Shown: one piece after another, positions 1 through 59,605 of the stretch
Position numbering within the stretch: position 1 is the first letter of the stretch
How the letters are laid out: the number at the start of each line of letters is the position of its first letter
Source: Patescibacteria group bacterium
Lineage (GTDB): Bacteria; Patescibacteriota; UBA1384; XYA2-FULL-43-10; 1-14-0-10-43-13
Assembly (NCBI GenBank): GCA_041649155.1
Contig: JBAZNP010000001.1
Location: forward strand, 739,183 to 798,787
Direction: 5' to 3'
DNA: 59,605 nucleotides
Made by a program: the position numbers and the translations under genes
Notes under the pieces: generated by a model
Database searches by the model: none
What the model was told of the DNA's origin: nothing
The model's input: the letters and a program-made list of their open reading frames with translations, nothing else

Positions 1-18
1 TCAAGAAGCAAGAACATG

Positions 19-56
19 AAAAAAGAACCATGATTTTAAACCATGGTTCTTTTTTT
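19..56. terminator. Bidirectional intrinsic terminator downstream of ftsZ
   Basis: 14-bp inverted repeat AAAAAAGAACCATG / CATGGTTCTTTTTT with A/T tracts on both sides. Confidence 0.75.
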
Positions 57-87
57 GAGAATATAAAACTGACAACTGATTTACTTA

Positions 88-119
88 TCCCGCTTTCTGC
101 GGGACCCCGCCAAAGGCGG
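88..119. repeat. Twin GC-rich hairpins (REP-like) after ftsZ stop
   Basis: TCCCGC-tttct-GCGGGA followed by CCGCC-aaa-GGCGG. Confidence 0.45.
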
Positions 120-129
120 TGGCAACTTA

Positions 130-1266
130 CTACTTGAGTTTACGTCTAATGAATGCTGGTACTTCGAGTTCGTCTTCATCTTCGGGCATTTCTTGTTTTG
201 GATTCATTGTGATCACTTCAGGTTCGCTTCTCCGAAGCATTTGCGAGCTTGGAATTTCTTTGGGGCGGGTTTCCTGAACCATGAAGTTTTTCTTGGTCAT
301 TCTGTTTTGTTCTGATTCAAAGCCAGTTGCGATGACAGTAATTTTAACTTCTCCTTGCATTGCTTCATCGATGATTGCACCAAATATAATATTTGCATCT
401 GCATCAGCTGCTTCAGTTATGGCTTTGGCTGCTTCATCAATTTCATACATGCCCAAATCTGGTCCGCCGGTAATATTAAATAGAATACCTTTTGCACCGT
501 CGATTGAAAGCTCAAGGAGTGGAGAGTCAATAGCAGCTCGGGCTGCTTCAATCGCTCTGTTGTCCCCTGTTCCGTGGCCAATGCCCATAAGAGCGCTACC
601 AGCATCTGACATTATTGCTTTTACATCAGCAAAGTCAACGTTGATAATACCATGGTATACAATTAAATCAGCAATACCCTGAACACCCTGTCTTAGAACG
701 TCATCAACTACTCCGAAAGCATCAAACAATGAGGTTTTTTTATCAATAACCTGCAGTAAGCGATCATTTGGAATAGTGATCAGTGTATCAACGCGATCTT
801 TCATTTCGGCGATACCAAGCTCTGCAATCTTCTTTCTTCTTTGTCCTTCAAATGAAAAAGGCTTGGTTACAACACCAACGGTCAAGGCTCCAAGCTCTTT
901 AGCAATATCGGCTACAAAGGGGGCAGCTCCGGTCCCTGTACCACCGCCCATACCGCAGGTGACAAAAACCATATCTGAACCCTTGAGCGCTTCATATACT
1001 TCTTCCTTGTTTTCTTCAACGGATTTGCGACCAATTTCTGGATCAGCTCCGGCTCCCAAGCCGCGGGTAGTTTCTTTACCAATTTGTATTTTTATAGGAG
1101 CTTCGTTGAATGCCAAAGCCTGAGCATCTGTGTTGATTGAAATAAAATCAACACCTCGAAGCTTCGAATTTATCATCCTTGTTACAGCGCTGCCGCCAGA
1201 TCCACCAACTCCAATAACTCTGATTACTGCGAAATTTTCAAGCTCTGATCCTTTTTTCTCTACCAT
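130..1266 (-). CDS. ftsZ: Cell division GTPase FtsZ
   Basis: Tubulin signature [32 protein letters not shown]-terminal [10 protein letters not shown]. Confidence 0.99.
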
Positions 1267-1342
1267 TCTAGTTCCTTGTTTTAGAAAGTTGACTTGTTAA
1301 TCGGTTGATTCGTTGACTAATCACAAGTTAACGAAATAATAT

Positions 1343-2578
1343 TTAGGGAAGAAAATTTTTAAAAGCAGATCTAACTTTACCTAGTATGCCATTTAAATTC
1401 TTAACATCAAAATCAAAGGAATTCCCTCCTCCAATTTTATCTTTACCCCATAACATTAAGCCTATACTGGTAGAATATACGGGATCATCGGTCTTGTCAA
1501 CTAGTCCGGAAATTTCCATTATCGGTTTTCCAATTTGGGCTGGCAGACACATCGTTGACTTTGCTAATTCAACAACTCCATCGATCTTTGTTCCTCCACC
1601 GGTAAGTACAATACCTGCCGGCAAAGTGCCATCCCGACCAATTTTACTCAAGTCGTTTTTTATAAGTGAGAATATTTCGTTCAGTCTAGCTTCAATTATC
1701 TCTGAAACATATTTAACATTTGCTATGCCTTCTTCATTTTTGTCTAGCTTGTTAAGAGCAATTTCGTCTTTTTCAGCCACTTTATCGGGAATAGCATATC
1801 CATATTTAACTTTTATCATTTCAGCAATATCGATGTTGGTGCGCAATCCGATCGCGATATCATTTGTTATGTGAGTAGAACCGATTGGGACAACGCCGCA
1901 GTGGATTAAGTCTCCTTCTTCATAGACGGCAAAAGAAGTAGTGGAAGCGCCAAGATCTATCAAAGCTACGCCAATGTCCATTTGGCGTTTGGAAAGCAGA
2001 ACCTTAGTAGTGGCGATCGGAGAAAATACAATTTCTTCAATATGCAAACCGGCTTGATCAATTGAGCGGGTCAGAGACTTTAAAGCATTGGTTGAAGTGG
2101 AGATGATATTAGCATCAACTTCCAGCCTTATTCCAGTCATTCCTGTCGGGTCTTTTATCGCTTCCTGCCCGTCAATAATAAATGTCTTAGGTATAACATG
2201 GAGAACTTCCCTGTTGGGCTTGTTTGGGATTGCCTTCGCTGCATCAATAGCTCTTTTTGCGTCTTCATCGGTGATCTCACCATCAGTTCTAGTAACCGCA
2301 ATAACGCCCTTGCTTTCTTCGGATTCAATATGCGGACCGGAGATACCGATGACCGCACTTTGCAGCGGGAAACCTGCCATTCGTTCAGCTTCTTCTAAGG
2401 AGGAAGATATGGCAGACACAGTTTCTTCTATATCAACAATAACGCCTTTTCTTACTCCTTGGTTATTGCTTTTGCCTAGTCCGATTATGTCGACTGTTCC
2501 ATTCTCAAACTTGCCGACACAGGTAATAATTTTTGTGCTGCCAACGTCTATGCCGACCGAAATGTTATTTTGTGACAC
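1343..2578 (-). CDS. ftsA: Cell division protein FtsA (start corrected to GTG 2578)
   Basis: GIDVGSTKI, LIDLGASTT, VLTGGG actin-fold motifs; adjacent to ftsZ; GGAGG three bases before GTG. Confidence 0.97.
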   Translation of the reverse strand: MSQNNISVGIDVGSTKIITCVGKFENGTVDIIGLGKSNNQGVRKGVIVDIEETVSAISSSLEEAERMAGFPLQSAVIGISGPHIESEESKGVIAVTRTDGEITDEDAKRAIDAAKAIPNKPNREVLHVIPKTFIIDGQEAIKDPTGMTGIRLEVDANIISTSTNALKSLTRSIDQAGLHIEEIVFSPIATTKVLLSKRQMDIGVALIDLGASTTSFAVYEEGDLIHCGVVPIGSTHITNDIAIGLRTNIDIAEMIKVKYGYAIPDKVAEKDEIALNKLDKNEEGIANVKYVSEIIEARLNEIFSLIKNDLSKIGRDGTLPAGIVLTGGGTKIDGVVELAKSTMCLPAQIGKPIMEISGLVDKTDDPVYSTSIGLMLWGKDKIGGGNSFDFDVKNLNGILGKVRSAFKNFLP

Positions 2579-2599
2579 AAGCCCTCCAAAAAAGTAGTT

Positions 2600-2653
2600 C
2601 CGCATTCCGCTTTGCGGAAGCAGGGATGCCTGCTTCGGCTTTGCCGGATGCGG
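2600..2653. repeat. GC-rich multibranch palindromic element upstream of ftsA RBS
   Basis: CCGCAT/ATGCGG closing stem around TTCCGC-ttt-GCGGAA, GCAGG-gatg-CCTGC and CGGC-ttt-GCCG hairpins. Confidence 0.55.
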
Positions 2654-2759
2654 CATAAGTAAATTAACTAAATCAGTAAATCAAAAATAATATATTACAG
2701 CTGATTCACCAATAACTCGTATTTTTATTTTAATATAAAGAAGCCTTAGTTGCAAATAA

Positions 2760-3143
2760 TTAAAAGTTGAATAGCGTTCTGATGTAAGGCAGAAAAATGG
2801 CCAAAGCTACCACAGAAGCAATTACGGCTGATATTAAAACTGCACCGGCCATTGCGTCTTTGACCCCTTTAATAACGGCATGGCTTTCCGGATGCAATAG
2901 ATCAAATGTTTTTTCTATGGCCGTGTTTATAATTTCAATTGCAAAAACCAAAATAACAGCCATAAAGAGGATGGCGGCTTCAAGGCGGGTTACTTCTAAT
3001 ATATATGCCAGTGTGCCTACAAGAATAGTTATTACAGCATGAACTCTTGCATTTTGTTCTGATGTTAGAAGGAAAATAACTCCGTCAACAGCATGCCTGA
3101 AACTCTTGAAAAACTTTTTAAGGTCAAATGGATCATACGTCAT
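2760..3143 (-). CDS. dgkA: Prokaryotic diacylglycerol/undecaprenol kinase family protein
   Basis: SFRHAVDG, EQNARVH, EIINTAIE, KDAMAGAV; hydrophobic; next to ybeY. Confidence 0.9.
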   Translation of the reverse strand: MTYDPFDLKKFFKSFRHAVDGVIFLLTSEQNARVHAVITILVGTLAYILEVTRLEAAILFMAVILVFAIEIINTAIEKTFDLLHPESHAVIKGVKDAMAGAVLISAVIASVVALAIFLPYIRTLFNF

Positions 3144-3154
3144 CTTTCTCCTTT

Positions 3155-3553
3155 TTAAAAGTTACAGTCAATTTTCTCTGCCGCTTTGAGCCAAACGGCT
3201 TCATCTGCTTCATGATCATATCCGCAAAGATGCAGAATTCCGTGTTTAATTAATTCTTCGATTGGTTCTTCTCTTTCGTCTGCGATCTTAGGACAGATCA
3301 CAACGCTACCTAGAATATTTATCTCATTTGATTTAAAAAAAGTTTGAGGAAACGACAAGACATCTGTAGCTTTGTCGATATGTCTGTGCTTATTATTTAA
3401 TTTTTTAATTTCATCTTCGTCAACGAAAATGATTTCCATTTCCAGATTATTTTTTGCATTTAATCTAGAAAGTGCCTCAGAGGCAATGGCCTTTATCTGG
3501 TCTTCTCCTAAAACATCATAATCTGTTTTACGTATAATAACGATATTTGTCAT
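3155..3553 (-). CDS. ybeY: rRNA maturation endoribonuclease YbeY
   Basis: DKATDVLSFP and HGILHLCGYDH metal-binding motif. Confidence 0.95.
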   Translation of the reverse strand: MTNIVIIRKTDYDVLGEDQIKAIASEALSRLNAKNNLEMEIIFVDEDEIKKLNNKHRHIDKATDVLSFPQTFFKSNEINILGSVVICPKIADEREEPIEELIKHGILHLCGYDHEADEAVWLKAAEKIDCNF

Positions 3554-4467
3554 TTTTTCTTGTACTCAATTCTTTGGTGATAGATTGATCGCAGATTTTC
3601 TTTTAAGCTGCTACCAATTATGGCAAGCTCTTTGCTTGATAGGTTGCAGCTTTTGAACTGCTTTTCGTTTAAACGCTCGTCGATTGAGCTGTCGACAATA
3701 TTGTCGATTTGGTCCGATGTAAGATTGACTACTGATCTTGTCGCTGCTTCCACGCAATCAGACAACATTAAAATGGCGGACTCCTTAGTCTGAGGAACTG
3801 GTCCTGGGTATTTAAAATCAGTTCTTTTAATTCTTAGTCCTCTTTCTTTAGCTTGACCATAAAAATACAGAGCTTTTGTTGTACCATGATGTTCTGATAT
3901 TATGTCGATCACGTTTTCTGGCAAGTTGTACAATCTGGCTATATGAATGCCATTTTCAACATGAGAAATAATTGAATTAGCATTTTTTTTGATAGATTCA
4001 GCGTCATCAGCTGTCGGAATTTGTACTCCTGATTGGTTTTCAACGTAAAGAGTAGGGTTTTCCAGCTTACCAATGTCATGATAATAAGCAGCCGTCCGGA
4101 CTAGTAAGGAGTCAGCGCTAATGGCTTTCGCTGCTTTTTGTGCTAATGTCGACACATTTAAAGAATGATGATATGTGCCGGGAGCCTCGCTTGAGAGTCT
4201 CATTATCAGGGGATTGGAAAGATTCTCTATGCGGAGCATTTTACGCAATGTCATCATTGCATCAGAAAGCACCGGATTAAATACAGAAATGCCAATAGTT
4301 AAAATTACTCCAATTATTGCCGCTGAACACAAAAAAATCAATATTTTACCTGATATTGATGGTTCCAAGAGAGTAATTAAGTAGTCAGTAATTAAAAAAA
4401 CTACAAATGCTAATAGCGCTATTACTGCGGACAAATAGTACATGTATTTTGTAGATAATTTTCTCAT
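3550..4467 (-). CDS. Membrane-anchored HDIG-domain phosphohydrolase (short PgpH/YqfF-like)
   Basis: Two N-terminal hydrophobic segments; EAPGTYHHS, AYYHDIGK, EHHGT, DCVEAATRS. Confidence 0.85.
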   Translation of the reverse strand: MRKLSTKYMYYLSAVIALLAFVVFLITDYLITLLEPSISGKILIFLCSAAIIGVILTIGISVFNPVLSDAMMTLRKMLRIENLSNPLIMRLSSEAPGTYHHSLNVSTLAQKAAKAISADSLLVRTAAYYHDIGKLENPTLYVENQSGVQIPTADDAESIKKNANSIISHVENGIHIARLYNLPENVIDIISEHHGTTKALYFYGQAKERGLRIKRTDFKYPGPVPQTKESAILMLSDCVEAATRSVVNLTSDQIDNIVDSSIDERLNEKQFKSCNLSSKELAIIGSSLKENLRSIYHQRIEYKKK

Positions 4468-4476
4468 TTTTTATTT

Positions 4477-4920
4477 TTATTGCAGGATTTCTCTGACAAT
4501 TTTTGAGACCAAGCTACCATCCACGGAATTTCCGTGCTTTGCCATTACTGCGCCAATCAGCTTGCCCATTTGCGAAACATCAGATATACCAAGCTCATCT
4601 TTTGTAGCTAGAACAATATCTCTAATATCATCTTCGCTGAGTTGTTCCGGCAGATAAGAATTGATTATCAATAACTCAGATTCTTCTTTTTCTGCGGCCT
4701 CTAGCTTGTCAGCCTTTTTAAATTCTTCGATAGAATCTTTTCTTTGTTTGGCTTCATGCTTCAATACAGCCACAGCTTCGTCTTCGGATAGCTCTTTTTT
4801 TTTGCTGATTTCTTCGTTTTTTAGTGCACTTTTAACCAGCCTTAACACGGAAATTTTTAGTTCTTCCCTACTTTTATAAGCATCAATGAAATCACGTTCA
4901 ATCTGTTCTTTGAGAGTCAT
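4477..4920 (-). CDS. yqeY: GatB/YqeY domain protein
   Basis: LRLVKSALKN, KQRKDSIEEF, YLPEQLSED, MGKLIG; position after rpsU. Confidence 0.93.
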   Translation of the reverse strand: MTLKEQIERDFIDAYKSREELKISVLRLVKSALKNEEISKKKELSEDEAVAVLKHEAKQRKDSIEEFKKADKLEAAEKEESELLIINSYLPEQLSEDDIRDIVLATKDELGISDVSQMGKLIGAVMAKHGNSVDGSLVSKIVREILQ

Positions 4921-5020
4921 TTTAACTCCAATAAACTATAATATTTAACAAATATTTTTCATTTATCATTTAATGAAAATAGAGAATTGATAAATGAGAG
5001 TAAAATAGCCAACTAATTCA

Positions 5021-5215
5021 CTAGTATCCGCGTTTTAGTTTACGAATAACGTTTTTTCTTATAGAAGATTTTCTTCTCTGAGAGCGATTAATTTCTTTTT
5101 CAAAAAATCGTTTGTTTTTGGCAATAGTTAAGATACCGCTTTGCTGAACTTCGCGATTAAATCTTCTAAGAAGAATTTCAAATTTTTCTTCGCCTTTTCT
5201 CTTAACTTCGATCAA
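5021..5215 (-). CDS. rpsU: 30S ribosomal protein S21 (start corrected to TTG 5215)
   Basis: EKFEILLRRFNREVQQSGIL...KRFFEK; basic; purine-rich RBS before TTG. Confidence 0.9.
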   Translation of the reverse strand: MIEVKRKGEEKFEILLRRFNREVQQSGILTIAKNKRFFEKEINRSQRRKSSIRKNVIRKLKRGY

Positions 5216-5321
5216 GTAAATCACCACCTTCCGATGTCTTTGAAACAGATTATTTATTATACATATATTTATATCAAGTTTTAAGGTTTTTTGCAATATA
5301 AGACCATTTTTTGATGTATGT

Positions 5322-5657
5322 TTAAATAATGTCTCCGAGCGGGTCGTCTCCCAGAATATGCAAATGAATATGAGGGACTTCCTGCCCGCCTTTTTTCCCT
5401 ACATTCATAATTAGCCTGTAACCTTCTTTTAATCCGTTTTCATGTGCGATTTTTCGGGCCGTCAGAAGCATATCTCCTAGCAACTTATTATCTCTGTCTC
5501 TTGTTTGATCGAGAGAGGAAAAGTGTTCTTTGGTTACCAGCAAAATGTGAACCTTTGCTTTTGGGTAAATGTCATCAAAAGCTAAGAATTTATCATCTTC
5601 AAAGCGAACTTTTGCAGGTATTTCTTTGTTGATGATTTTACAAAAAATACAGGCCAT
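5322..5657 (-). CDS. Histidine triad (HIT) nucleotide-binding protein
   Basis: CIFCKII, AFDDIYP, GQEVPHIHLH. Confidence 0.95.
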   Translation of the reverse strand: MACIFCKIINKEIPAKVRFEDDKFLAFDDIYPKAKVHILLVTKEHFSSLDQTRDRDNKLLGDMLLTARKIAHENGLKEGYRLIMNVGKKGGQEVPHIHLHILGDDPLGDII

Positions 5658-5755
5658 AATTCCTCCGGAATTTAATTTATAATTTTCAATTTAAAATTTT
5701 TAATCAATTTTTAATTATTAATTCTAAAAATTAGAAACTAGAAATTGAATGGAAA

Positions 5756-6277
5756 TTAAAAATTAGGATTTAGAAATTTGAGTAAATTAAGTTTAGCATA
5801 TTTTTTTCTAACAATTATTCGCCTTTTAGGTAGTCCAATAATTGTGGGCCAGCTTTCCTTTAGCCAGGCCTTTTGCTTCTTTACTTCCTCTCCAAATCCC
5901 CTTTTGTAGAGTTCTTTATCGATTACTTTACCTTGATGAGGGTTTTTGTAGAGTTGAGGGTGAGATGAGCAAAAGCCGTGAGCGTAATGACATAATTCAT
6001 GAGCTATGACCAAATCTACCACGTATTCAGGTACAATTTCATCTATAAAATATCCAGTGATGGTAACGATTGAGGGTTCATGGTTAATAGACGATCGAAT
6101 ATTCTTATCAGATCCATTGACTATAAACCTTTTTCCATTAACCTGCCGAATGCTGCCCAAGCGTGTTCTGGCTCTTTTCCCAAACTGAATTAAAATAGGA
6201 TTTTTCTTCTCAATATCAAAAAAATGTCTATTCCAAATTAAATCAAGCCTGTTTTCAAGCCATTGGTTGTTTCTCAT
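5756..6277 (-). CDS. SprT-like HExxH zinc metalloprotein (start corrected to 6277)
   Basis: RARTRLGS and IAHELCHYAH motifs; TATAAT 6 nt before ATG. Confidence 0.65.
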   Translation of the reverse strand: MRNNQWLENRLDLIWNRHFFDIEKKNPILIQFGKRARTRLGSIRQVNGKRFIVNGSDKNIRSSINHEPSIVTITGYFIDEIVPEYVVDLVIAHELCHYAHGFCSSHPQLYKNPHQGKVIDKELYKRGFGEEVKKQKAWLKESWPTIIGLPKRRIIVRKKYAKLNLLKFLNPNF

Positions 6278-6398
6278 GGGCCTATTATACATCTTTCCAG
6301 CTTTTACAAACAAATACTGCCTTTTCGGCTTGACATCTTTGTTTGTTCAGGTATACTCACTTCTTGTCTGAGTATAAAGCCGATCGAGCGCTTTGCTA

Positions 6399-6427
6399 TT
6401 GACAAATTAACACTAGTGTGCTATATT
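6399..6427 (+). promoter_or_regulatory. Sigma70-type promoter for lytic transglycosylase gene
   Basis: TTGACA-17 bp-TATATT; a second TTGACA-16 bp-TATACT at 6330-6357. Confidence 0.65.
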
Positions 6428-6554
6428 AGGAGGGTTCTTTCGAGAAATCGTAAGAACTTTTTAATTAATATGAGTATCTGGAATAAGGCTTCGCAATTCT
6501 GAATTTTTACCCCGATTTCCATCGGGGCTCCCAGTCGAATATCCAGATGAATAT

Positions 6555-7307
6555 ATGACTCTCAATTTCGAGAGAATTTCTGTTCTTAAGACCAAAATTT
6601 GGTCAAAAACCAAAAATTTAATAATTGACTTCAATGTCCATCGAATGGCCTCGTTCCTGTTACTTTCAGTGATGTTACCTATGGTTTATACACCTGGTGC
6701 TTCAGTGAAAGTTGAAGCGGATAGCGAGGAAGTCAGTTCAAATAGCTTAAAATTATCTCTTAATTCACCCTCAGTTGTTTTAGCTTCAGATTCAATTTCT
6801 GAAATAAAGCCCGGTGAATCAAAAGTTGAGCGTGAAGCTCGTGAAGCTAAAGAAAAAGCTGAAGCAGAAGCGAAAGCTGCTGCTGAGGCCAAAGCTAAGG
6901 CTTCAAGGACTGTTGTGGCTCGTGAAAATCGAGTTTACAGTGATCCTTCAAACTTTGATGAGATATATGTTCGTGCTCAAAATGCTTATGGCGTTGACGC
7001 CCGAATTTTAAGCGCAATTCACCAAGTTGAAACTGGTCGTTCAGGTTCAAGTACTATCACTAATCACAGTGGTAGTGGTGCTACCGGTCCTATGCAGTTT
7101 ATGCCTTCAACTTGGAGAAGATATGGTGTTGACGGTAACGGAGACGGTATCGCTGACATTAATAATGTCGAAGATGCTATCTTCTCAGCTGCCAAATACC
7201 TGAAGGCCTGTGGTTATCCAAATGTCCAAAAGGCATTATACGGATATAACCCTTCAACGGCTTATTACAATAAAGTTATGAATATTGCTCATTCGTTAGG
7301 TTTCTAA
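6555..7307 (+). CDS. Lytic transglycosylase (SLT domain) with N-terminal anchor and Ala/Lys/Glu coiled coil
   Basis: AIHQVET catalytic Glu, GATGPMQFMPSTW, DGNGDG, DAIFSAAKYL, YGYN. Confidence 0.88.
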   Translation: MTLNFERISVLKTKIWSKTKNLIIDFNVHRMASFLLLSVMLPMVYTPGASVKVEADSEEVSSNSLKLSLNSPSVVLASDSISEIKPGESKVEREAREAKEKAEAEAKAAAEAKAKASRTVVARENRVYSDPSNFDEIYVRAQNAYGVDARILSAIHQVETGRSGSSTITNHSGSGATGPMQFMPSTWRRYGVDGNGDGIADINNVEDAIFSAAKYLKACGYPNVQKALYGYNPSTAYYNKVMNIAHSLGF

Positions 7308-7325
7308 CCTGAGCAACTATTAAAG

Positions 7326-7366
7326 AAAAAAGCCCTTCGACTCCTAGAGTCGCTCAGGGCTTTTTT
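7326..7366. terminator. Bidirectional terminator between convergent SLT gene and eno
   Basis: AAAAAAGCCCT...AGGGCTTTTTT enclosing a CGACTC/GAGTCG-type hairpin. Confidence 0.7.
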
Positions 7367-7434
7367 CGTATTCATTCTGATGTTAGAAATTAATAATTAG
7401 GAATTAGAAATTCTCTAAATTCCCTTTAAGGAAC

Positions 7435-8745
7435 TTAGAGCTGTCCCATTCCTTCATTTCCTGCGGTGTCCCAAGTAGCAAATTTAGCTCTGCTTCCCAG
7501 TTTTTCTTCAATTTCAAGTATTCTGTTATACTTCGCTGTCCTTTCTGATCTGCAGGGAGCTCCGGACTTAATTGTGCCGCATCCGGTTGCGATAGATAGG
7601 TCTGCAATAAAGTCGTCTTCAGTCTCCCCTGATCGATGAGAGATCACTATCTTGAAGCCGGCTTTTTCAGCTATTTTAATCGTTTCCAGCGTTTCCGAAA
7701 GAGTGCCAATTTGATTTGGTTTGATCAGAATGCCAGTGGAAGACTTGTACTGAATTCCCTTCTTCAATAAATCTTTATTTGTAGCATAGAGATCATCGCC
7801 TATCAACTCAACTTTATCTCCAATGCGCTGGGTTAAGTCACGCCAGCCATTCCAGTCGCTTTCGCTCAATCCATCTTCAATCGAGATTATAGGATATTTT
7901 TCGGTCCAGTTCTCATAAAAATCAATCATTTGCCCTGTTGTCAGGGACTGATTTTCCCTATGGAGTTGGTAAATCTCTTCAGAGAAAAACCTGCTAGCGG
8001 CGGGATCAAGAGCAATAAAAACATTTTCTCCGGCAGCGTAATTAGCATTTTTAATAGCCATCATTAAAAGTTCCATTGCCTGTTCGTTTGAAAATAACGA
8101 TGGAGCATATCCTCCTTCATCACCAACCAGCGGCTGATAATTTCTCTCCTCCAATATCTTGGCCAGACTGTGATAAATTTCAGCTCCAACACGCAAAGCT
8201 TCTTTAAAACTATTAAATTTGACCGGAACAATCATGAATTCCTGAAAGTCAGTGGAACCAATAGCATGTTTGCCGCCATTTAGAATATTTAAAAAAGGTA
8301 TAGGCATCGTGTAGCTGTCATTTTTCTTGCCCAATAATTGTCCTATGTACTGATAGAGCGGCATTTTAGAGCTTTTCGAAGCGGCTTTGGCCACAGCAAG
8401 AGAGACTGAAAGGATTGAATTGGCTCCGAGATGGGATTTATTTGGAGTATTATCAAGCTCGATCATGCGTCGGTCAACACTGTATAAATCCAATGCATCC
8501 ATACCGACAATTGCCTCTTTTATTGTGGTATTTACGTTTGAGACAGCCTTTAGCACGCCTTTACCCTCATACCGGTTAAGATCACCATCTCTTAATTCAA
8601 GTGCCTCATTTGTGCCTGTTGAGGCTCCGGAAGGCACAAAACCAAGAGAGTGAACTCCGGTATCCAGCTCAATTTCGCAGGCAATTGTTGGATTGCCACG
8701 AGAGTCAAGTACTTCCCGAGCGTATACATTTTTTATTATTGCCAT
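7435..8745 (-). CDS. eno: Enolase
   Basis: LDSRGNPT, VPSGASTG, GDEGGYAP, IKPNQIGT, SHRSGETED, RSERTAKYN. Confidence 0.99.
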   Translation of the reverse strand: MAIIKNVYAREVLDSRGNPTIACEIELDTGVHSLGFVPSGASTGTNEALELRDGDLNRYEGKGVLKAVSNVNTTIKEAIVGMDALDLYSVDRRMIELDNTPNKSHLGANSILSVSLAVAKAASKSSKMPLYQYIGQLLGKKNDSYTMPIPFLNILNGGKHAIGSTDFQEFMIVPVKFNSFKEALRVGAEIYHSLAKILEERNYQPLVGDEGGYAPSLFSNEQAMELLMMAIKNANYAAGENVFIALDPAASRFFSEEIYQLHRENQSLTTGQMIDFYENWTEKYPIISIEDGLSESDWNGWRDLTQRIGDKVELIGDDLYATNKDLLKKGIQYKSSTGILIKPNQIGTLSETLETIKIAEKAGFKIVISHRSGETEDDFIADLSIATGCGTIKSGAPCRSERTAKYNRILEIEEKLGSRAKFATWDTAGNEGMGQL

Positions 8746-8841
8746 ATTTCCCCTCCGATATAGTTGTTAATCTTTAGCCTTAATATTCAATCATCTACTT
8801 AATCATGTCATGCTGAACGGTTACTTTGAATTTAATAATAT

Positions 8842-10011
8842 TTACTGGACGCTAACATTGCCTTCCGGTGGGATGACACATATCCAGAATTGTCCCCGAT
8901 TAAAGACAATTTCATTGCCTGCTTCGTCGTAAAAAAGCTCTCTATCTGCGGCGGAGTCTTTTTTCCATGTTCCTTTGATCTCTTTACCGTCAATGAATAT
9001 TTCTGCTGTTCCTGATCCAATTGTGGTCATGGTGTACCCAGCTTCATTAATCCTTGTTGTAGTAGGCTGACGTTTAACTGTCATTACAATCACATTCTTA
9101 GGATTAAGCTGATTTTTGCTCATTTTATCAATATGCGGACTTCCTGCCAACGATCTTTTGTATGAATTTGTTGCCTTATCGTAATCGAAAGCAACATTAA
9201 ATTGTGCGCTTGAAAAAACCACTGAAACTTTTTGTTTCTCTGGGATATTGGCTTTTTCGGTGTCAGTTGGATCATCTTTAAACTTTAAAATATTAAAATT
9301 ATTGGCAGTTGGATAGTTGTTGCTTTTAGCCTGTTCGCGCAATTTTAGCGTTGATGTATACATAGTGTGCTCAGTAGCCAAACCTGCACTTTGTTCTCTC
9401 CAATATGAACCTGAGTATCTAAATTGATCTAAGTCTAAAATCTTATCTTTTGGAATTTTATCAAGCGCATCCATGTTACCACCTACATGGGCAAAGAACG
9501 CATTATAGCCATGAGCCCAATCAACAAAATAGGTTCTGGCTGAACGGACAGGCCCGACTTTTTCTGCCTCATTTGTTCCGAAAATAGCTAGAAAACGGGT
9601 AATTCCTCCCTCAGCAATTGCTTCGTAAACTATGCTAGCCTTGCTAAGTCCTGACTGAGGCCTGGCATCAGGATGGTTTTCCACAATAACACCTAATGGA
9701 TGGCGGTTAGCTGACTCCTGATCGGTCATTACGCCGTCCAGAATTGCAGAATAAAGCGTTTCGCTGACTTTGCTATCGTCGGTTTTAATATCTTCGTTTT
9801 TTGAGGTTGTTGTTTTTTCATGTGATTGTATGTATAGCCCTGTTCCAACTGCGGCAATAATAACCGCCCCAACGCTTATGATAAAAATCAGGCGTTTCTT
9901 TGGATTAGCAAAAAAATCCTGAACTTTCTGTCTAATCCTTTCGATTTTTTGTTTCAGTCCCCTTTTTGGTTTGTTCTGACCTTCTTCTTCGTTTAGTTCA
10001 ATGTCCGACAT
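8842..10011 (-). CDS. DUF3048 family membrane-anchored protein
   Basis: Single TM; VENHPDARPQSGL, YEAIAEGGITRF, GPVRSAR, HVGG. Confidence 0.85.
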   Translation of the reverse strand: MSDIELNEEEGQNKPKRGLKQKIERIRQKVQDFFANPKKRLIFIISVGAVIIAAVGTGLYIQSHEKTTTSKNEDIKTDDSKVSETLYSAILDGVMTDQESANRHPLGVIVENHPDARPQSGLSKASIVYEAIAEGGITRFLAIFGTNEAEKVGPVRSARTYFVDWAHGYNAFFAHVGGNMDALDKIPKDKILDLDQFRYSGSYWREQSAGLATEHTMYTSTLKLREQAKSNNYPTANNFNILKFKDDPTDTEKANIPEKQKVSVVFSSAQFNVAFDYDKATNSYKRSLAGSPHIDKMSKNQLNPKNVIVMTVKRQPTTTRINEAGYTMTTIGSGTAEIFIDGKEIKGTWKKDSAADRELFYDEAGNEIVFNRGQFWICVIPPEGNVSVQ

Positions 10012-10135
10012 CGAAACCCTCCGTTATTTTGGTTAATTTGTTTGAATTACAAAATTCTTTTATGAGCATATTATTTTTGCTTCGGTCTCCCTAACCAGCC
10101 TATTCGCTCGCTCAATAGCAATATAAATATTAATT

Positions 10136-10160
10136 GTCATCCTGAACTTGTTTCAGGATC
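10136..10160. repeat. REP-like palindrome GTCATCCTGAACTTGTTTCAGGATC
   Basis: ATCCTGAA/TTCAGGAT inverted repeat; degenerate relatives at 8807-8818 and 11209-11234. Confidence 0.6.
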
Positions 10161-10236
10161 CTGTCATTACCAAATCTGAACGCTCAGCCGACACTCGCAA
10201 AAACAATATACTCATCAAATTTCGCTTACTATAATA

Positions 10237-11160
10237 TTAATGCCAATCAGCTAAAATTCCTCTTTTGCCTTGTAGCTTTTGTAAATAGTCGTAACAGGAC
10301 AGCGCTGCTTTTGCTCCTTCTGCGGCGGAGATAATCGCTTGTTTGTATGGAGTTACGGTTAAGTCTCCGGCGGCAAAAATGCCAGGGACAGAAGTTTCCT
10401 GAATATTATTTACAATTACCTGCTTTTTACTATCGACATCAACTAATCCTTCCACTAGGGAATGATCAACAATAAAACCAACTTCAACAATCACGCCATC
10501 AGTTTCTATTGTTTTTTCGTCAGACAAGACGACAGACTTAACTACTTGCTCACCTTTTATTTCTTTGATCTGACTGTTGAATACTATTTCAATGTTTTTT
10601 GTGAAGTTAATGGTATCGATCAAGACCTGTTCTCCAGTAAAAGAGCTGCGGCGATGAATCAAATAAACTTTTTTGCAATATTTCGAAGCCAGAAGTGCTG
10701 CGTCCAAAGCGGAATTTCCTCCTCCGACTACTACTAAGGTTTTATTTTTAAAGAAGGGAGCATCACATGTAGCACAGTAGGAAACGCCTCTACCTTTAAA
10801 CTCATTTTCGCCTGGAACTCCTAATTCCCTAGGCTTTTTACCTGAGGCTAAAATGACTGTCTTGGCTTCATATTCGTTTCGTAAGGTTTTAACTGTAAAT
10901 TCACCTTTTGTTTTTGTGACCTTTACTGTTTCCTCAAAAACAATTGTAGCACCAAATTTTTCTGCCTGAGTTTTAAACTTGTTTGCTAGTTCGACACCAG
11001 AAATTTTTTCCACGCCGGGATAATTTTCAATATCCGGAGTTTTAGCTATTTGTCCGCCGATGTCACGGCTAATAACCAAAGTTTTTAAAGCTCTTCTGGA
11101 AGAGTAAATAGCCGCACTAAGACCGGCTGGTCCACCACCAATAATTATCACATCATACAT
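10237..11160 (-). CDS. trxB: Thioredoxin reductase
   Basis: [19 protein letters not shown] redox motif, [13 protein letters not shown]. Confidence 0.96.
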
Positions 11161-11245
11161 GTATCGCTTCGCTCCAATTAAAATTTTATAATTAAAAAAC
11201 TAAAAACAGTTATACTGAACTTGTTTCAGAATACAGACAAGTAGC

Positions 11246-11365
11246 ATTTACTGTGAACTGATTTACTGTGAACTGATTTACTGTGAACTGATTTACTGTG
11301 AACTGATTTACTGTGAACTGATTTACTGTGAACTGATTTACTGTGAACTGATTTACTGTGAACTG
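11246..11365. repeat. Perfect tandem array, 8 x ATTTACTGTGAACTG
   Basis: Eight identical 15-bp units counted directly; no spacers. Confidence 0.97.
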
Positions 11366-11459
11366 ACAACTTGTTATAAGTTTATATTAGCTTAAAATTC
11401 CGCGATTGTGAATTGATTTATTCTATACTAATATTTTTCTTGTTAAATTGTATCTTCGA

Positions 11460-11738
11460 TTAAAAAAACAACAGACCAACCCGAACAAATAAGAGTTTAA
11501 TAACGGTTAAAATCAGACCGCCAATATATTGAGTGGCCGGCCATGTGCCAGGTAGAAAAAGAATTAAAGCTGCGATAAAAATCCAGTGGCCGTGTTTTAT
11601 TACCATATAGATTTGCCACATCAGAAATAATAAAAGAGCCAGTGAAATAAATGCCTGACTGGCAGGAGAAAAGCTGGAGATTAATTTATCATATTGAGTA
11701 AATATTAGATCCAAAATATCCTCTTTACTATTTAGCAC
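11460..11738 (-). CDS. Small membrane protein, unknown function
   Basis: 92 aa with about three hydrophobic segments; overlaps upstream gene stop. Confidence 0.7.
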   Translation of the reverse strand: MLNSKEDILDLIFTQYDKLISSFSPASQAFISLALLLFLMWQIYMVIKHGHWIFIAALILFLPGTWPATQYIGGLILTVIKLLFVRVGLLFF

Positions 11739-12543
11739 CGATTACAACTATGACGTCGTAATCACCAACGATGCTATCACTATTTTGAGTTGTTGTTTGC
11801 AGGCTGGTCAATGTTTCCTTAACAAGATTAGCTTCGGCATCTTTGCCTGTTTTGAAATAAATCATGCTTGTGGCATAGTTGAAATTTTTTGCGTTTGTCA
11901 CTCTTGATACTTTAAATCCTGCTGTTATGAGCTGATCTCTGATTGTGTCGGCCGAGCCTTTTATTCCGTTGCCGTTTAGAACTTCCATGATTATATTGGC
12001 TTTGTCTATAGTAGGAGTTGCTGTTGCTGTCTCTTGCGTTGTTTCTGTCGTTGTATTTGCGGTCGAAGTATCTTCTGCTGTTGTATCGGCAACTTTTTCT
12101 CCCGTATAATATTCATCATCTTTATTACTATCCGTAACTGTTTCTGTAGTTTTGTCTTTGAAAAATTTATTTTTGGCTACAGAAACGATTTCCGGATAAT
12201 TTTGCCAGATTAACAGACCAAGTAATGCCAATGTGATAAACCAAAAAGTTGCTTTGGTTGAACTTTTTTTACGATGATGACTTTTTGAAGCAGGCTTCTT
12301 TTCTTCTTTGTCTATATACATGCCTTTTTTGTCAGGCTGTTTCTCATTCTCGTGTTTGTATTCGTAGTCAAAAAAATCATTCTCCAACTTTTCCAGTGAT
12401 TTTGGATCCATTTTTTTTTCTTCAGGTTCAAAGCTGTCCAAGTCGATATTATTTTCATGTGTATTGCTAAAAACCGGAACATCGATTGATCTTTGTTGTG
12501 TGTGAAGTGATTTTTTTGGTTTGATATCGTCAGAAATACCCAT
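11728..12543 (-). CDS. Membrane protein with C-terminal LytR_C-like domain (start likely 12543)
   Basis: TM at FWFITLALLGLLIW, Thr-rich linker, EVLNGNGIKGSA...YDVIVVIG. Confidence 0.8.
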   Translation of the reverse strand: MGISDDIKPKKSLHTQQRSIDVPVFSNTHENNIDLDSFEPEEKKMDPKSLEKLENDFFDYEYKHENEKQPDKKGMYIDKEEKKPASKSHHRKKSSTKATFWFITLALLGLLIWQNYPEIVSVAKNKFFKDKTTETVTDSNKDDEYYTGEKVADTTAEDTSTANTTTETTQETATATPTIDKANIIMEVLNGNGIKGSADTIRDQLITAGFKVSRVTNAKNFNYATSMIYFKTGKDAEANLVKETLTSLQTTTQNSDSIVGDYDVIVVIGAK

Positions 12544-12785
12544 TGCCCCTCGCAACGTTTAATGTGATTCAATTATATTCCAAATGAAAAATAAGTGCAA
12601 AAAGTAATAAATCATCAAATTGGACAGTCGCTGTTCCGGACATTTTCACCTGCGTTTGTTTTCTTGACAATCGTCAAATATGGACGATCGTTCTATTTTG
12701 ACGATAGACAGGCATTACGCAAATATTGATTATTAGTCTAAAAAATGATATAAATAAGCACGGTTAAACAGGAGGAGGTGAGGTA

Positions 12786-13142
12786 ATGACGCTTAAAATA
12801 GTGCTGGATGATGTGATTGAACAAGCGATATCTGCGTTGAAAGCATACTGCAAGTTTAAAGGTTGGAAAATATCCGACGAGGAGATTGCTCTAATAAGAA
12901 TGTCTTGGCTTGCGGGCGATGATATTCAGATAGAGTCTTCTAGCGGCGTTGAATTAGAAGTTATTTCTCCTAGGATAAGTGGAGATAATGTCATTCTTGT
13001 TTATCAGGATGGAGAACGCAAACACCGAGCCACTAAAAATATAAACAATCTGATCTATCAGGCAACCAATAATGATTGGTACGACTGCGAGATGGATCGC
13101 CTGGCTGGCAAGCGTTGGCTTGCGGGAATTAAATCAAAATGA
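12786..13142 (+). CDS. Hypothetical protein
   Basis: Strong RBS AGGAGGAGGTG, own terminator; no recognisable motif. Confidence 0.7.
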   Translation: MTLKIVLDDVIEQAISALKAYCKFKGWKISDEEIALIRMSWLAGDDIQIESSSGVELEVISPRISGDNVILVYQDGERKHRATKNINNLIYQATNNDWYDCEMDRLAGKRWLAGIKSK

Positions 13143-13170
13143 CTGCTCACGTTCATATGGGCAGTCATTT
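13140..13170. terminator. Hairpin between convergent genes
   Basis: TGACTGCTCA / TGGGCAGTCA stem followed by TTT. Confidence 0.5.
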
Positions 13171-13186
13171 ATCATTTATATGGTGT

Positions 13187-13351
13187 TTATTGCTTGTCGT
13201 ATTTTTCTACAAACTTTTTAATTTCTTCAATATTTTCTAAAACCATTTTTGCTTTTTTTAGACCAAACTGAAAAGGGTATTTATCCTCTTCATCGTTCTT
13301 GATAACGATCATTACATTTCCCTTGAATTCTGACTCTGATACTATCGACAT
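13187..13351 (-). CDS. 54-aa small protein missed by the ORF track
   Basis: GAGGAGG RBS; MSIVSESEFKGNVMIVIKNDEEDKYPFQFGLKKAKMVLENIEEIKKFVEKYDKQ. Confidence 0.8.
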   Translation of the reverse strand: MSIVSESEFKGNVMIVIKNDEEDKYPFQFGLKKAKMVLENIEEIKKFVEKYDKQ

Positions 13352-13393
13352 AACCAAATCCTCCTCTAAATATTAATAAATCTATTTTACCAT

Positions 13394-14857
13394 TTAGATA
13401 TTGCCATGACCAGAACTTAAATCCAATTCATCATCAAATTTTATTTGCTCGACAAAATCGGGCATGTGGCTGACCATAATCATAGCACCTCTATACTCAT
13501 CAATTGCTTTAGCAATTATCGGCAGGTGGCGAAAATTAATATGATTAGTTGGCTCGTCTAAAATCAAAAGACCTGGCTGCATTAGCGTAAGCCGTGCGAA
13601 AGAGAGTAAGCCTTTTTGTCCTTCAGATAATGCAGAAATCTTATGACCCATCAAGTCGCCGCCGATCAGAAAACCGGCCGCAACCGAACGCATAGTTTGT
13701 ACATCCATACCTTCAGTTCTAGCGCTCATGAGCGAATCAAAAACTGTTTGATCAAAATCCAGATTAGAAAAATCTTGACTATAATAACCGACGCGTACTT
13801 CGTCTAAAATTTTAGCGTCCTGATTTTTGCCGGATACCAGTGAGCGCAAAAATGTGCTTTTGCCGACTCCATTCGGTCCAGTAACCAAGAGATGTATTCG
13901 TTTGCGGATAATTTTACCAACCTTTTTTGTAAGTGGTTCGTGATTATGGAAAGTTGTCACAGCGTTTATTGTTACAATATCGCCAATGATATCTTGGGCT
14001 AGGATGTTAAAATTACGGATAGTTCTGTCTTCATGTCTGACATCGACAATATCTTCTTCAAGTTCGATAGTTTCTTCTTTAAGTTTTTTGGCTAGTCTGC
14101 GCATCTTGCCGCCTTTATTGGAGAAAAAATTCACTTTTTCTTTGCGGTCAATGATTGATTTTTTGAGTTGGGCATTTTTTCTCTCTTCGCGTTCGACTCG
14201 TTTGCTAATTTCTTCAACTACTGAATAATAATCACCGACGTACTTTTCAACCTTATGGCTAAAGACGTTAAGATAGATAACGCCTTCGGTAAAGCAATTC
14301 AAGAAATCGGCGTCATGTGAAATTACGATTACGGTTTTATCATAAGTCATCAAGAACATAATTAAATGATCAATGCCGGCCTGATCAAGATTATTGGTTG
14401 GTTCATCGAGCAAAAGAATGTCGGAATTTTGAATCAAAGCAAAAGCAAGTAAAAGTCTTGCTTGCTGTCCACCAGAAAGATCGCCTACTCGTCTATCGGT
14501 TGGGATGTTTAAATTTACGGCTGTCATCACTTTAGCAATTTTGCTAGCTATGTCGGATGGCCACTCTTTGAAGGCTTTGGCAAAATAATCCATGATTGAC
14601 AGAGCAAGGTCTTCGCGCGCCATAACTTGATGAGCTTTAGCAATTGTAATGTCTTTGCCAATGGAGATCTGACCTGATTTAGGTTTTAGCTCACCCATAA
14701 TTAAAGAAAACAGTGAACTTTTGCCGGCGCCGTTTTGTCCCATTAAAGTTATTTTGGAATTTCTTCGTATGCTAAAACTGGCTTCATCTAAGATGGGCTT
14801 GTCGTGTTGATATTCGAAACTGACTTCATCAAATCTTAAAAGTACTTCTTCATTCAT
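13394..14857 (-). CDS. ABC-F family ATPase
   Basis: Two ABC domains (GQNGAGKS/LSGGQ/LDEPTN and GPNGVGKS/LSEGQ/LDEPTN), coiled linker, no TM. Confidence 0.9.
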   Translation of the reverse strand: MNEEVLLRFDEVSFEYQHDKPILDEASFSIRRNSKITLMGQNGAGKSSLFSLIMGELKPKSGQISIGKDITIAKAHQVMAREDLALSIMDYFAKAFKEWPSDIASKIAKVMTAVNLNIPTDRRVGDLSGGQQARLLLAFALIQNSDILLLDEPTNNLDQAGIDHLIMFLMTYDKTVIVISHDADFLNCFTEGVIYLNVFSHKVEKYVGDYYSVVEEISKRVEREERKNAQLKKSIIDRKEKVNFFSNKGGKMRRLAKKLKEETIELEEDIVDVRHEDRTIRNFNILAQDIIGDIVTINAVTTFHNHEPLTKKVGKIIRKRIHLLVTGPNGVGKSTFLRSLVSGKNQDAKILDEVRVGYYSQDFSNLDFDQTVFDSLMSARTEGMDVQTMRSVAAGFLIGGDLMGHKISALSEGQKGLLSFARLTLMQPGLLILDEPTNHINFRHLPIIAKAIDEYRGAMIMVSHMPDFVEQIKFDDELDLSSGHGNI

Positions 14858-14973
14858 GTATTTGGGGAGAATTAAAAAAGGCGCAAATCACGCCACTTTT
14901 ATTACTACAATATTACTATAACATATTCTACATGAAAGTACAGACTTTTCTGAAGTATGTGCTCGCCCACAAC

Positions 14974-15061
14974 GTCATTCCCGCGAAGGCGGGAATCCAG
15001 AAACTATTATATGGATCCCCGGGCACCACTCTCAAGCTACACCGCTGGTCCCGAGGATGAC
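14974..15061. repeat. REP/dRS3-like palindromic element
   Basis: GTCATTCCCGCGAAGGCGGGAATCCAG...TGGATCCCCGGG...CCCGAGGATGAC; GTCAT/ATGAC termini. Confidence 0.7.
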
Positions 15062-15121
15062 AAGGAGAGATGGTGAGCATTTACTTTCTGAACAATATAA
15101 TATGTATAAATTTTTGTCTGT

Positions 15122-15391
15122 TTATTTCTCAGCTAATTGTGATTCGGCCTCTCGTTCCATTTTTTCCAGTCGGGTGTAATAATCAGGAAATTCTTTGAGA
15201 TGGGCCAGTGCTATTTTAGCGGTCATGAGAGGATCGTCATTTGTGACATTCGTCTCAGGATCGCATGAACCGTGTTCTAGTTCAACATTCATTCCGCGAC
15301 AAAATTGATCAACATTAAATTCATTCCAGCTAATGTTTAACTTATCGCCACATTCTTTCGCTTCTTTGATTGTAAATTTTCTATTGGTCAT
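15122..15391 (-). CDS. DUF5661-like protein
   Basis: GMNVELEHG, TNVTNDD, AKIALAHLKEFPDYY; GGAGG RBS. Confidence 0.75.
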   Translation of the reverse strand: MTNRKFTIKEAKECGDKLNISWNEFNVDQFCRGMNVELEHGSCDPETNVTNDDPLMTAKIALAHLKEFPDYYTRLEKMEREAESQLAEK

Positions 15392-15413
15392 ATATCGCCT
15401 CCTTTGTGAGCAA

Positions 15414-15647
15414 TTATTTTTGAATTTCTAAAAGGTCTGAGATGCGATCATCTAGATATTTGTATGAATCGTAGATACCTTGATTATAGAATTCAACTGC
15501 TAATTTATCAAGAAAAAAATCGAGAACGGCACTTGCTGCCAAGCCACCAATTTCTTCATCTCTTTCTTTTTGAAAGAAACTCTTGATTAGTCCAAGTAGT
15601 TCGTCTCTTTTCTCTTTTGATAAGTCAAAATCTTTATTTTGTTTCAT
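15414..15647 (-). CDS. DUF2164-like protein
   Basis: FFQKERDEEIG...LDFF...FYNQG pattern. Confidence 0.75.
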   Translation of the reverse strand: MKQNKDFDLSKEKRDELLGLIKSFFQKERDEEIGGLAASAVLDFFLDKLAVEFYNQGIYDSYKYLDDRISDLLEIQK

Positions 15648-15657
15648 TTAAAATTTG

Positions 15658-16563
15658 TTAGATATTTTTCTCAAAATTGGAGTGGAGTTTAAATTTCATA
15701 ATATTTTTCTCCCAGTCATCCCCTATCACAAAATTTTCATCTTGGCCGGCGCCGAGAAGGGTCAAGTACTCGACATCTTTAATATCAATGCCCATTAGTC
15801 TGCATGCCAGCCAGTCAGCTGCAATCGGATCGGATGACGCTATAGCAAAATGAGCTGGAACCATGTGACCATTGACTGGTCCATTACCTTCCATTGCTTC
15901 AAAAGCGTCCAGAACAGCAAGCTTTAGTGGTATTTTTTCATATATGGTTCTAATATTTTCATTTATAGCTTTAGCGCCTTGGTGTATTAAGACTTTATTA
16001 TTTTTCGGTAGTCCCAGTGACTCTTTAAATTTATTCATGGCTTTTGACATGGTCGGAATGGATCGTAATAAAGAACCGACAGCAATATTTTCAACTGCTC
16101 CTGTATAAATAGCAGCATCATGGGTTTTGGGTGGTGAAACGGAGATTAAGTAATCTGAATTTAATATTGTTTTAGCAACTTGTCCGTTCCATTTTTTACC
16201 TCTTGAATTGATCAGGGGGATTGTTCCATAATCATCTGTGTTTAGATCAACAATGGAAAAATCGTATTTTTCCTGCAGGCGTAAATAATCAAAATTTTTG
16301 AAAGCAGTCAGTGTGTCTCCGACGCCTACTCCTTCAGCTAAGGTAATTTGTCTTTTAACGTATGGTTTGATGAAGTCTAAAACGGCATCCAATGCTTCTG
16401 CATGTGTGGCGGCCAAGCGAACATTGTCAGTGACACAGCTTGTCTTAACTACAACTCGTTTAGCATTTTTTAATCCGGAAGTAATTTCACTCTTTATCAA
16501 AGACAAACATCTATCAATGTTGTATTTGCGGTCACCTGATTTTATGAATGATATTTTACTCAT
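15658..16563 (-). CDS. DUF362-like protein
   Basis: ATH, AEG, PKTHD, LDAFEAMEGNGP, SSDPIAAD; overlaps mpg stop. Confidence 0.75.
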   Translation of the reverse strand: MSKISFIKSGDRKYNIDRCLSLIKSEITSGLKNAKRVVVKTSCVTDNVRLAATHAEALDAVLDFIKPYVKRQITLAEGVGVGDTLTAFKNFDYLRLQEKYDFSIVDLNTDDYGTIPLINSRGKKWNGQVAKTILNSDYLISVSPPKTHDAAIYTGAVENIAVGSLLRSIPTMSKAMNKFKESLGLPKNNKVLIHQGAKAINENIRTIYEKIPLKLAVLDAFEAMEGNGPVNGHMVPAHFAIASSDPIAADWLACRLMGIDIKDVEYLTLLGAGQDENFVIGDDWEKNIMKFKLHSNFEKNI

Positions 16564-17162
16564 TTTTTACTGATAAATTGGTTATTTTTTATGTAAAATC
16601 GCCAAGGATATTCTTTGCAATGTTGCGCATAGTCGACGCCTATTCGGGTAGTGCAGATAATATCTTTTTCCGATACTTCTTCTTTGTTATCCTCTATGTA
16701 AATATTATCCGATTTTATGAAATCTGTGGTGTGGAAATCTCCGGTAATTCCGAACGCCACCGAAAGTTTACCAGGCCCTGTGGCAAGTTTTTCATTTAGT
16801 TTTACAAATTTATTATCGTTTATTCTATCTGAGATAATGCTTTGACCTTCTATAATCTCGACTGAACGTATCAATATGCCTCCGACGCCATTTTTCGTGT
16901 GTGCAACAACGTTAGTTAGCCAGAAAATTCCATAATTCAAATAAACATATAAATGGCCAACTTCGCCAAACAAGCCCTCAGTTCTTTTGGTAAGCCCTTT
17001 GCTTGCATGGCAGGCCAAATCATCCGTGCCCATGTAGGCTTCAGTCTCAATAATTTTTCCTACGACTCTTCCCTCTTCTAAATCAGTAACTAAAAACTTA
17101 CCAAGCAATTCTTTGGCCACTGTCACTGTGTCTCGATCAAAAAAAGAACGTTCAAGTTTCAT
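16560..17162 (-). CDS. mpg: 3-methyladenine DNA glycosylase (AAG/MPG family)
   Basis: VAKELLGK, IIETEAY, LYVYLNYG, GPGKL, TRIGV, PWRFY. Confidence 0.95.
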   Translation of the reverse strand: MKLERSFFDRDTVTVAKELLGKFLVTDLEEGRVVGKIIETEAYMGTDDLACHASKGLTKRTEGLFGEVGHLYVYLNYGIFWLTNVVAHTKNGVGGILIRSVEIIEGQSIISDRINDNKFVKLNEKLATGPGKLSVAFGITGDFHTTDFIKSDNIYIEDNKEEVSEKDIICTTRIGVDYAQHCKEYPWRFYIKNNQFISKK

Positions 17163-17197
17163 GATTTTTTAGGCATTAGGAATCAGAAATTGCAAAT

Positions 17198-17809
17198 TCA
17201 CTTACCGAATTTGCGTATTACGCCTTTTACTTTGCCTTGTATAGTGACTCTTTTTTTGGCAAAATGCATTGGTTTCATGGTGCGATTTGCCGGCTGAAGC
17301 CTGATCCCTGTTTTTTCATTATAAAATCTCTTTAGAGTGGCATTTTCATTGTCAACCAGTGCTACTACGATATCACCATTTCTAGCCGAGTTGCTTTGTT
17401 CGATAATAACGTAATCACCTTCCAGAATCCCGTCTTCAATCATTGAATTTCCTCTAACTCTGAGAGCAAAAGTTTTCCTCCCCATCATATCCCGTGGAAT
17501 GTCGATTGTTTCATGAGTTCTTATGGCTTCAATCGGTCTTCCGGCGTCGATTACTCCTTCGAGCGGAATGTTGAATATTTCACATCCATCGTCAAAAGAC
17601 GGAGTTAACTGAATAGTTCTGGCCTCCATAGCGTCTTTAGTGATATAGCCTTTTTCTTCAAGAATATTGATGTATTCTGCTACCGTGCCGGTTGAAGAAA
17701 AATCAAAATAGTATGCGATTTCCCGAAAGCTTGGAGCATAGCCGTTTTCGTCGATGAACCCTCTTAGATACTCAAGAATTTCTTTTTGTCGTTTTGTTAA
17801 TGGAAACAT
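17198..17809 (-). CDS. lexA: SOS repressor LexA (start corrected to 17809)
   Basis: LTKRQ..IL, GYAPSFREIA, DAG cleavage site, GNSM serine, ATLKR lysine; AAGGAGG RBS. Confidence 0.97.
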   Translation of the reverse strand: MFPLTKRQKEILEYLRGFIDENGYAPSFREIAYYFDFSSTGTVAEYINILEEKGYITKDAMEARTIQLTPSFDDGCEIFNIPLEGVIDAGRPIEAIRTHETIDIPRDMMGRKTFALRVRGNSMIEDGILEGDYVIIEQSNSARNGDIVVALVDNENATLKRFYNEKTGIRLQPANRTMKPMHFAKKRVTIQGKVKGVIRKFGK

Positions 17810-17825
17810 GTTACCTCCTTTAAGT

Positions 17826-17894
17826 GTTCGCTTTTTGTTTTCCAAACAAAACTCGAACATCTTCATTATCGAACAAAAACCAAACAAGTGTCAA
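17826..17894 (-). promoter_or_regulatory. lexA promoter with three RAAC-N7-RAAC candidate operators
   Basis: TTGACA (17889-17894)-18 bp-GATAAT (17865-17870); motif copies at 17826-17840, 17844-17858, 17871-17885. Confidence 0.6.
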
Positions 17895-17989
17895 CAACTT
17901 ATCTTGTGGACAACTTTACTAATTTGAGATCATTATTCAATATAAAAAAATATGTTTGACAAAAAATAGGCTTGAGACTAATTTTAAGG

Positions 17990-18190
17990 TGTCCCTTTCT
18001 TAAATTGGAGTGTTCCTGTGAGTTAAGGCATAGAAACGCTCCAAGTGCATCATACCCTTCATTCCACATTCATTGGGTTATTAGTTTGTAAGTGCAAGAT
18101 GCGGGCTGCAGCGCACTATCTGCAGATCTTCTTTCTTCGTTCTCCTTTCAAAGCTTACCAGGGCGGCACAAATTAGTGCCGCTTTTCTCT
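17990..18190 (+). ncRNA. Candidate structured small RNA
   Basis: TTGACA-17-TAATTT upstream, several hairpins, GCGGCAC/GTGCCGC-TTTT terminator, no credible ORF. Confidence 0.35.
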
Positions 18191-18217
18191 TTGGGTGAGG
18201 TTGAAATATTTTTTAGG

Positions 18218-19513
18218 TTATTTTATGAGACTAACGCATTCAATATGATGGGTCTGTGGAAACATGTCTATTGGCTGGACTCTAATTAGTTTTTTTCCGA
18301 AAGATTCGAATAATTTAATATCTCTAGCAAATGTTGCCGGATTGCAGGAAACATAAATCAAAATATCAAAATTCAAATGGCAAATGTTGGATATTAGCTC
18401 TTCTGTCAGGCCAGCTCTGGGTGGATCGACAATAATTTTGTCAAATTTTTGTTTACTGTTTTGTCTCAGCCATTTTGTTGCATCAGCACAAATAAATTCG
18501 CAGTTCAAAACCCTGTTTATTTTTGCATTATCTTTAGCGTCACGAATTGCTTCTTTAACTATCTCTATTCCGGTTACTTTTTTCGCAAAAGTTGATAAAT
18601 AAATTCCAATGCTGCCTGTTCCACAATATAAATCCAAAACAGTGTCTCCAATCTTTACTTCAGCAAATTCCTTAATCTTTTCATATAGAGTATGAATTCC
18701 AAGAGAATTAGTTTGAAAAAATGATTCTGGCGAAATTTCAAAATTAAACTTTCCAATTTTTTCATGGATTATAGGCGAACCATAAATTAATCTTCTTTTT
18801 AAATTTAGCAATGATTTTCCGGGAGCAATTGTATGGTAAATAGATTTTATCTCAGGGATTTTTTTTAATGTATTAATGATTCCTTTTTCTCCAGGTAACT
18901 CATCTCCGGAAGTTATAATTTCGATCATAAATTCTTTAGTAACTTTACCTTCACGAATTTTTAATTGCCAGAATAGAGACCGATCTTCAACGTTTTCATT
19001 AATGAAAGTTTTTAATTGTATTAAAATTTCATTTGCTGTTTCTGACTGCAAATAACACTTGTCTATCTCCACTAAACCTTTATTGTAAATATAGTTGTGT
19101 CGGGCAAAGTTAATTCCTTTTGGATTATTTACGAAAAAAAAGCGAATTGAATTACGATAATAGAAGTCACTATTCGACCCAGGGATTACGGGAAGCGGCA
19201 TTTTATTTATTTTTGCTCTACCAAATATTTCTCGAAAAATTTTATCTTTATAGATAACTTGATTATTATATGAAATATTCATATGCTCACAGCCACCGCA
19301 TTTTTCAAAATATGGACATTTCGGGGTTATCCTCTCTAATGAAGGATTGATAATTTTTTTTATAATTCCTTCAGCATAATTTTTCTTGTCTTTGATAATT
19401 TCGATATCAACAATATCACCAGGTACGGATTTGCGAATAAAAACAGACTTACCGTTTTTATCGTGTCCAAGACCAAATCCCTCAAAAATCAATTTCTCTA
19501 TTTCAATTTTCAT
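18218..19513 (-). CDS. rlmD: 23S rRNA m5U1939 methyltransferase (RlmD/TrmA family)
   Basis: TRAM N-terminus, CPYFEKCGGC Fe-S motif, SFFQTN, LYCGTG, DPPRAG, YVSCNP, DMFPQTHH. Confidence 0.93.
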   Translation of the reverse strand: MKIEIEKLIFEGFGLGHDKNGKSVFIRKSVPGDIVDIEIIKDKKNYAEGIIKKIINPSLERITPKCPYFEKCGGCEHMNISYNNQVIYKDKIFREIFGRAKINKMPLPVIPGSNSDFYYRNSIRFFFVNNPKGINFARHNYIYNKGLVEIDKCYLQSETANEILIQLKTFINENVEDRSLFWQLKIREGKVTKEFMIEIITSGDELPGEKGIINTLKKIPEIKSIYHTIAPGKSLLNLKRRLIYGSPIIHEKIGKFNFEISPESFFQTNSLGIHTLYEKIKEFAEVKIGDTVLDLYCGTGSIGIYLSTFAKKVTGIEIVKEAIRDAKDNAKINRVLNCEFICADATKWLRQNSKQKFDKIIVDPPRAGLTEELISNICHLNFDILIYVSCNPATFARDIKLFESFGKKLIRVQPIDMFPQTHHIECVSLIK

Positions 19514-19716
19514 TATGTGAGGATTATATCAGATCTTCAGTCATTTTTACAGGATGATAATGTGCGGTATCTAATATTGTCGCTTGTATTGATACCACAA
19601 AATAAAACTGACCGGTTTGCACTATTTACAAAAAAATGAATATAAATATTTATTTTTTTGTTTGTATTAAGGTAAATAAATACAATTTTTCTATGTATGC
19701 TTGAGCTAGTAATTTC

Positions 19717-19820
19717 GAATTATGAAATTATGCTCACCCTCATCAAATTTCTAGGCGCTCTCAAAGCCCCATCCGCTTGGGACCGTCGAAATTTGACAAG
19801 GGCTCACAATTTCGTAATTT
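19717..19820 (+). repeat. Structured dispersed repeat, family B copy 1
   Basis: CTCATCAAATTTCTAG...ACCGTCGAAATTTGACAAG core shared with 22164, 41917, 53203. Confidence 0.8.
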
Positions 19821-19845
19821 AAGGTAATAGTTTATTGGGAGATAC

Positions 19846-21618
19846 ATGAAAAAGTTTTTATTGAGTTTGTTTGTGCTGTTTCTTTCATTTGGTAATAACA
19901 TTGGTCTAGCGTTTGCTGAAAATCAAAGTCAATCGGTCAGCTTGAGTTTTAGCCATCTACTTACCAATAAGACGTCCCCTGAATTGCGGGGCGATATTTC
20001 TTCAACTGCTAACCTAATTGTTATTGTAAAAGTTGAGGGATGTGGTGAGATAGCAACTGACATGTTCGAAAACAATCAGTGGGTGTTATCAGAAGACTCT
20101 ATTCAACCGTCTCTGCAAAATGGGACATATGATATTTATTTAGAAGCTAAAGATTACGACGGAAATGTTTTGGGGCAGTTTTTTCTTGGTGACGGGATTG
20201 AAGTCAACGATCAGTATGTTTCTACTCCGAAAGTTGAATTATTAAGTCCGGCTGATCAAGGAAATGAAAAAAACTTTGAAGTATTAGCAAAAGCAGAGCC
20301 GGAACAGGCAATCGAGGTTAAAATCAGCGACGGTTTAAATGCGTCAATTGAATATTCAGAATTAACAGATCTGGATGGAACAATGAGACATAGTTTTGAT
20401 ATTTCTGGTTTATGGGACGGAGAAATCAAAATCTCAACTATCGCAACAAATATTTACAATGGTGCGCAAAGTAGCGAAGTGATTAAAATTATTGATAAAA
20501 ACTCAGCCACTTTATCATTACCTACCGTTTTATCTAGTGATGTGATCACGTCTCAAAATATGGGTAACTTTTCAATTACTGGTAGAGGGGCTTCTAACTC
20601 GACGCTCTATTATTATTTCTTTGATCAGCATGGAAATATCTCGACCGGAAGTGGTAACATCGGAGGTACACCTTACTACAAGCTTTATACCGATCTTTCA
20701 GATTTTTCTGATGGTGATGTGAATGTTTTGGTCGGGTTAAAAAATTCCAGTGGCGCCACAAGTAAATTAGTGGAGCACATAGTGCCCAAGGACACTACTG
20801 GTCCTAAGATTTATAATTTTGAGGCTGATCCGTATATTAACAAGGATAATGCTTCTAACTTTCATATAAAAGCAATAACGGAGCCGAATTCGGAAACAAT
20901 GATTGTTGGTAGCGAGGGCTTAACTCCTGTCTATATTAGAAAACAGGCCGATAGTAATGGATTGTTGGATTTTAATATGGATTTTAGTGAGTTGCTTGAC
21001 GGAGAAATAAGTATATATTTAAATACATATGATCAGTATGAGAATTCTGAACAAAAAAACGTTAAGGTTTCAAAGGACACTCTATCTCCGGAGCCACCAC
21101 AGATTTCTGGTAATCTAACCAATATTAACTCTAGCTCTAACTGCATACGAAGTATGACAGGAAGTGCCGAAGCAAATTCCAAAGTAGAATATAAGATTTT
21201 TAATGGAGATATTGAAAAAATCTCAGGTCAGATTGATACAGATGAGCAAGGAAAATTTGTTTTAGACGGAATTGATTTTACAAATTTTTCCAATGGCTCA
21301 GTAAAAATTTCACTGACTAATATTGATTCGCTTAGTAACGAAAGTGAGCCAACTGTTGTTGCCTTTGAAAAAAACATTATTGCCATTGCCGCTGATACGG
21401 ATACATCAGAAATAGATGAATCTTCCGGTGATACTAATGTTTCCGATGAATCCGACATAGCTCAATTAATTTCAACTAATACAAATATTGCTGCTGCATC
21501 AACATCAGAAACCCTGCCATTGGCTGGTCCGGATTGGTTTAAATTAGAGTTCTTGATATTAATAGTGTCTTATAGTTTTTGGAAAATATTTTTATTCTTT
21601 AATCTTAAGAAGATATAG
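19846..21618 (+). CDS. Secreted multi-Ig-like-domain surface protein with LPLAG sorting-like signal
   Basis: Signal peptide ending AFA, repeated beta-rich modules (G.AE.NS.V, G.I.I), acidic linker, LPLAG + hydrophobic + KK tail. Confidence 0.75.
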   Translation: MKKFLLSLFVLFLSFGNNIGLAFAENQSQSVSLSFSHLLTNKTSPELRGDISSTANLIVIVKVEGCGEIATDMFENNQWVLSEDSIQPSLQNGTYDIYLEAKDYDGNVLGQFFLGDGIEVNDQYVSTPKVELLSPADQGNEKNFEVLAKAEPEQAIEVKISDGLNASIEYSELTDLDGTMRHSFDISGLWDGEIKISTIATNIYNGAQSSEVIKIIDKNSATLSLPTVLSSDVITSQNMGNFSITGRGASNSTLYYYFFDQHGNISTGSGNIGGTPYYKLYTDLSDFSDGDVNVLVGLKNSSGATSKLVEHIVPKDTTGPKIYNFEADPYINKDNASNFHIKAITEPNSETMIVGSEGLTPVYIRKQADSNGLLDFNMDFSELLDGEISIYLNTYDQYENSEQKNVKVSKDTLSPEPPQISGNLTNINSSSNCIRSMTGSAEANSKVEYKIFNGDIEKISGQIDTDEQGKFVLDGIDFTNFSNGSVKISLTNIDSLSNESEPTVVAFEKNIIAIAADTDTSEIDESSGDTNVSDESDIAQLISTNTNIAAASTSETLPLAGPDWFKLEFLILIVSYSFWKIFLFFNLKKI

Positions 21619-21622
21619 AAAT

Positions 21623-22150
21623 TTAATTATTGCTTTCAGTTGCTTTATATAAAATTATACCGGCTGCGGTGGCAACATTCAATGAGTTAGCAATTCCATG
21701 CATTGGTATTTCAATTGAGCAATCACACAGATCTAAAACTTCTTGATCTATGCCTTCTGTTTCATGCCCGATAATAATCGCCAGGGGTTTGTCGTATGAA
21801 AAAGTATGATAATTAACGCTCTCCTCTGTTTGTTCGAGAGCGACTATTTTAACGTCTTTTTCTTTAAGCTTTAAAACGAGTTCTTTTGTCGAGCTAAAGT
21901 GCTCCCAATCAACAAAATCAACCGTTTTTAAGGCGGTTTTCTCTATTTCTTTTCTGGGAGGTGCGGCGGTTATTCCACAGAGATATAACTTTTTTATACC
22001 TGCAGCATCGGCGGTACGAAAAATTGCACCCACATTATACATGGATCTAATGTTATCGAGTATCAAATAAATATCCTGTTTGGGCTTTTGTTTTAGTTTA
22101 TTCAAATCGCCCTTACTCTCAACTATCTCTTCTGTAGTTAATTTACGCAT
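21623..22150 (-). CDS. SpoU/TrmH family RNA methyltransferase
   Basis: LDNIRSMYNVGAIFRTAD, IIGHETEG, SLNVATAAGI. Confidence 0.92.
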   Translation of the reverse strand: MRKLTTEEIVESKGDLNKLKQKPKQDIYLILDNIRSMYNVGAIFRTADAAGIKKLYLCGITAAPPRKEIEKTALKTVDFVDWEHFSSTKELVLKLKEKDVKIVALEQTEESVNYHTFSYDKPLAIIIGHETEGIDQEVLDLCDCSIEIPMHGIANSLNVATAAGIILYKATESNN

Positions 22151-22163
22151 GAATTATTGTTTT

Positions 22164-22229
22164 GAATTACGAAATTACGCTCATCCTCATCAGATTTTTG
22201 AGCACTCTTAATCCGCCATCTGGCAGACC
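22164..22229 (+). repeat. Structured dispersed repeat, family B copy 2 (truncated)
   Basis: GAATTACGAAATTACGCTCATCCTCATCAGATTTTTGAGCACTCT aligns to 5' half of other copies. Confidence 0.65.
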
Positions 22230-22238
22230 TTACACTCT

Positions 22239-23561
22239 CTACTCTCTACCTTCTACTTTCTTATCGCACTGACAAGTTTTTAATCTGTTTTTGATAGCTT
22301 CAACAATAGCAGCTTTAGGAAAACTTTCCTGCGAGGATGCTTCCAGATCGCGAAGAATCAAATCATCTTTCAGCGCCTCTTTTTGACCGATGATGATGGC
22401 ATATTTTGCCCCAAGTTTAGAAGCCATACGAATTTGTTGGCGAAGGCCGTCATTGGATGGTACAAAATAGACGTTAATATCATTACCTGACAAGCTGTCA
22501 TAAATCTTTTTCGAAACAGATTTTGCCTTATCTCCTAATTGCAAGATGCAAACTTCAACGCCTCGTTTGGCAGGCACTTTAATTTTTTGCTCTTTCATTA
22601 AATTAACAATTCTTTCGATCCCCAGCGAAAAACCAACTGCTGGTGTTTTGGGGCCGCCTAAAAGTTCAACTAAGCCATTGTATCGTCCGCCACCGCCGAC
22701 AACGTTTTGTCTTGATTTATCATTTTTATCAGCTATTTCAAACACAGTATTTGTATAATAATCTAGACCACGAACCAAAGTGTGATCAAGGTCATATTTG
22801 ATGTCGAAGTAATCTAAATATTCCAAGGTATCTTGAAAATGTTTTTTGCATTCCGGACAGAGTGAATCAAGGATAACCGGTGCGCCCTTAGCCGCTTTAA
22901 CGCATTTTTCCTCTTTGCAGTCCAAGAGACGAAGAGGATTTTTGTCATATCTTTCCTGACAGTCTTCACATAAGTCTTTTAGATTGCTTTTGTAATATTT
23001 TTTCAATTTTGCGATGTATTTTGGACGGCAAATCGGGCAACCGATTGAATTAGTGTAAACTTTAAGGTTTTTTAAACCAAGGCGAGTTAGGATTTCCCAA
23101 GCTGACATAATGGCAAGATAGTCAGACTTTGCTGTTTCGTCGCCGAATATTTCAACACCCAGCTGATAGAATTCTCGAAAACGACCTTTTTGTGGTCTTT
23201 CGTGTCGGAACATTGATCCAAAGTAGTAGAGTCTAACAGGTTGTGGCCAGCTGGACATTCCGTTTTGAACAAAAGATCGCACAATTCCCGCTGTTCCTTC
23301 TGGTCGTAAAGCATATGAGGCCGTTTCTTCTTTTTCGGATGTTTTTTCTAGCAGAAACATTTCTTTCTTTACAATGTCGGTGTCTTGTCCAATTCCACGA
23401 GAAAAAACTTCAACATTTTCAAAATGCGGAGTGTCAATTCTGTCAAAGCTCAATCCCTCTAGAGTTTTTTGAGAGATTTCTCTAACGTGTTGCCAGTAGT
23501 GTTGTTCTGGTGGAAGAATATCTTTAGTCCCTCTGGCTGATTGATAATTTGCTTTGGCCAT
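22239..23561 (-). CDS. hisS: Histidyl-tRNA synthetase (start likely 23561)
   Basis: RGTKDILP, ALRPEGTAG, FRHERPQKGRFREF, LVRGLDYYT, GGGRYNGL. Confidence 0.98.
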   Translation of the reverse strand: MAKANYQSARGTKDILPPEQHYWQHVREISQKTLEGLSFDRIDTPHFENVEVFSRGIGQDTDIVKKEMFLLEKTSEKEETASYALRPEGTAGIVRSFVQNGMSSWPQPVRLYYFGSMFRHERPQKGRFREFYQLGVEIFGDETAKSDYLAIMSAWEILTRLGLKNLKVYTNSIGCPICRPKYIAKLKKYYKSNLKDLCEDCQERYDKNPLRLLDCKEEKCVKAAKGAPVILDSLCPECKKHFQDTLEYLDYFDIKYDLDHTLVRGLDYYTNTVFEIADKNDKSRQNVVGGGGRYNGLVELLGGPKTPAVGFSLGIERIVNLMKEQKIKVPAKRGVEVCILQLGDKAKSVSKKIYDSLSGNDINVYFVPSNDGLRQQIRMASKLGAKYAIIIGQKEALKDDLILRDLEASSQESFPKAAIVEAIKNRLKTCQCDKKVEGRE

Positions 23562-23588
23562 TTTTGTCTCCAATAGAGAATTAATTGC

Positions 23589-23721
23589 TTTTATTACAAG
23601 ATATAAATAGTAAATACCTCAATGCGTAAAAAAGGTGAAATACCGCCCCGATTCATCGGGGCAACATGCCCGATTTTAGGGCAGTGTCCAGGGCTTGCCC
23701 TGGGGTATGATACCCTTTATA
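23589..23721 (-). repeat. 133-bp structured element, family A copy 1
   Basis: Reverse complement matches 27711-27843 at both ends. Confidence 0.85.
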
Positions 23722-23813
23722 GCGGTTGCCCAAATCGTAACAAGATTGAAGCCAAAAATCAACAAGCATGCAGTGAGTTCTTATATTTTGGAGAATTTAT
23801 TTTATTTTAATAA

Positions 23814-26327
23814 TTAAGCTTTGGTTTTTGAGAGTTTCAAGGAGCCTTTTTCAATGGAGATTTTTAGAGTATCGCCTGATGAGAATTCTTCAGTTAATAT
23901 CCCCTCCGAAATTGGAGTTTCTATATAGTCGGAGATCACTTTCCTAATCGGTCTTGCTCCAAATTCCGGACTAAATCCTTTTTCAGCGATCCAATCCTTA
24001 ACCTCTTTTCTAACTGAGAGAGAAAATTTTAAAATTGAAAGTCTTTTCTTGAGATCGATTAGTTGAATTTCAACAATTTTTCTAATGCTTTCTTTTGAAA
24101 GTGGTTCAAAAACAATAATCTTGTCAATTCGGTTCAAAAACTCAGGTTTGAAGTGTTTCTTAATCGACTCCATAACATGATCTTTTAGTTTTTGATATTC
24201 GTATTCAGCATTTTTATTGTTAAAACCAATGGCAGCTTGTTTGTTTAAAATATCCGTACCAAGATTTGAAGTCATTATTATGATTGTATTTTTGAAATCA
24301 ACTTTCCTGCCTTTAGCATCCGTTAACTCCCCGTCTTCTAGTATCTGCAGTAAAATATTAAAAACTTCGGGATGAGCTTTTTCAATTTCGTCAAGTAAAA
24401 TTATTGAGAAAGGATTTTTTCTGACAGTTTCTGTTAATTTGCCACCCTCTTCAAAACCAATATAACCGGCGGGTGCGCCCACTAGTCGGGAGACGTTATG
24501 TTTTTCCATAAACTCTGACATGTCGATCTTAATGATTGAATTTTCATTTCCAAGCATCTCCTTCGCCAATGTTTTTGCAAGTTCGGATTTGCCTACTCCG
24601 GTAGGCCCCAGAAAGATGAATGAGCCGGTTGGTCTGTTAGGGTTGGAAATTCCAACCCTGGCTCGCTTGATTGCCTGAGCGATTGATTTGACGGCTTCGT
24701 CTTGGCCGATAATCCGTTTCATAATTCTCTTGTCTAAATCAAGATAACGTTTTTTCTCTTCTAACGTTAGACTGGAAACAGATATGCCTGTCCATTTGGA
24801 AATTAAGCTCGCAATATCTTCTATTCCGATTTCCTTTTTGGTTACCTTTTCACTCTTGGACTGGATCCTTTTCATTTCCTGTTCGATTATGACCTCTTTT
24901 TTTCGAAGCATGGTTGCTTCTTTATATTTTTCTATCATAATCAGGTCATCCTTTTGCTTTAAAATACTCCTTAACTCTTTTTTGAGTTTGTTAAGTAAAA
25001 CGGCATTTTCGGAGATCTTGGACGCGGCAGCTCCAGCTTCATCGATTAAATCAATTGCTTTATCTGGAAGGAAGCGGTCGTTTATATATCTTTTTGATAG
25101 CTTTACGGCAGCCTCAATCGCCTCACGGGTGTATTTTATTCCGTGATGACTTTCATATTTGCTTTTTATCCCTGCTAAAATTTTTATTGATTCAGGGATG
25201 CTGGGTTCGGAAACTTTTACTGGCTGAAACCGTCTTTCAAAGGCAGGATCTTTTTCAATATGTTTCTTATATTCATCAAAAGTGGTCGAGCCGATTGTCC
25301 GGAGTTCGCCTTTGGCCAACATTGGTTTAAGGAGATTTGCAGCATCAATCGATCCTTCGGTTGAGCCTGCACCAACAACAGTATGAATTTCGTCAATAAA
25401 CAAAATTACGTTGCCTTTTTTCTTGATTTCGTCAAGAATTTTTTTGACTCTGCTTTCAAATTGTCCGCGATACATTGTTCCGGCAATCAGTGCTCCCATA
25501 TCCAAGGACAATATTTCTTTATTCAGAAGGTTTGCTGTTACTCTACCGTCGATGATTTTTTTTGCCAATCCTTCAACAATTGATGTCTTCCCCACTCCGG
25601 GGTCTCCGACTAGAATCGGGTTGTTTTTAGTCCTTCTTGATAATATTTGAATAATTCGTTCGGTTTCAGCTTCTCTGCCAATTACGGGGTCAAGTTTATT
25701 TTCTGCTGCCAGTTTATTAATATTGGTTGTATAAAGTTCAAGCTGAGAAATTGTTTTTGCTTTAGACATGGTCTGACCGCCGCTCTGCATTGGCCCCATT
25801 GGTCCGAAAAAATCATTATCTCCCATTCCTATTTCATTCATGATATTTTCATTTTCCGGTGGAATATTTACTTGAGCAAAAGTTTCGTTTATGTTGCCAA
25901 AAATTGATTCGATTTGTTTGACGATGTTATCGGGACTAACGCCTATCCTTTTAATAATAATATATGAATTAAAAGATTCATCTGACAATAAAGCAATTAG
26001 AAGATGTTCGCAATCAACAACTGAATGATTGTGTTTAGAAGCGATCTTAACAGCTGCCTGAATTGATTTCTTGGACTCACCTGACAATCCAATCGGTTTT
26101 TTTGATATATTCTGTTTGCTAATTAAAGAACCAACCAATTGAATTTGGTCGGGTCCGATTTTAAAGCTTGAAAGTACTTCAAAAGCTAGATTGTTTTTAA
26201 TCATAGACAGAGCTAAAAGCTGGTGTTCTGTATTCATGGGAGTGTTTTGCTCTTTCGATATCCGCTCTGACATGATTAAAACTTTTTTCAGATTTTCACT
26301 AAATTTTTTAAAAATATCTTGGTTCAT
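23814..26327 (-). CDS. clpC: ClpC-type AAA+ protease ATPase subunit
   Basis: Clp-N repeats, GDPGVGKT, FIDEIH, UVR-like coil, GPTGVGKS, LLDEIEKAH, IGF loop. Confidence 0.95.
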   Translation of the reverse strand: MNQDIFKKFSENLKKVLIMSERISKEQNTPMNTEHQLLALSMIKNNLAFEVLSSFKIGPDQIQLVGSLISKQNISKKPIGLSGESKKSIQAAVKIASKHNHSVVDCEHLLIALLSDESFNSYIIIKRIGVSPDNIVKQIESIFGNINETFAQVNIPPENENIMNEIGMGDNDFFGPMGPMQSGGQTMSKAKTISQLELYTTNINKLAAENKLDPVIGREAETERIIQILSRRTKNNPILVGDPGVGKTSIVEGLAKKIIDGRVTANLLNKEILSLDMGALIAGTMYRGQFESRVKKILDEIKKKGNVILFIDEIHTVVGAGSTEGSIDAANLLKPMLAKGELRTIGSTTFDEYKKHIEKDPAFERRFQPVKVSEPSIPESIKILAGIKSKYESHHGIKYTREAIEAAVKLSKRYINDRFLPDKAIDLIDEAGAAASKISENAVLLNKLKKELRSILKQKDDLIMIEKYKEATMLRKKEVIIEQEMKRIQSKSEKVTKKEIGIEDIASLISKWTGISVSSLTLEEKKRYLDLDKRIMKRIIGQDEAVKSIAQAIKRARVGISNPNRPTGSFIFLGPTGVGKSELAKTLAKEMLGNENSIIKIDMSEFMEKHNVSRLVGAPAGYIGFEEGGKLTETVRKNPFSIILLDEIEKAHPEVFNILLQILEDGELTDAKGRKVDFKNTIIIMTSNLGTDILNKQAAIGFNNKNAEYEYQKLKDHVMESIKKHFKPEFLNRIDKIIVFEPLSKESIRKIVEIQLIDLKKRLSILKFSLSVRKEVKDWIAEKGFSPEFGARPIRKVISDYIETPISEGILTEEFSSGDTLKISIEKGSLKLSKTKA

Positions 26328-26500
26328 AAGTTTATATTATTATTTTTGTTGTTTAAATAAGTTAACGTATAATTATTATACTAAAAAATATAAAAAGCAA
26401 GATACAAAAAGTGAGCACTAATCAAATATCTAAACCAAAAATACTTAAATATTTAATTGAGTTATTAATAGGGCATGCAAGTTTCTGGTTTTAGCTAAGA

Positions 26501-27607
26501 TTATTCTTCGGAATTTTCAGGCTCTTCTGCAGGTTTTTCCTCTTTTTTCTTAGTTTCTTCTTCGTCAAGAACAACATCTATTCCCCAGCCAGTTAGTTTT
26601 GAGGCCAGACGAACATTCTGTCCGCCCTTCCCAATTGCTAAGGATAAGCTTTCTTGGTCTACAAAAACAGTAGCCTTATTGTCTTTTGACGATATGGAGA
26701 TTTTTTTTGTTTTCGCAGGAGAGAGTGCATTCATGATGAATTGTTCAACATCTTCGTCCCAAAGAACAATATCTATTTTTTCTTCACCGATTTCAGCCAA
26801 AACTGCCTGAACTCTAGTTCCGCGTTGTCCAACACAAGAACCAACCGGATCAATCTTGTCTTCAGTTGCGATGACGGCTAATTTCGTTCTGGATCCAGCT
26901 TCTCTGGCAATGCTTTTAATGTCTACTGTTCCAGCATTGATTTCCGGTACTTCGAGCTCAAAAAGACCGCGGATTAATTCTTTGTCGGATCTCGAGACAA
27001 TGATTTGAGGACCTCTAGTCGTCTCGGCTACTTCTTTAACGTAGACTTTGATCCTTTGTCCAATATAATATCTTTCTTCCCGAACCTGATCAGCAGGATA
27101 CATAATACCATTAGCTTTTCCAAGAGAAGCTATCACATTTTTACCTTCAAGTTGTTGTACAGTTGCATTAACAACCTGGTTTTCTTTATCTTTAAATTCT
27201 TTATAAAGTAGTTCTCTTTCAGCCTCTCTGATTCTTTGAATGATGACTTGTTTGGCGGTTTGTGCTGCAATTCTTCCAAATTCCTCTTTCTTTTCGAGTG
27301 GAATAGATACTTCATCGCCAACTTTAGCTTTTTTATTTAACTTTAAAGCCTGATCAAGTGTTAGTTCTTGTTCTTTTTCTTTAACTTCCTCTTCCGAGTC
27401 AACGACTACATAGACCCTAAACATATCAGCTTGTCCTGTTATGGGATCTATTTTTGCTTTCAATATTTGTTTAGGTTTTCCGTAATCTTTTCTATAAGCG
27501 GCAGCAAGAGCGGCTTCAACTGTCTCAATTACAACGTCCTTATTTAAGCCTTTATCTTCGCAGATTTCTTCGATTGCACTCATAAATGGGTTTGAATTTT
27601 GTGCCAT
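26501..27607 (-). CDS. nusA: Transcription termination factor NusA
   Basis: FGRIAAQTAKQVI, AREAGSRTK, GKGGQNVRLASKLTGW. Confidence 0.99.
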   Translation of the reverse strand: MAQNSNPFMSAIEEICEDKGLNKDVVIETVEAALAAAYRKDYGKPKQILKAKIDPITGQADMFRVYVVVDSEEEVKEKEQELTLDQALKLNKKAKVGDEVSIPLEKKEEFGRIAAQTAKQVIIQRIREAERELLYKEFKDKENQVVNATVQQLEGKNVIASLGKANGIMYPADQVREERYYIGQRIKVYVKEVAETTRGPQIIVSRSDKELIRGLFELEVPEINAGTVDIKSIAREAGSRTKLAVIATEDKIDPVGSCVGQRGTRVQAVLAEIGEEKIDIVLWDEDVEQFIMNALSPAKTKKISISSKDNKATVFVDQESLSLAIGKGGQNVRLASKLTGWGIDVVLDEEETKKKEEKPAEEPENSEE

Positions 27608-27620
27608 GTTTTCTCCCTTG

Positions 27621-27676
27621 CCCCGTTAAATCCGCGAAGCGGTAATTCTGCTACGGCAGAATGTATTTAACTGGGG
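27621..27676. repeat. Three-way-junction palindromic element before nusA RBS
   Basis: CCCCGTTAAAT/ATTTAACTGGGG closing CCGC-gaa-GCGG and TTCTGC-tacg-GCAGAA. Confidence 0.6.
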
Positions 27677-27710
27677 TTTGTTAATTTATTTTATTTCTTT
27701 AATTATATCA

Positions 27711-27843
27711 TATAAAGGGTATTATACCCCAGGGCAAGCCCTGGACTTTGTCCCGATTTATCGGGACAATTGCGCGGCAAGCCGCGAGGTATTTCACCTT
27801 TTTTACGCACCGAATTATTTACTATTTGTATCTTGTAATAAAA
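27711..27843 (+). repeat. 133-bp structured element, family A copy 2
   Basis: Inverted copy of 23589-23721. Confidence 0.85.
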
Positions 27844-28150
27844 CTAATCTGATTTAAAAAGCGGTAACCGAAACGGCTACCTTACTTAATTTACATAGTA
27901 CAGCAAAAACATGCTGCATGTCAAGAATTTCTTATTGTTTTATGAATTATTATTCAGGGGCGCACAAGTAGTGCATAATCCATTTTCTCACGAATAATTT
28001 TGAATTTGTGAAAACTTACAAAAATACTTTATTTTTTAGGGTGATTTTATAGATTTTTCATGATGTAGTTTACTCCTCTTAGCGATAATCTTTGAGATGT
28101 AATTAATTTAGTTCTTTATCACAAAATAGCAGTAATTTGTGGCTTTACTC

Positions 28151-28179
28151 TTGACAAATATTATAAAAGAGTGTAGAAT
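28151..28179 (+). promoter_or_regulatory. Sigma70-type promoter for CdaR-like gene
   Basis: TTGACA-17 bp-TAGAAT. Confidence 0.65.
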
Positions 28180-28234
28180 TCCGGCACTTTTCGAGGATAT
28201 CGTAATTTGCCATCTATTAAATTGAAAGGTAATC

Positions 28235-29398
28235 ATGCAATTGTCTGAAAAGGTTAGCAAAGAAATCAAAAATTATATAATGAATCTTCTCGGCAGAGAT
28301 GCTTTTGTTATAGGCATGGATGGAATATGTTTAGCTTCTCCTGATCCTAATCAAATAGGATCTAAAATTGAATTACAAAAAGATGCTTTTAAAGCAACTG
28401 ATGTGAGAGCTGTTGAAGTAAATAAACGTCAACAAGTTCTAATTCCTCTTGAATATCAAAAAGAAACTATCGCCTTACTTCTATTAAATGAGAAACTAGA
28501 AAAACTCAATAGCTATATTTCTTTAGTCAAGAGTTTCGCTGAGCTATTAATCCAGCAATATTATGAAAACAATAAACCAATATTTGATACTACTGACCAA
28601 TTTATTACAAAACTAGTAAATAATGCCTCAAGACATGATTGGCCTTTGTATGAGTCTGAAGCGAAAGTTCTAGGTTATGATCTAAGTGCAAAACGTGTTG
28701 CTATTGTAATTCATCTAGATGGTTTCTGGGAAAAGTGTCTTTTGTCTATCGATCAACCTAGTTTTGAACGCGACGAAGTAATAAAAAATGCCAAAAGAAG
28801 TATAGAGAATACTATTAATGGTTTCTTTTCCAGGAACAATGATGTGATAATTGCCTATTTGGGAAGTGATAAGTTCGCTGTATTTAAGGCGGTTAGCGAT
28901 CAAGATCAAGCCAATATTGTCAAATTTTTAAAAAAGTCCTACAAATCTATTTTTGAGCCGCTAAAAAATTATCGCATAAATAGCATTGCTGTCGGCTTTG
29001 GAGAAGCTTACAGCGGAATTGAGGGGCTTGTGACGGGATTTAGAGAGGCAGACTTATCACTAGAGCTCGGTCAGAAGCTTTGGGGAAAAGATAAAGGCTA
29101 TTATTTTGGTGATTTGGGGATTCTTACTATTTTAGGAGAAGGAAATAGAGAAAAAAATGTTCAGTTTGCAAATCAAATGTTAGATTGTATGCATAATAAA
29201 GATTTAAATGAAACATTAGAATGTTTCTTTGATCAAAATCTAAATTTGACTGAAACTGCCGAAGAACTTGGAGTGCATCGAAATACTATAATTTATAGAT
29301 TAAACCAGATATCAAAAATTCTTGGTGCAGATCCTAGAGTATTTGATCAGGCAATGACGATAAAAATAGCTCTCCTGATAAGAAGACTCTTTGCGTAA
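28235..29398 (+). CDS. CdaR/PucR family transcriptional regulator
   Basis: N-terminal sensor-like domain, C-terminal NLNLTETAEELGVHRNTIIYRL HTH. Confidence 0.88.
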   Translation: MQLSEKVSKEIKNYIMNLLGRDAFVIGMDGICLASPDPNQIGSKIELQKDAFKATDVRAVEVNKRQQVLIPLEYQKETIALLLLNEKLEKLNSYISLVKSFAELLIQQYYENNKPIFDTTDQFITKLVNNASRHDWPLYESEAKVLGYDLSAKRVAIVIHLDGFWEKCLLSIDQPSFERDEVIKNAKRSIENTINGFFSRNNDVIIAYLGSDKFAVFKAVSDQDQANIVKFLKKSYKSIFEPLKNYRINSIAVGFGEAYSGIEGLVTGFREADLSLELGQKLWGKDKGYYFGDLGILTILGEGNREKNVQFANQMLDCMHNKDLNETLECFFDQNLNLTETAEELGVHRNTIIYRLNQISKILGADPRVFDQAMTIKIALLIRRLFA

Positions 29399-29532
29399 AT
29401 AAAAGACATATCGTGTCTCGTTCCTGATTTTTTGGAGGCTATTTCACTTTTTTATCAGTCTTAGTTAGGCGTCGAGCCTAGACGGATGCGCTGATTAATT
29501 TAACAATCATATTCTGCGATAAAAATTACCAT

Positions 29533-29569
29533 AAAAAATAAGCCAAAATTAATCATTGGCTTATTTTTT
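29533..29569. terminator. Bidirectional terminator
   Basis: AAAAAATAAGCCAA / TTGGCTTATTTTTT. Confidence 0.7.
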
Positions 29570-29576
29570 AATCAGG

Positions 29577-29963
29577 TTAATTTAATATCGTATTGATTTT
29601 TGCAATTACATCATTGGGCGTATTTAGGGCCTTAATCATGTAATCAGTTGCACCCAAAGACAGGGCTAATTTCTTATCACTATCAAATGATTTGCTTCCA
29701 ATATTAGTCAATACTATCACCGGAATTTGATTGAGTTTTTTATCGAGCTGTATTTTTTTAAGAATCTCAAATCCGTTTAGACCTGGCATTAGTATATCTA
29801 ATAATATCAAGTCTGCGCCTTGTTTAATTTTCGCAATTGCTTTCTTTCCGTCCATGACCGTGGCTACCGCGAAGCCTTCGATCTTAAGTTTTTCTTTGTA
29901 CATTTCAACCAATGTTTGATTGTCTTCTACTATTAGGATTTTCTTTTTTTCCTTATTTGTCAT
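29577..29963 (-). CDS. Single-domain response regulator
   Basis: ILIVED, LLDILMP phospho-Asp, VLTN, MIKA; no output domain. Confidence 0.95.
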   Translation of the reverse strand: MTNKEKKKILIVEDNQTLVEMYKEKLKIEGFAVATVMDGKKAIAKIKQGADLILLDILMPGLNGFEILKKIQLDKKLNQIPVIVLTNIGSKSFDSDKKLALSLGATDYMIKALNTPNDVIAKINTILN

Positions 29964-29981
29964 GATAGCTCTTTCTTTTTA

Positions 29982-32900
29982 TTAATTTGCTAATGGTAAC
30001 AATATTGAGATACTCGAACCTTTGCCTAATCTACTTGTAACTTGTACTTTGCCGCCTTGTTTTTCTATTAAGTTTTTTACAATAAACAGACCAAGCCCTG
30101 TGCCTCCTGCTTTAATACTTTCTGAATTTTGCACTCTATAGAATTTGTTAAAGATTGCAGCTTGATCTTTTTTGGGAATTCCAACTCCGGTATCTTCTAC
30201 TACTATTCCCCCAAGGTTTTTTAATCTCTCGTTCCTTAATATTATATCGCCGCTTAATGTGTATTTTATGGCATTATCTACAAGATTTGATAATGCTTGT
30301 TTTGTCTTATCGTAATCTCCAATAAGTTTAATATTTTTAGATGCGACAGCTATTTTTAAATTAATGTTTTTGTCTGCCGCCTTTTGTTCAAAGTCAGCAA
30401 TAACATCTTTCATTAAATTGGTTGAGCTGAATGGAATTTTATCAAATACTGTTTTGTTCTCCTCTATCCTAGCGGTTTTAAGTAGATCTTCCACAAGAAT
30501 GACTAATTTATCAGTTGCTTGGTAGACTTTGTCAAAATATAACTTTTGTCTCGGATTAATTTCTCCTGCATCTCCACTTAAAATCATTGAGAGGTAGCCT
30601 TTAATAGCTGTAATCGGAGTTCTAAGCTCGTGAGTAGTAGTGTATATAAATTCTTTATTTCGATCTTCCATGGTTTTCTCTTTCGAAATATCTCTTATTA
30701 TTGCAATCACATAATCAAAATCATCTTCTTTAAAAATAAATGAAAGTGTGATTCCCAACCATTGTTCTTGCTGGTCTGAATTAAAGCTTCTAACTTCACG
30801 ATAAACTGTTCTGGTTTTATTTTCTAAAATATCTTTTTTTATTTTTTTATATTTTAGGACTATATCTGTATTATTTCTTAAAAAAATATCAGATGATTCG
30901 AAACCGGTAATTAGCTCCATTGCCTTATTCCAAACCATTATTTTATCTTTTGAGTCAAATACAATAATTCCGTCGCCAGAGTTATCTATAATGTTTTTCA
31001 GCTGTTGTTCATCTTGTCTGATCTGTTTAAAAAGCTTAGCCGTATCCATTCTTGAGGCTATTCTTTCTGCAATAATACTAAGCCATTTTATATCTCTGCT
31101 ATTATATTTTTTTTCTTTATTGATTGCGTATAAAAATCCAATAGTTTCATTATTTAGTTTGATCGGAGTTAAGATTATTCTGGAAATATTATTTATATTA
31201 TCAAAGTTATTTTTTGCATCGTTACATATAAATTCATCTTTAAAATTCTTTCTTTCCATTATTTGTGCAATTAAACTCGGTATTTCGGAATTTTCGTTTT
31301 TAACCAAGCCGATTTTATCGTCTTTCGGATTTAAAAAATAAAGATCTGCTACTTTCGAATCTAATATGGTAGCGGTTTTCTTTAGTACATTGCTATAAAA
31401 ATTTGGAGAGCTTATAGAGAGCGAGGATATCCTAAACAATCCGGTTAACTGTTCAATTTGTTTTTTAACTGTTTCCTGTTTTTTTACTAATTTTGTTGTA
31501 TCAGAAAAACCTATAAGGACACTATTGCATCGATTATTTTTTTCAATTACAGGATTAAATTGACATTTAATTCTGTCTCCTGTTCTTTTTTTTGAAACGA
31601 ATTCCATGTTATATGTTTTCTTATTTTTAATAGACTTTTGAATCGTTATCTGCATATTTTTCGAATTTGCTTCATTTAATTCTGAGAGATAATGGTTAAT
31701 ACTTTTATTCTCTAAATCATTCTTTTTCAAAGGAAGTAATTTTATTGCTGCTTCGTTTGTGAATATAAGATTGAAATTTCTATCTACCATGATCAACCCA
31801 TCAGTTGTGGTCTCTAACACTTTTTCGAATGTTTCCCTTTCATTGTCTAGTTGTTGGTATAGTTTTTCATATTCCATTGCCTGAGCTATCCTGTTGGCGA
31901 CTATTGATGCTGTTTTAGTTTCGTCCTCAGAAAAAAAATGATTTTTTGATTTTGTCAGATTTAATACACCCCGTAATTTATTATTATAAATCACAGGTAT
32001 TGAGAGTAGCGATCTTGCTTTGTGATGCGAAAAGGGAATAAAAAGAGGGTCTTTTTCTGTATTTGGAATCGCTAGGATTGTTTTATTTTGTGCAACATAT
32101 CCAGCAGCCCCTGTTCCTATTTTTAAACTCAAGGGCTTGTGCTTAGGGTCGTCATTATCGCTGTAACTAAAAATTACTTTTAAACAATTACTTTTAGGCA
32201 CCATTAAACTAGCTCCTATGATATCCATGCCTATAAACATCTGCTTCAGCATCGTTTTGATTATGTTCGTATGATTTGACTCCGAACTTAAGGCTAAGGA
32301 TGTCTGGTAGCTTAAAACGTTATGTGCTTCTTGACGTCGTTCTTTGGTGATGTCCTTAACAACAAGGGTGGAACCACATATTTTACCATTGTTGATCAGC
32401 GGGTTTGCAATTATGTTAAATGATTGATTTTGGTTTTTAATAATATTCGAGATTGTATATTCTTCTGATATTGCTCGTGAAGAAATCTCCGACAGAGATT
32501 TTATGAATTTGTCATACTTCTTATTGTTAGCTCTTTTTAGAGTTGACAACATCTTTTCTGCGGTGTTGTTTGTAAAGGTGGGGTTATTCTTTTTGTCGAA
32601 TGTGATGATGGAAAATGGGATAGTATCTATAATAGAGCTTTCTGGCAGTCTGGTAGTTCTGTTAATATCGGCGTGGATTATTGGATTTTCATTTTTTTCA
32701 AAAAAATTAATTCTAGACAATATAATTTTTGCATTAGAGATTAAATCAACATCTTTTAATCCATCTTTTTTTTGCCAGACTAGGCTAGCTTGACTAGTTC
32801 CAATAAAATTAAAATCTTTAATTTTGCATCTAAAAATATAGCACTCGTGAAGTTCTGCTCCATATCGACAAGGATCAATGAGTGTTTGATGAAGAATTAG

Positions 32901-33233
32901 TTTCTTGCTTTTTAAATCCAATCCAACTTTGTCTACGAACAACCTGCTCAGTGCTTCTTCAACTGATTCTTCATAATGCAGATGTGTTGTCGGTATACCA
33001 AATCCATATGGAAATTTTTGTCTTTTAATTAGTAAAATATTATCTTTTTTTTCAATTATTGCACCAATCGTTACGTGTTTTATCAGCCCATTCTCTTTTG
33101 TTGAGTAATTTTGTCCATCGTTATCAATTACGCGCGTATTTTTTTCTCCACAGTTGGAACAATAATAAAATATGTGGTTTTTCTCCACAACAGTCGAAAC
33201 ATTTTCACTTAGGCAGTTGATGCATTGCTTCAT
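29982..33233 (-). CDS. Soluble sensor histidine kinase: Zn-ribbon, Nudix-like, PAS/GAF repeats, HisKA/HATPase
   Basis: CxxC/CxxC N-terminus; THELRTPITAIKG, NLVDNAIKYT, DTGVGIP, GGTGLGL; GAF-like GTGAAGYVAQ; no TM. Confidence 0.9.
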   Translation of the reverse strand: MKQCINCLSENVSTVVEKNHIFYYCSNCGEKNTRVIDNDGQNYSTKENGLIKHVTIGAIIEKKDNILLIKRQKFPYGFGIPTTHLHYEESVEEALSRLFVDKVGLDLKSKKLILHQTLIDPCRYGAELHECYIFRCKIKDFNFIGTSQASLVWQKKDGLKDVDLISNAKIILSRINFFEKNENPIIHADINRTTRLPESSIIDTIPFSIITFDKKNNPTFTNNTAEKMLSTLKRANNKKYDKFIKSLSEISSRAISEEYTISNIIKNQNQSFNIIANPLINNGKICGSTLVVKDITKERRQEAHNVLSYQTSLALSSESNHTNIIKTMLKQMFIGMDIIGASLMVPKSNCLKVIFSYSDNDDPKHKPLSLKIGTGAAGYVAQNKTILAIPNTEKDPLFIPFSHHKARSLLSIPVIYNNKLRGVLNLTKSKNHFFSEDETKTASIVANRIAQAMEYEKLYQQLDNERETFEKVLETTTDGLIMVDRNFNLIFTNEAAIKLLPLKKNDLENKSINHYLSELNEANSKNMQITIQKSIKNKKTYNMEFVSKKRTGDRIKCQFNPVIEKNNRCNSVLIGFSDTTKLVKKQETVKKQIEQLTGLFRISSLSISSPNFYSNVLKKTATILDSKVADLYFLNPKDDKIGLVKNENSEIPSLIAQIMERKNFKDEFICNDAKNNFDNINNISRIILTPIKLNNETIGFLYAINKEKKYNSRDIKWLSIIAERIASRMDTAKLFKQIRQDEQQLKNIIDNSGDGIIVFDSKDKIMVWNKAMELITGFESSDIFLRNNTDIVLKYKKIKKDILENKTRTVYREVRSFNSDQQEQWLGITLSFIFKEDDFDYVIAIIRDISKEKTMEDRNKEFIYTTTHELRTPITAIKGYLSMILSGDAGEINPRQKLYFDKVYQATDKLVILVEDLLKTARIEENKTVFDKIPFSSTNLMKDVIADFEQKAADKNINLKIAVASKNIKLIGDYDKTKQALSNLVDNAIKYTLSGDIILRNERLKNLGGIVVEDTGVGIPKKDQAAIFNKFYRVQNSESIKAGGTGLGLFIVKNLIEKQGGKVQVTSRLGKGSSISILLPLAN

Positions 33234-33333
33234 AATTATATTTAAGAAATTAAATTTGGGATGTTGGGGCGAAAGCAGTTAAACTCACGCCCCGTGTTGC
33301 TGACCAACCATTATTTTTTTCATGGCTTCCTAC

Positions 33334-34185
33334 CTATTCGTGCCCCATTACGAACATTCTGCCCAAACCGGCAAGTTTCTCCTTGGCGATACAATGATGT
33401 TTTTTTGCTTTGACGACTTCCTCAATCAAAGATGCGAGCTTGTGCATATCCTCTTTGGTTTCATTCTTTGCCTCATAGCAATTTTTGCTGGATTTTTTAA
33501 GTGGAGGAGAAAAAGAAACGGAATCCAATACTTTTAGAGATGCAATAACCCATTCATGATGTGATTTCGGACTATATCTTTCAATAAGCCTTTTAGCTCG
33601 TGTCCCTTTTTCACAGTTCAGCCGTATAATTGTTATTTCCGGGAAGATTTCAACAAAATCATCTTCCAGTTCGGTTGAAATCTCAAGTAGTAAAACTTGA
33701 TTCTGGTTAAGCTCTGAATGTTGTTTCAGGATTCCATTGACTAGATAGCGATTGATGAATTCGTCGGAACATGCCACCATTTCTTCAGCTTCAGGAATAA
33801 ACACTCCTAAATTTGCTAATCTCGTTTTTTTCATCCAATAGATCCACTCTGGACAAGGCTCTAAACAGATTCCGACGTTCATAGAGCAAAGTTGTGGCTC
33901 GTTGCAGTCAATGATATCCCAAACGGAAATACGTCTATAGGGCATTTTTCCGTTTTTTTCCAACTTGGTTGGGGGGCGGACAGAATCTTTGTCAACAAAG
34001 ACGAATCTTTCATTATTGCGATTTAGAAGGTGCGCTATTAGGCTTGATTTGCCGACTCCAGCAGGACCTGAGATCGCAATAACATTACTCCTTGTCGTTT
34101 TATCGTGAATACTCAAATCATTTCGGTCTGACCATCCACGTCTAATGTGTATCCTCCCATTGGGGGGATAGCATTTTGTGTGCAC
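33334..34185 (-). CDS. Divergent P-loop kinase, guanylate-kinase-like
   Basis: GPAGVGKS Walker A; SVRPPTKLEKNGKMPY resembles the GK substrate loop; GGAGG RBS, GTG start. Confidence 0.6.
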   Translation of the reverse strand: MHTKCYPPNGRIHIRRGWSDRNDLSIHDKTTRSNVIAISGPAGVGKSSLIAHLLNRNNERFVFVDKDSVRPPTKLEKNGKMPYRRISVWDIIDCNEPQLCSMNVGICLEPCPEWIYWMKKTRLANLGVFIPEAEEMVACSDEFINRYLVNGILKQHSELNQNQVLLLEISTELEDDFVEIFPEITIIRLNCEKGTRAKRLIERYSPKSHHEWVIASLKVLDSVSFSPPLKKSSKNCYEAKNETKEDMHKLASLIEEVVKAKKHHCIAKEKLAGLGRMFVMGHE

Positions 34186-34633
34186 TTTACTTCCCTCCTT
34201 CTTTGCGAGATATCTTTCATATCACGGTCGTCACTTTTTCTCCAGTATTTTGAAACCACTGTTAGGATACAAGGATCGGTTTAAGATTTTTATATGTTTT
34301 TTAATAATAAACTCGTTTTTTTGGCCCTTTTTTTGTGATTTATTACAAAAAAAGGGCCAAAAAGCTCGTTTTTAAATTGAAAAAATATTTAATTTAGATA
34401 CTTCTACAAATTTCAGCCATTGTGATTTATTATAAAAAATGTTTGATTTTAAGCTCAACCTTATTGACAAAAAATACAAAATGTTATTAAAGAAATCACC
34501 AGTTCATGACTGAAAATAGCACTGTTTGGTTGCCAAAATGCCTTGACATACTTTTGGCTAGACCTTAAGATTGATCGGTTTTATTAGAACCAAGCCCAAG
34601 ATGGCTTTTAAAAGTTAGGATTTCATACAAATT

Positions 34634-35938
34634 ATGAACAAAAAGGATATTGAGAATTATCTCAAAGAGACATTATTATTAGCTAAAAAAAATAAAAATA
34701 AATATGAAAAGAAATTAAGAAAAATTATATACTTGCATCAAAATAAAATTCCTGCACTCGCAGCTATTTGTTTGTTAACAGGTGTTTTATTGGTGGCGGG
34801 TATAATAAAAAGTCCGGTTAGATCTTTAAGTGTGGCTAAATTAAACCAGTCGATAAATACTTCATTGTCTTCTGACGCTCCGGATTTAAATAATTTAAAT
34901 TTTAAAAATATCGAAAAATTCGAAGTTCCAAATGCAAAGGCAACAGTAATATACATACCTCAGCTGCATAAGGAGCCAACTTCAAATGCTTCCGATAAAA
35001 CGAACGATCAGGCAACGACAGTTCAGAAAGAGATTTCGGGCATGTTGAAAACATTGGTTGACGACAACCATGTCAAATATGTAATGGACGAAACCGATCT
35101 TTATGGGTCAATGCCTGCTGATAAGGTTGAAAAAATTAAAGCTGGTTTTTCGGAGATTGAAGGAATTAGGTCGGATATAAAAACGATTATCGAACATTAT
35201 TTGAAGGATGGCGGTTCTACTGAAACTGCGGATGCTGTTCAAAAAAGCGTGGACGAAAAGCTTGATGGTTATGAACGAAACATATATCTAACTGGTGGCG
35301 CGGCTGTGTTAGCAGCTCAAGATGATGATGCACATGTATATGGTTCACAAAATGCAGATACCATTAATGAAGCAAAGGTAGAATTACAAAACCTCGTTTA
35401 CATGGAAGCAAGAATAAAAGAGCTCGAAGCTCAAAATGGTTCGGGATCGATCGGAACAACATCGACTTCAAGCAGTAGCCAGTCATCGGCTGCAAGTATC
35501 TTGTCTGCGTTGGGAAGTAGTAGTAAAAGTAACGGAAGTTCTTTGCAACCTATTATAAATTTTGCGAAGAAAAATAACGATACAGAATTAATCGAGGAAA
35601 TTAGTAAGATTACTAGTGCCTCTAAAGCTTTTACATCTAGCAGAAGTTATGAAACAACTTCAGCCACATCTACAACGACGGCTCCGGTAAATGTTTATAA
35701 GAATGTTACTGATTTGGAAGGATTAAAGGAAGAGTATCAGACTGCCTATAATAAGTTCATGAAGTTAGCCAAAGACCAAAGAAGTCAAGAGGTCGCTGAT
35801 AACATTGATAAAATGATGGAAGAAAATGGCCAAAATACAAGCATCTTAGTGTTCGGTATGCAGCATAAGGATCAGCTAGTCACAGCTCTTAATAAGAAAA
35901 ATATTAACGTGATTGTAATTACTCCTGAGTCCGAATAG
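34634..35938 (+). CDS. Membrane-anchored protein, possible TraB/Tiki/ChaN-like fold
   Basis: TM near aa 40-58; PQLH, VMDE, QRS, FGMQH; Ser/Thr-rich insert; TTGACA-17-TAAGAT at 34543-34571. Confidence 0.7.
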   Translation: MNKKDIENYLKETLLLAKKNKNKYEKKLRKIIYLHQNKIPALAAICLLTGVLLVAGIIKSPVRSLSVAKLNQSINTSLSSDAPDLNNLNFKNIEKFEVPNAKATVIYIPQLHKEPTSNASDKTNDQATTVQKEISGMLKTLVDDNHVKYVMDETDLYGSMPADKVEKIKAGFSEIEGIRSDIKTIIEHYLKDGGSTETADAVQKSVDEKLDGYERNIYLTGGAAVLAAQDDDAHVYGSQNADTINEAKVELQNLVYMEARIKELEAQNGSGSIGTTSTSSSSQSSAASILSALGSSSKSNGSSLQPIINFAKKNNDTELIEEISKITSASKAFTSSRSYETTSATSTTTAPVNVYKNVTDLEGLKEEYQTAYNKFMKLAKDQRSQEVADNIDKMMEENGQNTSILVFGMQHKDQLVTALNKKNINVIVITPESE

Positions 35939-35971
35939 TTATTAAAGACACAAAAGCATATCGTTTTACAA

Positions 35972-36005
35972 AAATATCGCTCCGATAAATATCGGAGCGA
36001 TATTT
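35972..36005. terminator. Perfect 15-bp hairpin (terminator/REP-like)
   Basis: AAATATCGCTCCGAT-aaat-ATCGGAGCGATATTT. Confidence 0.6.
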
Positions 36006-36281
36006 ATTTAGATAAAATTACAAGATTAACAAATTTAAGTTCTGCGTTGTTGTGTTTGTTGATAGAGAATATGAGCCATTTTAAAATTAGTATAATGATG
36101 CCTTAAAAAACACATCCATTTCGCCATAATTAATAAATTACAACATTTTGGGAATATTTCTTTGCAGACTGCGGTCGAATAAGAAATTCCCGATCAAATT
36201 TAACCAAGTGGCTATGAGACGGATTTGCAATGAGGTAAATTAAAACGCCTTCTTTTTCCTACTAGGATGAGGAGGGTGTTT

Positions 36282-37112
36282 TTAATTATTTCTCTTTAAT
36301 CTGTTAATAAGGATAAGCCAAAGAAATTTTGGCAAAGCCATCTGCCTTTTGATTCTAATAGGTTCTTTAATGAGTCTATATAGCCATTCGAGACCGGATT
36401 TTTGCATCCATTTAGGAGCTCGTTTTTTTACGCCGGCGATAAAGTCAAATGATCCGCCAACTCCAATGCCAATTTTGCATTTGGTTTTGTTTAAGTTTTC
36501 AGCCAGCCATTTTTCCTGTTTTGGTGCGCCAAAAGCCACCAACAATATATCGGTACGTGATTTATTTATTGCTTCCAGCATCTGATTGGTTTCCTCGGCT
36601 TTGCCTGAATATACTCCAGAGATTTTTAAACCGGGAATTTCTGTTTGTAGCTGGAGTGCTGTTCTCTCAGCGACAGTCGGCGCACCTCCGAGTAAAAACA
36701 TTCTTAATTTATTGTTCGCGGCAAATTTAGCGATTTTTCTAGTGAAATCTGCTCCAGTTACCCGTTCTTCTAAGGGGTTTTTAAAGAAGCTAGGTAGCAA
36801 TGGGATTAATAGAATGGATAAAATCCATTCGATAATGATTGTTGCCTCTCTGATAAATGAAATTTCTGGTGTTGGCAAAGTGTTAAATCTAGCAGCCCAT
36901 AATAATCCAAATCCGTCAGGCAGATTTAAGCTCGATGTATCGTTTAGTATTTCTTTAAAATAGCCATCTTCCTGAGCAGACACAATAAATTCTGTGTTTG
37001 GAGTACAAATTAAAACTGGTTTTTTTTGCAATATAAAAGTGTCCAATTTCTCTGTAACTTGATCGGATTTAAAGTTATCAATTTTAATGTCTAAAATTTT
37101 AATCTTTGACAT
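36282..37112 (-). CDS. WecB/TagA/CpsF family glycosyltransferase
   Basis: TPNTE, PDGFGL, RVTGAD, VAFGAPKQEKW, GVGGSFDF, RAPKWMQ...LEWLYR. Confidence 0.95.
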   Translation of the reverse strand: MSKIKILDIKIDNFKSDQVTEKLDTFILQKKPVLICTPNTEFIVSAQEDGYFKEILNDTSSLNLPDGFGLLWAARFNTLPTPEISFIREATIIIEWILSILLIPLLPSFFKNPLEERVTGADFTRKIAKFAANNKLRMFLLGGAPTVAERTALQLQTEIPGLKISGVYSGKAEETNQMLEAINKSRTDILLVAFGAPKQEKWLAENLNKTKCKIGIGVGGSFDFIAGVKKRAPKWMQKSGLEWLYRLIKEPIRIKRQMALPKFLWLILINRLKRNN

Positions 37113-38253
37113 TTGGTTCCATTTTTTTTAGATATTGCTGATAGCCGCTTTCAATTTCTTTCATCAGATTTGCTTTAAAATTTTCTTCGGAGAATTTTAA
37201 AGCTTGTTCTCGGCATGTCTTGGGGGAAAATTGTAGAATATTTTTCTCAAATTCAGATATTGTTTCGTTCAGAGATTTGGAGTCAGCTTCGTTAAAAAAT
37301 AGGCCCGTTTTACCATCTGTGACGCTTTCCGTGACGCCTCCTTTGCCATAGGCAATAACTGGACGTCCGGTTGCCATTGACTCAATTGGTGTCATACCAG
37401 CATCTTCTTCGGCTGGAAATATTAATGCCTTAGCGTTTCGCATATATTCATGAACTGCTTTATCTGACTGCCATCCGAGAAATTCAATATTGCTTTTAGC
37501 CTTGCTTTTTAAGTGGTTAATTTCTGAGCCGGTACCAATAATTACCAGTGGTTTTCCTGTTTGATTGAAAGCATCTATGGCTATATTCACCTTCTTATAA
37601 GGTTCTAAGCGGGAAACGATCAAATAATAATCGTCCGGTACGTTTTCACTAAATTCAATTTTTTTCACTGGTATCGGAGGATATACAACCCGTGAATCTT
37701 TTTGATAGTACTTTTTTATTCTATTTTTAACATTTAGCGAGTTTGCAATCCATTTATCAACACGGTGGCTGGAAACTTTGTCCCAAATTCTGATTTCATA
37801 AAGTGTTTTTCTGACGAAAAGGCCTTTTAAACCATATCCTATTTTGTTTTCAGCCAAATATTCATTTGTGTAATCCCACGCATATCGCATAGGCGAATGA
37901 CAATAAGAAAGATGGAATGTTTTGGGGCTGGTAATTATGCCATGAGCGAAAGAATTCGATGAAGATATTACGATGTCATACTCTGAAAAATCAAATTCCT
38001 CGATTGCTTTAGAGCAAAGCGGAAGTAAAAATTTGGTTTTGTTTTTTATTACCGCGGGATATCTGTTTAAAGAAGAACCAATTACGTTGCAATTTTTAAA
38101 AGCACTTTTTGTACCATTTTCGTCGTAAACAAGCGTAAAAATGGGGGCATCTGGAAATAGCTCATGCATTGAAAGCAGAACTTTTTCGGCACCGCCAATT
38201 TTGGTTAAAAAATCATGTACGATAGCAATTTTTAATTGACTAATTTCTTTCAT
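37099..38253 (-). CDS. Glycosyltransferase family 4
   Basis: HDFL..IGGAEKV, VSRLEPYK, EDAGMTPIESMATG. Confidence 0.92.
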   Translation of the reverse strand: MKEISQLKIAIVHDFLTKIGGAEKVLLSMHELFPDAPIFTLVYDENGTKSAFKNCNVIGSSLNRYPAVIKNKTKFLLPLCSKAIEEFDFSEYDIVISSSNSFAHGIITSPKTFHLSYCHSPMRYAWDYTNEYLAENKIGYGLKGLFVRKTLYEIRIWDKVSSHRVDKWIANSLNVKNRIKKYYQKDSRVVYPPIPVKKIEFSENVPDDYYLIVSRLEPYKKVNIAIDAFNQTGKPLVIIGTGSEINHLKSKAKSNIEFLGWQSDKAVHEYMRNAKALIFPAEEDAGMTPIESMATGRPVIAYGKGGVTESVTDGKTGLFFNEADSKSLNETISEFEKNILQFSPKTCREQALKFSEENFKANLMKEIESGYQQYLKKMEPNVKD

Positions 38254-39341
38254 TATATTTCTTCTAAAATTTTAAGAATATTTTTAGCTGTTTTGTTCCA
38301 AGAAAATCGTTTAATTTGAATTTTGCCTTTAGATATTAAATTCTGCTTTATCTTTTTATCAAAAACTATAGAATTAATTGCTTCGGAAATTTCACTAACG
38401 TTTTCAGGATTAACCAAAATCGCAGCATCGCCCGCCACTTCTTTTGATGTTGGAATGTTTGAGGTTATAACCGGAATGCCGCAGGCCATTGCTTCCAGGA
38501 TTGGTAGGCCAAAACCTTCATAAAGACTAGGGAAAATCAATCCATCTGAAAGTGCATAAAGATTAGCTAATTTTTGGTCGGACATATATCCGGTTGTAAT
38601 AATATCTTTTTTAAAATTTTTATTTTCATTAATCTTTGCTTCAATTTCGTCGTAACCATAACCTTTTTTGCCAACCAGAACTAACTTATGATCGGTTTTT
38701 GATTTTTTCTTAAATTCTACAAACGCCTCAATAATATTTATTATATTCTTTCTTTTTTCTAGTCTGCCGACAAAAATCAAATATGGTGAGTTTACTTTTA
38801 AAATTTGCTTTGGTTTTGATATTTTTTTATAAATATTGCTATCGAATGCTAGTGGTACGACGTTTATTTTCTCTTCAGGAAAAGTATGAAATTTTAAGAA
38901 GTCTTTTTTGTTTGCTTCAGAGCTAAAGATAATCCTTGCAGCCTTATTTAGTGCTACCTTTATCGCAGCTTCCTGAAGCATTAATTCATATGGAGAATAG
39001 GCTTTGGGAAAAAATTTAAATGCTAGATCATGTATGAATACGGCGGTTTTTTGTGGGGAAAATGCTGGTATTGCGTTTGTAACTTGTAAAAATTTTTCAG
39101 GTCTGTCTCTCATGAGAGCCAGAGGCAACCTGAATTTATTCCATAATCTTGGAAAGGGAATGAGCTTTTCCTGAAAGTTCTTATTTTGTTTTAGGCTTTT
39201 GTCGATTGGTTTGTTGCTATAAAGAGAGTAGACGTTTTTCTTGTCAATTTTTTCTAAATTTAAAATTATTTGATAAACAGTATTATCAATTCCAGTTTTG
39301 TGTTTCAACGCAGTTTTTGATGCATCAATTCCAATTAACAT
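38253..39341 (-). CDS. Glycosyltransferase family 4
   Basis: FIHDL, VGRLEKRKN, FPSLYEGFGLPILEAMACG. Confidence 0.94.
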   Translation of the reverse strand: MLIGIDASKTALKHKTGIDNTVYQIILNLEKIDKKNVYSLYSNKPIDKSLKQNKNFQEKLIPFPRLWNKFRLPLALMRDRPEKFLQVTNAIPAFSPQKTAVFIHDLAFKFFPKAYSPYELMLQEAAIKVALNKAARIIFSSEANKKDFLKFHTFPEEKINVVPLAFDSNIYKKISKPKQILKVNSPYLIFVGRLEKRKNIINIIEAFVEFKKKSKTDHKLVLVGKKGYGYDEIEAKINENKNFKKDIITTGYMSDQKLANLYALSDGLIFPSLYEGFGLPILEAMACGIPVITSNIPTSKEVAGDAAILVNPENVSEISEAINSIVFDKKIKQNLISKGKIQIKRFSWNKTAKNILKILEEI

Positions 39342-39360
39342 TTGAATTATGGATTAAGAA

Positions 39361-39582
39361 TCATAAATTACGAATTTTTTTAAATCTTGATATTTTTTTA
39401 CCGTCTTTTTCTATTTCTTCCTGAAACATTGCGGCTGGACGGATCCAAAGTTTTGAATTTTTGTTATCATAAAGAGCTTCATAAACTACAAAATCTTCAA
39501 GAGTTTCAGAATGCTTAGCTATTCCTACCACTTTATATTCGTTTCCTTTGAAATGTTGATAAATTCCCGGTTCAATTTGCAT
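39361..39582 (-). CDS. DUF1653 family protein (start likely 39582)
   Basis: GIYQHFKGNEY, HSETLE..VVYEALY, LWIRPAAMF. Confidence 0.88.
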   Translation of the reverse strand: MQIEPGIYQHFKGNEYKVVGIAKHSETLEDFVVYEALYDNKNSKLWIRPAAMFQEEIEKDGKKISRFKKIRNL

Positions 39583-39625
39583 TGGTCGACTCCCATAATT
39601 CATAATTCAAGATTCGTGATTCAGA

Positions 39626-40633
39626 CTATTCTTTTGCCCATAAAACAGACTTTTTAAAAGTTTCAAGGCTTTCGATCGCAATACCAGTGCCTTTTACCAC
39701 GCATTCTATTGGATCGTTAGCCACTTCACATGGCACTCCGGTGATTTTGGTTAATAATGTATCAATATGGCGCAGTAGCGAGCCTCCGCTGGTTAAAATT
39801 ATACCTTTATCCATCACATCCGAGGCTAATTCAGGCGGAGTTTTTTGCAGGACAAATTTAACTGCATTAATAATCTCAATCAATGGTGGCTTAACTGCTT
39901 TTACAATTTCTTCAGAGGTAATTATAATGCTTTCAGGTAAACCACTGATGGCATTGGAACCCGAAACTTCCATTTTTGACTCTTTTTTAGGAGCTTGTGC
40001 TGAACCAATCTGAATTTTGATTTCTTCGGCGGTTTGTTCTCCGATAATGAGATTATGTTTCTTTCGAATGTATTGAGCAATCGCTGCATCAAACTTGTTG
40101 CCGCCAACCCGAACAGAAGATGAGGCAACGACATCTCCAAGAGAAATCACGGCAACTTCGCTGGTTCCACCTCCAATGTCAATTATCATGTTGCCGGTAG
40201 GGGCAGCGATTGGCACTCCTGCTCCCAAAGCCGCCGCAATAGGTTGTTTTATAATATAGGTTTGTTTAGCGCCGGCGGCATTACAAGCATCGATCATGGC
40301 TCTTCTTTCTGTAGAAGTAACACCTGCAGGAACCGAGACCATGATATCTGGTTTTAATAATCTGATGCTGCCTGAAACTTTATTAATGTAGTACCGTAGC
40401 ATCGCCTCGGCAATTCTAAAGTTGGCAATCACGCCATCTTTGAGTGGACTAGCAGCTATAATACTTTCCGGAGTTCTGCCTATCATTTTTTTAGCTTCTT
40501 CGCCGATAGCCATCACTTTATTGGTAGATGCTTGGAGCGCAACAACGCTGGGCTCGTTTATAACAATCCCCTTTTTGGGTAGGTAGACCAAAATATTCGT
40601 CGTACCTAAATCAATAGCAATTTTTTTGACCAT
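39626..40633 (-). CDS. mreB: Rod shape-determining protein MreB/Mbl (start corrected to 40633)
   Basis: IDLGTTN, NEPSVVA, PLKDGVIA, DIGGGTSE, AEEIKIQIG. Confidence 0.96.
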   Translation of the reverse strand: MVKKIAIDLGTTNILVYLPKKGIVINEPSVVALQASTNKVMAIGEEAKKMIGRTPESIIAASPLKDGVIANFRIAEAMLRYYINKVSGSIRLLKPDIMVSVPAGVTSTERRAMIDACNAAGAKQTYIIKQPIAAALGAGVPIAAPTGNMIIDIGGGTSEVAVISLGDVVASSSVRVGGNKFDAAIAQYIRKKHNLIIGEQTAEEIKIQIGSAQAPKKESKMEVSGSNAISGLPESIIITSEEIVKAVKPPLIEIINAVKFVLQKTPPELASDVMDKGIILTSGGSLLRHIDTLLTKITGVPCEVANDPIECVVKGTGIAIESLETFKKSVLWAKE

Positions 40634-40640
40634 AATAATA

Positions 40641-41900
40641 TTAAACTCTCTCAATATTTACACCGGCACCGATAAGTTTTTGATCCATTTGTTCATATCC
40701 TCTATCAATATAGTGAACATCGGTTATAGTTGTTGTCCCGTCTGCAATAAGAGCAGCAATAACTAAAGCTGCCCCACCCCGAATGTCCCTGCTTGATATT
40801 CTGGTTCCCTTTAAGTTTGTAACTCCAGATATTTGAATAATATGAGGACTCAGAACATCAATTTTGGCGCCTAGCACTTTTAATTCATCGATATATAGGA
40901 ATCGTCCTTCAAATAGAGTTTCAAAAATCTGACTTTTGCCTTTTGCTTGAGTCATTAACACAGCATAGGGAGATTGAAGGTCTGTTGGAAAGCCTGGATA
41001 AGTTCTAGTATCAATATCTGTGGCAGTTAACTCTCCGTGTGTTTTTGTTTTAATGTATGATTTGTTGTTTTCGATTATTAAATCGAATTTTGCTCCGGCC
41101 GTTTCCAGCTTTTTTAGAACAATACTTAAGTGTTTTGGTATCAGAGGACCGATTTTTACTTCAGAATTTGTTGCTACTGCAGCCATTAAGTATGTTCCGG
41201 CTTCAATGCGGTCAGGGAGAACTTCATGTTCTTTGCCTTCAAGTTTGCTAACACCCTGAATTGTAATATCATGAGTTCCGGCGCCGGTAATTTTAGCACC
41301 CATTTTATTTAAGTAGTTTGCCAAATCTTCAATCTCGGGTTCGGCAGCCGCAACATGTATTTGGGTAATGCCCTTGGCTAACACTGCTGACATAATTGCG
41401 TTTTCTGTAGCTGTTACACTCATCTTATTAAGAATGATTTCGCCTGCTTTGGGTTTGCCCTTTAGGTGATATTCACAGTCTTTTTTAGTGATTTTAACTC
41501 CCATTTGAGCAAAAACATCTAGATGCTCTTCTATTGATCTAGCCCCAATTAAACATCCTCCCGGTTCTGAGAAAACGGCTTTTCCGAATTTTGCCAAAAG
41601 TGGACCGATAACAACGATTGAACCACGTAGCTTCTTAATTAATTTGCTATCCGGTTTATATGAGTTGATTTTAGTAGGATCAATTGTGACAGTGTTGCCA
41701 TCATGGGTAATCTTTGTGCCAATACTTGACAAAATATCTTCCAGTTTATGGATGTCGGCTATCTCTGGAACATTATTAATTATTGAAGTACTGTTCGCCA
41801 AAATAGCCGCCGGTAGAATTTTTAGCGCAGCATTTTTAGCGCCTGAAATTTTAATTGTTCCTTTTAATTTACCCCTGCCTTCAATCTTGAAGTTTGCCAT
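40641..41900 (-). CDS. murA: UDP-N-acetylglucosamine 1-carboxyvinyltransferase
   Basis: SGAKNAAL, PGGCLIGAR active Cys, PDRIEAGT, YPGFPTDLQ, DIRGGAAL, IDRGY. Confidence 0.97.
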   Translation of the reverse strand: MANFKIEGRGKLKGTIKISGAKNAALKILPAAILANSTSIINNVPEIADIHKLEDILSSIGTKITHDGNTVTIDPTKINSYKPDSKLIKKLRGSIVVIGPLLAKFGKAVFSEPGGCLIGARSIEEHLDVFAQMGVKITKKDCEYHLKGKPKAGEIILNKMSVTATENAIMSAVLAKGITQIHVAAAEPEIEDLANYLNKMGAKITGAGTHDITIQGVSKLEGKEHEVLPDRIEAGTYLMAAVATNSEVKIGPLIPKHLSIVLKKLETAGAKFDLIIENNKSYIKTKTHGELTATDIDTRTYPGFPTDLQSPYAVLMTQAKGKSQIFETLFEGRFLYIDELKVLGAKIDVLSPHIIQISGVTNLKGTRISSRDIRGGAALVIAALIADGTTTITDVHYIDRGYEQMDQKLIGAGVNIERV

Positions 41901-41916
41901 AATAATCCTTGTCTAT

Positions 41917-42017
41917 GAATTACGAAATTACGTTCATTCTCATCAAATTTCTAGCCCCGATGTCATATCGGGATTGCAACCGTCGAAATTTGACAAGGAC
42001 TCACAATTTCGCAGTTC
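41917..42017 (+). repeat. Structured dispersed repeat, family B copy 3
   Basis: GAATTACGAAATTACG...CTCATCAAATTTCTAG...ACCGTCGAAATTTGACAAGGACTCACAATTTCG. Confidence 0.8.
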
Positions 42018-42083
42018 AAATTACTTACCTAGCTCTTGCTTAATTGTATGGTATTTTTGACCAATATACAATACAATATAAAT

Positions 42084-42803
42084 ATGACGAATAATCGCCG
42101 GACAAAATCAATTTTTAAAATTCTGGTTTCTCAGCTTTCAGTTGCATTGTTTATTACTCTTTTGGCTTTATTAATACTTTTTTATGCTGAAGGTTATCGG
42201 TTTAACTACAAAAATTTTAAAATATTTAGAACCGGCGTGCTTGCTGTTTCCTGCTATCCTAAAAATGTAACAGTAAAGTTAAATTCAAAAATAAAGAGCG
42301 ATAAAACTCCATATTCAGCAAACTTATTGCCGGGATATTACAGTATTGAACTTTCCAAGTCAGGTTTTGTTACGTGGAGTCAAACGGTTAGAGTTGAATC
42401 TGAAATGGTTGATAATTTTAAGTCAGCAGTACTTTTTAAGGAAAATCCGGAGATTGCATCTTTGACTGATCAAAAAATAATTAATTCTTTAAACTCTCCT
42501 ATCGACTCTTTGGCCATTGAGAATAAAAGTGGTATCTACCATTCAAATTATGAGATCTGGCTTGGCAACAATCTTGTTACTCGTTTTTCTGAACCTATAC
42601 TAAAAGCAATCTGGTACTCCGATAAACAACATATTGTTTATCAACAGGGCGATCAAATCAGGGTTATAGAAATTACCGGAACGAACGATACTTTGCTTGT
42701 TGATTTAAATGGTTCTGCCGTGACAAACTTTATTATAAATGATAAAGGCGACCAACTGTTCTACAAAGATGGCAGCGATTATAAGATAGCAACTATTAGA
42801 TAG
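42084..42803 (+). CDS. PEGA-domain membrane protein (start likely 42084)
   Basis: TM then YAEGYRF, GVLAVSCYP..V.V, LLPGYYSIELSKSGF. Confidence 0.75.
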   Translation: MTNNRRTKSIFKILVSQLSVALFITLLALLILFYAEGYRFNYKNFKIFRTGVLAVSCYPKNVTVKLNSKIKSDKTPYSANLLPGYYSIELSKSGFVTWSQTVRVESEMVDNFKSAVLFKENPEIASLTDQKIINSLNSPIDSLAIENKSGIYHSNYEIWLGNNLVTRFSEPILKAIWYSDKQHIVYQQGDQIRVIEITGTNDTLLVDLNGSAVTNFIINDKGDQLFYKDGSDYKIATIR

Positions 42804-42807
42804 ATAT

Positions 42808-43608
42808 TTAGCGGACTTTTGTTGGCATCTTCATTTCTGAGCTGGAAGCGGAAGATGTTGTGTTTTTATTTGGATCGGGATAATACTGTTTTGCTGTAAC
42901 AATTAATCGTCTTAGACTTGTACCAACTGGTGTGCAAGTCATTAAAGTTAATGTTGGGTTACTTGTCTGTGCCATGGGCGACAAATCATCAGGTTGCACT
43001 ACTTTAATATTGTTTACCCGATATAGATAGTCCTGATTGCTATATTTTAGATGAATTACATCGCCAACAACTACTTTATTAAGTAGGGCGAATACATTGT
43101 TGTAGTCACTTTTAATCCATGGATAGTTTGAGCTGTGTCCTGTTATGAAAATGTTTCCTTTTTCGCCAGGCAATGCTGTGCCATTAATTTGAATTAATCC
43201 ATTAATTAGATTGTCTGAAACACTCTTTGGTTCGTTATTAATCTTCCATGTAATTGGTGCAACAACATCGATTGAAGGTACTTTTAAATGGTTATCCTCT
43301 AATTGTGGCAATGGCGGAAGATTTGTCGCAAGAGTTGACTGGTTATTATTTAAGTTAATACTTTCCAGAATTTGTTGGCCATAATCAGTGCTGGCTGTAT
43401 TGTTCGATTTATTATAATTTGTGTTATACCAGTATAAAAAATTTTGTTTTAACTCCTGAAAGTTAAGTCCCACAAAAACCACTGCGGTAATAATCACGAA
43501 AGATATAACAGGTTTAATATATTTAAATATTTTTGCTTTGTCTTTTTTGGCTTTTTTGCCCGAAAAAATACTTTCAAGCTCTTTTTCTGTGAATATTAAA
43601 TGTTTCAT
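42808..43608 (-). CDS. Sortase
   Basis: N-terminal TM, GNIFITGHSS, LTLMTCTP catalytic Cys, RRLIV catalytic Arg. Confidence 0.92.
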   Translation of the reverse strand: MKHLIFTEKELESIFSGKKAKKDKAKIFKYIKPVISFVIITAVVFVGLNFQELKQNFLYWYNTNYNKSNNTASTDYGQQILESINLNNNQSTLATNLPPLPQLEDNHLKVPSIDVVAPITWKINNEPKSVSDNLINGLIQINGTALPGEKGNIFITGHSSNYPWIKSDYNNVFALLNKVVVGDVIHLKYSNQDYLYRVNNIKVVQPDDLSPMAQTSNPTLTLMTCTPVGTSLRRLIVTAKQYYPDPNKNTTSSASSSEMKMPTKVR

Positions 43609-43798
43609 CGCTTTGTTGTATGACTAATAATTATTTTACCGTTTTTATTCTACCAAATATTGTTACAAATTTCGAAAAAATAATATGAATTTATTGTTCT
43701 GTTAACAAAACTCACAGTAGTCTAGCTTTTTAGCGTAAAAACTGCTAGTTTATACGCGTCTGCTCACAACTGATATTAGAGAAGGGAGGAACAGTGAT

Positions 43799-44218
43799 TT
43801 GGCAGAAACATTCGTCATGCTTAAACCTGAGGCGACTAAGCAAAAAGACTCGCTTTGGAATGCTAAAGCTCGGCTTGATAATGCAGGATTACGAGTTGTA
43901 GAAACAAGAAGATTTCAACCTACTAGGGAGATGGCCGAGATTCACTATGACCAGCATCGCGACAGAGAGTTCTTTGAAGCAATCGTAGAAAATCTATGCT
44001 CTGGTGATGTCATAGCGATGAGAGTAGCTGGATCGGACGATGTAATTGAAGTTGTCCGAGATATTGTTGGAGACAAGGATCCAGCAAAAGCGACTGATGG
44101 TACTTTGCGCTGTTGGTTCGGGATCGATCTGACTCAAAATGGCGTCCATGCTGCTGATAGTCTTGAGGCAGCATTGCGTGAGCTTGAACTCTGGTTTGGG
44201 TCTCTCAAGGCCGCATAG
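43799..44218 (+). CDS. ndk: Nucleoside diphosphate kinase
   Basis: TFVMLKPE, HYDQH, GTLR..FG, NGVHAADS; GGAGG RBS, TTG start. Confidence 0.93.
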   Translation: MAETFVMLKPEATKQKDSLWNAKARLDNAGLRVVETRRFQPTREMAEIHYDQHRDREFFEAIVENLCSGDVIAMRVAGSDDVIEVVRDIVGDKDPAKATDGTLRCWFGIDLTQNGVHAADSLEAALRELELWFGSLKAA

Positions 44219-44248
44219 GCTTACACTTAATAGAGATTATTTGCAGTC

Positions 44249-44277
44249 GCTCACTCCTGACGGGGTGAGCATTTTTT
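44249..44277 (+). terminator. ndk intrinsic terminator
   Basis: GCTCACTCC-tgac-GGGGTGAGC then ATTTTTT. Confidence 0.75.
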
Positions 44278-44507
44278 AAAATGAGCTTTTATCGCTAAAG
44301 CAGTACTTACTTCAGAACCGTCCCCCTAAGACTAAGACTACTATTGTTTTTTTGCTCAGATTATTTATAATAAAGCCGTTGGATTTGATACTCCTGTCCT
44401 GCCCTTGGGATAAACAAAAGGAGTCCAAACGCAAATCAAGGGCCCCAAAAACTATCTCAAATGGTCGATTTGATAGTCATTCTAAAGATTCAATTTTCGG
44501 AGTCAAA

Positions 44508-44714
44508 ATGGACAAAGAAGAAAAGAAGAAGTTCGCACAGGAAATCGAGGAAGCTGTAATGAGCAGCGCCAAAGACTCGAAATACCCTTTGTGGCGAAGA
44601 TCGCATTGGGATGAATGGGGCTCGCCGGTTGGATTATCACTTGGCTGGGCGCTATTTATAGTTCCCTTGGGAGTATTCCTCTACCTGCTACATCTAGCAG
44701 GACTGATAGGATAA
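44508..44714 (+). CDS. Small membrane protein (68 aa; start likely 44508)
   Basis: GGAG RBS before MDKEEKK; C-terminal hydrophobic helix. Confidence 0.65.
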   Translation: MDKEEKKKFAQEIEEAVMSSAKDSKYPLWRRSHWDEWGSPVGLSLGWALFIVPLGVFLYLLHLAGLIG

Positions 44715-44720
44715 CGAACT

Positions 44721-44771
44721 CTCTAAACTAAAATCGTTCCGATGTAATATCGGAACGATTTTAGTTTAGAG
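44721..44771. terminator. Perfect 23-bp-stem hairpin between small gene and tRNA
   Basis: CTCTAAACTAAAATCGTTCCGAT-gtaat-ATCGGAACGATTTTAGTTTAGAG. Confidence 0.6.
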
Positions 44772-44799
44772 TCAAATTTAATTATTTACTAAGTTTTAT

Positions 44800-44886
44800 T
44801 GGTGCCGCGGGTGGGAATCGAACCCACATGGCCTTACGGCCACACGATTTTGAGTCGTGCGCGTCTACCAATTCCGCCATCGCGGC
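44800..44886 (-). tRNA. tRNA-Leu (anticodon CAA), CCA encoded
   Basis: GCCGCGA acceptor, GGAATTGGTAGAC D-loop, CACGA-CTCAAAA-TCGTG anticodon arm, long variable arm, GTTCGATTC. Confidence 0.97.
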
Positions 44887-44927
44887 AACAATAAAACTAA
44901 ATATGTAGGCTCATTTTAACACAAAAT

Positions 44928-45530
44928 TCAGCTTCTTTCAATTTCTTTTGGCTCGTTGCCCGTTAAATTAACAATTTGAGACGGGCCGGATTTTTCAATC
45001 TCTCCCCCATTTATAATCATATTAATTTGATCTAATTCATCTTTGGAATATTGAGTGAATAGTTCATCGATCGAATAACAATCAGGCAGACCCGATTTAT
45101 TGGCTGAAGTTTGGGCAATGATGCCACTGGATGATCCAATAATATCTAAAACTAATTTTGAGTCAGGTATTCTAACGCCCACAGTCCCCTCTTTCATGCA
45201 TAGTTTTGAAATGTCAACATCTTCCTTCGCTTTGATAATAAAGGTGTATTTGCTGGGAACGTGGTCTTTGATATATTTCTCAGCGTTAATATCGAGTTGT
45301 GAGATTTCTTGGATATTTTTAATTTCGGATGCTGCCAGCCCAATTGTTTTATTAATATCTCGGTTTTTAAGCCTGAAAATCTTTTGTAAAGCCTCTTCAC
45401 TTTTGGGGTCGCAAGCATAGCCGTAAACAGTATCAAACGGCAAAATAACAACGCCATTATTTTTAATAACGCTTGCTATTTCTCGTGCTGTCTCTTCAAT
45501 ATTTTCTTTGGTAATTTTTATAATATTCAC
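44928..45530 (-). CDS. tsaC: Threonylcarbamoyl-AMP synthase (TsaC/Sua5 YrdC domain; start GTG 45530)
   Basis: PFDTVYG, IFRLKNR, VGVRIP, QTSANKSG. Confidence 0.92.
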   Translation of the reverse strand: MNIIKITKENIEETAREIASVIKNNGVVILPFDTVYGYACDPKSEEALQKIFRLKNRDINKTIGLAASEIKNIQEISQLDINAEKYIKDHVPSKYTFIIKAKEDVDISKLCMKEGTVGVRIPDSKLVLDIIGSSSGIIAQTSANKSGLPDCYSIDELFTQYSKDELDQINMIINGGEIEKSGPSQIVNLTGNEPKEIERS

Positions 45531-45710
45531 GCTTCTTATTCTAGCACAAAATAAAAAAAAGCGAAGACCAAACTTGTCTGTTCCGGTAAAAATACACGAT
45601 CGACGATATTTACCGGAACAAAACATTTAACATTATGTTTGATAAATGTTTCGCCTTGTTTTTATCTGCCTTTGACAATATAATATTATTGAGTAGATGT
45701 CTTAAGGAGA

Positions 45711-46763
45711 ATGATGTCTGAGCATTTGGATAATATAAATTTAAAGAAAATTGATCCGGAAAATATGCTGTCTCATATTGAGAATTTTCCTCAGGTCTGT
45801 CTTTTAGCATGGAACGAAATGAAGAAGTTTGCTCCTCCCTCTTACTATATAAAACCAAACAAATATGTAATTTTGGGCATGGGAGGTTCGGGTGTTTCTG
45901 GCGAAATCATCAAAGATCTTCTCAAGAATACAAATGCTGTAGTTGAAGTTGTGCATGACTATGAGTTGCCCGGTTGGGTTGACACCGATACTTTGGTGAT
46001 CGCCAATTCTTACTCCGGAAATACCGAAGAAACGTTGTCCGCTTTTATGTCCGCGAAAGAAAAGGGCGCAAAGCTTCTCACCATAACAACAGGAGGTAAA
46101 TTAAAAGTTCTTTCAGATAAGTTTAAGATTCCATGCATAGAATTTAACTACGAATCATTGCCGCGGGCTGCCTTTGCTTACCTTTTTGTTTCCCTTCTGG
46201 CCTTTTTTATTAAAATCGGCCGGTTGGAAATAACTGACTCTGATTTCAACAAATCGATAGAGACGTTGAATGAATATGCTAACAAGTTTAAGTTATCAAA
46301 CCGAACGCAAATCAATCCCGCCAAAATTTTAGCAAGTAAGATTTACGATCTAATGCCTGTTATATATTCAAGCGGTAATTTAATTTCAATCGGTAAGCGT
46401 TTTAAAGAACAATTGAACGAGAATGCCAAGAATTTTGCTTCTCATGAAATTTTCCCCGAATTAAACCACAATAGTATAGAGGGGTACCATCATCCTAAAC
46501 ATGAAGTTATAGTGCTAATACTTGAGTCAAATTACGATCATAGTCGTGTTGTTAAAAGGCAAAATATTACAGCTGAAATATTGAGACGAAATAAAGTCAA
46601 GTTTGAACGCATAAAATTTTTGCCCTGTGACTCGCCGCTTTCGGAAATTTTAGTGGCAACGTTGTTTTGCGATTATGTTTCCTTTTATCTTGCAGTGTTA
46701 AATAACGAAGACCCGACATTGATTAAAAATATTAAATATTTGAAAAACGAATTATCGAAGTAG
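45711..46763 (+). CDS. Bifunctional phosphoglucose/phosphomannose isomerase (SIS domains)
   Basis: GMGGSG, SYSGNTEET, QLNENAK, PELNHNSIEG, DYVSFYLA. Confidence 0.93.
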   Translation: MMSEHLDNINLKKIDPENMLSHIENFPQVCLLAWNEMKKFAPPSYYIKPNKYVILGMGGSGVSGEIIKDLLKNTNAVVEVVHDYELPGWVDTDTLVIANSYSGNTEETLSAFMSAKEKGAKLLTITTGGKLKVLSDKFKIPCIEFNYESLPRAAFAYLFVSLLAFFIKIGRLEITDSDFNKSIETLNEYANKFKLSNRTQINPAKILASKIYDLMPVIYSSGNLISIGKRFKEQLNENAKNFASHEIFPELNHNSIEGYHHPKHEVIVLILESNYDHSRVVKRQNITAEILRRNKVKFERIKFLPCDSPLSEILVATLFCDYVSFYLAVLNNEDPTLIKNIKYLKNELSK

Positions 46764-46778
46764 AAATACTGGAGGGAA

Positions 46779-48338
46779 ATGTTTGTTCAGGGCAAAAAAA
46801 AACCTTTTTTAGCCATTATTCTTGATGGATGGGGTCATGCTCCTGCTTGGGGCGGAAATGCAATTTCTCAGGCTAGGACTAAGAATTTTGATATGATATG
46901 GAAGGAATATCCATCTACTCTATTAAACGCTTCAGATGGAGCTGTCGGTTTGCCTGTGGGCGCTCCAGGAAACTCTGAGGCCGGTCATTTGAATATTGGG
47001 GCAGGTCACATTGTCCGCCAAGACACTCTTCTTATTGATAAACAAATTTCAGATGAATCATTTTTAAACAACAAAGTCATTGTTGACGGCATAAAACATT
47101 CGATTACAAACAGATCAAACGTTCATGTGATGGGTTTGCTTTCAAAAACCGGAACTCATAGTGATATTAGGCATTTGTATGGACTTTTAACGGCATTAAA
47201 GAAAAATAATTGCAAAAAAGTTTACATCCACCTTTTTTCTGACGGTAGAGATTCTCCGCCAATGTCGGGAATTGAAATGGTCGAGGAAGTTGAGCAAAAA
47301 ATCCAGGAGATTGGTCTGGGTACAATTGCATCAATTTCGGGACGTTACTTTGCTATGGACAGGGACAATCGTTGGGGAAGAATTGCTAGGGTATATAATT
47401 TACTTGTTAGGTCTGAGGGTAATTGTCATGAAAATGCACGATCAGCATTTTCATCTGCTTATGCAGCTGGAATGACAGATGAATTCATAGAACCAAGGTG
47501 TGTTTCTAATAAAAATCAGAATTTTGAGCCTATTAGTAACAACGATACGATAATATTTTTTAATTTCAGAAGCGATCGAGCAAGGGAAATCACAAAAGCT
47601 TTTCTGGCTGATCGCATTGTTGACTTTTCCGATCGAAAGAAGTTAAACAATCTTTATTTCGCCTCTTTTGTTATTTATGACGATGAGAGTCTGGCCAAGA
47701 GGATTTTTAATCCAGAGCAGATAACAGAACCTCTTGCAAAAGCATTTTCGGATAATAATTTAAAACAACTTCATATCGCCGAGACCGAAAAATACCCTCA
47801 TATTACGTATTTTATTAATGGTGGCAGAGAACAACCATTTGCTGGCGAAGACAGGATTATGGTTCCGTCGCCAAAACAATTTCGAACATACGACTTCATA
47901 CCTCAAATGAGTGCTCAGAAAGTTACTAAAAAGCTATTGTCTAATATGAAGACAAATAAATACGACTGTTTTCTGGTTAATTTTGCCAATACTGACATGG
48001 TTGGCCATACCGGCAATTTAAGAGCGACTATTCAGGCTGCTGAATTTGTGGATAAGTGTCTGGGTGATATTTTAGCTTTAACCTTAAATTTAGATGGTAC
48101 TGCTTTAATTTTTTCCGATCATGGCAATGCTGAACAAATGGTCAATCCACGCACGGGAGATGCAGATACTGAACACACTACTAATCCTGTTCCGTTCATT
48201 ATTTTCAGTAATAAAAAAGAACATAAAGCTATCAACCTAAAAAAAGGTTGCGGTTTGTCGAACATATCCCCCACTATTCTGGATATATTGAAAATTAATA
48301 AATCTGCCTCAATGACAGAAGAATCATTAATTTTATAA
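46779..48338 (+). CDS. gpmI: 2,3-BPG-independent phosphoglycerate mutase, paralog 1 (intact motifs)
   Basis: LDGWG, GNSEAGH, DGRD, AMDRD, FRSDR, ETEKYPH, NTDMVGH, SDHGNAE, HT. Confidence 0.96.
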   Translation: MFVQGKKKPFLAIILDGWGHAPAWGGNAISQARTKNFDMIWKEYPSTLLNASDGAVGLPVGAPGNSEAGHLNIGAGHIVRQDTLLIDKQISDESFLNNKVIVDGIKHSITNRSNVHVMGLLSKTGTHSDIRHLYGLLTALKKNNCKKVYIHLFSDGRDSPPMSGIEMVEEVEQKIQEIGLGTIASISGRYFAMDRDNRWGRIARVYNLLVRSEGNCHENARSAFSSAYAAGMTDEFIEPRCVSNKNQNFEPISNNDTIIFFNFRSDRAREITKAFLADRIVDFSDRKKLNNLYFASFVIYDDESLAKRIFNPEQITEPLAKAFSDNNLKQLHIAETEKYPHITYFINGGREQPFAGEDRIMVPSPKQFRTYDFIPQMSAQKVTKKLLSNMKTNKYDCFLVNFANTDMVGHTGNLRATIQAAEFVDKCLGDILALTLNLDGTALIFSDHGNAEQMVNPRTGDADTEHTTNPVPFIIFSNKKEHKAINLKKGCGLSNISPTILDILKINKSASMTEESLIL

Positions 48339-48364
48339 ATCACGAAATTATTAATTTAAATAAT

Positions 48365-49951
48365 ATGGAAAATATAAAAAAACCTGTAGTTTTATGCATT
48401 ATCGACGGTTTTGGGTTGTCTGCATCATGGAAGGGCAATGCTATTTTAACTGCAAATCCCAAGAATTTTTTAAATTTTTGGGCAACGTATCCGCATTGTT
48501 TGCTTGCTTACCCAAATACACCTTCAAACGACTTATCTCTCTACAACAATCCCGAGAGCTATCTTTCCTCTTTACTGGAAGGCAGAAAAAATGAGTCTCA
48601 GCGTGAATATATAGATAATAAAATCAAAGAGGACGTGTTATTAAATAATAATGTTTTAAACGATGCTTTTAAACAAGCTTCAGAAAAAAGTTCCTCACTC
48701 CATTTAATTGGAAATTTTTCAGGCAAGTCAGGCAAATATGGTGATTTGGAGCATTTAATTGCACTATTGAGGTTAGCCAAGAAGAGAGGAATTTATCGTG
48801 TCTACACTCATCTTATTATGGACGACACTGGTGGAGACAATGATCAAGCTCTTGATAGTCTTCATATACTAGAAGCTGAAATAGCAAAAATTGGATTAGG
48901 AGAAATCGCGTCCATTTCGGGACTCAACTATCTGCGCGATGAAATGAATGCAAAGACTTTTAAGACTTATAAAGCGATTGTTGAAGGTCGGGGCAATTTC
49001 TATCTTAGTGCCGAACAAGCAATTAATCGAAATAAAAAAACCTCATCATTATTATCCAATATTCCCCCATCTGTAATTACTAGCCAAGGTAATCCAATCG
49101 CAAGAGTTTCAGATTTTGACTCTATTATTTTCTTTAATCACAATAATTTTGAATTAACAAAATTAATAACCGCCCTATCAGCAAATAGCGCTGAAAGTTC
49201 TCAGTTAACTTTGGCAAAATATTTATTTTTAGCTACATTTTTTGATCATGTTTTACCTAAGAGCAATCAGGTAAAATCTATTTTTGAAACCGAAAATAAG
49301 ATTAATTTACCGAATATTTTATCAAATGCGGAGGTTAATCAACTATATCTATCCGACAGTTCTAGAATTTTTTCTATCAAGTCTGGTCTTAGAGGTTTGG
49401 AACAAGCAGGTTATGCGTCTGAGGATTTTATTCCTATTATTAATAAAAATAAATATTTAAATAATCCTAAGGACGTTCTAAATAGCATATTTTCCAAGGC
49501 TGTTGATTCGATTAAACAAAGAAGACACGACTTTATAATGATAGAAGTTCCTTCCATTGATGAAGCGGCAAATTATGGGACATTTGATCAGACTGTGAAG
49601 GCGGTGAAAGCTATTGATGAGTTTTTGCCATCCCTGTTCCAAAGTATTGAAGACTCAAATGGCTCTTTAATTCTAACATCGTTGTATGGAAATGCTGAAA
49701 AAATGGTTCAACGAAGTTCATATGAATTATTAAACAACAGAACAATAAATCCGGTTCCGTTTATTCTGGCAACAAAAGATTCTCAGAAAAAATCGGCGAT
49801 CACAAATATTGCATCAGAGTTAATGTGTGGTATGATGTCAAAGAAGAATCATTTAACAGATATTGCGCCAACTATACTTGAACTATTAGATTTACCGGTT
49901 CCAAAAGAATTTTCCGGTAAGAGTTTGGTTTCACAAAAAAGCGCTTTTTAA
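48365..49951 (+). CDS. iPGM-like paralog lacking catalytic residues (probable pseudoenzyme)
   Basis: Collinear with iPGM end to end (IDGFG, NPVPFIL, LTDIAPTILELL) but NNPESYL, DDTGG, LRDE, DSSR, IDEAAN, SLYGN, RT replace the active motifs. Confidence 0.85.
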   Translation: MENIKKPVVLCIIDGFGLSASWKGNAILTANPKNFLNFWATYPHCLLAYPNTPSNDLSLYNNPESYLSSLLEGRKNESQREYIDNKIKEDVLLNNNVLNDAFKQASEKSSSLHLIGNFSGKSGKYGDLEHLIALLRLAKKRGIYRVYTHLIMDDTGGDNDQALDSLHILEAEIAKIGLGEIASISGLNYLRDEMNAKTFKTYKAIVEGRGNFYLSAEQAINRNKKTSSLLSNIPPSVITSQGNPIARVSDFDSIIFFNHNNFELTKLITALSANSAESSQLTLAKYLFLATFFDHVLPKSNQVKSIFETENKINLPNILSNAEVNQLYLSDSSRIFSIKSGLRGLEQAGYASEDFIPIINKNKYLNNPKDVLNSIFSKAVDSIKQRRHDFIMIEVPSIDEAANYGTFDQTVKAVKAIDEFLPSLFQSIEDSNGSLILTSLYGNAEKMVQRSSYELLNNRTINPVPFILATKDSQKKSAITNIASELMCGMMSKKNHLTDIAPTILELLDLPVPKEFSGKSLVSQKSAF

Positions 49952-49981
49952 ATAAATCAAAGATAATAATGTAAGGAAAAT

Positions 49982-51976
49982 GTGATGGAAAAAATTGAAC
50001 AATTAGTAAATCCTAGTTCGGTCGCTATTATTGGCGCCTCGGCTGATTCAACCAAGATCGGATATCAAATTACAAACAATTTAATTTCCGGCCATTTTGT
50101 CGGTAAAATTTTTCCTGTGAATCCAAAAGAAGACAAAATATTGGGACTAAAAGCTTATGCAGACATTTCTTTAATTAAAGAGCAAGTAGACTTGGCGGTA
50201 ATCGTCATACCTGCCCAATTTGTGCTTCAGATAATAAAGCAATGTGCAGAAAATCATGTTAAATCCATTATTATTATCAGTGCCGGATTTGCTGAGATCG
50301 GCGAAGATGGAGAGAAATTGCAGGATGAAATAGTTGAAGTTTGCAGAGAAGCTGGTATTACAATGCTGGGGCCTAACTGTCTTGGTTTGATTAATACAGA
50401 TGCGAAGTTAAATGCCTCTTTCGCTCAACTTATGCCAAAAGAGGGTAATATCTCCTTTGTCTCCCAATCGGGAGCGATGATTGCTGCTTTAATCGACTGG
50501 TCTAAAAGTGCTTCAGTCGGATTTAATAAGATTTTTTCTATGGGAAACAAGGCTGATATTCGCGAAGAATCGGTTTTGGAATACTTATATAATGATTCGT
50601 CAACCAAGGTCATAGTCGCTTATTTTGAGCAAATCAATGTTAATAAAGAATTAACTGAGTTGTTTGTTAAATATTCTAAAATAAAACCGACTATTGTTTT
50701 ATTTGGCGGTAAAACAAGTCTGGGAGCCAAGGCTGCTTCTTCACATACCGGCTCAGTGATTTCCTCTTATTTAGCAGTTGAAACATATCTAAAGCAGGCC
50801 GGAGTCATAGTAGCATCAAACTTGTCTGAAATATTTATGTATTGTCAGCTTTTTTCCAATTATCAAAAGATTAACGGTGACAATGTCGCAATTGTTACAA
50901 ATGCCGGCGGTCCAGGAATTGTAACTTGTGATGAGTTATTCGCAAGAAACTTAAATCTGGCCAAGCTTTCAGAAAAAACAACTGAATTATTGAGCAAAAT
51001 TTGTCGCCCATGTGCCAATATTAATAATCCAGTTGATATATTGGGTGATGCAACCAAGGAAGACTACCAAAAAACTCTCGGGGTTGTTGAGGCGGACCCG
51101 AATATTAATAGTATCTTGGTGCTTTTAACTCCTCAGTCTGCAACTGATGCTCTGGGAACAGCCCAAATGATTGCTGACTTCTCGTCTTCAAAACCAATTA
51201 TTTCGGTATTTATTGGCGGTGAAAATTTAAGTGAGGCGAGGACGGTAATTGAAAAATCAAATAAGCCTTGTTACGTTAGTCCGGATGAGGCGGTACATTC
51301 ATTGGAGACGCTAGTTGCTTTTAATAAAAATTTACCAAAACTTTTACCTCTCGAAAAAGGTAATGATACTTTTAATGAGAGCAATAAGAACGAATGTTTA
51401 AAAAAATTCAATTTGCCCATACTAGAATACTCCAAAGTTGAATCAATTGATGAATTAAAAAAACACTCTTTAAATATTGGATATCCGGTTGTGCTCAAAA
51501 CGGCAAAATCTGAAATCGTGCATAAATCTGACAGTGGCGGCGTCAAGCTAAATATTCAAAATGATGCAGAACTTGAAGAAGCATTTTCCGAACTTGGATC
51601 ACCTGTGATTATTGGAAAAATGGTTAAAGGCAAGCACGAGATATTTCTTGGTATTAAAAAAGATCCGAATATTGGTACTTTGGTTGCTTTTGGTACTGGC
51701 GGAATTTATTCTGAAATTTACAAAGATCTTTCATATCGGGTCGCTCCAATATCAAAAAATGTTGCACTTGATATGATAAATGAAACTAAAATTGGTCAGG
51801 TTTTGAATGGAGCTCGTGGTCAGGATAAGTATGATTTTGATAAGCTGTCAGAGGTTATTGTAAATGCAGCTAAATTTGCTGATGCATATGAAAATATTAA
51901 AGAAATTGACTTTAATCCATTGATTGCTTCATATCCAGATTTTTATATTGTTGATGTTCGGATTATTGAGGGGTAA
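49982..51976 (+). CDS. ADP-forming acetate/acyl-CoA ligase, alpha-beta fusion
   Basis: IIGASAD, GPNCLG, SQSGA, FSMGN, ASSHTG phospho-His, TNAGGPG, NPVDILG, HKSDSGGV ATP-grasp, EIDFNP. Confidence 0.95.
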   Translation: MMEKIEQLVNPSSVAIIGASADSTKIGYQITNNLISGHFVGKIFPVNPKEDKILGLKAYADISLIKEQVDLAVIVIPAQFVLQIIKQCAENHVKSIIIISAGFAEIGEDGEKLQDEIVEVCREAGITMLGPNCLGLINTDAKLNASFAQLMPKEGNISFVSQSGAMIAALIDWSKSASVGFNKIFSMGNKADIREESVLEYLYNDSSTKVIVAYFEQINVNKELTELFVKYSKIKPTIVLFGGKTSLGAKAASSHTGSVISSYLAVETYLKQAGVIVASNLSEIFMYCQLFSNYQKINGDNVAIVTNAGGPGIVTCDELFARNLNLAKLSEKTTELLSKICRPCANINNPVDILGDATKEDYQKTLGVVEADPNINSILVLLTPQSATDALGTAQMIADFSSSKPIISVFIGGENLSEARTVIEKSNKPCYVSPDEAVHSLETLVAFNKNLPKLLPLEKGNDTFNESNKNECLKKFNLPILEYSKVESIDELKKHSLNIGYPVVLKTAKSEIVHKSDSGGVKLNIQNDAELEEAFSELGSPVIIGKMVKGKHEIFLGIKKDPNIGTLVAFGTGGIYSEIYKDLSYRVAPISKNVALDMINETKIGQVLNGARGQDKYDFDKLSEVIVNAAKFADAYENIKEIDFNPLIASYPDFYIVDVRIIEG

Positions 51977-52139
51977 AATTAGAAAGAAGCAATAGCTGTT
52001 TCTGCAAATAATTTAAAATTTAAAAGGTTTAAACATTGGAAATTAAAAATTTATAATTCATTTTAAATTATAAATTGCCCTAAAAGGGTTCCTTCGGAAA
52101 AAATTTTAAATTTTGTTGATAAACATGGAGAGGACTTTT

Positions 52140-53174
52140 ATGAAAAATATTCAATTTTTAACTGGATGCGAAGCGGCCGTTAAAGGCGCACTTGAAGCCG
52201 GTGCAGAAGCAATGTTTGGTTATCCAATTACTCCTTCAACGGAAATTTTGCAGGGTTGGATTGCTGAAGCAGAGAAAAATAAATCTCTAAAATATTTGCA
52301 AACTGAAGACGAAACTTCGGCTGGTTTTGCTGTATGCGGAGCATTGTTGGCTGGCACGAAAGCTTTCACTGCTACTGCGGGCCCCGGCAGTATCTTAATG
52401 CAAGATCCCCTTTCTATGTCGGAAAACCTTCGTCTACCCTTTGTTTGTATTTTTATGCAGCGAGGAGGCCCTTCAACTGGTACAGTCAATTTTTCACAAC
52501 AGGAAGTTAATCTTTCTGCTTTTGGTGGAAATGGTGATGGTCTGCGTTTTGTCTATTCTGCTTCTACTGTGGAGGAAATGTATACTTTGACTATTAAAGC
52601 TTTTTCAACTGCATGGAAATATCGCTTCCCTACCTTTGTTCTTGGCGACGGGCATCTTTCTAAAATGAAAATGAAGGCTAATATAGTGAAGCCGATTAAT
52701 TCTGTTAAAAGCTCTTTAATATTGAAAGAAAGTAAAACTCCTACATTTTTACGCAATTGTTATAGTTCAGAAGAAGAATTCGGGCAGATATTGAAAGTTA
52801 ATATTGAAGATTGGAAAGAAGCATCAAAAAAGATTGAGGAATTTGAATTATATAAAGCCGGTGATGCAAAAGAATTAATAATAGCACATGGTTCTGTGGC
52901 GGATGCTGCCAAAGAAGCAGTTGATATTTTGCGTAGTCAGAGAAAAAAGATTGGCCTATTTCGCCCAATTACGGTTCACCCTATCGCATCTACGGCTTTA
53001 CGCAAGGCTGTGGCTAAGGCGAAAAAGGTATATGTGGTAGAGTCTTCGCTAAATCAGTTTTCTAGAATTGTAAAATATGAAACCAGCGGGCTAAAAACCC
53101 CAATCATTGAAATATCAAAGCCCGCAGAAAGTTTTTCCGCCGAAGAAATGGTTAGAAAGATATTAACATCATAA
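52140..53174 (+). CDS. 2-oxoacid:ferredoxin oxidoreductase alpha subunit (Vor/Kor type; start 52140)
   Basis: GYPITPSTEI, QTEDE, TATAGPG, QRGGPSTG. Confidence 0.93.
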   Translation: MKNIQFLTGCEAAVKGALEAGAEAMFGYPITPSTEILQGWIAEAEKNKSLKYLQTEDETSAGFAVCGALLAGTKAFTATAGPGSILMQDPLSMSENLRLPFVCIFMQRGGPSTGTVNFSQQEVNLSAFGGNGDGLRFVYSASTVEEMYTLTIKAFSTAWKYRFPTFVLGDGHLSKMKMKANIVKPINSVKSSLILKESKTPTFLRNCYSSEEEFGQILKVNIEDWKEASKKIEEFELYKAGDAKELIIAHGSVADAAKEAVDILRSQRKKIGLFRPITVHPIASTALRKAVAKAKKVYVVESSLNQFSRIVKYETSGLKTPIIEISKPAESFSAEEMVRKILTS

Positions 53175-53202
53175 ACATCTAACAATAAAGAGAAGACAAT
53201 AG

Positions 53203-53276
53203 GCTCAACTCATTAAATTTCTAGGCGCTCTCAAGGCTACATGCGCTTGCAACCGTCGAAATTTAACAAGTCTCAC
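53203..53276 (+). repeat. Structured dispersed repeat, family B copy 4
   Basis: CTCATTAAATTTCTAGGCGCTCTCAA...ACCGTCGAAATTTAACAAGTCTCAC. Confidence 0.8.
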
Positions 53277-53302
53277 CTATTCTATATTTAGAAGGGACTT
53301 AT

Positions 53303-54043
53303 ATGGAAAATATAATGCCAGCATCCTGGCGCAGTCAGACAAAGCCACACCTTTTTTGTCCTGGTTGCGGCCATGGAACTACATTAAAACAATTAGGCTA
53401 TGCAATTGACGAGTTAAAAATTCAAGATAGAACTACTTTTGGTATTGACATCGGTTGTTCCTTATTGGCTTGGAATTTTTTTAATATTGATACAGTTCAA
53501 ACTCACCACGGAAGAACAACGCCCGTAATGGTTGGATATAAAATTATGAAGCCGAAAAGAATTGCTATTGCATACATGGGTGATGGCGGCGGCTATGCCA
53601 TTGGTCTACAATCGCTTCTTCACGCTGCTTTTAGAAACGATCCAATTACGGTAATTCTAGTCAATAATTCGTTATACGGCATGACTGGCGGCCAGATGGC
53701 TCCCACTACCCGTCCAGGGGAGGTAACCGTGACTTCTCCAAACGGTAAACCTGCTGAATTTGGTGATGGGCTTAAGGGGCCTGAACTGGTTAGACAGGTA
53801 GCAAATAAAAAAGCATATGTAGCGCGAGCATCAATTTCCAAGCCTATAGTCCTGAGAAATACATTAAAAAAGGCACTAGAAAATCAAGCTAAAAATAACG
53901 CTTTCTCGTTTGTAGAAGTCGTTTCGATTTGTCCGACAAACTGGAAAATGAACGCCAAGCAATGTTTTTCTAGATTGTCTGATATGGAAGACTATTATCC
54001 TTTGGGTGAAGTTTTAGCACAAAAGGAGAAAAATGCCGAATAA
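53303..54043 (+). CDS. 2-oxoacid:ferredoxin oxidoreductase beta (TPP-binding) subunit
   Basis: FCPGCGHG, DIGCS, HGRT, GDGG...NN, YGMTGGQMAPT, ICPTNW. Confidence 0.95.
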   Translation: MENIMPASWRSQTKPHLFCPGCGHGTTLKQLGYAIDELKIQDRTTFGIDIGCSLLAWNFFNIDTVQTHHGRTTPVMVGYKIMKPKRIAIAYMGDGGGYAIGLQSLLHAAFRNDPITVILVNNSLYGMTGGQMAPTTRPGEVTVTSPNGKPAEFGDGLKGPELVRQVANKKAYVARASISKPIVLRNTLKKALENQAKNNAFSFVEVVSICPTNWKMNAKQCFSRLSDMEDYYPLGEVLAQKEKNAE

Positions 54044-54863
54044 AACAAAAAAAATAAATATAACTCTCGCCGGAGAAGGCGGCCAAGGTATTCAGACAAT
54101 TGCCAAGATTTTAAGCGAAGCAGCGATTGCTTCCTGTCACGAAGTGGCCTACATGCCGGTTTTTGGAGTTGAGCAACGCGGAACTCCTTCTGTTGCTCAT
54201 ATTACCGTATCAGACAAACAACTACGTTATCCTAAATTTGATATCGCGGACTATGTGATAGTTTTGCAGTCAAGAGCAATAAAAGCAGTGGAGCAATACG
54301 TTTCTCCTAACACAAAGGTTATTTTTGATAGTTCAACCATATCAGCAAAAGATTTACCTAAAACTTCTGTACACATCCTTGGAATGCCGGCAACCAAACT
54401 TGCCCACGAGCAATTCAATCCAAAGGCATTTAATATAATAGTGCTTGGTGTGCTAACAAAAATATTAGATATTCCAGAAAAAGATATTTGGGAACTAGTG
54501 ATGAAAGTTCTTGGCAAGAAATTCAAAACTGATGAGATTAAAAATTCAAATAAAGAAGCTCTTTCATTTGGAAGAGAACTGATTTTGGAAAAAGATAACT
54601 TTTCTAAAGCAACTTATAAGACAAAACATAAGTCAATTGTTTTTAAAGGTTATGGTAAAACCGGCCAGATTTCCCCCACACGTTGCAAGGGTTGTGGGAT
54701 TTGTATTGTGAAATGCCCTGTTGGCGCCCTTTCATTCGGTGAAGATTTGGGTGTTTACGCCACTGCCATACCAAAAGTTGATCTGGAAAAATGTATTGCC
54801 TGTGGCAATTGCAGAAATTTTTGCCCGGACGGCGCAATTAATATTAACAAGGATAGTAAATAA
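54033..54863 (+). CDS. 2-oxoacid:ferredoxin oxidoreductase gamma subunit fused to 2x[4Fe-4S] delta domain
   Basis: AGEGGQG, FGVEQRGTPS; CKGCGICIVKCP and CIACGNCRNFCP. Confidence 0.93.
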   Translation: MPNKTKKINITLAGEGGQGIQTIAKILSEAAIASCHEVAYMPVFGVEQRGTPSVAHITVSDKQLRYPKFDIADYVIVLQSRAIKAVEQYVSPNTKVIFDSSTISAKDLPKTSVHILGMPATKLAHEQFNPKAFNIIVLGVLTKILDIPEKDIWELVMKVLGKKFKTDEIKNSNKEALSFGRELILEKDNFSKATYKTKHKSIVFKGYGKTGQISPTRCKGCGICIVKCPVGALSFGEDLGVYATAIPKVDLEKCIACGNCRNFCPDGAININKDSK

Positions 54864-54897
54864 TTTACTAACTAGAACATAACTACTCACTTACGCT

Positions 54898-55012
54898 GTC
54901 ATTTCGACTCCTCAGCTTTGTCTGGGGGTGGACCTGCCTGCCGGCAGGCAGGGAAATCTTAAAAATAGATTGAATTACTATTGGAAGATCCCTCCACATT
55001 GGTCGGGATGAC
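54898..55012. repeat. REP/MITE-like element with nested 20-bp palindrome
   Basis: GTCATTTCGAC...GTCGGGATGAC termini; CCTGCCTGCCGGCAGGCAGG at 54933-54952. Confidence 0.7.
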
Positions 55013-55237
55013 ACAAGGTCGAGTGAAATTACGCTAGAACTCCTTTGCAAAAGGGGGTAAAACAGACCCAATTGATCACATATCCTAAGTTGCTGTGAAC
55101 TATTATCGTGTTAGTATTTGTCCTCAAAATTATTAAAAATATCTCCATTCTTATATTAATATATAGCAGAACTGTCACAGAATGCTGTAAGTTCTTTTGG
55201 TAGCCTATAAACATCATTTGGAAGGAGGTGTTAAAAT

Positions 55238-55612
55238 ATGAAGACAATGAAACTTAAAGTCGGTATTGTAACTACCGTAATAGCCTTAATGGTAATCGCT
55301 TCTTTGGGTGCATCTAAAGCTGATGCTTATTCAAATAATGCAAAGAATTTGGCTGGACTTATTGCAACCACAAATGTTTTAGACGGCGGTTCAAGCGGAG
55401 CATTCACTAGCGGAACAGATGACCTAGCTGATTTGATTGTGCTTGGTGGTTTATTCCCAACTTCTACTAGTGCAAATCAGAATGCCAAAGATCTTGCTGG
55501 ATTGATTGCAGTTGACAGCGTAACAGGTGGTAGCTCTGGTGGATCATTCACTGATGGAACAACTGATCTTGGAGGATTGCTTGTGCTAAACAATCTGTTT
55601 TTAGATCCTTGA
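55238..55612 (+). CDS. Secreted protein with 2 copies of an unfamiliar ~47-aa repeat (paralog A)
   Basis: AAGGAGGTG RBS, signal peptide ending ADA, NAKxLAGLIA / DLxxLxVLxxLF repeats, ends LFLDP. Confidence 0.88.
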   Translation: MKTMKLKVGIVTTVIALMVIASLGASKADAYSNNAKNLAGLIATTNVLDGGSSGAFTSGTDDLADLIVLGGLFPTSTSANQNAKDLAGLIAVDSVTGGSSGGSFTDGTTDLGGLLVLNNLFLDP

Positions 55613-55638
55613 TAAATTAAATTAGAGTTTAATTTTCA

Positions 55639-55668
55639 GCAAAAACACGGTTTCGGCCGTGTTTTTGC
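55639..55668. terminator. Intrinsic terminator after paralog A
   Basis: GCAAAAACACGG / CCGTGTTTTTGC. Confidence 0.75.
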
Positions 55669-55700
55669 GTAGCCACTCACTGTATTAGAATTTTTATTTT

Positions 55701-55806
55701 GCCATCCCCGTGAAGACCTGCCTGCCAGTAGGCAGGCACGATAGTAAAATCTTAAAACTACTTGTCGAATGGGAGCGATGAGGCTCAGGCCTCAGAGTCG
55801 AATGAC
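55701..55806. repeat. Degenerate REP/MITE-like element
   Basis: GCCATCCCCGTGAAG...CCTGCCTGCCAGTAGGCAGG...GTCGAATGAC. Confidence 0.55.
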
Positions 55807-55967
55807 GGGAATGATAGTGAATGGTTATGTTTTTGCTACTTGGATATCTAAGCGCATTACTATTAAAAATAATATTATATCCAAGCCAGAATTATGGGAA
55901 AATATTCACAGAATATGGTTAATTATTTTAATAGCTTGAAAACATAATGAAAGGAGGTGCTAAGGAT

Positions 55968-56483
55968 ATGAAAACAATAAAATTGGGGGTTAGCTTATCC
56001 TTTGCGGCGATATCTGCAGTGATAGTTGCTGTTGCTTTTTTTGGCGTTAAATATGCTGATGCTCGATTATCTTCTAACGCAAAGAATTTAGCTAGTCTTA
56101 TTGCAGTTGACAATATAACAGGAAGCTCTAATGGGTCTCTTACTAATAATAATACGAACGATCTTAGCGAGTTAATTGTACTTGGTGGCTTATTCCCTAC
56201 CTCTACTAATCCAACTCAAAATGCTAGAGATCTTGCTGGCCTGATTGCAGTAAATAATGTGACTGGTGGCTCTAGCGGTGCATTCGCTAGCAACCAAACT
56301 GATCTTGGCTCACTTATTGTATTAAACGGATTATTTGGCGGTACAGGATCATCTGCTTCGACTAATGCTAAAAACTTAGCTGGATTGATCGCAGTTAGTA
56401 ACATAACTGGTGGAGATATGTCTGGCGGAAATGACAACCTTGGGGAATTGCTTGTACTAAACGGTCTGTTTTTAGACCCTTGA
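55968..56483 (+). CDS. Secreted protein with 3 copies of the same repeat (paralog B; start 55968)
   Basis: AAAGGAGGTG RBS, signal peptide ending ADA, three repeats, ends LFLDP. Confidence 0.88.
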   Translation: MKTIKLGVSLSFAAISAVIVAVAFFGVKYADARLSSNAKNLASLIAVDNITGSSNGSLTNNNTNDLSELIVLGGLFPTSTNPTQNARDLAGLIAVNNVTGGSSGAFASNQTDLGSLIVLNGLFGGTGSSASTNAKNLAGLIAVSNITGGDMSGGNDNLGELLVLNGLFLDP

Positions 56484-56493
56484 GAAATTAGAA

Positions 56494-57747
56494 TTATTCC
56501 TTCCAATATTTCTTATTCTTTAAGTTCTCTGGCAAGTGAGACTTATTTGAGTACATTTCATATCCTTTGCCAAAGCCGAAATCCCTCATCATTTTTGTTG
56601 GAGCATTTCTAATATCTAGAGGAATTGGCTCTAATCTTTTATTAACCACATCATCTTTTGCTGCAGCATAGGCGTCATCGACAGCTCGTGATTTTGGCGC
56701 CTTGGCAAGGTAAATAACTAACTCGGCAACGATGACATTCGATTCCGGCATTCCAACAAAGTGAACTGCCTGCTGTGCGGATGTAGCCAATATCAATGCT
56801 TGTGGATCAGCCATACCAATATCTTCCGCAGCAAAACGAACCAGACGCCTGATTATATACAAAGGATCTTCTCCGGCTTCGAGCATTCTAGCCATGTAGT
56901 GTAACCCTGCATCAACGTCAGATGCTCGCAGCGACTTATGCAAAGCAGAAATGGCGTCATAGTGACCATCAGCTCCCTTGTCATAACGGATGAATTTCTG
57001 CTGGATCGATTCTTCTGCCAGTTTTTCATCAATTACAATCTCATTTTTTACTACTTTTGCCGAAATAATTGCCAATTCGAGTGCATTGTAAGCATCTCTG
57101 GCATCTCCTTCGCTTAGTTCCGCAATTCGTTTTGCTGATTTTGCTGTAATAGATATCTTAATGATTTTCTCTTTGAATATCTTGGGGAAGTATTTTGAAG
57201 GATCTTTGTTTATCTTCTTGATCGCTTGATTTATTAATTTTACAACATCGTTTACTCCGAGTTCTCTAAAGTGAAATACGCGAGCTCTTGATAAGAGCGG
57301 AGCGTTAATCTCAAATGATGGATTTTCCGTTGTTGCTCCGAGCAAGACTATAGTGCCATTCTCTACATGAGGTAAAAAAGCATCCTGCTGGGACTTATTA
57401 AATCTGTGAATTTCGTCGACAAATAATATTGTCAATTTTTGATATAGCTCGAGATTGTTTCTGGCCTGTTCAATAATTTTGCGTGCGTCCCCTACTCCGC
57501 CAGTTACAGCGGAAAAGAAAACGAAATTTGATTTTGTCTTCTCGGCTATTATTTTTGCCAGTGTGGTTTTGCCACAACCGGGCGGCCCCCAGAATATCAT
57601 GGGGAATATTCGATCCGATTCGATAATTCTTCGTAAGAGCTTGTCTTTTCCCAATATGTGTTCCTGTCCGACAAAATCCGATAATTTCTCAGGACGAAGT
57701 CTCTCGGCTAGAGGGTGTTGAATTGTATTTGAAAATAAATTATCCAT
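56494..57747 (-). CDS. rarA: Replication-associated recombination protein A (RarA/MgsA; start 57747)
   Basis: PLAERLRP, WGPPGCGKTT, FVDEIHRFNKSQQDAFLP, TTENPSF, HKSLRASD, EDIGMADP. Confidence 0.97.
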   Translation of the reverse strand: MDNLFSNTIQHPLAERLRPEKLSDFVGQEHILGKDKLLRRIIESDRIFPMIFWGPPGCGKTTLAKIIAEKTKSNFVFFSAVTGGVGDARKIIEQARNNLELYQKLTILFVDEIHRFNKSQQDAFLPHVENGTIVLLGATTENPSFEINAPLLSRARVFHFRELGVNDVVKLINQAIKKINKDPSKYFPKIFKEKIIKISITAKSAKRIAELSEGDARDAYNALELAIISAKVVKNEIVIDEKLAEESIQQKFIRYDKGADGHYDAISALHKSLRASDVDAGLHYMARMLEAGEDPLYIIRRLVRFAAEDIGMADPQALILATSAQQAVHFVGMPESNVIVAELVIYLAKAPKSRAVDDAYAAAKDDVVNKRLEPIPLDIRNAPTKMMRDFGFGKGYEMYSNKSHLPENLKNKKYWKE

Positions 57748-57771
57748 ATTTATATCATACAAAAAAATACC

Positions 57772-57786
57772 GAACAAAAGAAGAAC
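57772..57786. promoter_or_regulatory. Candidate LexA-type operator GAAC-N7-GAAC upstream of rarA
   Basis: GAACAAAAGAAGAAC at the expected -35 position relative to TATGAT (57754-57759). Confidence 0.5.
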
Positions 57787-57858
57787 AAGAAATAAAAACT
57801 GGCAATTAACTCAAATCTACGTTAAAATAAATAAATAAAACGATTACTTGGAGGAAAA

Positions 57859-59454
57859 ATGCATAGTCCAAAAGTTATATTAGTGATCATGGATGGCTGG
57901 GGATATAGCCCTGTTAAGAAGGGTAACGCCATTTTTGAGGCAAAGACTCCCAATTTTGATTATTTTTGGAACAATTATTCTCATACATTGTTAAATTCTT
58001 TTGGAGAAAATGTTGGTCTACCTTGGGGCTCCATAGGATCATCCGAAGTTGGCCATACATCTATCGGTAGTGGGAAACTTGTTAATCAGGAACTTTCACT
58101 TATTGATAAGGAAATATACAACGGTAATTTTTACCATAATCAAAAGATTATCAATGCAATCAATAAAACTAAAGAAAAAGGAAAATCGATACATCTTGTT
58201 GGATTAGTTAGTGATGGTGGCGTTCACAGTCACATGGAGCATCTCTTTGCTCTCTTAAAGATTTTAAAAATGCAGGGATTTAAATCGAATATTTTTATTC
58301 ATGTCTTTACTGATGGCCGCGATACTAGTCCGACAAGTGCCACACAATATATCGGCGACCTGCAAAAAAATATCAAAAAAATTGGGGTTGATGCCAGAAT
58401 TGCTACGGTGTCAGGACGATTTTTTGCAATGGATCGGGATAGTCGATGGGATCGTACTAAAAAAGTTTATCTTGCAATGACGAAATTAGAAGGTATCCAT
58501 TCTGATAATCCGATTAGTGCTATTAAAAAACAATATGCCAAAAAAAATACTGACGAGTTTATTGAACCTATTATAATAGATCAAAAACAAGAATCTGTCA
58601 TATCAAAATTATTTCAGAAACCGACAAAAGCACGTTCCGGAAAAATTGAGGAGGGTGATGGAGTTATTTTCTTTAATATTAGGCCGGATCGAATGCGCCA
58701 AATCAGCGAAATATTCTCATTTGAACGCAAAGATTTAGGCACATCACCTATTAATGATTTGGAAATTTTATCTTTAACTACATATAATAAATATTTGCCT
58801 ATCGATGTTGCATATCCATCAAAAGTAATTGAAAATCCGCTTGCTAAAATTTTAAGCGATCATAAAATAAAACAAAGTCATTTTGCTGAGACGGAGAAAT
58901 ATGCCCATGTAACATATTTCTTCAATGGAGGTAACCCTGAACCATTTCCTTATGAGACATGGCATTTAGTCTCTTCTCCGAAAGTTTTGACTTATGATCT
59001 AAAACCAGAGATGTCAGCTGATAAAGTAACTGCAGAGGTCTTTAATGCGATTGAAAAAGAGAATTTAGATTTTGTGTTGATCAATTATGCTAATACAGAC
59101 ATGGTTGGCCACACCGGTAAATTTGAAAAAGTTGTCATAGCTGCTGAAACAGTAGACAAACAACTTGGAAAATTGATAAAGAAATTTCCAAATTCCACTT
59201 TTTTAATTACTGCAGATCATGGTAATGCTGAGTGTATGATTCATCCTGAAACTGGAGAAGTGGACAAGAAGCATACTGTTAACCCAGTACCATTTATTAT
59301 TGTTAATGAAAATTTTAAGAAAAAAATAAATTCCAATGATACGCCTAAGCCAACAGGAATTTTAGCTGATATTGCTCCGACTGTTCTTTATTTTTTTGGA
59401 CTCAAAAAAAATAAAGATATGGATGGAGTAGCTTTAATCGATAGCTTGAAATAG
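57859..59454 (+). CDS. gpmI: 2,3-BPG-independent phosphoglycerate mutase, paralog 3 (intact motifs)
   Basis: MDGWG, GSSEVGH, DGRD, AMDRD, IRPDR, ETEKYAHVT, NTDMVGH, ADHGNAE, HT. Confidence 0.95.
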   Translation: MHSPKVILVIMDGWGYSPVKKGNAIFEAKTPNFDYFWNNYSHTLLNSFGENVGLPWGSIGSSEVGHTSIGSGKLVNQELSLIDKEIYNGNFYHNQKIINAINKTKEKGKSIHLVGLVSDGGVHSHMEHLFALLKILKMQGFKSNIFIHVFTDGRDTSPTSATQYIGDLQKNIKKIGVDARIATVSGRFFAMDRDSRWDRTKKVYLAMTKLEGIHSDNPISAIKKQYAKKNTDEFIEPIIIDQKQESVISKLFQKPTKARSGKIEEGDGVIFFNIRPDRMRQISEIFSFERKDLGTSPINDLEILSLTTYNKYLPIDVAYPSKVIENPLAKILSDHKIKQSHFAETEKYAHVTYFFNGGNPEPFPYETWHLVSSPKVLTYDLKPEMSADKVTAEVFNAIEKENLDFVLINYANTDMVGHTGKFEKVVIAAETVDKQLGKLIKKFPNSTFLITADHGNAECMIHPETGEVDKKHTVNPVPFIIVNENFKKKINSNDTPKPTGILADIAPTVLYFFGLKKNKDMDGVALIDSLK

Positions 59455-59480
59455 TTCTATTTCATATATTGTAGCGAAAC

Positions 59481-59510
59481 ATAAAAAAAGACCCTAGGGT
59501 CTTTTTTTAT
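59481..59510. terminator. Perfect 30-bp palindrome, bidirectional terminator
   Basis: ATAAAAAAAGACCCT|AGGGTCTTTTTTTAT. Confidence 0.75.
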
Positions 59511-59531
59511 GTGCTGGAAATCAACTTCTTC

Positions 59532-59605
59532 TTACTCCTCCTCCATCACCATAGAATACTTAACAAATCCTGTATCCTTGAGTGTGAATTGCTCTCCTGT
59601 ATAGA
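59532..59605 (-). CDS. 3' end of a gene running off the window
   Basis: Open frame ...YTGEQFTLKDTGFVKYSMVMEEE-stop converging on the terminator. Confidence 0.4.
   Translation of the reverse strand, partial: YTGEQFTLKDTGFVKYSMVMEEE

Follow-up and report, generated by a model that had tools for sequence, protein, structure and literature searches.

Tandem TGTTYGG repeats in the lexA and rarA promoters of a Patescibacteria genome are probable operators of its main LexA repressor

Three copies of a short direct repeat lie at the promoter of lexA in this Patescibacteria group bacterium, and a fourth copy lies at rarA, which raises the question of whether these repeats are the binding sites of the LexA repressor itself. 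In the original prediction, they were described as RAAC-AAAAnnn-RAAC and were proposed as a candidate LexA box, through which lexA would regulate its own expression. The present analysis leads to the same reading: with a probability of roughly 0.9, the elements are operators of the main LexA repressor of the cell. This reading is strongly supported because the motif is conserved in the core promoter of lexA, recurs at dinB, rmuC and rarA, is enriched in the genome, and is accompanied by a LexA protein that looks canonical.

The window, which means the whole stretch of DNA that was analysed, has a length of 59,605 nt. All four copies are exact matches to RAACAAAANNNRAAC, at 17826-17840 (minus strand), 17844-17858 (plus strand), 17871-17885 (plus strand) and 57772-57786 (plus strand), as had been reported. 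The window contains 5 matches to the pattern, where 0.25 would be expected by chance, and none of 100 shuffles reached 5. The fifth match, at 39177-39191 (minus strand), was absent from the earlier account; it is probably a chance match, because it is located inside a gene and its score with the extended matrix is as low as 4.5. In the whole genome of 989,589 bases (0.99 Mb), RAACAAAANNNRAAC has only 10 matches, three of which are at lexA.

The form of the repeat was determined using the 195 nt around the lexA start in 30 relatives from the family or order of this genome, which have LexA proteins with 79-94% identity to this one. Among named records, those of Candidatus Berkelbacteria and of MAGs designated 'Patescibacteria group' come closest to this LexA. 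The position counts over the lexA sites of the relatives give, as the conserved unit, an 18-bp tandem repeat TGTTYGG-N4-TGTTYGG, which has an 11-bp period and the geometry GTTC-N7-GTTC, and 55 of 58 sites have a T as the third base of its T-rich 4-nt spacer. In a dyad search carried out without a prior pattern over all combinations of 4-mer, gap and 4-mer, TGT-N7-TGTT ranked first, and the pattern-free count of TGTT-N7-TGTT was 25/30 for the lexA upstream regions versus 1/30 for those of recA. As the tandem repeat found by both the alignment and the dyad search is longer and has a period of 11 bp, RAAC-AAAAnnn-RAAC is the reverse complement of its core. The direct repeat itself is thus real, whereas the unit that is conserved according to the alignment and the matrix is the longer TGTTYGG-N4-TGTTYGG, and the supposed A-tract spacer has to be replaced with the T-rich spacer of 4 nt containing one nearly invariant T. 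The alphaproteobacterial-like geometry that had been recognised is retained, since GTTY-N7-GTTY is contained in the longer unit with its cores 11 bp apart.

Of the 30 relatives, 27 have one or more 18-mers that differ from TGTTCGG-N4-TGTTCGG at no more than 4 positions in the lexA promoter, where the motif overlaps the spacer between the -35 and -10 hexamers. The aligned lexA upstream regions share the block TTGACA-n-TGTTYGGnnTnTGTTYG(G/A)TAnnAT; downstream of it they have CCGAACAAAAAnCRAACA, a further block in inverted orientation. In some genomes of family f4, matches occur at three successive 11-bp steps, so that four heptads follow one another. Patescibacteria that are related more distantly, at the class level, keep the architecture with slightly different heptads.

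The features of the lexA locus in this genome are as follows.

17198-17809, minus strand: lexA, 203 amino acids, assigned by Pfam and structure alignment, with its ATG at 17809-17807.
17889-17894, minus strand: -35 hexamer TTGACA of the lexA promoter, found by the promoter scan and kept in the alignment of relatives.
17865-17870, minus strand: -10 hexamer GATAAT of the lexA promoter, found by the promoter scan, separated from the -35 hexamer by an 18-nt spacer.
17869-17886, minus strand: operator O1, TGTTTGGTTTTTGTTCGA, matrix score 26.4, at the same position in 27 of the 30 relatives.
17842-17859, minus strand: operator O2, TGTTCGAGTTTTGTTTGG, matrix score 25.0, also present in relatives G004 and G007.
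17825-17842, plus strand: operator O3, TGTTCGCTTTTTGTTTTC, matrix score 17.7, inverted relative to lexA and abutting O2.
17814-17819, minus strand: ribosome-binding site AGGAGG of lexA, read from the sequence.
17905-17913, minus strand: DnaA-box-like element, TTGTCCACA, 10 nt upstream of the lexA -35 hexamer.
16560-17162, minus strand: methylpurine-DNA glycosylase gene (Pfam PF02245), 35 nt downstream of the lexA stop codon.

The two hexamers of the lexA promoter match the consensus at 11 of 12 positions in the promoter scan, and O1 occupies the whole spacer between them together with the first 2 nt of the -10 hexamer. The earlier promoter reading, in which one copy was placed between TTGACA and GATAAT, is confirmed by the coordinates and the promoter scan, and the other two copies were also correctly placed between the promoter and the ribosome-binding site, with O2 and O3 at 17825-17859 and the ribosome-binding site at 17819-17814. 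O1 and O2 are in the forward direction on the lexA sense strand and O3 is inverted; O2 and O3 therefore form a 35-bp mirror pair downstream of the promoter. When the transcription start site is placed from the position of the -10 hexamer, the pair would extend from about +1 to +34, and O2 from about +1 to +17. An inverted downstream unit corresponding to O3 is found in most relatives in the alignment of the lexA upstream regions.

The glycosylase gene is probably co-transcribed with lexA as an operon, because both genes are on the same strand with a gap of 35 nt and because the glycosylase gene adjoins lexA on the same strand in 8 of the 30 relatives. On the other side of lexA, the search for a structured RNA in the 400-nt upstream gap gave no Rfam match at the gathering threshold and no convincing one at E values up to 10, and blastn shows that this gap is unconserved in the relatives except for 47 nt in the same genus. 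The opposite strand of this region has a TTGACA at 17957-17962 (plus strand) and, about 200 nt beyond it, a strong, terminator-like hairpin at 18160-18185 followed by a T run, which could together mark a small divergent transcript. The candidate region (17957-18190, plus strand) has no Rfam match, and its sequence is unconserved beyond the genus. The word TTTGTCAA occurs at the matching place in several relatives and may represent the same -35 element as the TTGACA at 17957-17962.

Further sites were sought using a scoring matrix built from the lexA-promoter sites only. The matrix was seeded with a consensus of our choice, and the concern that this raises is lessened by the dyad search as well as by the independent gene sets. 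In the whole genome, 11 sites have a score of at least 20, as compared with 0.45 expected from order-3 Markov simulations, which corresponds to an enrichment of about 25-fold, and 9 sites have a score of at least 22, as compared with 0.1 expected. The motif is thus enriched over the AT-rich background, a point on which the original prediction had proposed that it be tested. A borderline site at 45636 of the window, with a score of 12.0, is located between a Sua5/YciO/YrdC-family gene (PF01300) and a phosphoglucose-isomerase-like gene and was left uncounted.

The site at rarA is described by the following features.

56494-57747, minus strand: rarA/mgsA, an AAA+ recombination-associated ATPase of 417 amino acids (Pfam PF12002, PF16193 and PF00004).
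57770-57787, minus strand: rarA operator, TGTTCTTCTTTTGTTCGG, with matrix scores of 22.2 and 15.2 and a weak third unit that reaches 57759.
57754-57759, minus strand: -10 hexamer TATGAT of rarA, read from the sequence, 6 nt upstream of the ATG.

The operator ends 10 nt upstream of TATGAT and covers the -35 region. The earlier statement that the fourth copy lies over the -35 region of rarA is therefore borne out by the positions of the operator (57787-57770) and the -10 hexamer (57759-57754). The rarA mRNA is apparently leaderless, because the -10 hexamer is only 6 nt from the ATG and no ribosome-binding site is present at 57745-57759 (minus strand). The Andersenbacteria-type lexA genes share this leaderless layout, as TATACT-GTTCGT-ATG.

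In addition to rarA, the top matrix sites in this genome are located at rmuC, a UvrD-like helicase gene, a cluster of small ORFs, and a RhuM-family gene, whose promoter, TTGACC-site-TATTAT, has the same layout as that of lexA. Further top sites lie inside a mobile element with genes for replication relaxation and a serine recombinase. The sites overlap promoter elements, as at the RhuM-family gene and at C1:113225, where CATAAT directly adjoins the site. The strong sites at C1:111122 and C1:111210 have no obvious gene downstream. The latter region, C1:111122-111238, which is outside the window, consists of two tandem modules 88 nt apart, in each of which a LexA-type site is followed 2 nt later by TTATCCACA. 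The modules are located in a 460-nt gap between convergent genes with no ORF after them, and the same gap also contains a copy of a promoter/5'UTR module that is found before two nearby small membrane-protein genes. The rmuC operator is at -240 in this genome versus -32 to -100 in the relatives, because a stretch that reads as G+C-rich and repeat-like (C1:728666-728887), with the translation ...IPAFAGMT..., intervenes between the operator and rmuC. The same peptide reading recurs in an ORF of the window at 14928-15080, and the stretch looks like a small inserted repeat element.

When the relatives were scored with the lexA-trained matrix, a site was found upstream of dinB, the gene for the Y-family polymerase, in 25 of 30 relatives, and upstream of rmuC in 18 of 27, where 2 of the 27 loci are without upstream sequence. 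For rarA, 9 of 30, including this window and representing two families, have a site with a score of at least 14.8; the site upstream of the UvrD-like helicase gene is weakly conserved (3/31). No site was found upstream of recA in the relatives (0/30), and in this genome the matrix gave no site upstream of recA, uvrA or ruvB, the best score upstream of recA being 2.3. The expectation that the motif would stand upstream of repair genes thus holds for dinB, rmuC and rarA and fails for recA in the relatives and for uvrA and ruvB in this genome. The genes recA, uvrA and ruvB are classical SOS genes, and a site upstream of recA is common, though not universal, for LexA operators. Judging from its upstream sequences, recA appears to be constitutive and outside the control of LexA. 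A gene for a Y-family (IMS-domain) polymerase was found in 50 of 61 relatives, and none was found in this genome, in the congener G001, or in a few other relatives; where the gene is present, it usually has a LexA-type site upstream. No ribonucleotide reductase gene was seen among the targets of LexA-type sites in this genome.

The protein encoded by lexA has the N-terminal LexA winged-helix DNA-binding domain (PF01726, 1.2e-18) and the C-terminal S24 peptidase domain (PF00717, 7.2e-31), and it aligns over its full length with the LexA structures of T. maritima and E. coli. Ala89-Gly90, Ser122 (in GNSM) and Lys160 (in TLKRF) align with Ala84-Gly85, Ser119 and Lys156 of the E. coli protein; LexA therefore looks canonical and cleavable. 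The genome encodes three further LexA-like or S24 proteins, and the motif is absent from the promoters of all three genes, which ties it to the main LexA. A second LexA, encoded at C6:6028-7536 (plus strand) outside the window, is 42% identical to the main LexA; it forms an in-frame fusion with a D12-class (Dam-like) DNA adenine methyltransferase (PF01726, PF00717 and PF02086), and its promoter is without the TGTTYGG motif. Open frames of a length similar to this fusion (486-632 amino acids) are present in at least 8 relatives.

Given that the genome has a G+C content of 37.5% and that one of the five matches in the window (39177) is probably fortuitous, the repeats might be regarded as chance matches in AT-rich intergenic sequence with many T tracts. 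The probability of this explanation is practically negligible, since it is refuted by the shuffling and comparative controls: the window and the genome contain 5 and 11 sites against 0.25 and 0.45 expected, respectively, the latter under the order-3 Markov model, the position of the site is kept across about 30 genomes, and the recA upstream regions, which have the same composition, give 0/30. It is also very improbable that the true LexA site is a palindrome, formed by the O2/O3 mirror pair with the centre TGTTT-N3-AAACA in a Verrucomicrobia-like or Gram-positive-like manner, and that the direct repeats are incidental to it. The 35-bp inverted repeat of O2 and O3 exists in this genome and in G004 and G007; however, most relatives are without O2 and thus without the palindrome, their upstream and downstream units being 29-44 bp apart, and each of the sites at rmuC, rarA, dinB and the RhuM-family gene consists of one direct repeat that lacks an inverted partner. 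The palindrome was rejected as the true site because single direct repeats are what most relatives and all targets other than lexA possess. A Cheo-type palindrome was likewise ruled out, as CGAAC-N4-GTTCG has 0 matches in the genome.

A factor other than LexA, such as a LexA-like or S24 paralogue or a regulator of replication stress, might control lexA, dinB, rmuC and rarA through the repeats. The exclusion of recA from the targets, the three additional LexA-like or S24 proteins, and the DnaA-like box adjoining several sites are compatible with such a factor. However, the motif is present in the main lexA promoter of nearly every relative whether or not paralogues are encoded, the promoters of the paralogues themselves are without it, the half-site covaries with the recognition helix of LexA across phyla, and the pairing of lexA with dinB is a signature of the SOS response. 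We consider this explanation quite unlikely, and the main LexA remains the preferred candidate for the protein that reads the repeats.

The covariation becomes apparent outside the Patescibacteria. The LexA proteins nearest to this one outside the group, with identities of 43-52%, are found in Gemmatimonadota, Acidobacteriota, Nitrospinota and Poribacteria, and their lexA promoters carry direct repeats with an 11-bp period (loci L091/L092 of Longimicrobiales, L063-L065 and L075 of Acidobacteriota, L094/L095 of Nitrospinota, and L093). The Longimicrobiales promoter (L091/L092) has a perfect TGTTCGG-AGCC-TGTTCGG, that of Acidobacteriota UBA6911 has TTTCACC-N4-TnTCACC, and that of one unclassified MAG has TTTCGCC-TAAC-TTTCGCC. 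When offsets from 7 to 16 were compared over 24 such promoters, 12 matches of at least 6/7 were obtained at offset 11 and 0-6 at each of the others. The recognition helix of the UBA6911 protein, whose half-site is TTTCACC, is SLNAVFKHL versus SLATVHEHL, and helices of the form (T/L)(G/A)TV..(Y/H) accompany the TGTTCGG half-site in Patescibacteria and Gemmatimonadota. The change of the half-site together with the recognition helix is weak but consistent evidence suggesting that LexA reads the motif. The 11-bp-period repeats in Gemmatimonadota, Acidobacteriota and Nitrospinota bear on whether tandem-site recognition by LexA had a single origin or multiple origins. A LexA box of the GTTC-N7-GTTC type is reportedly present in Acidobacterium capsulatum as well (Mazon et al. 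2006).

From the observed sequence anatomy, conservation, enrichment and gene associations, we infer the following model, which covers the binding of LexA, how many dimers occupy an operator, where transcription starts, and induction. The 11-bp period places both half-sites on the same face of the helix, and one LexA dimer is assumed per 18-bp unit, its N-terminal winged-helix domains being arranged in tandem instead of face to face. At lexA, LexA bound to O1 between the -35 and -10 hexamers would exclude RNA polymerase, and O2 and O3, which extend from about the transcription start to +34, would contribute cooperative binding or a roadblock. The rarA promoter would be controlled by a single operator over its -35 region. 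After DNA damage, RecA filaments would trigger the self-cleavage of LexA at Ala89-Gly90, with Ser122 and Lys160 as the catalytic residues. The cleavage is predicted to release lexA, probably together with the downstream glycosylase gene, rarA, rmuC, the UvrD-like helicase gene, the RhuM-family gene and the genes of the mobile element, and in the relatives it would also release dinB. The analysis thus provides a well-supported model of the operators together with an outline of the regulon, consisting of lexA, dinB, rmuC and rarA and excluding recA, for an uncultured Berkelbacteria-like lineage.

The DnaA-box-like element beside the lexA promoter was considered separately. TT[AG]TCCACA is present upstream of lexA, at about 10 nt from the -35 hexamer, in 16 of 30 relatives, as compared with 0/30, 0/25 and 0/30 for the upstream regions of recA, rmuC and rarA, respectively (0/85 in all). 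In this genome, the box adjoins LexA-type sites at five places, namely, 17905-17913 (minus strand) of the window, C1:85000, C1:111142, C1:111230 and C1:738088; the pair of box and LexA-type site at the promoter of the UvrD-like helicase gene is kept in G004, and three other box-bearing sites are without an obvious gene. The same box is used at the chromosomal origin next to dnaA. The possibility that the box near lexA derives from a neighbouring oriC was rejected, since dnaA, the densest cluster of boxes and the minimum of the GC skew are all at C1:340-380 kb, and lexA is near the skew maximum. A tentative interpretation, which we regard as possible and rather doubtful, is that the lexA promoter acts as a composite switch, which the replication initiator DnaA reads as well as LexA. 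If this is true, the amount of SOS repressor would depend on both DNA damage and the status of replication initiation. Because the genus is without a Y-family polymerase and recA appears to be outside LexA control, the response on the composite-switch reading would be reduced to helpers of recombination and repair, namely, rmuC, rarA, the helicase and the glycosylase.

Read as LexA operators, the repeats resemble the known LexA box of Alphaproteobacteria. Both are head-to-tail repeats over the promoter, and their GTTC-like cores are 11 bp apart; the unit found here is longer (TGTTYGG), has C or T at its fourth position and a T-rich spacer, and does not include recA among its targets. The alphaproteobacterial box is given as the direct repeat GTTC-N7-GTTC in a passage of PMC8565304. 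The Gram-positive Cheo box, CGAAC-N4-GTTCG, and the Verrucomicrobia motif, TGTTC-N4-GAACA, share the half-site core (T)GTTC(G) as the same word with the present unit; however, both are inverted repeats, whereas the half-sites here point in the same direction.

The LexA-binding motif and SOS network of Patescibacteria are said to have been described by Sanchez-Osuna, Barbe and Erill (Environ Microbiol 2017;19:3465), reportedly with an emphasis on ribonucleotide reductase genes as targets. The motif of that study reportedly resembles the present one in the bacterial group, in being a direct repeat, and in its location at the lexA promoter and at translesion-polymerase genes. The sites at rmuC and rarA, the probable lexA-glycosylase operon, the exclusion of recA, and the absence of a Y-family polymerase gene from this genome may be details specific to the present lineage. 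A passage of PMC7739468 counts Patescibacteria, with reference to the 2017 study, among the cases in which LexA evolved the recognition of direct repeats independently. Current views therefore stand, as the literature already contains the GTTC-N7-GTTC geometry and, for Patescibacteria, a LexA motif of the direct-repeat type, and the finding is correct and largely ordinary because the Patescibacteria direct-repeat LexA site was published in 2017.

Follow-up and report, generated by a model that had tools for sequence, protein, structure and literature searches.

Two inverted repeats in the hisS and nusA leaders

The window, that is, the whole stretch of 59,605 nucleotides analysed here, derives from the 0.99-Mb genome of a tiny Saccharibacteria-like bacterium and includes three minus-strand genes borne out by Pfam: hisS (22239-23573, with the true ATG at 23561), a clpC-like gene (23814-26327) and nusA (26501-27607). 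Two repeats of 133 nt each lie in inverted orientation around the clpC–nusA segment, with copy A (23589-23721, minus strand) in the hisS 5′ leader, sense to that gene, and copy B (27711-27843, plus strand) in the nusA leader, antisense to nusA. The original prediction described this pair with coordinates, lengths, orientation and three shared blocks that were all exact as quoted, and its placement of one copy in each leader stands with the Pfam assignments. The copies are 80% identical across positions 1-133 (E = 7.9e-28, BLAST within the genome), far above chance, and both fold far more stably than shuffled sequences (z −4.4 to −4.6; 0/200 shuffles as good).

The 41-nt middles of the two copies differ in sequence, with two hairpins in each, as had been claimed. 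Copy A carries a TGCCC..GGGCA hairpin (23667-23683, minus strand), the counterpart of variable hairpin P3 in copy B (27748-27769, plus strand; TTGTCCCGAT-TT-ATCGGGACAA), and a second hairpin, GCCCCGATGAATCGGGGC (23645-23662, minus strand; arms GCCCCGAT and ATCGGGGC), in the slot taken in copy B by variable hairpin P4 (27773-27786, plus strand; CGCGG-CAAG-CCGCG). This second hairpin of copy A is identical to hairpin P3 of another genomic copy, at C1:605673, and hairpins of the form CCCGAT..ATCGGG number 28 in the host genome, some of them plain terminators. The identical length of the hairpin regions, to which the original prediction drew attention, does hold between A and B but is a coincidence, since the middles of other copies are 42 nt long or quite different.

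Copy A sits between a conserved hisS promoter and the start codon, such that hisS is now separated from its ancestral promoter (23734-23762, minus strand; TTGATT-17 nt-TACGAT with TG upstream, −35 at 23757-23762 and −10 at 23734-23739), the layout of which is conserved in six other genera without the element. Upstream of copy B, the nusA leader (27863-27924, minus strand) features a promoter-like TTGACA-18-TACTAT (27924-27895) followed by a hairpin and T-run (27881-27863), a hairpin region that is conserved in the sister species, where copy B is lacking.

Modular anatomy and a covarying long-range stem

The element carries no gene, and is composed of a near-invariant end module, GGTAT..ACCCC-AGGGCAAGCCCT-GGAC; an interior of interchangeable GC-rich hairpins, variable in sequence and numbering 0 to 3 across copies; and a 45-nt tail ending in TATCTTGTAA. 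The 5′ module (27711-27746 in copy B, plus strand, TATAAAGGGTATTATACCCCAGGGCAAGCCCTGGAC; 23686-23721 in copy A, minus strand) represents the right end (RE) on the folding strand and includes the near-invariant core hairpin P2 (27729-27744, plus strand; CCAGGG-CAAG-CCCTGG), for which 86% of cells are paired and covariation is weak. The 3′ module (27799-27843 in copy B, plus strand, TTTTTTACGCACCGAATTATTTACTATTTGTATCTTGTAATAAAA; 23589-23633 in copy A, minus strand) represents the left end (LE) on the folding strand and also occurs alone; within it TATCTTG is invariant and the full 12-mer TATCTTGTAATA is at least 90% conserved (alignment A2).

The two modules are joined by a long-range stem, P1 (27714-27802, plus strand), pairing AAAGGGT (27714-27720) with ACCTTTT (27796-27802) and ATACC (27724-27728) with GGTAT (27788-27792). 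In the RNAfold prediction the 5′ ‘GGGTAT..ATACC’ block does not pair with itself but with the distal ‘GGTAT..ACCTTTT’ block, generating a closed multi-branch fold in which P1 encloses three hairpins and is followed by T6. Across 19 copies from nine genera, the arms of P1 pair better with their own partners than with swapped arms (permutation p = 0.0006), with compensatory changes in four genomes (G016, G018, G005 and G026), in agreement with the selection for structure that had been proposed. A match to a known Rfam family, which would have spoken against a new element, was not obtained: searches gave no relevant hit at E up to 10 around copies A and B, nor at E up to 0.1 on seven metagenome loci.

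The hairpins are also asymmetric between strands. G·T mismatches on the T-strand (the complement of the orientation in which the element is described here) outnumber those on the reverse by 24:5, and the hairpin loop is CAAG in 165 hairpins from 130 distinct family segments and almost never CTTG, CAAG in the element orientation being CTTG on the folding strand. Both biases point to the strand that carries a conserved pentanucleotide 5′ of the element.

Insertion sites and distribution

In the sister species and in five other genera the hisS leader has no counterpart of copy A, the junction falling at TAAAA, and the sister species likewise has no copy B in its nusA leader; empty sites in relatives, to which the original prediction had looked for a test, thus exist at both loci of this congener and indicate two independent insertions. 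The hisS site reads ..gaatgtTAAAAgcaattaat.. when empty (sister species) and ..[TATAAAGGG...CTTGTAA]TAAAAgcaattaat.. when filled, which agrees with an absence of target duplication at copy A, one flank of the empty site having diverged; the exact boundary of the 133-nt type is set by this one empty site with its other flank diverged. The TAAAA at the 3′ tip of copy A (23589-23593, minus strand; TTTTA on the folding strand, with its counterpart in copy B at 27839-27843) is most likely the host target pentanucleotide and not element sequence.

An 89-nt variant in a sister genome, G001, is present in at least 13 copies that share an identical 5′ module, several of them at contig ends, and five copies checked in full are identical 94-nt blocks. 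The empty site cttgtaTTATAgatc of genome G000 matches the filled G001 site attgta[89 nt]TTATAgagc, the two differing by exactly 89 nt. The variant, which has multiplied recently, splits a Nudix gene, and removal of the 89 nt restores a 161-aa Nudix ORF. It inserts beside TATAA (TTATA on the other strand) with neither target duplication nor terminal inverted repeats, and TATAA flanks the LE in 6/6 inspected copies. For the 133-nt type, inspection by eye found TTTTA at 8 of 17 copies and TA at all 17. The RE ends in CCCTTTAT or, by subfamily, in TTTAT(T), TTGATT, GTGATT or TTCATT, with its hairpin ∼20 nt from the tip, while the first LE hairpin lies ∼50 nt from the tip.

The genome-wide BLAST that had been suggested for further copies identified five full copies in the host genome, together with three solo 3′ modules (C1:9522, C2:75165 and C2:77502). 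Copy B is 87-93% identical to the copies at C2:22921, C1:23102 and C1:605673, and its sequence recurs unchanged in contigs of four other samples; copy A is an outlier lineage, with 80-84% identity to the other four genomic copies and 81% to a copy in another genus. Beyond this genome, model R1 detected the 5′ module in 9 of the 23 genomes examined from the bacterial family and, phylum-wide, in 10 of 401 genomes, which fall into seven different taxonomic families; model R2 detected the 3′ module in 11 of the 23 family genomes, with 8 copies in the host genome and 18 in G014; copy number ranges from 1 to 18 per genome. The exact 21-mer hairpin of the 5′ module, ACCCCAGGGCAAGCCCTGGAC, occurs in at least 119 metagenome contigs, and the loci bearing it span a GC content of 31-56% (68 loci ≥2 kb). 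The family is therefore dispersed, patchy and widespread in environmental bacteria; no description of it was found in the literature.

Mobile element, regulator or recombination site

The two repeats are best explained, with a probability of roughly 0.55, as independent old insertions of a small non-autonomous element of IS200/IS605-derived-like (PATE/REPIN-like) character that probably moved as folded single-stranded DNA, and not as a functional pair. A non-autonomous repeated element under structural constraint, as originally predicted, is favoured by the further copies, the empty congener sites, the covarying long-range stem and the lack of an Rfam match. The strand 5′-TTTTA|TTACAAGATA...CCCTTTAT-3′ would fold as single-stranded DNA, to be cut and pasted in trans by an HUH/Y1-type enzyme (IS200/IS605- or RAYT-like), as for PATE and REPIN.

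PATEs are gene-less derivatives of IS200/IS605 elements that owe their mobility to the Y1 HUH transposase TnpA acting in trans. The element resembles them in being short, with no ORF, terminal inverted repeats or target duplication; in having a fixed A/T-rich pentanucleotide (TATAA or TTTTA) directly 5′ of the insertion on one strand, with a similar motif (TTTAT) finishing the other end; and in being hairpin-rich, with a folding signature on one strand and many copies without a linked transposase. Its end motifs also resemble the TAM/TEM motifs published for IS200/IS605, namely TTTAT, TTCAT and TTCAC (PMC10055086). It differs in that its ends are tied by a long-range stem, its internal hairpins are swapped between copies, its LE hairpin lies further from the tip than in IS608, and no cognate TnpA or TnpB was identified in the genomes and loci searched. 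There is likewise no clear lagging-strand bias: GC skew places the origin at ∼345 kb and the terminus at ∼725 kb, and 3 of 5 placeable copies fit the lagging-strand template while 2 do not. For copies located between tandem genes, the folding strand is in most cases the antisense one (27:9, our own tally including host-genome copies); a simple IS608 model would predict the reverse, provided that most genes are transcribed in the direction of replication.

No Y1_Tnp was found in the host genome, and across the 23 family genomes Y1 does not track the element, being present in 5 of 9 genomes with it and 9 of 14 without it; TnpB was found neither in the host genome nor in 8 of 9 relatives (9/10 genomes tested), nor beside 80 metagenome copies. 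No gene family recurs beside the element in the 80 metagenome loci, no LE...RE pair encloses a gene, and no cognate autonomous IS with the same ends was recovered from the 23 family genomes, the 80 loci or IMG/VR. The inverted repeats that flank Y1/RAYT-like genes in G001, G005, G054 and L174 (AGGGGACGGTTCTCT, TGTACACCT.. and GGGTCAGGACCC) are unrelated to the element, and the ends of an IS200-like element in G004 show no significant similarity to it. The proposed likeness to HUH systems is strengthened by the pentanucleotide target, the lack of duplication and terminal inverted repeats, and the strand asymmetry, but comparison with the ends of tnpA, tnpB and RAYT loci, which had been suggested as a check, yielded no transposase with matching ends.

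Other repeat classes share traits with the element. As in REPINs, a short palindromic unit (AAAGGGTATnATACCC) is present twice, in inverted orientation, and the two units pair across a spacer into one long hairpin: in P1, which covaries, AAAGGGTAT..ATACC is matched to its inverted counterpart, the two-unit arrangement typical of REPINs, and a pure two-unit palindrome of REPIN-like form is found in the relative G041 (L030). The element shares with REP, BIME and REPIN sequences an intergenic location, a modular mosaic build and the presence of RAYT-like Y1 genes in related genomes; unlike REP and REPIN sequences it has no GTAG tetranucleotide, reaches 1-18 copies per genome and not hundreds, and bears an extra conserved 45-nt tail, and the RAYT-like genes, flanked by unrelated repeats, form no REPtron. 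Pneumococcal BOX elements, like other modular structured MITE-like repeats, consist of conserved 5′ and 3′ modules around a variable number of middle modules, with end modules that pair, and are intergenic and probably co-transcribed with their neighbours; the likeness to the present element lies in these traits, with no relation in sequence. BOX, RUP and Correia elements, attributed to DDE transposases, are bounded by terminal inverted repeats; the present element lacks these as well as a target duplication, and does not fit a classical MITE (a DDE derivative), which has both.

A different account, which we consider unlikely, would make the element a selected intergenic ‘insulator’, in which the stem and T-run terminate or stabilise the upstream transcript and the 45-nt tail provides the next gene with a portable outward promoter, mobility being secondary. 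The stem followed by T6, the separation of the probably essential hisS from its ancestral promoter by copy A, and a second, independent copy upstream of hisS in G014 all suit such a role, as does the orientation of the tail, which aims at a co-oriented gene in ∼29 of 40 copies in relatives (27 sense vs 9 antisense between tandem genes, by our tally) and in several copies ends 0-30 nt before a start codon or RBS; the tail also occurs alone, each time behind a mini hairpin and T-run. Yet a consensus scan of copies A and B found no sigma-70 −35/−10 pair at the canonical 16-18 nt spacing in the tail, where the best manual fit is a poor YTGAWT-18/20 nt-TAATAA. Promoters of the host genome follow TGnTAnAAT, a general upstream motif there (64 co-oriented vs 8 convergent), which TTGTAATA is not. 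Also at odds with a regulatory function are a solo tail in a diversity-generating retroelement (DGR) that points antisense into the template repeat, a copy between convergent genes, the position of copy B 392 nt from a next gene with its own promoter, and the variant that disrupts a gene; the patchy phylum-wide distribution suits mobile DNA better than a conserved regulator.

Doubtful to a greater degree is a small structured RNA gene on the T-strand, akin to the guide-RNA scaffolds (omega RNAs) borne by some gene-less IS200/IS605 derivatives or to an antisense regulator, with G(CUUG)C tetraloops, G·U pairs and a 3′ end in the flanking DNA. The strand asymmetry of mismatches and loops would suit RNA as well as single-stranded DNA, a −10-like TAYAAT lies near the LE tip of the T-strand in many copies (alignment A2), the 21-mer is exact in hosts of 31-56% GC, and PATEs encoding omega RNAs have been reported (PMC10055086). 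Against this, the TnpB searches were negative as above, the middle hairpins vary in number and sequence, unlike a scaffold, and the T-strand displays no terminator and no conserved −35. Very improbable, finally, is the suggestion in the original prediction that the pair serves as a recombination substrate flipping the 4-kb clpC–nusA segment as a switch, for which only the geometry speaks, two inverted 133-nt copies with 3,989 nt between their inner ends. The longest exact stretch shared by A and B is ∼36 nt at their 80% identity; the copies belong to different sub-lineages; and an inversion would cut nusA and clpC off from their promoter. The nusA-clpC-hisS arrangement, orientation included, is shared by the sister genome, where neither copy is present, and by the one outside contig that covers the segment in full; shorter contigs of other samples reach each of its two ends and agree, leaving the suggested inversion unsupported.

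Under the preferred reading of a transposed single-stranded element, the copies in the host genome, 80-94% identical and with no Y1 gene present, would be relics of past mobility. Its stem and T-run and, possibly, an outward promoter-like tail may explain why essential genes such as hisS and nusA tolerate the element in their leaders.

A dispersed family of structured repeats

Two 133-nt elements lie where the original prediction had placed an inverted pair, copy A at 23589-23721 (minus strand, in the hisS leader) and copy B at 27711-27843 (plus strand, in the nusA leader); a repeat search of the window recovered their inverted orientation, and BLAST against the whole 0.99-Mb genome aligned them at 80% identity over all 133 nt (E 7.9e-28). 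All three conserved blocks are present as described, as are the two differing pairs of middle hairpins, and by Pfam the minus strand carries hisS, a clpC-like AAA+ gene and nusA, and the plus strand a PucR-like regulator. Open reading frames of 62 and 59 aa (window 23622-23810 and 27678-27857, both plus strand) overlap copies A and B, respectively; public assemblies annotate the former (L133, 1252-1440; L134, 569-757), probably a spurious gene call arising from the repeat.

Further copies were found genome-wide, with five full elements (B, A, C2:22921, C1:23102 and C1:605673, where C1 and C2 denote contigs) and three occurrences of the 45-nt 3′ module, or tail, alone (C1:9522, C2:75165 and C2:77502). 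Copy B and three others share 87–94% mutual identity, while copy A stands apart, at 80–84% identity with the other four and 81% with one from another genus. With covariance and profile models of the end modules, the 5′ module was detected in 9 and the 3′ module in 11 of the 23 genomes of the taxonomic family, at up to 18 copies per genome; across an even sample of the phylum, the 5′ module occurs in 10 of 401 genomes, spread over seven different families. The exact 21-mer ACCCCAGGGCAAGCCCTGGAC is present in at least 119 metagenome contigs, with GC contents of 31–56% across the 68 loci of at least 2 kb among the metagenome matches listed. Several of these contigs look, on gene content judged by eye, to derive from outside this phylum, their translations suggesting proteins like those of other phyla, such as a putative TctA, a putative aspartokinase/homoserine dehydrogenase fusion and a very large protein that looks like an outer-membrane receptor. 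Metagenome copies fall into subfamilies with a common 5′ core and differing 3′ halves and end motifs; in subfamily S1 (e.g. L143, L204) the second hairpin, CCCCGCCGC-AA-GCGGACGGGG, retains a single extrahelical base in almost every copy, recalling the bulged bases read by single-strand transposases and integron integrases.

Rfam, searched at gathering and permissive thresholds with the window, all copies in the genome and seven metagenome loci, returned no relevant match, and no Rfam family matches the element or its subfamilies; the phage, plasmid and IMG/VR collections likewise contained no match, and keyword and sequence-string searches found the element nowhere described in the papers covered. 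Around ten non-Patescibacteria matches from a pattern scan over genome contigs were discarded, being located inside coding sequence and equal in number to the chance expectation. In this genome CCCGAT-loop-ATCGGG hairpins number 28, among them clean bidirectional terminators (e.g. C1:705193) and one within 23S rRNA, and a second repeat of the form cattcccgc...gcgggaatg is also common.

RNAfold predicts a closed multi-branch fold for the copies, in which AAAGGGU/ACCUUUU and AUACC/GGUAU enclose three hairpins, followed by U6, with a z-score of approximately −4.5 and none of 200 shuffled sequences equally stable. The long-range closing stem, P1, shows compensatory changes between genera (AAAGGGT/ACCCTTT, AAAAGGT/ACCTTTT, AATGGGT/ACCCATT and TAAGGGGTAT/ATACCCCTTA). 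As whole-element MAFFT alignment puts the variable hairpins out of register, P1 covariation was tested by arm swapping, and arms from the same element paired better than arms exchanged across genera (permutation p=0.0006); in the core hairpin, P2, variation is low and covariation weak. Among 130 distinct family segments in the original reading orientation, single mismatches in Watson–Crick helices comprise 24 A.C and 5 G.T, and hairpin loops read CAAG 165 times and CTTG almost never, which argues that the strand folding under constraint is the complement, where these become G.T mismatches and CTTG loops. The folding strand also carries a conserved pentanucleotide 5′ of the element (5′-TTTTA|TTACAAGATA...CCCTTTAT-3′), and hairpin asymmetry and pentanucleotide side are thus two independent lines that select one strand.

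Empty and filled insertion sites

Six other genera, the sister species (G001) among them, have a hisS promoter (TTGAYW, 17 nt, TGyTAcgAT) approximately 40 nt from the ATG in a leader free of the element; in this genome, copy A separates that promoter from the ribosome-binding site. The empty site reads ttgggcgaatgtTAAAAgcaattaat and the filled site ttgggcaaccgc[TATAAAGGG...CTTGTAA]TAAAAgcaattaat. Copy B is likewise missing from the sister-species nusA leader, where the neighbouring leader hairpin is conserved. An 89-nt variant that has the 5′ module and tip motif (..ATCTT....A) in common with the 133-nt type occurs in the sister species in at least 13 copies with an identical 5′ module, several at contig ends, and the five checked in full are identical 94-nt blocks comprising the 89-nt insert and a TTATA motif. 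One variant site, empty in the genome under study as cttgtaTTATAgatc, is filled as attgta[89 nt]TTATAgagc; another copy splits a Nudix gene, where deletion of the 89 nt restores a 161-aa reading frame with gap-free alignment to its paralogues. TTATA (TATAA on the opposite strand) adjoins the same end in all six inspected variant copies, and neither target duplication nor terminal inverted repeats are present.

In assemblies from other samples (four covering the B region and two the A region), both intergenic regions are 99.4–100% identical to the window, with zero differences inside B, and both insertions look fixed in this species. The further proposal that the pair mediates inversion of the clpC-nusA segment found no support in these assemblies from other samples: one outside contig spanning the whole segment and shorter contigs covering its ends all show the arrangement of the window, the sister genome keeps the nusA-clpC-hisS order without either copy, and A and B are diverged members of different sub-lineages.

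A solo 3′ module in a Saccharibacteria MAG contig (L091, CAZEVI010000004.1) is bordered on both sides by a 21-nt direct repeat (agaaatgctgtggaaaatagc) that corresponds to the 3′ end of a SEC-C-motif gene, unlike the duplication-free insertions at other sites. In the right flank of the C1:605673 copy (C1:605805-605890), the first 23 nt of fpg (ATGCCTGAACTTCCGGAAGTCGA) are duplicated around a short repeat, TCCCACTTCGCTAAAGCTTTGCGGGAC, which differs from the element and has four copies in the sister genome.

Candidate routes of mobilisation

The traits of the element were set against what is published on IS200/IS605 elements and on PATEs, which are gene-less derivatives of them (PMC10055086). As in those systems, it inserts 3′ of a fixed A/T-rich pentanucleotide, lacks target duplication and inverted termini, carries a related motif at its other tip (TTTAT; TTGATT, GTGATT or TTCATT in other subfamilies) and displays one-strand asymmetry in its hairpins; its closing stem is REPIN-like, formed by a palindromic unit together with an inverted copy of that unit (PMC8266576; PMC3116915). 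The element is a PATE/REPIN-like hairpin element, and the combination of PATE-like insertion, tip and hairpin traits with a REPIN-like stem favours mobilisation in trans, in which the folded single strand would be acted upon by an HUH/Y1-type enzyme. The interpretation of a non-autonomous structured element is upheld by the dispersed family, empty sites and covariation, and the proposed HUH link holds in part, no transposase having been found.

A Y1_Tnp gene was sought in this genome without success, TnpB is absent from this genome and from 8 of the 9 relatives searched, and no locus holds a gene between the element ends. Across the 23 family genomes, Y1 presence is unrelated to the element (5 of 9 genomes with it versus 9 of 14 without); every fetched relative Y1 gene is flanked by its own repeats, unrelated to the element, and local alignment with both termini of the IS200-like element of a relative (G004) was not significant (z ≤3). 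Around 80 metagenome copies, phmmer and all-against-all clustering of 1,493 ORFs yielded no recurrent neighbour family and a single, unrelated RAYT. Placement relative to the replication strand is 3 to 2, on few copies only. In an alternative that we consider improbable, a cross-phylum, single-strand-specific system would use the near-invariant 21-nt hairpin, together with its junction, as its recognition core, served either by a novel transposition enzyme with no relation to the Y1 genes observed or by a partner protein encoded elsewhere, for which folding-strand RNA (bearing CUUG tetraloops and G.U pairs, its 3′ end continuing into the DNA alongside) would act as a guide-RNA-like scaffold; trans-mobilisation by an HUH/Y1-type enzyme remains the favoured reading. 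Among the Y1 genes themselves, RAYT-like members of 210–225 aa each lie inside an inverted repeat, AGGGGACGGTTCTCT / AGAGAACCGTCCCCT (L057, L056, L058, L059; G001, G005, G054), an arrangement conserved across genera, and a second type is flanked by TGTACACCT-CGT-AGGTGTACA hairpins.

Regulatory potential and implications

The solo tail is invariably found behind a small hairpin and T-run, and between tandem genes the element lies sense to the gene in 27 cases and antisense in 9 (hand tally over relatives and this genome's copies), with many copies ending right before a ribosome-binding site or start codon. Such placement would suit a terminator-plus-promoter cassette, which would also account for copy A parting hisS from its old promoter; were the tail an outward promoter, transcription would start 5–10 nt past TATCTTGTAATA and hisS would be read from there. 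Against this, several hexamer registers examined by hand, a consensus scan and a genome-wide motif test found no canonical promoter in the tail, and the solo tail associated with a diversity-generating retroelement (DGR) is antisense to the template repeat, leading to its rejection as a template-repeat promoter. The element may have a regulatory side-effect.

In that DGR (C1:9160-10321), the template repeat (9610-9746) aligns at 85% with the variable repeat (10185-10321), and the substituted positions are T in the plus-strand reading of the template repeat, which indicates a minus-strand template RNA. Between the template repeat and the gene for the reverse transcriptase is an avd-like gene, encoded on the opposite strand, with the solo 3′ module after its stop. 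Modules preceded 5′ by the same TAAGTGCGCTTCGC-type context in G001, G007 and G012 suggest a DGR in those relatives also. The C2:75165 and C2:77502 tails represent a single duplication, with a repeated 3′ end of tRNA-Gln at its boundary, in a region (C2:74687-77543) where part of the tRNA 3′ half is duplicated after an 81-aa GIY-YIG gene and tRNA-Gln and where, approximately 2.3 kb beyond, the tRNA end, 3′ module and 30 nt recur; the duplicates bracket DUF134-like, short-chain dehydrogenase and cytochrome-b5-like genes, and the region looks like an integrated islet. In the nusA leader (window 27863-27924, minus strand), a promoter-like site is directly followed by a hairpin, kept in the sister species, and a T-run, which together could form an attenuator of the NusA-autoregulation type.

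The ultra-small genomes of Patescibacteria are usually held to be streamlined, yet the present genome tolerates hairpin-packed insertions in the leaders of essential genes (hisS, nusA). Public annotation repeatedly mis-calls the family as small ORFs. The element calls for caution when leaders, candidate riboswitches and short ORFs of such genomes are annotated; the copies also offer markers for strain typing. What distinguishes the element is its cross-genome conservation, with a core kept letter for letter in those environmental contigs, its modular interior and the lack of a detected transposase, presenting a clean case in which to study how gene-less hairpin elements spread when most hosts are without a matching transposase.

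Follow-up and report, generated by a model that had tools for sequence, protein, structure and literature searches.

NrtR and BtAraR bind ADP-ribose and arabinose via non-catalytic Nudix domains. In NrtR, a Nudix fold with a degenerate box acts as a small-molecule sensor coupled to a signalling output; NrtR is a one-component regulator, and its output is a winged-helix DNA-binding domain at the C-terminus. A sensor histidine kinase encoded in a 59,605-nucleotide stretch of Patescibacteria DNA (hereafter the window) would share with NrtR such a non-catalytic sensor, whereas its output is a PAS/GAF relay to HisKA/HATPase. Moreover, a Zn-ribbon and an H/H/C/H signature are features of the window family, unlike NrtR. 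The NtrR/NrtR model gave no match to the N-terminal module of the window protein, and no HTH domain is present in this protein. A precedent is provided by the Nudix-related NrtR-family transcription factors (PMC6800001; PMC4666351).

E. coli NudC (NADH pyrophosphatase / NAD-cap decapping; PDB 5iw4, 5iw5, 7e44, 1vk6) resembles the window protein in having a four-Cys Zn-ribbon immediately before the Nudix domain. It was the best Foldseek match (160-182 columns, identity 15-18%), and the profile alignment begins inside the ribbon. However, the extra N-terminal domain, the intact box and the SQPWPFPxS motif of NudC are all absent from the window protein, which starts at the ribbon and reads DLKSKKLILHQTLIDPCRYG after the box, and the NCBIfam NAD(+) diphosphatase model did not match the window module. 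In the same way, free-standing Zn-ribbon-Nudix proteins of the 3cng type (Zn_ribbon_Nudix PF14803 + NUDIX) consist of the same two-part module of about 180-200 aa. These are stand-alone proteins with a canonical box and are presumed hydrolases, whereas in the window a module with a degenerate box is fused to a kinase.

The PAS-HisKA-HATPase_c core resembles that of PnpS, WalK and PhoR, with NCBIfam scores of 288, 239 and 233 bits, respectively. These values are far below the cut-offs (400, 725 and 334.2) and the window kinase is therefore not an orthologue of any named kinase; it also differs from the PnpS/WalK/PhoR type by its lack of TM helices and by its N-terminal input. The only published functional link found between a Nudix protein and sensor histidine kinases is that of mycobacterial MutT1, composed of an N-terminal Nudix domain and a C-terminal SixA-like histidine phosphatase, which dephosphorylates kinases in trans via the phosphatase domain (PMC12407098). 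Unlike MutT1, the window protein is devoid of a histidine-phosphatase domain and the Nudix module lies within the kinase or, in relatives, is encoded beside it. No published description of a Nudix-fused histidine kinase was found in the literature on Nudix proteins with two-component kinases or on pseudoenzyme sensors.

No part of two-component signalling is less understood than the input domains of histidine kinases. Two-component systems are scarce in candidate-phyla-radiation bacteria, and about five kinases and five regulators were counted in the 0.99 Mb source genome. With so few systems per genome, each likely tracks a condition central to episymbiotic life, which relies on scavenged nucleotides.

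Organization of the kinase and its response regulator

Table 1. Features of the kinase locus, in window coordinates (residue numbers refer to the kinase).
Feature	Coordinates	Strand	Remarks
Whole kinase gene	29982..33233	(-)	1083-aa cytoplasmic sensor histidine kinase
Domain order	29982..33233	(-)	Zn-ribbon, Nudix, PAS-like, GAF, PAS, GAF-like, PAS, HisKA, HATPase_c
Zn-ribbon, res 1-45 (C4, C7, C25, C28)	33099..33233	(-)	Family Cys conservation, AF2 beta-ribbon, NudC/3cng alignment
Nudix-fold domain, res 46-180, catalytically degenerate	32694..33098	(-)	Pfam, profile vs PDB, AF2 + Foldseek
Degenerate Nudix box, res 83-105	32919..32987	(-)	PDB alignments, family alignment
Signature loop D120-P-C122-R-Y-G125-A-E-L-H129-E	32844..32874	(-)	Family alignment; H/H/C/H set with H53, H84
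PAS-like segment, res 190-300	32334..32666	(-)	Weak: PAS_9 E=0.085, about 213-298
GAF domain, res 301-460	31854..32333	(-)	GAF_2 E=1e-16
PAS domain, res 465-585	31479..31841	(-)	PAS_7 and PAS_4, 473-581
GAF-like segment, res 590-735	31029..31466	(-)	Sub-threshold: GAF_2 E=3.7e-5, 24.4 bits, cut-off 28.6; about 620-735
PAS domain, res 740-850	30684..31016	(-)	PAS 744-849, E=2.2e-18 for protein
HisKA dimerisation and phospho-acceptor domain, res 855-930, H868	30444..30671	(-)	Pfam 859-925, E=1.4e-14
HATPase_c catalytic domain, res 965-1083 (N, G1, F, G2 boxes)	29985..30341	(-)	Pfam 972-1082, E=1.1e-25
Receiver-only response regulator, 128 aa	29577..29963	(-)	Response_reg E=9.5e-22; 18 nt past kinase
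Convergent PucR/CdaR-type regulator (Diacid_rec, GGDEF_2, HTH_30)	28235..29398	(+)	Syntenic with cassette
Divergent guanylate-kinase-like P-loop gene, 283 aa, upstream of kinase	33334..34185	(-)	

The preliminary description of this DNA had placed the open reading frame at exactly these limits (Table 1), and the strings that it quoted were all found: CINC (residues 4-7), CSNC (25-28), HVTIGAIIEKKDNILLIKRQKFPYGFGIP (53-81) and DPCRYG (120-125). A cytoplasmic HisKA kinase headed by a Zn-ribbon and a Nudix fold with a degenerate box, as had been proposed, is supported by the present analysis. No TM segment was detected in the whole protein, the top Kyte-Doolittle 19-mer mean being 1.28. The catalytic core is intact, as first described: H868 in HELRTP and the DTGVG, FNKF and GTGLGL motifs are present and, along with N987, invariant in 11 orthologues. 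Judged by these motifs, the window protein is a HisKA-type (class I) sensor histidine kinase. The alternation of PAS and GAF domains that had been suggested is secure for the GAF domain at 301-460 and the PAS domains at 473-581 and 744-850, while the segments at about 213-298 and about 620-735 are to be called PAS-like and GAF-like.

The receiver-only regulator reported directly downstream was recovered as well, in the same direction as the kinase, and its sequence shows the acidic pocket (E13/D14), the phospho-acceptor Asp (D56) and the conserved Thr and Lys (T85 and K110). It adjoins the kinase in every homologous locus whose contig runs past the kinase. Judged by this adjacency and by the conserved residues, the kinase and the 128-aa regulator are a two-component system. 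A hairpin and a T-run are found after the stop codon of the regulator.

Zn-ribbon and Nudix fold of the N-terminal module

The Pfam NUDIX match to residues 52-139 is marginal on its own (E=9.5e-5, 22.9 bits for a gathering score of 21.1). Nevertheless, the assignment of residues 46-180 to the Nudix superfamily is confirmed as a modelled fold, since phmmer, the family profile and AF2/Foldseek agree. The phmmer matches of the window protein in the PDB were Nudix proteins without exception, and a profile of 68 module homologues matched MutT, NudI and NudC in the PDB with E down to 2.9e-13. In the AF2 model of residues 1-190 (mean pLDDT 92.2, pTM 0.85), a helix (91-103) occupies the box position with strands on both sides. 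As implied by the preliminary reading of the N-terminus, Foldseek also recognized this model as a Nudix fold, with NudC, NudI and the Zn-ribbon Nudix protein 3cng matched at E about 2e-8 and a TM of 0.81, normalised to target, and an rmsd of 2.6 A against NudI 3oga.

The Zn-ribbon had no significant Pfam match (E=0.17). Its four cysteines, C4, C7, C25 and C28, are invariant or near-invariant among the 68 module homologues, residues 1-45 were modelled by AF2 as a beta-ribbon, and the segment aligns with the Zn-ribbon of NudC and of 3cng both in the profile comparison with the PDB and in Foldseek.

No specific Nudix subfamily among the NCBIfam models matches the window module. A ligand guessed from homology was rejected as unsupported because no NCBIfam model assigns specificity to the free-standing relatives either, their best partial matches (NudC, NudI, MutT and RppH) all being far below the cut-offs. 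The nucleotide or ADP-ribose put forward in the preliminary description thus found no backing, as no subfamily matched and the NudC specificity motif is absent.

Decay of the Nudix box and a conserved H/H/C/H signature

The canonical Nudix box reads G-x5-E-x7-R-E-U-x-E-E-x-G-U. The glutamates of its helix (E53, E56 and E57 in MutT) coordinate the catalytic Mg/Mn, and Nudix enzymes that lose them are normally inactive. In the window protein, PDB alignments give the register T83-x5-E89-x7-R97-L98-F-V-D101-K102-V-G104-L105, which is slightly shifted from the one first quoted although the box is indeed degenerate. It differs from the canonical box by G83T, E98L, E101D and E102K, with E89, R97 and G104 unchanged. 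The glutamates described as lost are therefore gone at 98 and 102, whereas the one at 101 is conservatively replaced by Asp, and the intact box with three helix glutamates that marks a catalytically competent Nudix protein is not found. The same replacements are fixed throughout the P0001-P0008 clade. The dead Nudix sensor initially proposed applies to the window's subclade but not to the whole family, in which many fused members have an intact box; the tree includes 83 family modules, and the box is canonical in 60 of these. Residue counts in fused modules, made on 29 distinct sequences, showed that E98 is kept in 9, E101 in 20 and E102 in 16.

H53, H84, C122, G125 and H129 are kept in 29/29 of these fused modules. 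Out of 157 sequences from the wider family, 147 keep H53, 157 keep H84, 154 keep C122 and 146 keep H129, which makes these four the most invariant residues of the family after the ribbon Cys, above the catalytic Glu. When H129 is replaced, the substitute is Glu in 4 out of 8 cases. Relatives with an apparently active enzyme conserve all four just as well. H84 directly follows the first Gly of the box, at a site that contacts substrate in known Nudix enzymes (MutT K39, NudC F160), and C122 is found 17 residues past the box, in the region of the specificity motifs of other Nudix subfamilies. The H/H/C/H signature flags an uncharacterised Nudix subfamily.

Conservation extends to the whole module. 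Identity to P0002-P0011 ranges from 93 to 53% for the Zn-ribbon and from 83 to 44% for the Nudix domain, which is the level of HisKA/HATPase and above that of every PAS domain and of GAF-B in the same comparison.

Fused and split forms of the module

When the 190-aa module was searched on its own, a word index gave no matches, whereas an exhaustive HMMER search recovered homologues; a related-locus search with a narrower module alignment found only one GTDB species representative, a Patescibacteria MAG. The Nudix-kinase architecture, not recognised in the preliminary description, is not unique: about 21 clusters at 50% identity have it, and every sourced member belongs to Patescibacteria.

In six genomes from the same class as the window and three other families, a free-standing Nudix gene of 182-191 aa with a canonical box was observed immediately upstream of an orthologous kinase and its response regulator. 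The free-standing relatives match window residues 3-175 with E down to 7e-27. The kinases of the split pairs start at the equivalent of residue 189, residue 2 of the L023 kinase aligning to window residue 189. As measured by longest-ORF calling, the split Nudix and kinase ORFs overlap by 4-8 nt in four genomes, while the remaining two have gaps of 10 and 108 nt between them. Because the same module is free-standing directly upstream of the orthologous kinase in these six genomes, the window protein is a gene fusion. The opposite possibility, that split pairs are frameshift artefacts of a fused gene, was ruled out by their presence in six independent genomes from three families; in addition, every one of the split Nudix ORFs has a clean end, and on the tree the split forms fall into clades of their own with canonical boxes.

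The best evidence that the Nudix module and the kinase are functionally coupled is that the window protein unites what is elsewhere a conserved pair of a Nudix gene and a kinase gene. The two clearly function together, most likely as sensor and transmitter. Such a pair also implies an ancestral Nudix partner that was probably an active hydrolase.

The main fused clade comprises 24 modules (support 100/99) with intact, RK..EE and degraded boxes inside, and the window's subclade (100/99) is nested at its tip. Read along the tree, the box decay in the fused clade is stepwise, from RE..EE through RK..EE to RL..DK, with the window's clade as the most derived of all. The family thereby offers an enzyme-to-sensor series that runs from a separate active-looking gene to a fused module with an intact box, then with RK..EE, and finally to a fused dead module. 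With such a series, the conversion of an enzyme into a receptor domain and the identity of the metabolite that it reports become directly testable.

A putative ligand-binding input domain

With a confidence slightly better than even, we propose that the Nudix module is a non-catalytic ligand-binding input domain of a soluble two-component kinase. A sensory, non-catalytic role, already favored in the preliminary description, fits the data best, since the domain has lost its glutamates and yet matches the kinase core in conservation. Fold, box decay, fusion/split relation, conservation and synteny were established here, and from them we infer ligand binding, loss of activity, relay and output. 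A separate Nudix gene was fused to the kinase gene just downstream to become its N-terminal 190 residues, and the metal-binding glutamates were then lost in the window's lineage (RE..EE to RL..DK). Owing to this loss, the window domain most likely hydrolyses nothing, while it still has the Nudix fold and the specificity signature (H53, H84, the D-x-C122-x-x-G125 loop, H129, E89 and R97). The predicted ligand is the small molecule cleaved by the enzymatic relatives, of the nucleoside-diphosphate-X type. Its occupancy would be relayed via the PAS/GAF array to HisKA/HATPase and would alter H868 autophosphorylation and the transfer of phosphate to D56 in the neighbouring regulator. Lacking an output domain, this regulator would act through protein contact, with the syntenic PucR-type transcription factor as a candidate target. 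Nudix-fold sensing would in this way extend from one-component regulators such as NrtR to two-component kinases.

Some observations leave room for catalysis. The window protein still has E89, R97 and an acidic residue at 101, which along with the conserved His/Cys may allow residual or altered catalysis. If the domain were still an enzyme, it would use metal in an altered way to hydrolyse a substrate by means of E89, D101 and the His/Cys residues, and the kinase would read turnover or product; relatives with an intact RE..EE presumably carry out enzyme-coupled sensing of that kind. Canonical boxes in the split-form partners and in many fused relatives fit this reading, as does the stepwise decay, of which intermediates such as RK..EE may retain activity. 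Since so many fused relatives keep the canonical box, the common function of the family may need hydrolysis and the window's clade may deviate from it, its role having changed or diminished. For the window domain itself, however, persisting hydrolysis seems improbable: two of the three helix glutamates have become Leu and Lys and the first box Gly has become Thr, a type of Glu loss that is normally inactivating by established Nudix enzymology, and the replacements are fixed across the whole P0001-P0008 clade.

The four signature residues could also form a putative second His3Cys site (H53, H84, C122, H129), in which case metal occupancy or Cys oxidation would be the signal and the domain would be a metal or redox sensor. 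Their invariance, second to that of the ribbon Cys and above that of the catalytic Glu, and the recurrent exchange of H129 for another metal ligand are in line with such a site, but the placements of H84 and C122 suit ligand contacts equally well and the conservation is as high in relatives that look enzymatically active, so that we consider it unlikely. Even less probable is a ligand-free structural relic, a dimerisation or scaffold element that would leave all input to the PAS and GAF domains. Its catalytic residues have decayed, and three secure and two weaker PAS/GAF domains could provide all inputs. Yet the module is conserved at the level of the kinase core, H53, H84, C122, G125, H129, R97 and E89 are kept in 29/29 fused modules or nearly so, and a scaffold is unlikely to preserve pocket-type residues while shedding the metal-binding Glu only.

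Neighbouring genes

The genes around the kinase invite a wider reading, to which we assign a low probability. The cassette would be a nucleotide-signalling circuit private to one Patescibacteria class and made of the guanylate-kinase-like protein, the Nudix protein (split or fused), the PAS/GAF kinase, the response regulator and the PucR-type regulator. The guanylate-kinase-like protein would make, and the ancestral Nudix protein destroy, a specific phosphorylated nucleotide, the level of which the kinase would read via its dead Nudix domain, and contact between the response regulator and the PucR-type protein would control transcription. If so, the His3Cys signature would mark out an uncharacterised subfamily of Nudix proteins whose substrate or metal dependence is new.

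The PucR-type gene comes next in 5/6 split-form genomes. It was found in 39 of the 162 genomes of the class, 27 of which lack the module, so a strictly cassette-specific regulator was ruled out; the gene is linked to the cassette through synteny only.

The guanylate-kinase-like gene is restricted to 3 of the 162 genomes, all in the window's branch of fused kinases. This rules it out as a universal part of the cassette, to which it possibly belongs in the window's subclade only. With 23 bits, it stays below the cut-offs of TIGR03263 and PF00625 (160 and 25.2, respectively) and does not qualify as a guanylate kinase. The best named PDB matches of its profile are guanylate kinases (E=1e-8), and its fold is NMP-kinase-like in a model whose pLDDT is just 67.9. 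A near-canonical gmk is present elsewhere in the source genome.

A two-component kinase with a Nudix input module

The window protein (P0001; its module homologues are numbered from P0002 onward) is a real, ordinary-looking two-component kinase, and its input module is unusual and evolutionarily informative. H868 within HELRTP and the DTGVG, FNKF and GTGLGL motifs do not vary among orthologues, and no transmembrane segment was found with Kyte-Doolittle 19-mer means, which peak at 1.28. The intact HisKA/HATPase core without membrane anchor of the preliminary description is thereby borne out, and its PAS and GAF segments in part: two PAS and one GAF are recognised by Pfam, but two others are merely PAS-like and GAF-like. 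For the C-terminal PAS-HisKA-HATPase region, the closest NCBIfam models are PnpS, WalK and PhoR, with scores far under their cut-offs.

Features of the kinase locus (domain positions are residues of the window protein)
Feature	Position	Strand	Remarks
Sensor kinase gene	29982..33233	minus	1083 aa
NUDIX	52-139		Pfam, 22.9 bits, marginally above gathering score 21.1
PAS-like segment	~213-298		PAS_9, E=0.085
GAF	~301-460		Pfam
PAS	473-581		Pfam
GAF-like segment	~620-735		GAF_2, 24.4 bits, under cut-off
PAS	744-849		Pfam
HisKA	859-925		Pfam
HATPase_c	972-1082		Pfam, E=1e-25
Signature residues 53, 84, 122, 129 of P0001	window ~32845-33076	minus	
GK-like gene (GK, guanylate kinase)	33334..34185	minus	283 aa, no Pfam family above cut-off
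Receiver-only response regulator	29577..29963	minus	128 aa; E13/D14, D56, T85, K110
PucR/CdaR-type regulator	28235..29398	plus	Diacid_rec, GGDEF_2, HTH_30
Hairpin AAATAAGCCAA...TTGGCTTATTTTTT with T-run	29530-29575	minus	right after the response regulator stop codon; missed by consensus scan

Four lines of evidence identify the N-terminus as Nudix. In a single-sequence search of the PDB every match was a Nudix protein, at weak E-values of 0.009-0.5. A profile built from 68 module homologues matched MutT, NudI, NudC and ADPRase (best E 2.9e-13), and its NudC alignment begins within the Zn-ribbon. The AlphaFold2 model of residues 1-190 reached a mean pLDDT of 92.2 and a pTM of 0.85. Finally, Foldseek matched this model in the PDB to NudC (5iw5, 7e44 and 5iw4; 160-182 columns, E ~2e-8), to NudI (3oga; TM 0.81 on the target, rmsd 2.6 A) and to the Zn-ribbon Nudix protein 3cng, so that the fold first read from sequence, for which Foldseek had been named as the check, was recovered. 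The PDB alignments set the register of the Nudix box, PGG..GE..RE..EE.G in solved structures versus PTT..EE..RL..DK.G in the window protein. The box thus reads T83-x5-E89-x7-R97-L98-F-V-D101-K102-V-G104-L105: two of the three helix glutamates are lost (Leu, Lys), the third is Asp and the first Gly is Thr, in agreement with the degenerate box described initially.

Decay of the box and fusion to the kinase

Free-standing proteins carry the canonical box G-H-x4-E-x7-R-E-x2-E-E-x-G. Among proteins in which module and kinase are fused in one gene, the box is intact (RE..EE) in P0013, 15, 18, 23, 25, 31, 36 and 49, reads RK..EE in P0010, 16, 21, 22, 24 and 38, and is further decayed in P0011, 12, 14, 19 and 20; P0009 has RLFRNK, and the most decayed form, RLFxDK, is that of P0001-P0008, the window's own clade. 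In a midpoint-rooted maximum-likelihood tree of 83 modules, 24 fused modules form one clade (support 100/99) with every box state inside it, and P0001-P0009 form a nested subclade (100/99) at the tip of that clade, so decay came after fusion. Another fused clade, a small one (P0025, 36, 38 and 49), lies near the split-form genes; because the tree is midpoint-rooted only, one fusion or two are both possible.

In the split form, found in six genomes (G021, G022, G116, G117, G118 and G042) from three other families of the same class, a free-standing Zn-ribbon-Nudix gene lies directly upstream of a PAS/GAF-HisKA-HATPase kinase gene. These Nudix genes encode 182-191 aa, all six with the canonical box, and by longest-ORF calling four of them overlap the kinase gene by 4-8 nt; in the other two, 10 and 108 nt lie in between. 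A receiver-only response regulator of 125-143 aa comes next, followed in five of the six loci by the same convergent PucR-type regulator. At locus L023, the alignment of the split-form kinase with the window protein begins at residues 2 and 189, respectively, and residue 189 marks the module boundary. The split and fused forms are a Rosetta-stone pair, and on this comparison the Nudix module is very probably a functional partner of the kinase, fused or not. Free-standing forms are far more widespread, and fusion rather than fission is therefore the parsimonious direction.

Retained constraint and possible functions

Compared with ten orthologues, the window protein shows identities of 93-53% in the Zn-ribbon, 83-44% in Nudix, 87-62% in HisKA and 85-56% in HATPase, against 50-22% in PAS-C, 80-28% in PAS-like A and 86-28% in GAF-like B. 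That the domain is a structural relic appears quite improbable. Across 157 modules, H84 is kept in 157, C122 in 154, H53 in 147 and H129 in 146 (Glu in four); the catalytic positions 98, 101 and 102 are kept less, in 132, 142 and 137. In the fused modules H53, H84, C122, G125 and H129 are present in 29/29, and the three glutamates in 9/29, 20/29 and 16/29, respectively. Sensing coupled to a residual or altered enzymatic activity is an unlikely explanation. As judged from sequence, catalysis appears to have been lost selectively while the remainder of the domain was kept, the pattern expected of an enzyme turning into a binding domain.

Of the three solved Nudix structures compared by alignment, not one has the Cys/His part of the signature. 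H84 is the residue after the first box Gly, presumably where MutT (K39) and NudC (F160) contact their substrates, and C122 lies 17 residues past the box, in the region that would hold the specificity motifs of other Nudix subfamilies. This H/H/C/H signature may bind a second metal or line a specificity pocket; that a His3Cys metal or redox site is itself the true sensor seems rather doubtful. On balance, we lean towards the module being a non-catalytic input domain, which would bind the substrate of its enzymatic relatives and report how much of it is present. The PAS/GAF array would relay the signal to the kinase, from which it would pass to the single-domain response regulator; the latter would have to contact another protein in order to act, and the PucR-type regulator is a possible partner.

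In function, the nearest known system is the NrtR family, in which a degenerate Nudix domain serves as sensor; the window protein is not a member, as it has no winged helix. PMC6800001 and PMC4666351 deal with Nudix-related regulators of this family. Only one published case was found in which a Nudix protein is functionally tied to sensor kinases: MutT1, which acts via its phosphatase domain (PMC12407098), a domain that the window protein lacks. In structure, the module is nearest to NudC and 3cng, which combine Zn-ribbon and Nudix, but it lacks the N-terminal domain of NudC and its SQPWPFPxS motif.

Gene neighbourhood

The receiver-only regulator that the preliminary description placed directly downstream is indeed there, 18 nt from the kinase gene, and the hairpin behind it is likely an intrinsic terminator ending the kinase-response regulator operon. 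Another hairpin with a perfect 20-bp stem (TTTTTTGGCCCTTTTTTTGT...ACAAAAAAAGGGCCAAAAA, window 34317-34364) sits between two divergently oriented genes, the GK-like gene (minus) and a 434-aa gene at 34634 (plus), an odd location for a terminator-like element.

In the window, the cassette runs from the GK-like gene over the kinase and the response regulator to the PucR-like regulator. The GK-like protein has a P-loop and a stretch S-x-R...E..G..PYR..S..D; its profile matches guanylate kinases (E=1e-8), and its model, of moderate confidence (pLDDT 67.9), matches guanylate, dephospho-CoA and UMP/CMP kinases. Since a near-canonical gmk is present at C1:179214-179747, the gene is an extra, divergent paralogue. 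It was found in 3/162 genomes of the class, each time directly upstream of a fused kinase, and only five other relatives (clusters) were found in 5.8 billion proteins. Conservation of the PucR-like regulator is unusually high, at 52-62% identity across families in other cassette genomes. In every locus where regulator and kinase share a contig, the regulator is convergent with the cassette kinase or less than 4 kb from it; another 27 genomes of the class have the regulator but not the module. In G131, the sole other genome of the window genus (89% complete), no Nudix module or fused kinase was seen, through either loss or incomplete assembly, and the PucR-like match (C28:2673-3569, a 330-aa open frame) spans query residues 1-299 alone.

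Distribution of the module

An exhaustive HMMER search with residues 1-190 against 1.84 billion cluster representatives (E<=1e-3) gave 278 matches. The module is N-terminal in ~21 representative clusters of 725-1114 aa; including close relatives, there are 28 distinct fused sequences with a confirmed HisKA/HATPase core and one 329-aa fragment. The next group comprises many free-standing proteins of 175-215 aa covering residues 3-175 (E 7e-27 to 1e-8), with solid Pfam NUDIX matches (E 1e-17 to 1e-20) and no specific NCBIfam family at its cut-off. The source names seen for module kinases are Patescibacteria MAGs, and the window genome measures 0.99 Mb. Of 162 genomes belonging to the same class, 15 encode the module, six of them as a fusion with a kinase; when 401 genomes sampled from the phylum were searched, every match outside the class was a free-standing open frame, of 153-266 aa.

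The architecture had initially gone unrecognised, and literature searches brought up neither a fusion nor a gene pair of Nudix and histidine kinase; it is nevertheless recurrent, and several homologues already carry PF00293 in precomputed Pfam lists. It is thus visible in databases, but apparently without discussion in the literature. In P0037, P0115, P0117, P0134, P0142 and P0145, proteins of ~570-690 aa, the module is C-terminal, and the N-terminal 450-500 residues of the two scanned (P0037 and P0115) have no Pfam match; with this placement the subfamily has a third architecture, an uncharacterised one.

What the first reader, a model, noticed from the sequence alone, without database searches (positions are those of the whole stretch)
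48365..49951. Full-length, catalytically stripped iPGM paralog kept inside the glycolysis/fermentation operon
Seen: a 528-aa ORF collinear with the adjacent iPGM with nearly every functional motif replaced: GNSEAGH to NNPESYL (phosphoserine lost), DGRD to DDTG, GRYFAMDRD to GLNYLRDE, FRSDR to FNHNN, ETEK to DSSR, DMVGH to DEAAN, SDHGN to SLYGN, HT to RT. It has no stop or frameshift and sits 26 bp after gpmI and 30 bp before the acyl-CoA ligase. Established: iPGM needs the Ser, two-metal Asp/His ligands and substrate-binding Arg residues. Inference: keeping 1.6 kb intact in a reduced genome suggests a pseudoenzyme role such as a scaffold, allosteric partner or metabolite sensor.
Basis: partly seen in the sequence, partly recalled or inferred. 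Interest (0 to 1): 0.7.

Follow-up and report, generated by a model that had tools for sequence, protein, structure and literature searches.

The report
Conserved dead copy of phosphoglycerate mutase
Right after a working phosphoglycerate mutase gene, this small-genome Saccharibacteria (TM7) bacterium keeps a full-length second copy that has lost 14 of 16 catalytic residues; natural selection has kept it across the bacterial family, so it very probably has an undescribed non-enzymatic job.

Summary
ORF 48365-49951 (+) encodes a 528-aa, full-length homolog of cofactor-independent phosphoglycerate mutase (iPGM). It is 26% identical to the canonical iPGM 26 nt upstream and keeps only 2 of 16 catalytic, metal or substrate residues.

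It is not a decaying duplicate.
- Orthologs at 80-34% identity share the losses.
- dN/dS is about 0.09-0.13, against 0.03-0.04 for the active neighbour and 0.07 for ACD.
- 20 of 23 genomes of the window's family carry an open, degenerate copy (476-531 aa) at this position in the operon PGI - iPGM_A - iPGM_B - ACD - PFOR. In the other three it is cut by a contig end, fragmentary, or not found.

Sister families of the order mostly keep copy B catalytically intact. On the iPGM_A tree, catalysis in B was lost about four times independently.

B evolves about 3-6 times faster than A and usually lacks its own Shine-Dalgarno site. It starts within 10 nt of A's stop codon in 23 of 23 relatives with a degenerate copy.

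Best reading: a selected pseudoenzyme, probably made by coupled translation and acting with an active iPGM. The partner role is inferred, not shown. I found no published iPGM pseudoenzyme. Earlier notes of this scan report similar dead copies in other Patescibacteria.

The parts
44928..45626 (-). Sua5/YciO/YrdC-family gene, divergently oriented. It marks the conserved upstream border of the operon.
   Evidence: Pfam PF01300 at 128 bits. The same neighbour is found in L011, L012 and most relatives.
45711..46763 (+). Bifunctional phosphoglucose/phosphomannose isomerase (PGI/PMI), first gene of the operon, with the Shine-Dalgarno site AAGGAGA.
   Evidence: Pfam bact-PGI_C 135 bits; TIGR02128 249.9 against cut-off 213.9. 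Upstream sequence.
46779..48338 (+). iPGM_A: canonical cofactor-independent phosphoglycerate mutase with 16/16 catalytic residues and the Shine-Dalgarno site GGAGGG.
   Evidence: TIGR01307 586.6 against cut-off 330.65; site table; phmmer to PDB 1EJJ E 8.6e-133.
48339..48364 (+). A/T-rich 26-nt spacer between A and B with no Shine-Dalgarno-like sequence.
   Evidence: Sequence. In 23/23 relatives with a degenerate B, the gap from A's stop to B's start is <=10 nt, median 0.
48365..49951 (+). iPGM_B: the finding. A full-length iPGM-fold protein with 2/16 catalytic residues, under purifying selection (pseudoenzyme).
49982..51976 (+). ADP-forming acetyl/acyl-CoA synthetase (ACD, fused alpha-beta), with the Shine-Dalgarno site AAGGAA.
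   Evidence: Pfam CoA_binding_2, Succ_CoA_lig and ATP-grasp_5. TIGR02717 517.6, just under its cut-off of 567.
52113..54863 (+). Three genes for a pyruvate/2-oxoacid:ferredoxin oxidoreductase: alpha 52113-53174, beta 53303-54043, gamma-delta with 2x[4Fe-4S] 54033-54863.
   Evidence: Pfam POR_N/PFOR_II, TPP_enzyme_C and POR+Fer4. Same order in L011 and L013.
57859..59454 (+). iPGM_C: a further canonical iPGM paralog with 16/16 catalytic residues. A fourth copy, iPGM_D, lies outside the window at about G000:C1:581.6-583.1 kb (-).

Best explanation
ORF 48365-49951 encodes a catalytically dead protein with the iPGM fold (a pseudoenzyme). It descends from an old tandem duplicate, copy B, of the operon's active iPGM, copy A. 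In the ancestor of the window's Saccharibacteria family, copy B lost the Ser nucleophile, five of seven Mn ligands and all basic substrate-binding residues. Selection has nevertheless kept it as a full-length protein ever since. It is most likely made from the same mRNA as iPGM_A by termination-reinitiation or coupled translation, since it has no Shine-Dalgarno site of its own. I propose that it acts as a non-catalytic partner that stabilises or regulates an active iPGM, a 'prozyme-like' arrangement. One route to this state is entrenchment: an ancestral iPGM homo-oligomer became a heteromer after duplication, and one subunit could then lose catalysis but not its structural role. Shown: homology and fold, loss of catalytic residues, purifying selection, family-wide retention, conserved position, tight A-B junction. 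Inferred: lack of activity, physical interaction with iPGM_A, the entrenchment route. My odds: about 0.9 that it is a selected non-catalytic protein, and about 0.45 that its job is exerted on or with an active iPGM. The confidence given here is for the whole statement, including the partner role.
For: 1. Homology and fold. It is collinear with iPGM_A over the full length and both Pfam domains are found. The AF2 model has pLDDT 76.8 and pTM 0.75. Its best PDB matches are G. stearothermophilus iPGM 1O99/1O98/1EJJ at TM 0.68-0.70.
2. Catalytic loss. Only 2 of 16 residues are kept, and TIGR01307 scores 206 against a cut-off of 330.
3. Selection. NG86 dN/dS is 0.092, 0.104 and 0.134 in three pairwise comparisons. 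iPGM_A gives 0.03-0.04, ACD 0.07 and PGI 0.02-0.04 on the same contigs.
4. Retention. 20 of 23 family genomes have an open degenerate B of 476-531 aa. Median pairwise identity is 23% for B and 56% for A. The chance of a 476-codon open frame is about 8e-15.
5. Vertical co-inheritance. The family's B copies lie on one side of a branch with 100% SH-aLRT support, and their sub-clades mirror those of A.
6. Coupling. The window's B and four orthologs lack a Shine-Dalgarno site, while PGI, A, ACD and C have one. The gap from A's stop to B's start is <=10 nt in 23/23 degenerate loci, often an overlap. An SD-like 4-mer precedes 8/23 B copies and 18/23 A copies.
7. Recurrence. On the A tree the degenerate state needs at least 3-4 changes, and a return from 0-5/16 to 14-16/16 is implausible, so there were about four independent losses, each next to an intact A.
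8. No new site. No B-specific polar motif is conserved across the family. The columns that stay conserved are mostly structural Gly, Asp, His and Pro shared with canonical iPGMs. This fits a role based on fold or shape.
Against: No interaction evidence of any kind was obtained, and no multimer prediction could be run. To my own knowledge, bacterial iPGMs are usually described as monomers. In G008 the degenerate copy directly follows PGI, and no A ortholog was found in that 90%-complete assembly; its other iPGM is C/D-like. So B does not strictly need A next to it, though it could pair with C or D. Tight gene junctions are common in small genomes. dS is near saturation (1.1-1.35), so the dN/dS values are approximate. 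Within the near clade several replacement residues at former active-site positions are themselves conserved (R261->N, H445->Y, K336->R, H462->R/K). That could point to a local ligand site and not only to a partner interface.
Confidence: 0.5

Rival explanations
1. B is a selected non-catalytic protein, but its job does not involve iPGM. It could be a scaffold or adaptor for another operon product (PGI, ACD, PFOR), or a binder or sensor of a small molecule in the remodelled interdomain cleft.
For: G008 keeps B directly after PGI with no A ortholog detected. In the near clade (>=39% identity) the substituted cleft residues are conserved: N at R261, Y at H445, R at K336, Y/F at H123, R/K at H462. 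The C-terminal 40 residues are as conserved in B as in A.
Against: Across the whole family the former cleft positions vary freely; position R261, for example, becomes N, A, P, F, I, D, T, L or E. No B-specific polar motif is conserved, which argues against one conserved ligand. The next gene downstream changes between lineages (ACD, or PduL plus AckA) while degenerate B copies occur with both. That argues against a fixed partnership with ACD.
Confidence: 0.3
2. B is still an enzyme, either with residual mutase or phosphatase activity or with a new chemistry that uses different residues.
For: The fold is intact. D12 and D403 are kept in the window and in most near relatives. Some relatives keep Ser62 or His445. 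Purifying selection is real.
Against: The nucleophile Ser62 is Pro here. Five of seven metal ligands and all seven basic or acid-base substrate residues are gone. The replacements differ from genus to genus, so there is no conserved alternative catalytic set. The protein evolves 3-6 times faster than the active copy.
Confidence: 0.07
3. The amino-acid sequence is not what selection keeps. The frame is kept open only so that ribosomes travel through to the downstream gene, for translational coupling or mRNA stability.
For: B lacks a Shine-Dalgarno site and sits between well-expressed-looking genes. It diverges very fast, with a median of 23% identity within the family.
Against: dN/dS of about 0.1 shows constraint at the amino-acid level. 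iPGM profile homology and fold-defining residues persist across the family. ACD has its own Shine-Dalgarno site 30 nt downstream, so it does not need coupling. A 1.6-kb spacer would be an expensive solution in a 1-Mb genome.
Confidence: 0.05
4. B is a decaying duplicate, a young pseudogene that has not yet been disrupted.
For: B evolves faster than A. It has the lowest GC (33.8%) and one of the lowest GC3 values (27.2%) among the eight genes compared; iPGM_C is similar at 34.1% and 25.9%. One independent lineage, G037, has a shortened 369-aa copy lacking most of the transferase domain.
Against: dN/dS is about 0.1. Open full-length orthologs occur in 20 of 23 family genomes spanning 16-55% identity. 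Vertical inheritance mirrors A. The chance of such frames staying open neutrally is negligible.
Confidence: 0.03

Closest known systems
Cofactor-independent phosphoglycerate mutase (GpmI/GpmM, EC 5.4.2.12; TIGR01307; PDB 1EJJ/1O98/1O99 of Geobacillus stearothermophilus, 2IFY, 4MY4)
   Same: Same two-domain architecture (alkaline-phosphatase-like core with an inserted transferase domain) and same length. It is collinear from end to end at 26-28% identity. Both Pfam domains are found, and Foldseek gives TM 0.68-0.70.
   Different: It lacks the Ser62 nucleophile, Mn ligands H407, D444, H445 and H462, and substrate residues H123, R153, D154, R185, R191, R261, R264 and K336. It scores below the equivalog cut-off and evolves 3-6 times faster than the active copy. 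Public sources nevertheless name its relatives as iPGM.
Catalytically intact 'copy B' iPGMs in sister Saccharibacteria families (e.g. P0020-P0022; L007/L008 second gene)
   Same: Same position directly downstream of iPGM_A in the same operon. They are the nearest canonical branches to the degenerate clade in the tree.
   Different: They keep 14-16 of 16 catalytic residues, with lineage-specific changes R191->K or R153->L/I/M. They are followed by PduL plus AckA in place of ACD.
Dead-paralog activators ('prozymes') of Trypanosoma brucei AdoMetDC and deoxyhypusine synthase (PMC5201418, PMC3663545)
   Same: A catalytically dead paralog of a metabolic enzyme is kept by selection alongside the active paralog. 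This is a functional analogy for the proposed partner role.
   Different: The enzyme families are unrelated and the organisms are eukaryotes, where heteromer formation and activation were shown experimentally. Nothing of that kind is shown here, and the active iPGM_A keeps all its catalytic residues.
Dead tandem iPGM paralogs noted earlier in this scan in other Patescibacteria (e1-1142868, e1-826571, e1-729933, e1-1036336) and the shortened, transferase-domain-less form (e1-877841)
   Same: The same pattern recurs: a canonical iPGM followed by a degenerate copy, often overlapping, and kept by selection. The 369-aa copy of G037 resembles the domain-less form.
   Different: Those notes concern other lineages and are unreviewed AI notes. 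By sequence look-up no look-alike of this protein is on record in the scan, so this is a separate clade.

Membership tests
iPGM (GpmI, EC 5.4.2.12; TIGR01307 equivalog) | Two-domain iPGM fold (Metalloenzyme core plus iPGM_N insert), full length | tested here: met
   Pfam PF01676 89 bits and PF06415 100 bits. AF2 model with Foldseek TM 0.68-0.70 to 1O99/1O98/1EJJ.
iPGM (GpmI, EC 5.4.2.12; TIGR01307 equivalog) | Score above the curated equivalog cut-off | tested here: not met
   TIGR01307 206.5 against 330.65; NF003897 163.7 against 862.
iPGM (GpmI, EC 5.4.2.12; TIGR01307 equivalog) | Phosphoserine nucleophile (Ser62, G. stearothermophilus numbering) | tested here: not met
   Pro at this position (NNPESYL). 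The Ser62 column was verified against the S62A entry 1O99.
iPGM (GpmI, EC 5.4.2.12; TIGR01307 equivalog) | Binuclear Mn site: D12, S62, D444, H445 / D403, H407, H462 | tested here: not met
   Only D12 and D403 are kept. S62P, H407N, D444L, H445Y, H462R. The ligand list is from my own knowledge of the 1EJJ/1O98 structures.
iPGM (GpmI, EC 5.4.2.12; TIGR01307 equivalog) | Phosphoglycerate-binding residues H123, R153, D154, R185, R191, R261, R264, K336 | tested here: not met
   They become Y, T, G, L, E, N, E and R respectively.
iPGM (GpmI, EC 5.4.2.12; TIGR01307 equivalog) | 3PG<->2PG mutase activity | not testable with these tools
   Needs an enzyme assay.
Pseudoenzyme (selected, catalytically dead paralog) | Clear homology to an enzyme family with loss of essential catalytic residues | tested here: met
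Pseudoenzyme (selected, catalytically dead paralog) | Maintained by purifying selection and retained across species | tested here: met
   dN/dS 0.09-0.13. Open orthologs in 20 of 23 family genomes.
Pseudoenzyme (selected, catalytically dead paralog) | Expressed as a protein | not testable with these tools
Amino-acid-level constraint is only indirect evidence.
Prozyme-like dead subunit of an active paralog | Physical complex with the active paralog and an effect on its activity | not testable with these tools
   Only circumstantial: a conserved A-B junction <=10 nt in 23/23 loci and no Shine-Dalgarno site of its own. Counter-example G008.

The most novel reading that the evidence does not exclude
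In Saccharibacteria, and possibly widely in Patescibacteria, the textbook-monomeric glycolytic iPGM works as a heteromer of tandem paralogs. In the window's family the second subunit has become an obligatory dead subunit, made by coupled translation, that stabilises or gates the active enzyme. That would be a bacterial glycolytic 'prozyme'. The state arose about four times independently within one order, as expected if duplicated self-interacting enzymes become entrenched as heteromers.
Probability: 0.3. Interest if true: 0.7.

Novelty: new variant of a known kind. Interest (0 to 1): 0.5.

Why it matters
Pseudoenzymes are a known kind, but I found no described pseudoenzyme of the iPGM family in the paper library. 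Databases name these proteins as active 2,3-bisphosphoglycerate-independent phosphoglycerate mutases. That inflates metabolic reconstructions of candidate phyla radiation (CPR) bacteria. A genome of about 1 Mb that spends 1.6 kb on a dead enzyme, family-wide, inside its main ATP-yielding operon (sugar-phosphate isomerase, iPGM, pyruvate oxidation, acetate/ATP formation) implies a function worth finding. The wider pattern is unexplained: three to five iPGM genes per genome, with tandem pairs and triples across the class. The repeated independent loss of catalysis next to an intact copy offers a natural series, from intact to partly altered to dead to domain-less. That series could be used to study how duplicated enzymes turn into non-catalytic partners.

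Tried and rejected
1. The search for related loci with the single protein found no confirmed locus. The profile of 16 orthologs found six.
3. I tried to prepare a pseudo-complex prediction. In L005, A and B are in frame, so they can be read as one 1049-aa chain with TAA as a residue. MAFFT placed the single A sequences on the B half. The alignment was unusable and the job was not submitted. No multimer predictor is on hand.
Conservation could not be mapped onto the surface, so only a conservation profile along the sequence was made.
5. Literature searches for iPGM pseudoenzymes, Saccharibacteria iPGM paralogs and Tn-seq data on these genes gave nothing relevant.
6. I looked for a new conserved motif that would indicate a new active or ligand site. 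The 'LSxxQ' signature is also near the consensus of canonical iPGMs, and the near-clade motifs FFNHNN and SDSxR are not conserved family-wide. This was rejected as evidence for a neo-enzyme.
7. The decaying-pseudogene reading was rejected.
8. A mirror-tree co-evolution test of A against B was considered and not run. B distances are saturated and shared phylogeny would dominate; the raw correlation of pairwise identities is 0.47.

Full report
**1. What is there**

The window comes from a genome of about 0.99 Mb in 6 contigs, 96% complete. Its relatives are titled Candidatus Saccharibacteria (TM7).

ORF 48365-49951 (+) encodes 528 aa with no stop or frameshift. It lies 26 nt after a canonical iPGM (46779-48338, here iPGM_A) and 30 nt before an ADP-forming acyl-CoA synthetase (ACD). 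The local gene order is:
- Sua5 (-), divergent
- PGI/PMI
- iPGM_A
- the ORF (iPGM_B)
- ACD
- pyruvate:ferredoxin oxidoreductase alpha, beta and gamma-delta

This order rests.

The ORF aligns with iPGM_A end to end at 26% identity, E 6e-54. It has both iPGM Pfam domains at reduced scores (100 and 89 bits, against 241 and 242 for A). It falls below the TIGR01307 equivalog cut-off (206.5 against 330.65; A scores 586.6).

An AlphaFold2 model built on 16 orthologs has mean pLDDT 76.8 and pTM 0.75. The low-confidence stretches are 48-62, 442-461 and 477-528, which include the former Ser62 and His462 loops. Foldseek ranks G. stearothermophilus iPGM structures first, 1O99/1O98/1EJJ at TM 0.68-0.70.

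**2. Catalytic residues**

I used G. stearothermophilus numbering. D12 and S62 were checked against 1EJJ and the S62A entry 1O99. The rest of the residue list comes from my own knowledge of those structures.

The window protein keeps 2 of 16 positions, D12 and D403. The changes are S62P, H66L, H123Y, R153T, D154G, R185L, R191E, R261N, R264E, K336R, H407N, D444L, H445Y and H462R. The genome's other three iPGM genes (A, C at 57859-59454, and D elsewhere on contig 1) keep 16/16.

**3. It is not decaying**

A search of 5.8 billion proteins found a graded series of orthologs at 80, 76, 56-51, 45-39 and 38-34% identity. All are 517-538 aa long, and they keep 1-4 of the 16 positions.

The two closest orthologs sit on contigs with the same gene order. 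Nei-Gojobori dN/dS for the three pairwise comparisons on those contigs:

| Gene | dN/dS |
|---|---|
| iPGM_B (the ORF) | 0.092, 0.104, 0.134 |
| iPGM_A | 0.032-0.041 |
| ACD | 0.066-0.075 |
| PGI | 0.023-0.036 |

dS is 1.1-1.35, near saturation, so these values are approximate. dN of B is 2.4-3.0 times that of A.

**4. Distribution**

A profile search of 40 related genomes, followed by extraction of the loci, shows that the operon is conserved throughout the order. Its order is Sua5(-) | PGI - iPGM_A - iPGM_B - (ACD, or PduL + AckA) - PFOR.

- **The window's family (f1).** 20 of 23 genomes carry a copy B that is open (476-531 aa) and keeps 0-4 of 16 catalytic residues. In the other three the locus is cut by a contig end (G021), fragmentary (G022), or not found (G020, 90% complete).
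- **Sister families (f2-f4).** B mostly keeps 14-16 of 16 residues, with lineage-specific R191K or R153L/I/M. The exceptions are G023, G032, G036 and G038 (0-5 of 16) and G037.
- **G037.** Its B is a 369-aa in-frame copy lacking most of the transferase domain.
- **iPGM_A.** It is 16/16 wherever it is complete.

On the iPGM_A tree, used as a species proxy, the degenerate state needs at least 3-4 changes: all of f1, then G023/G032/G036, then G038, then G037. Shuffled labels need about 10. Regaining more than 10 catalytic residues is implausible, so these are about four independent losses.

In a joint tree the f1 B copies lie on one side of a branch with 100% SH-aLRT support, and their sub-clades mirror those of A. 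Terminal branches are 0.4-3.5 substitutions per site for B (1.0-3.5 outside the window's own genus pair) and 0.14-0.56 for A. Long branches make the internal order of B unsure. Median pairwise identity within f1 is 23% for B and 56% for A. A random frame of this composition stays open for 476 codons with probability of about 8e-15.

At class level, tandem pairs and triples of high-scoring iPGM genes are common.

**5. Clues to how it works**

- **Translation.** B has no Shine-Dalgarno sequence in the window or in four orthologs, while PGI, A, ACD, PFOR-gamma and C have one. In 23 of 23 loci with a degenerate B, the gap between A's stop and B's start is <=10 nt (median 0, often overlapping). Only 8 of 23 have even a 4-mer SD-like match, against 18 of 23 for A. 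This suggests coupled translation with A.
- **Where constraint sits.** Relative to A, constraint in B has moved away from the catalytic loops (residues 39-77, 157-211, 330-405). It now falls on the N-terminal strand, the cores of both domains and the C-terminal 40 residues, which are as conserved as in A.
- **The former cleft.** Within the near clade several replacement residues are themselves fixed (N261, Y445, R336, Y/F123, R/K462). Across the family these positions vary freely, and no B-specific polar motif is conserved. The columns that remain conserved are mostly structural residues shared with canonical iPGMs. This argues against a conserved new active or ligand site and for a role that depends on the fold.
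- **A counter-example.** In G008, B follows PGI directly and no A ortholog is present in the assembly. The only other iPGM there is C/D-like. So adjacency to A is not obligatory.

**6. Interpretation**

The gene is a selected pseudoenzyme (my odds about 0.9). The most likely mechanism (about 0.45) is a non-catalytic partner of an active iPGM, made from the same message. It may have become entrenched after duplication of a self-interacting enzyme.

The rivals, with my odds:
- a non-catalytic role unrelated to iPGM, such as a scaffold or sensor: 0.3
- a residual or new enzyme: 0.07
- a frame kept open only for translation through it: 0.05
- a decaying duplicate: 0.03

**7. Comparison and novelty**

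By fold and descent it belongs to the iPGM family, but it fails every functional membership feature tested. The closest functional analogy is the trypanosomatid 'prozyme' (PMC5201418, PMC3663545).

I found no paper describing an iPGM pseudoenzyme or discussing the tandem iPGM arrays of Saccharibacteria. One paper notes only that phosphoglycerate mutase is among functions enriched in animal-associated Saccharibacteria (PMC8406219).

Earlier AI notes of this scan report similar dead tandem copies in other Patescibacteria lineages, and a domain-less form. They are leads, not evidence, but they fit the recurrent-loss pattern measured here.

**8. Limits**

There is no multimer prediction and no surface mapping. 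dS is saturated. The MAG assemblies are incomplete.

Noticed in passing
window 46779-48338, 48365-49951, 57859-59454; G000:C1 about 581.6-583.1 kb (-): The genome, about 0.99 Mb, carries four iPGM-family genes: three with all 16 catalytic residues and one dead. Relatives carry 2-6, and tandem pairs and triples of apparently intact iPGMs are common across the class. Why reduced genomes keep so many iPGM copies is unexplained.
   Followed up: partly
G000:C1 about 583.1 kb (-), outside the window (paralog D): iPGM_D has no ATG, GTG or TTG upstream of its essential Asp12. A strong Shine-Dalgarno site (AAGGGAGGG) is followed by TAT ATA CAA AAA. The first canonical start would delete the N-terminal metal ligand, so a non-canonical start (ATA?) is likely.
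   Followed up: partly
L007 3433-5090; L020, L032-L048: In the sister families, and in G007 of the window's family, ACD is replaced at the same operon position by PduL-type phosphotransacylase (PF06130, 187 bits) plus acetate kinase. The one-step and two-step acetate/ATP routes are swapped in place.
   Followed up: partly
L046 (G037:C16) 2607-3716 (-): Copy B here is a 369-aa open frame that keeps the N- and C-terminal parts of the phosphatase-type domain in frame but lacks most of the transferase domain. It resembles the domain-less dead iPGM noted earlier in this scan.
   Followed up: partly
L050 (G008:C118) 422-3052 (-): A degenerate copy B (0/16 residues, 516 aa) directly follows PGI with no iPGM_A between them. 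The only other iPGM found in that assembly is C/D-like.
   Followed up: partly
protein P0028 (ENA metagenome): An iPGM from another CPR-like clade is partly degenerate (H66S, R153L, K336G, D403/H407 lost, H462S) while keeping Ser62, D444 and H445. This looks like a further independent case of erosion of the catalytic site.
   Followed up: no
window 7435-8745 (-) and G000:C1:103174-104028 (+): The genome has two enolase genes, one of them in this window, and one PGK gene. Lower glycolysis is therefore present, and enolase is duplicated as well.
   Followed up: no
L012 5861-6001: In the ortholog at 76% identity, the A-B spacer is 139 nt instead of 1-26 nt. The 26 nt before B's start resemble the 3' coding end of A in L011, which suggests a small duplication or indel at the junction.
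   Followed up: no
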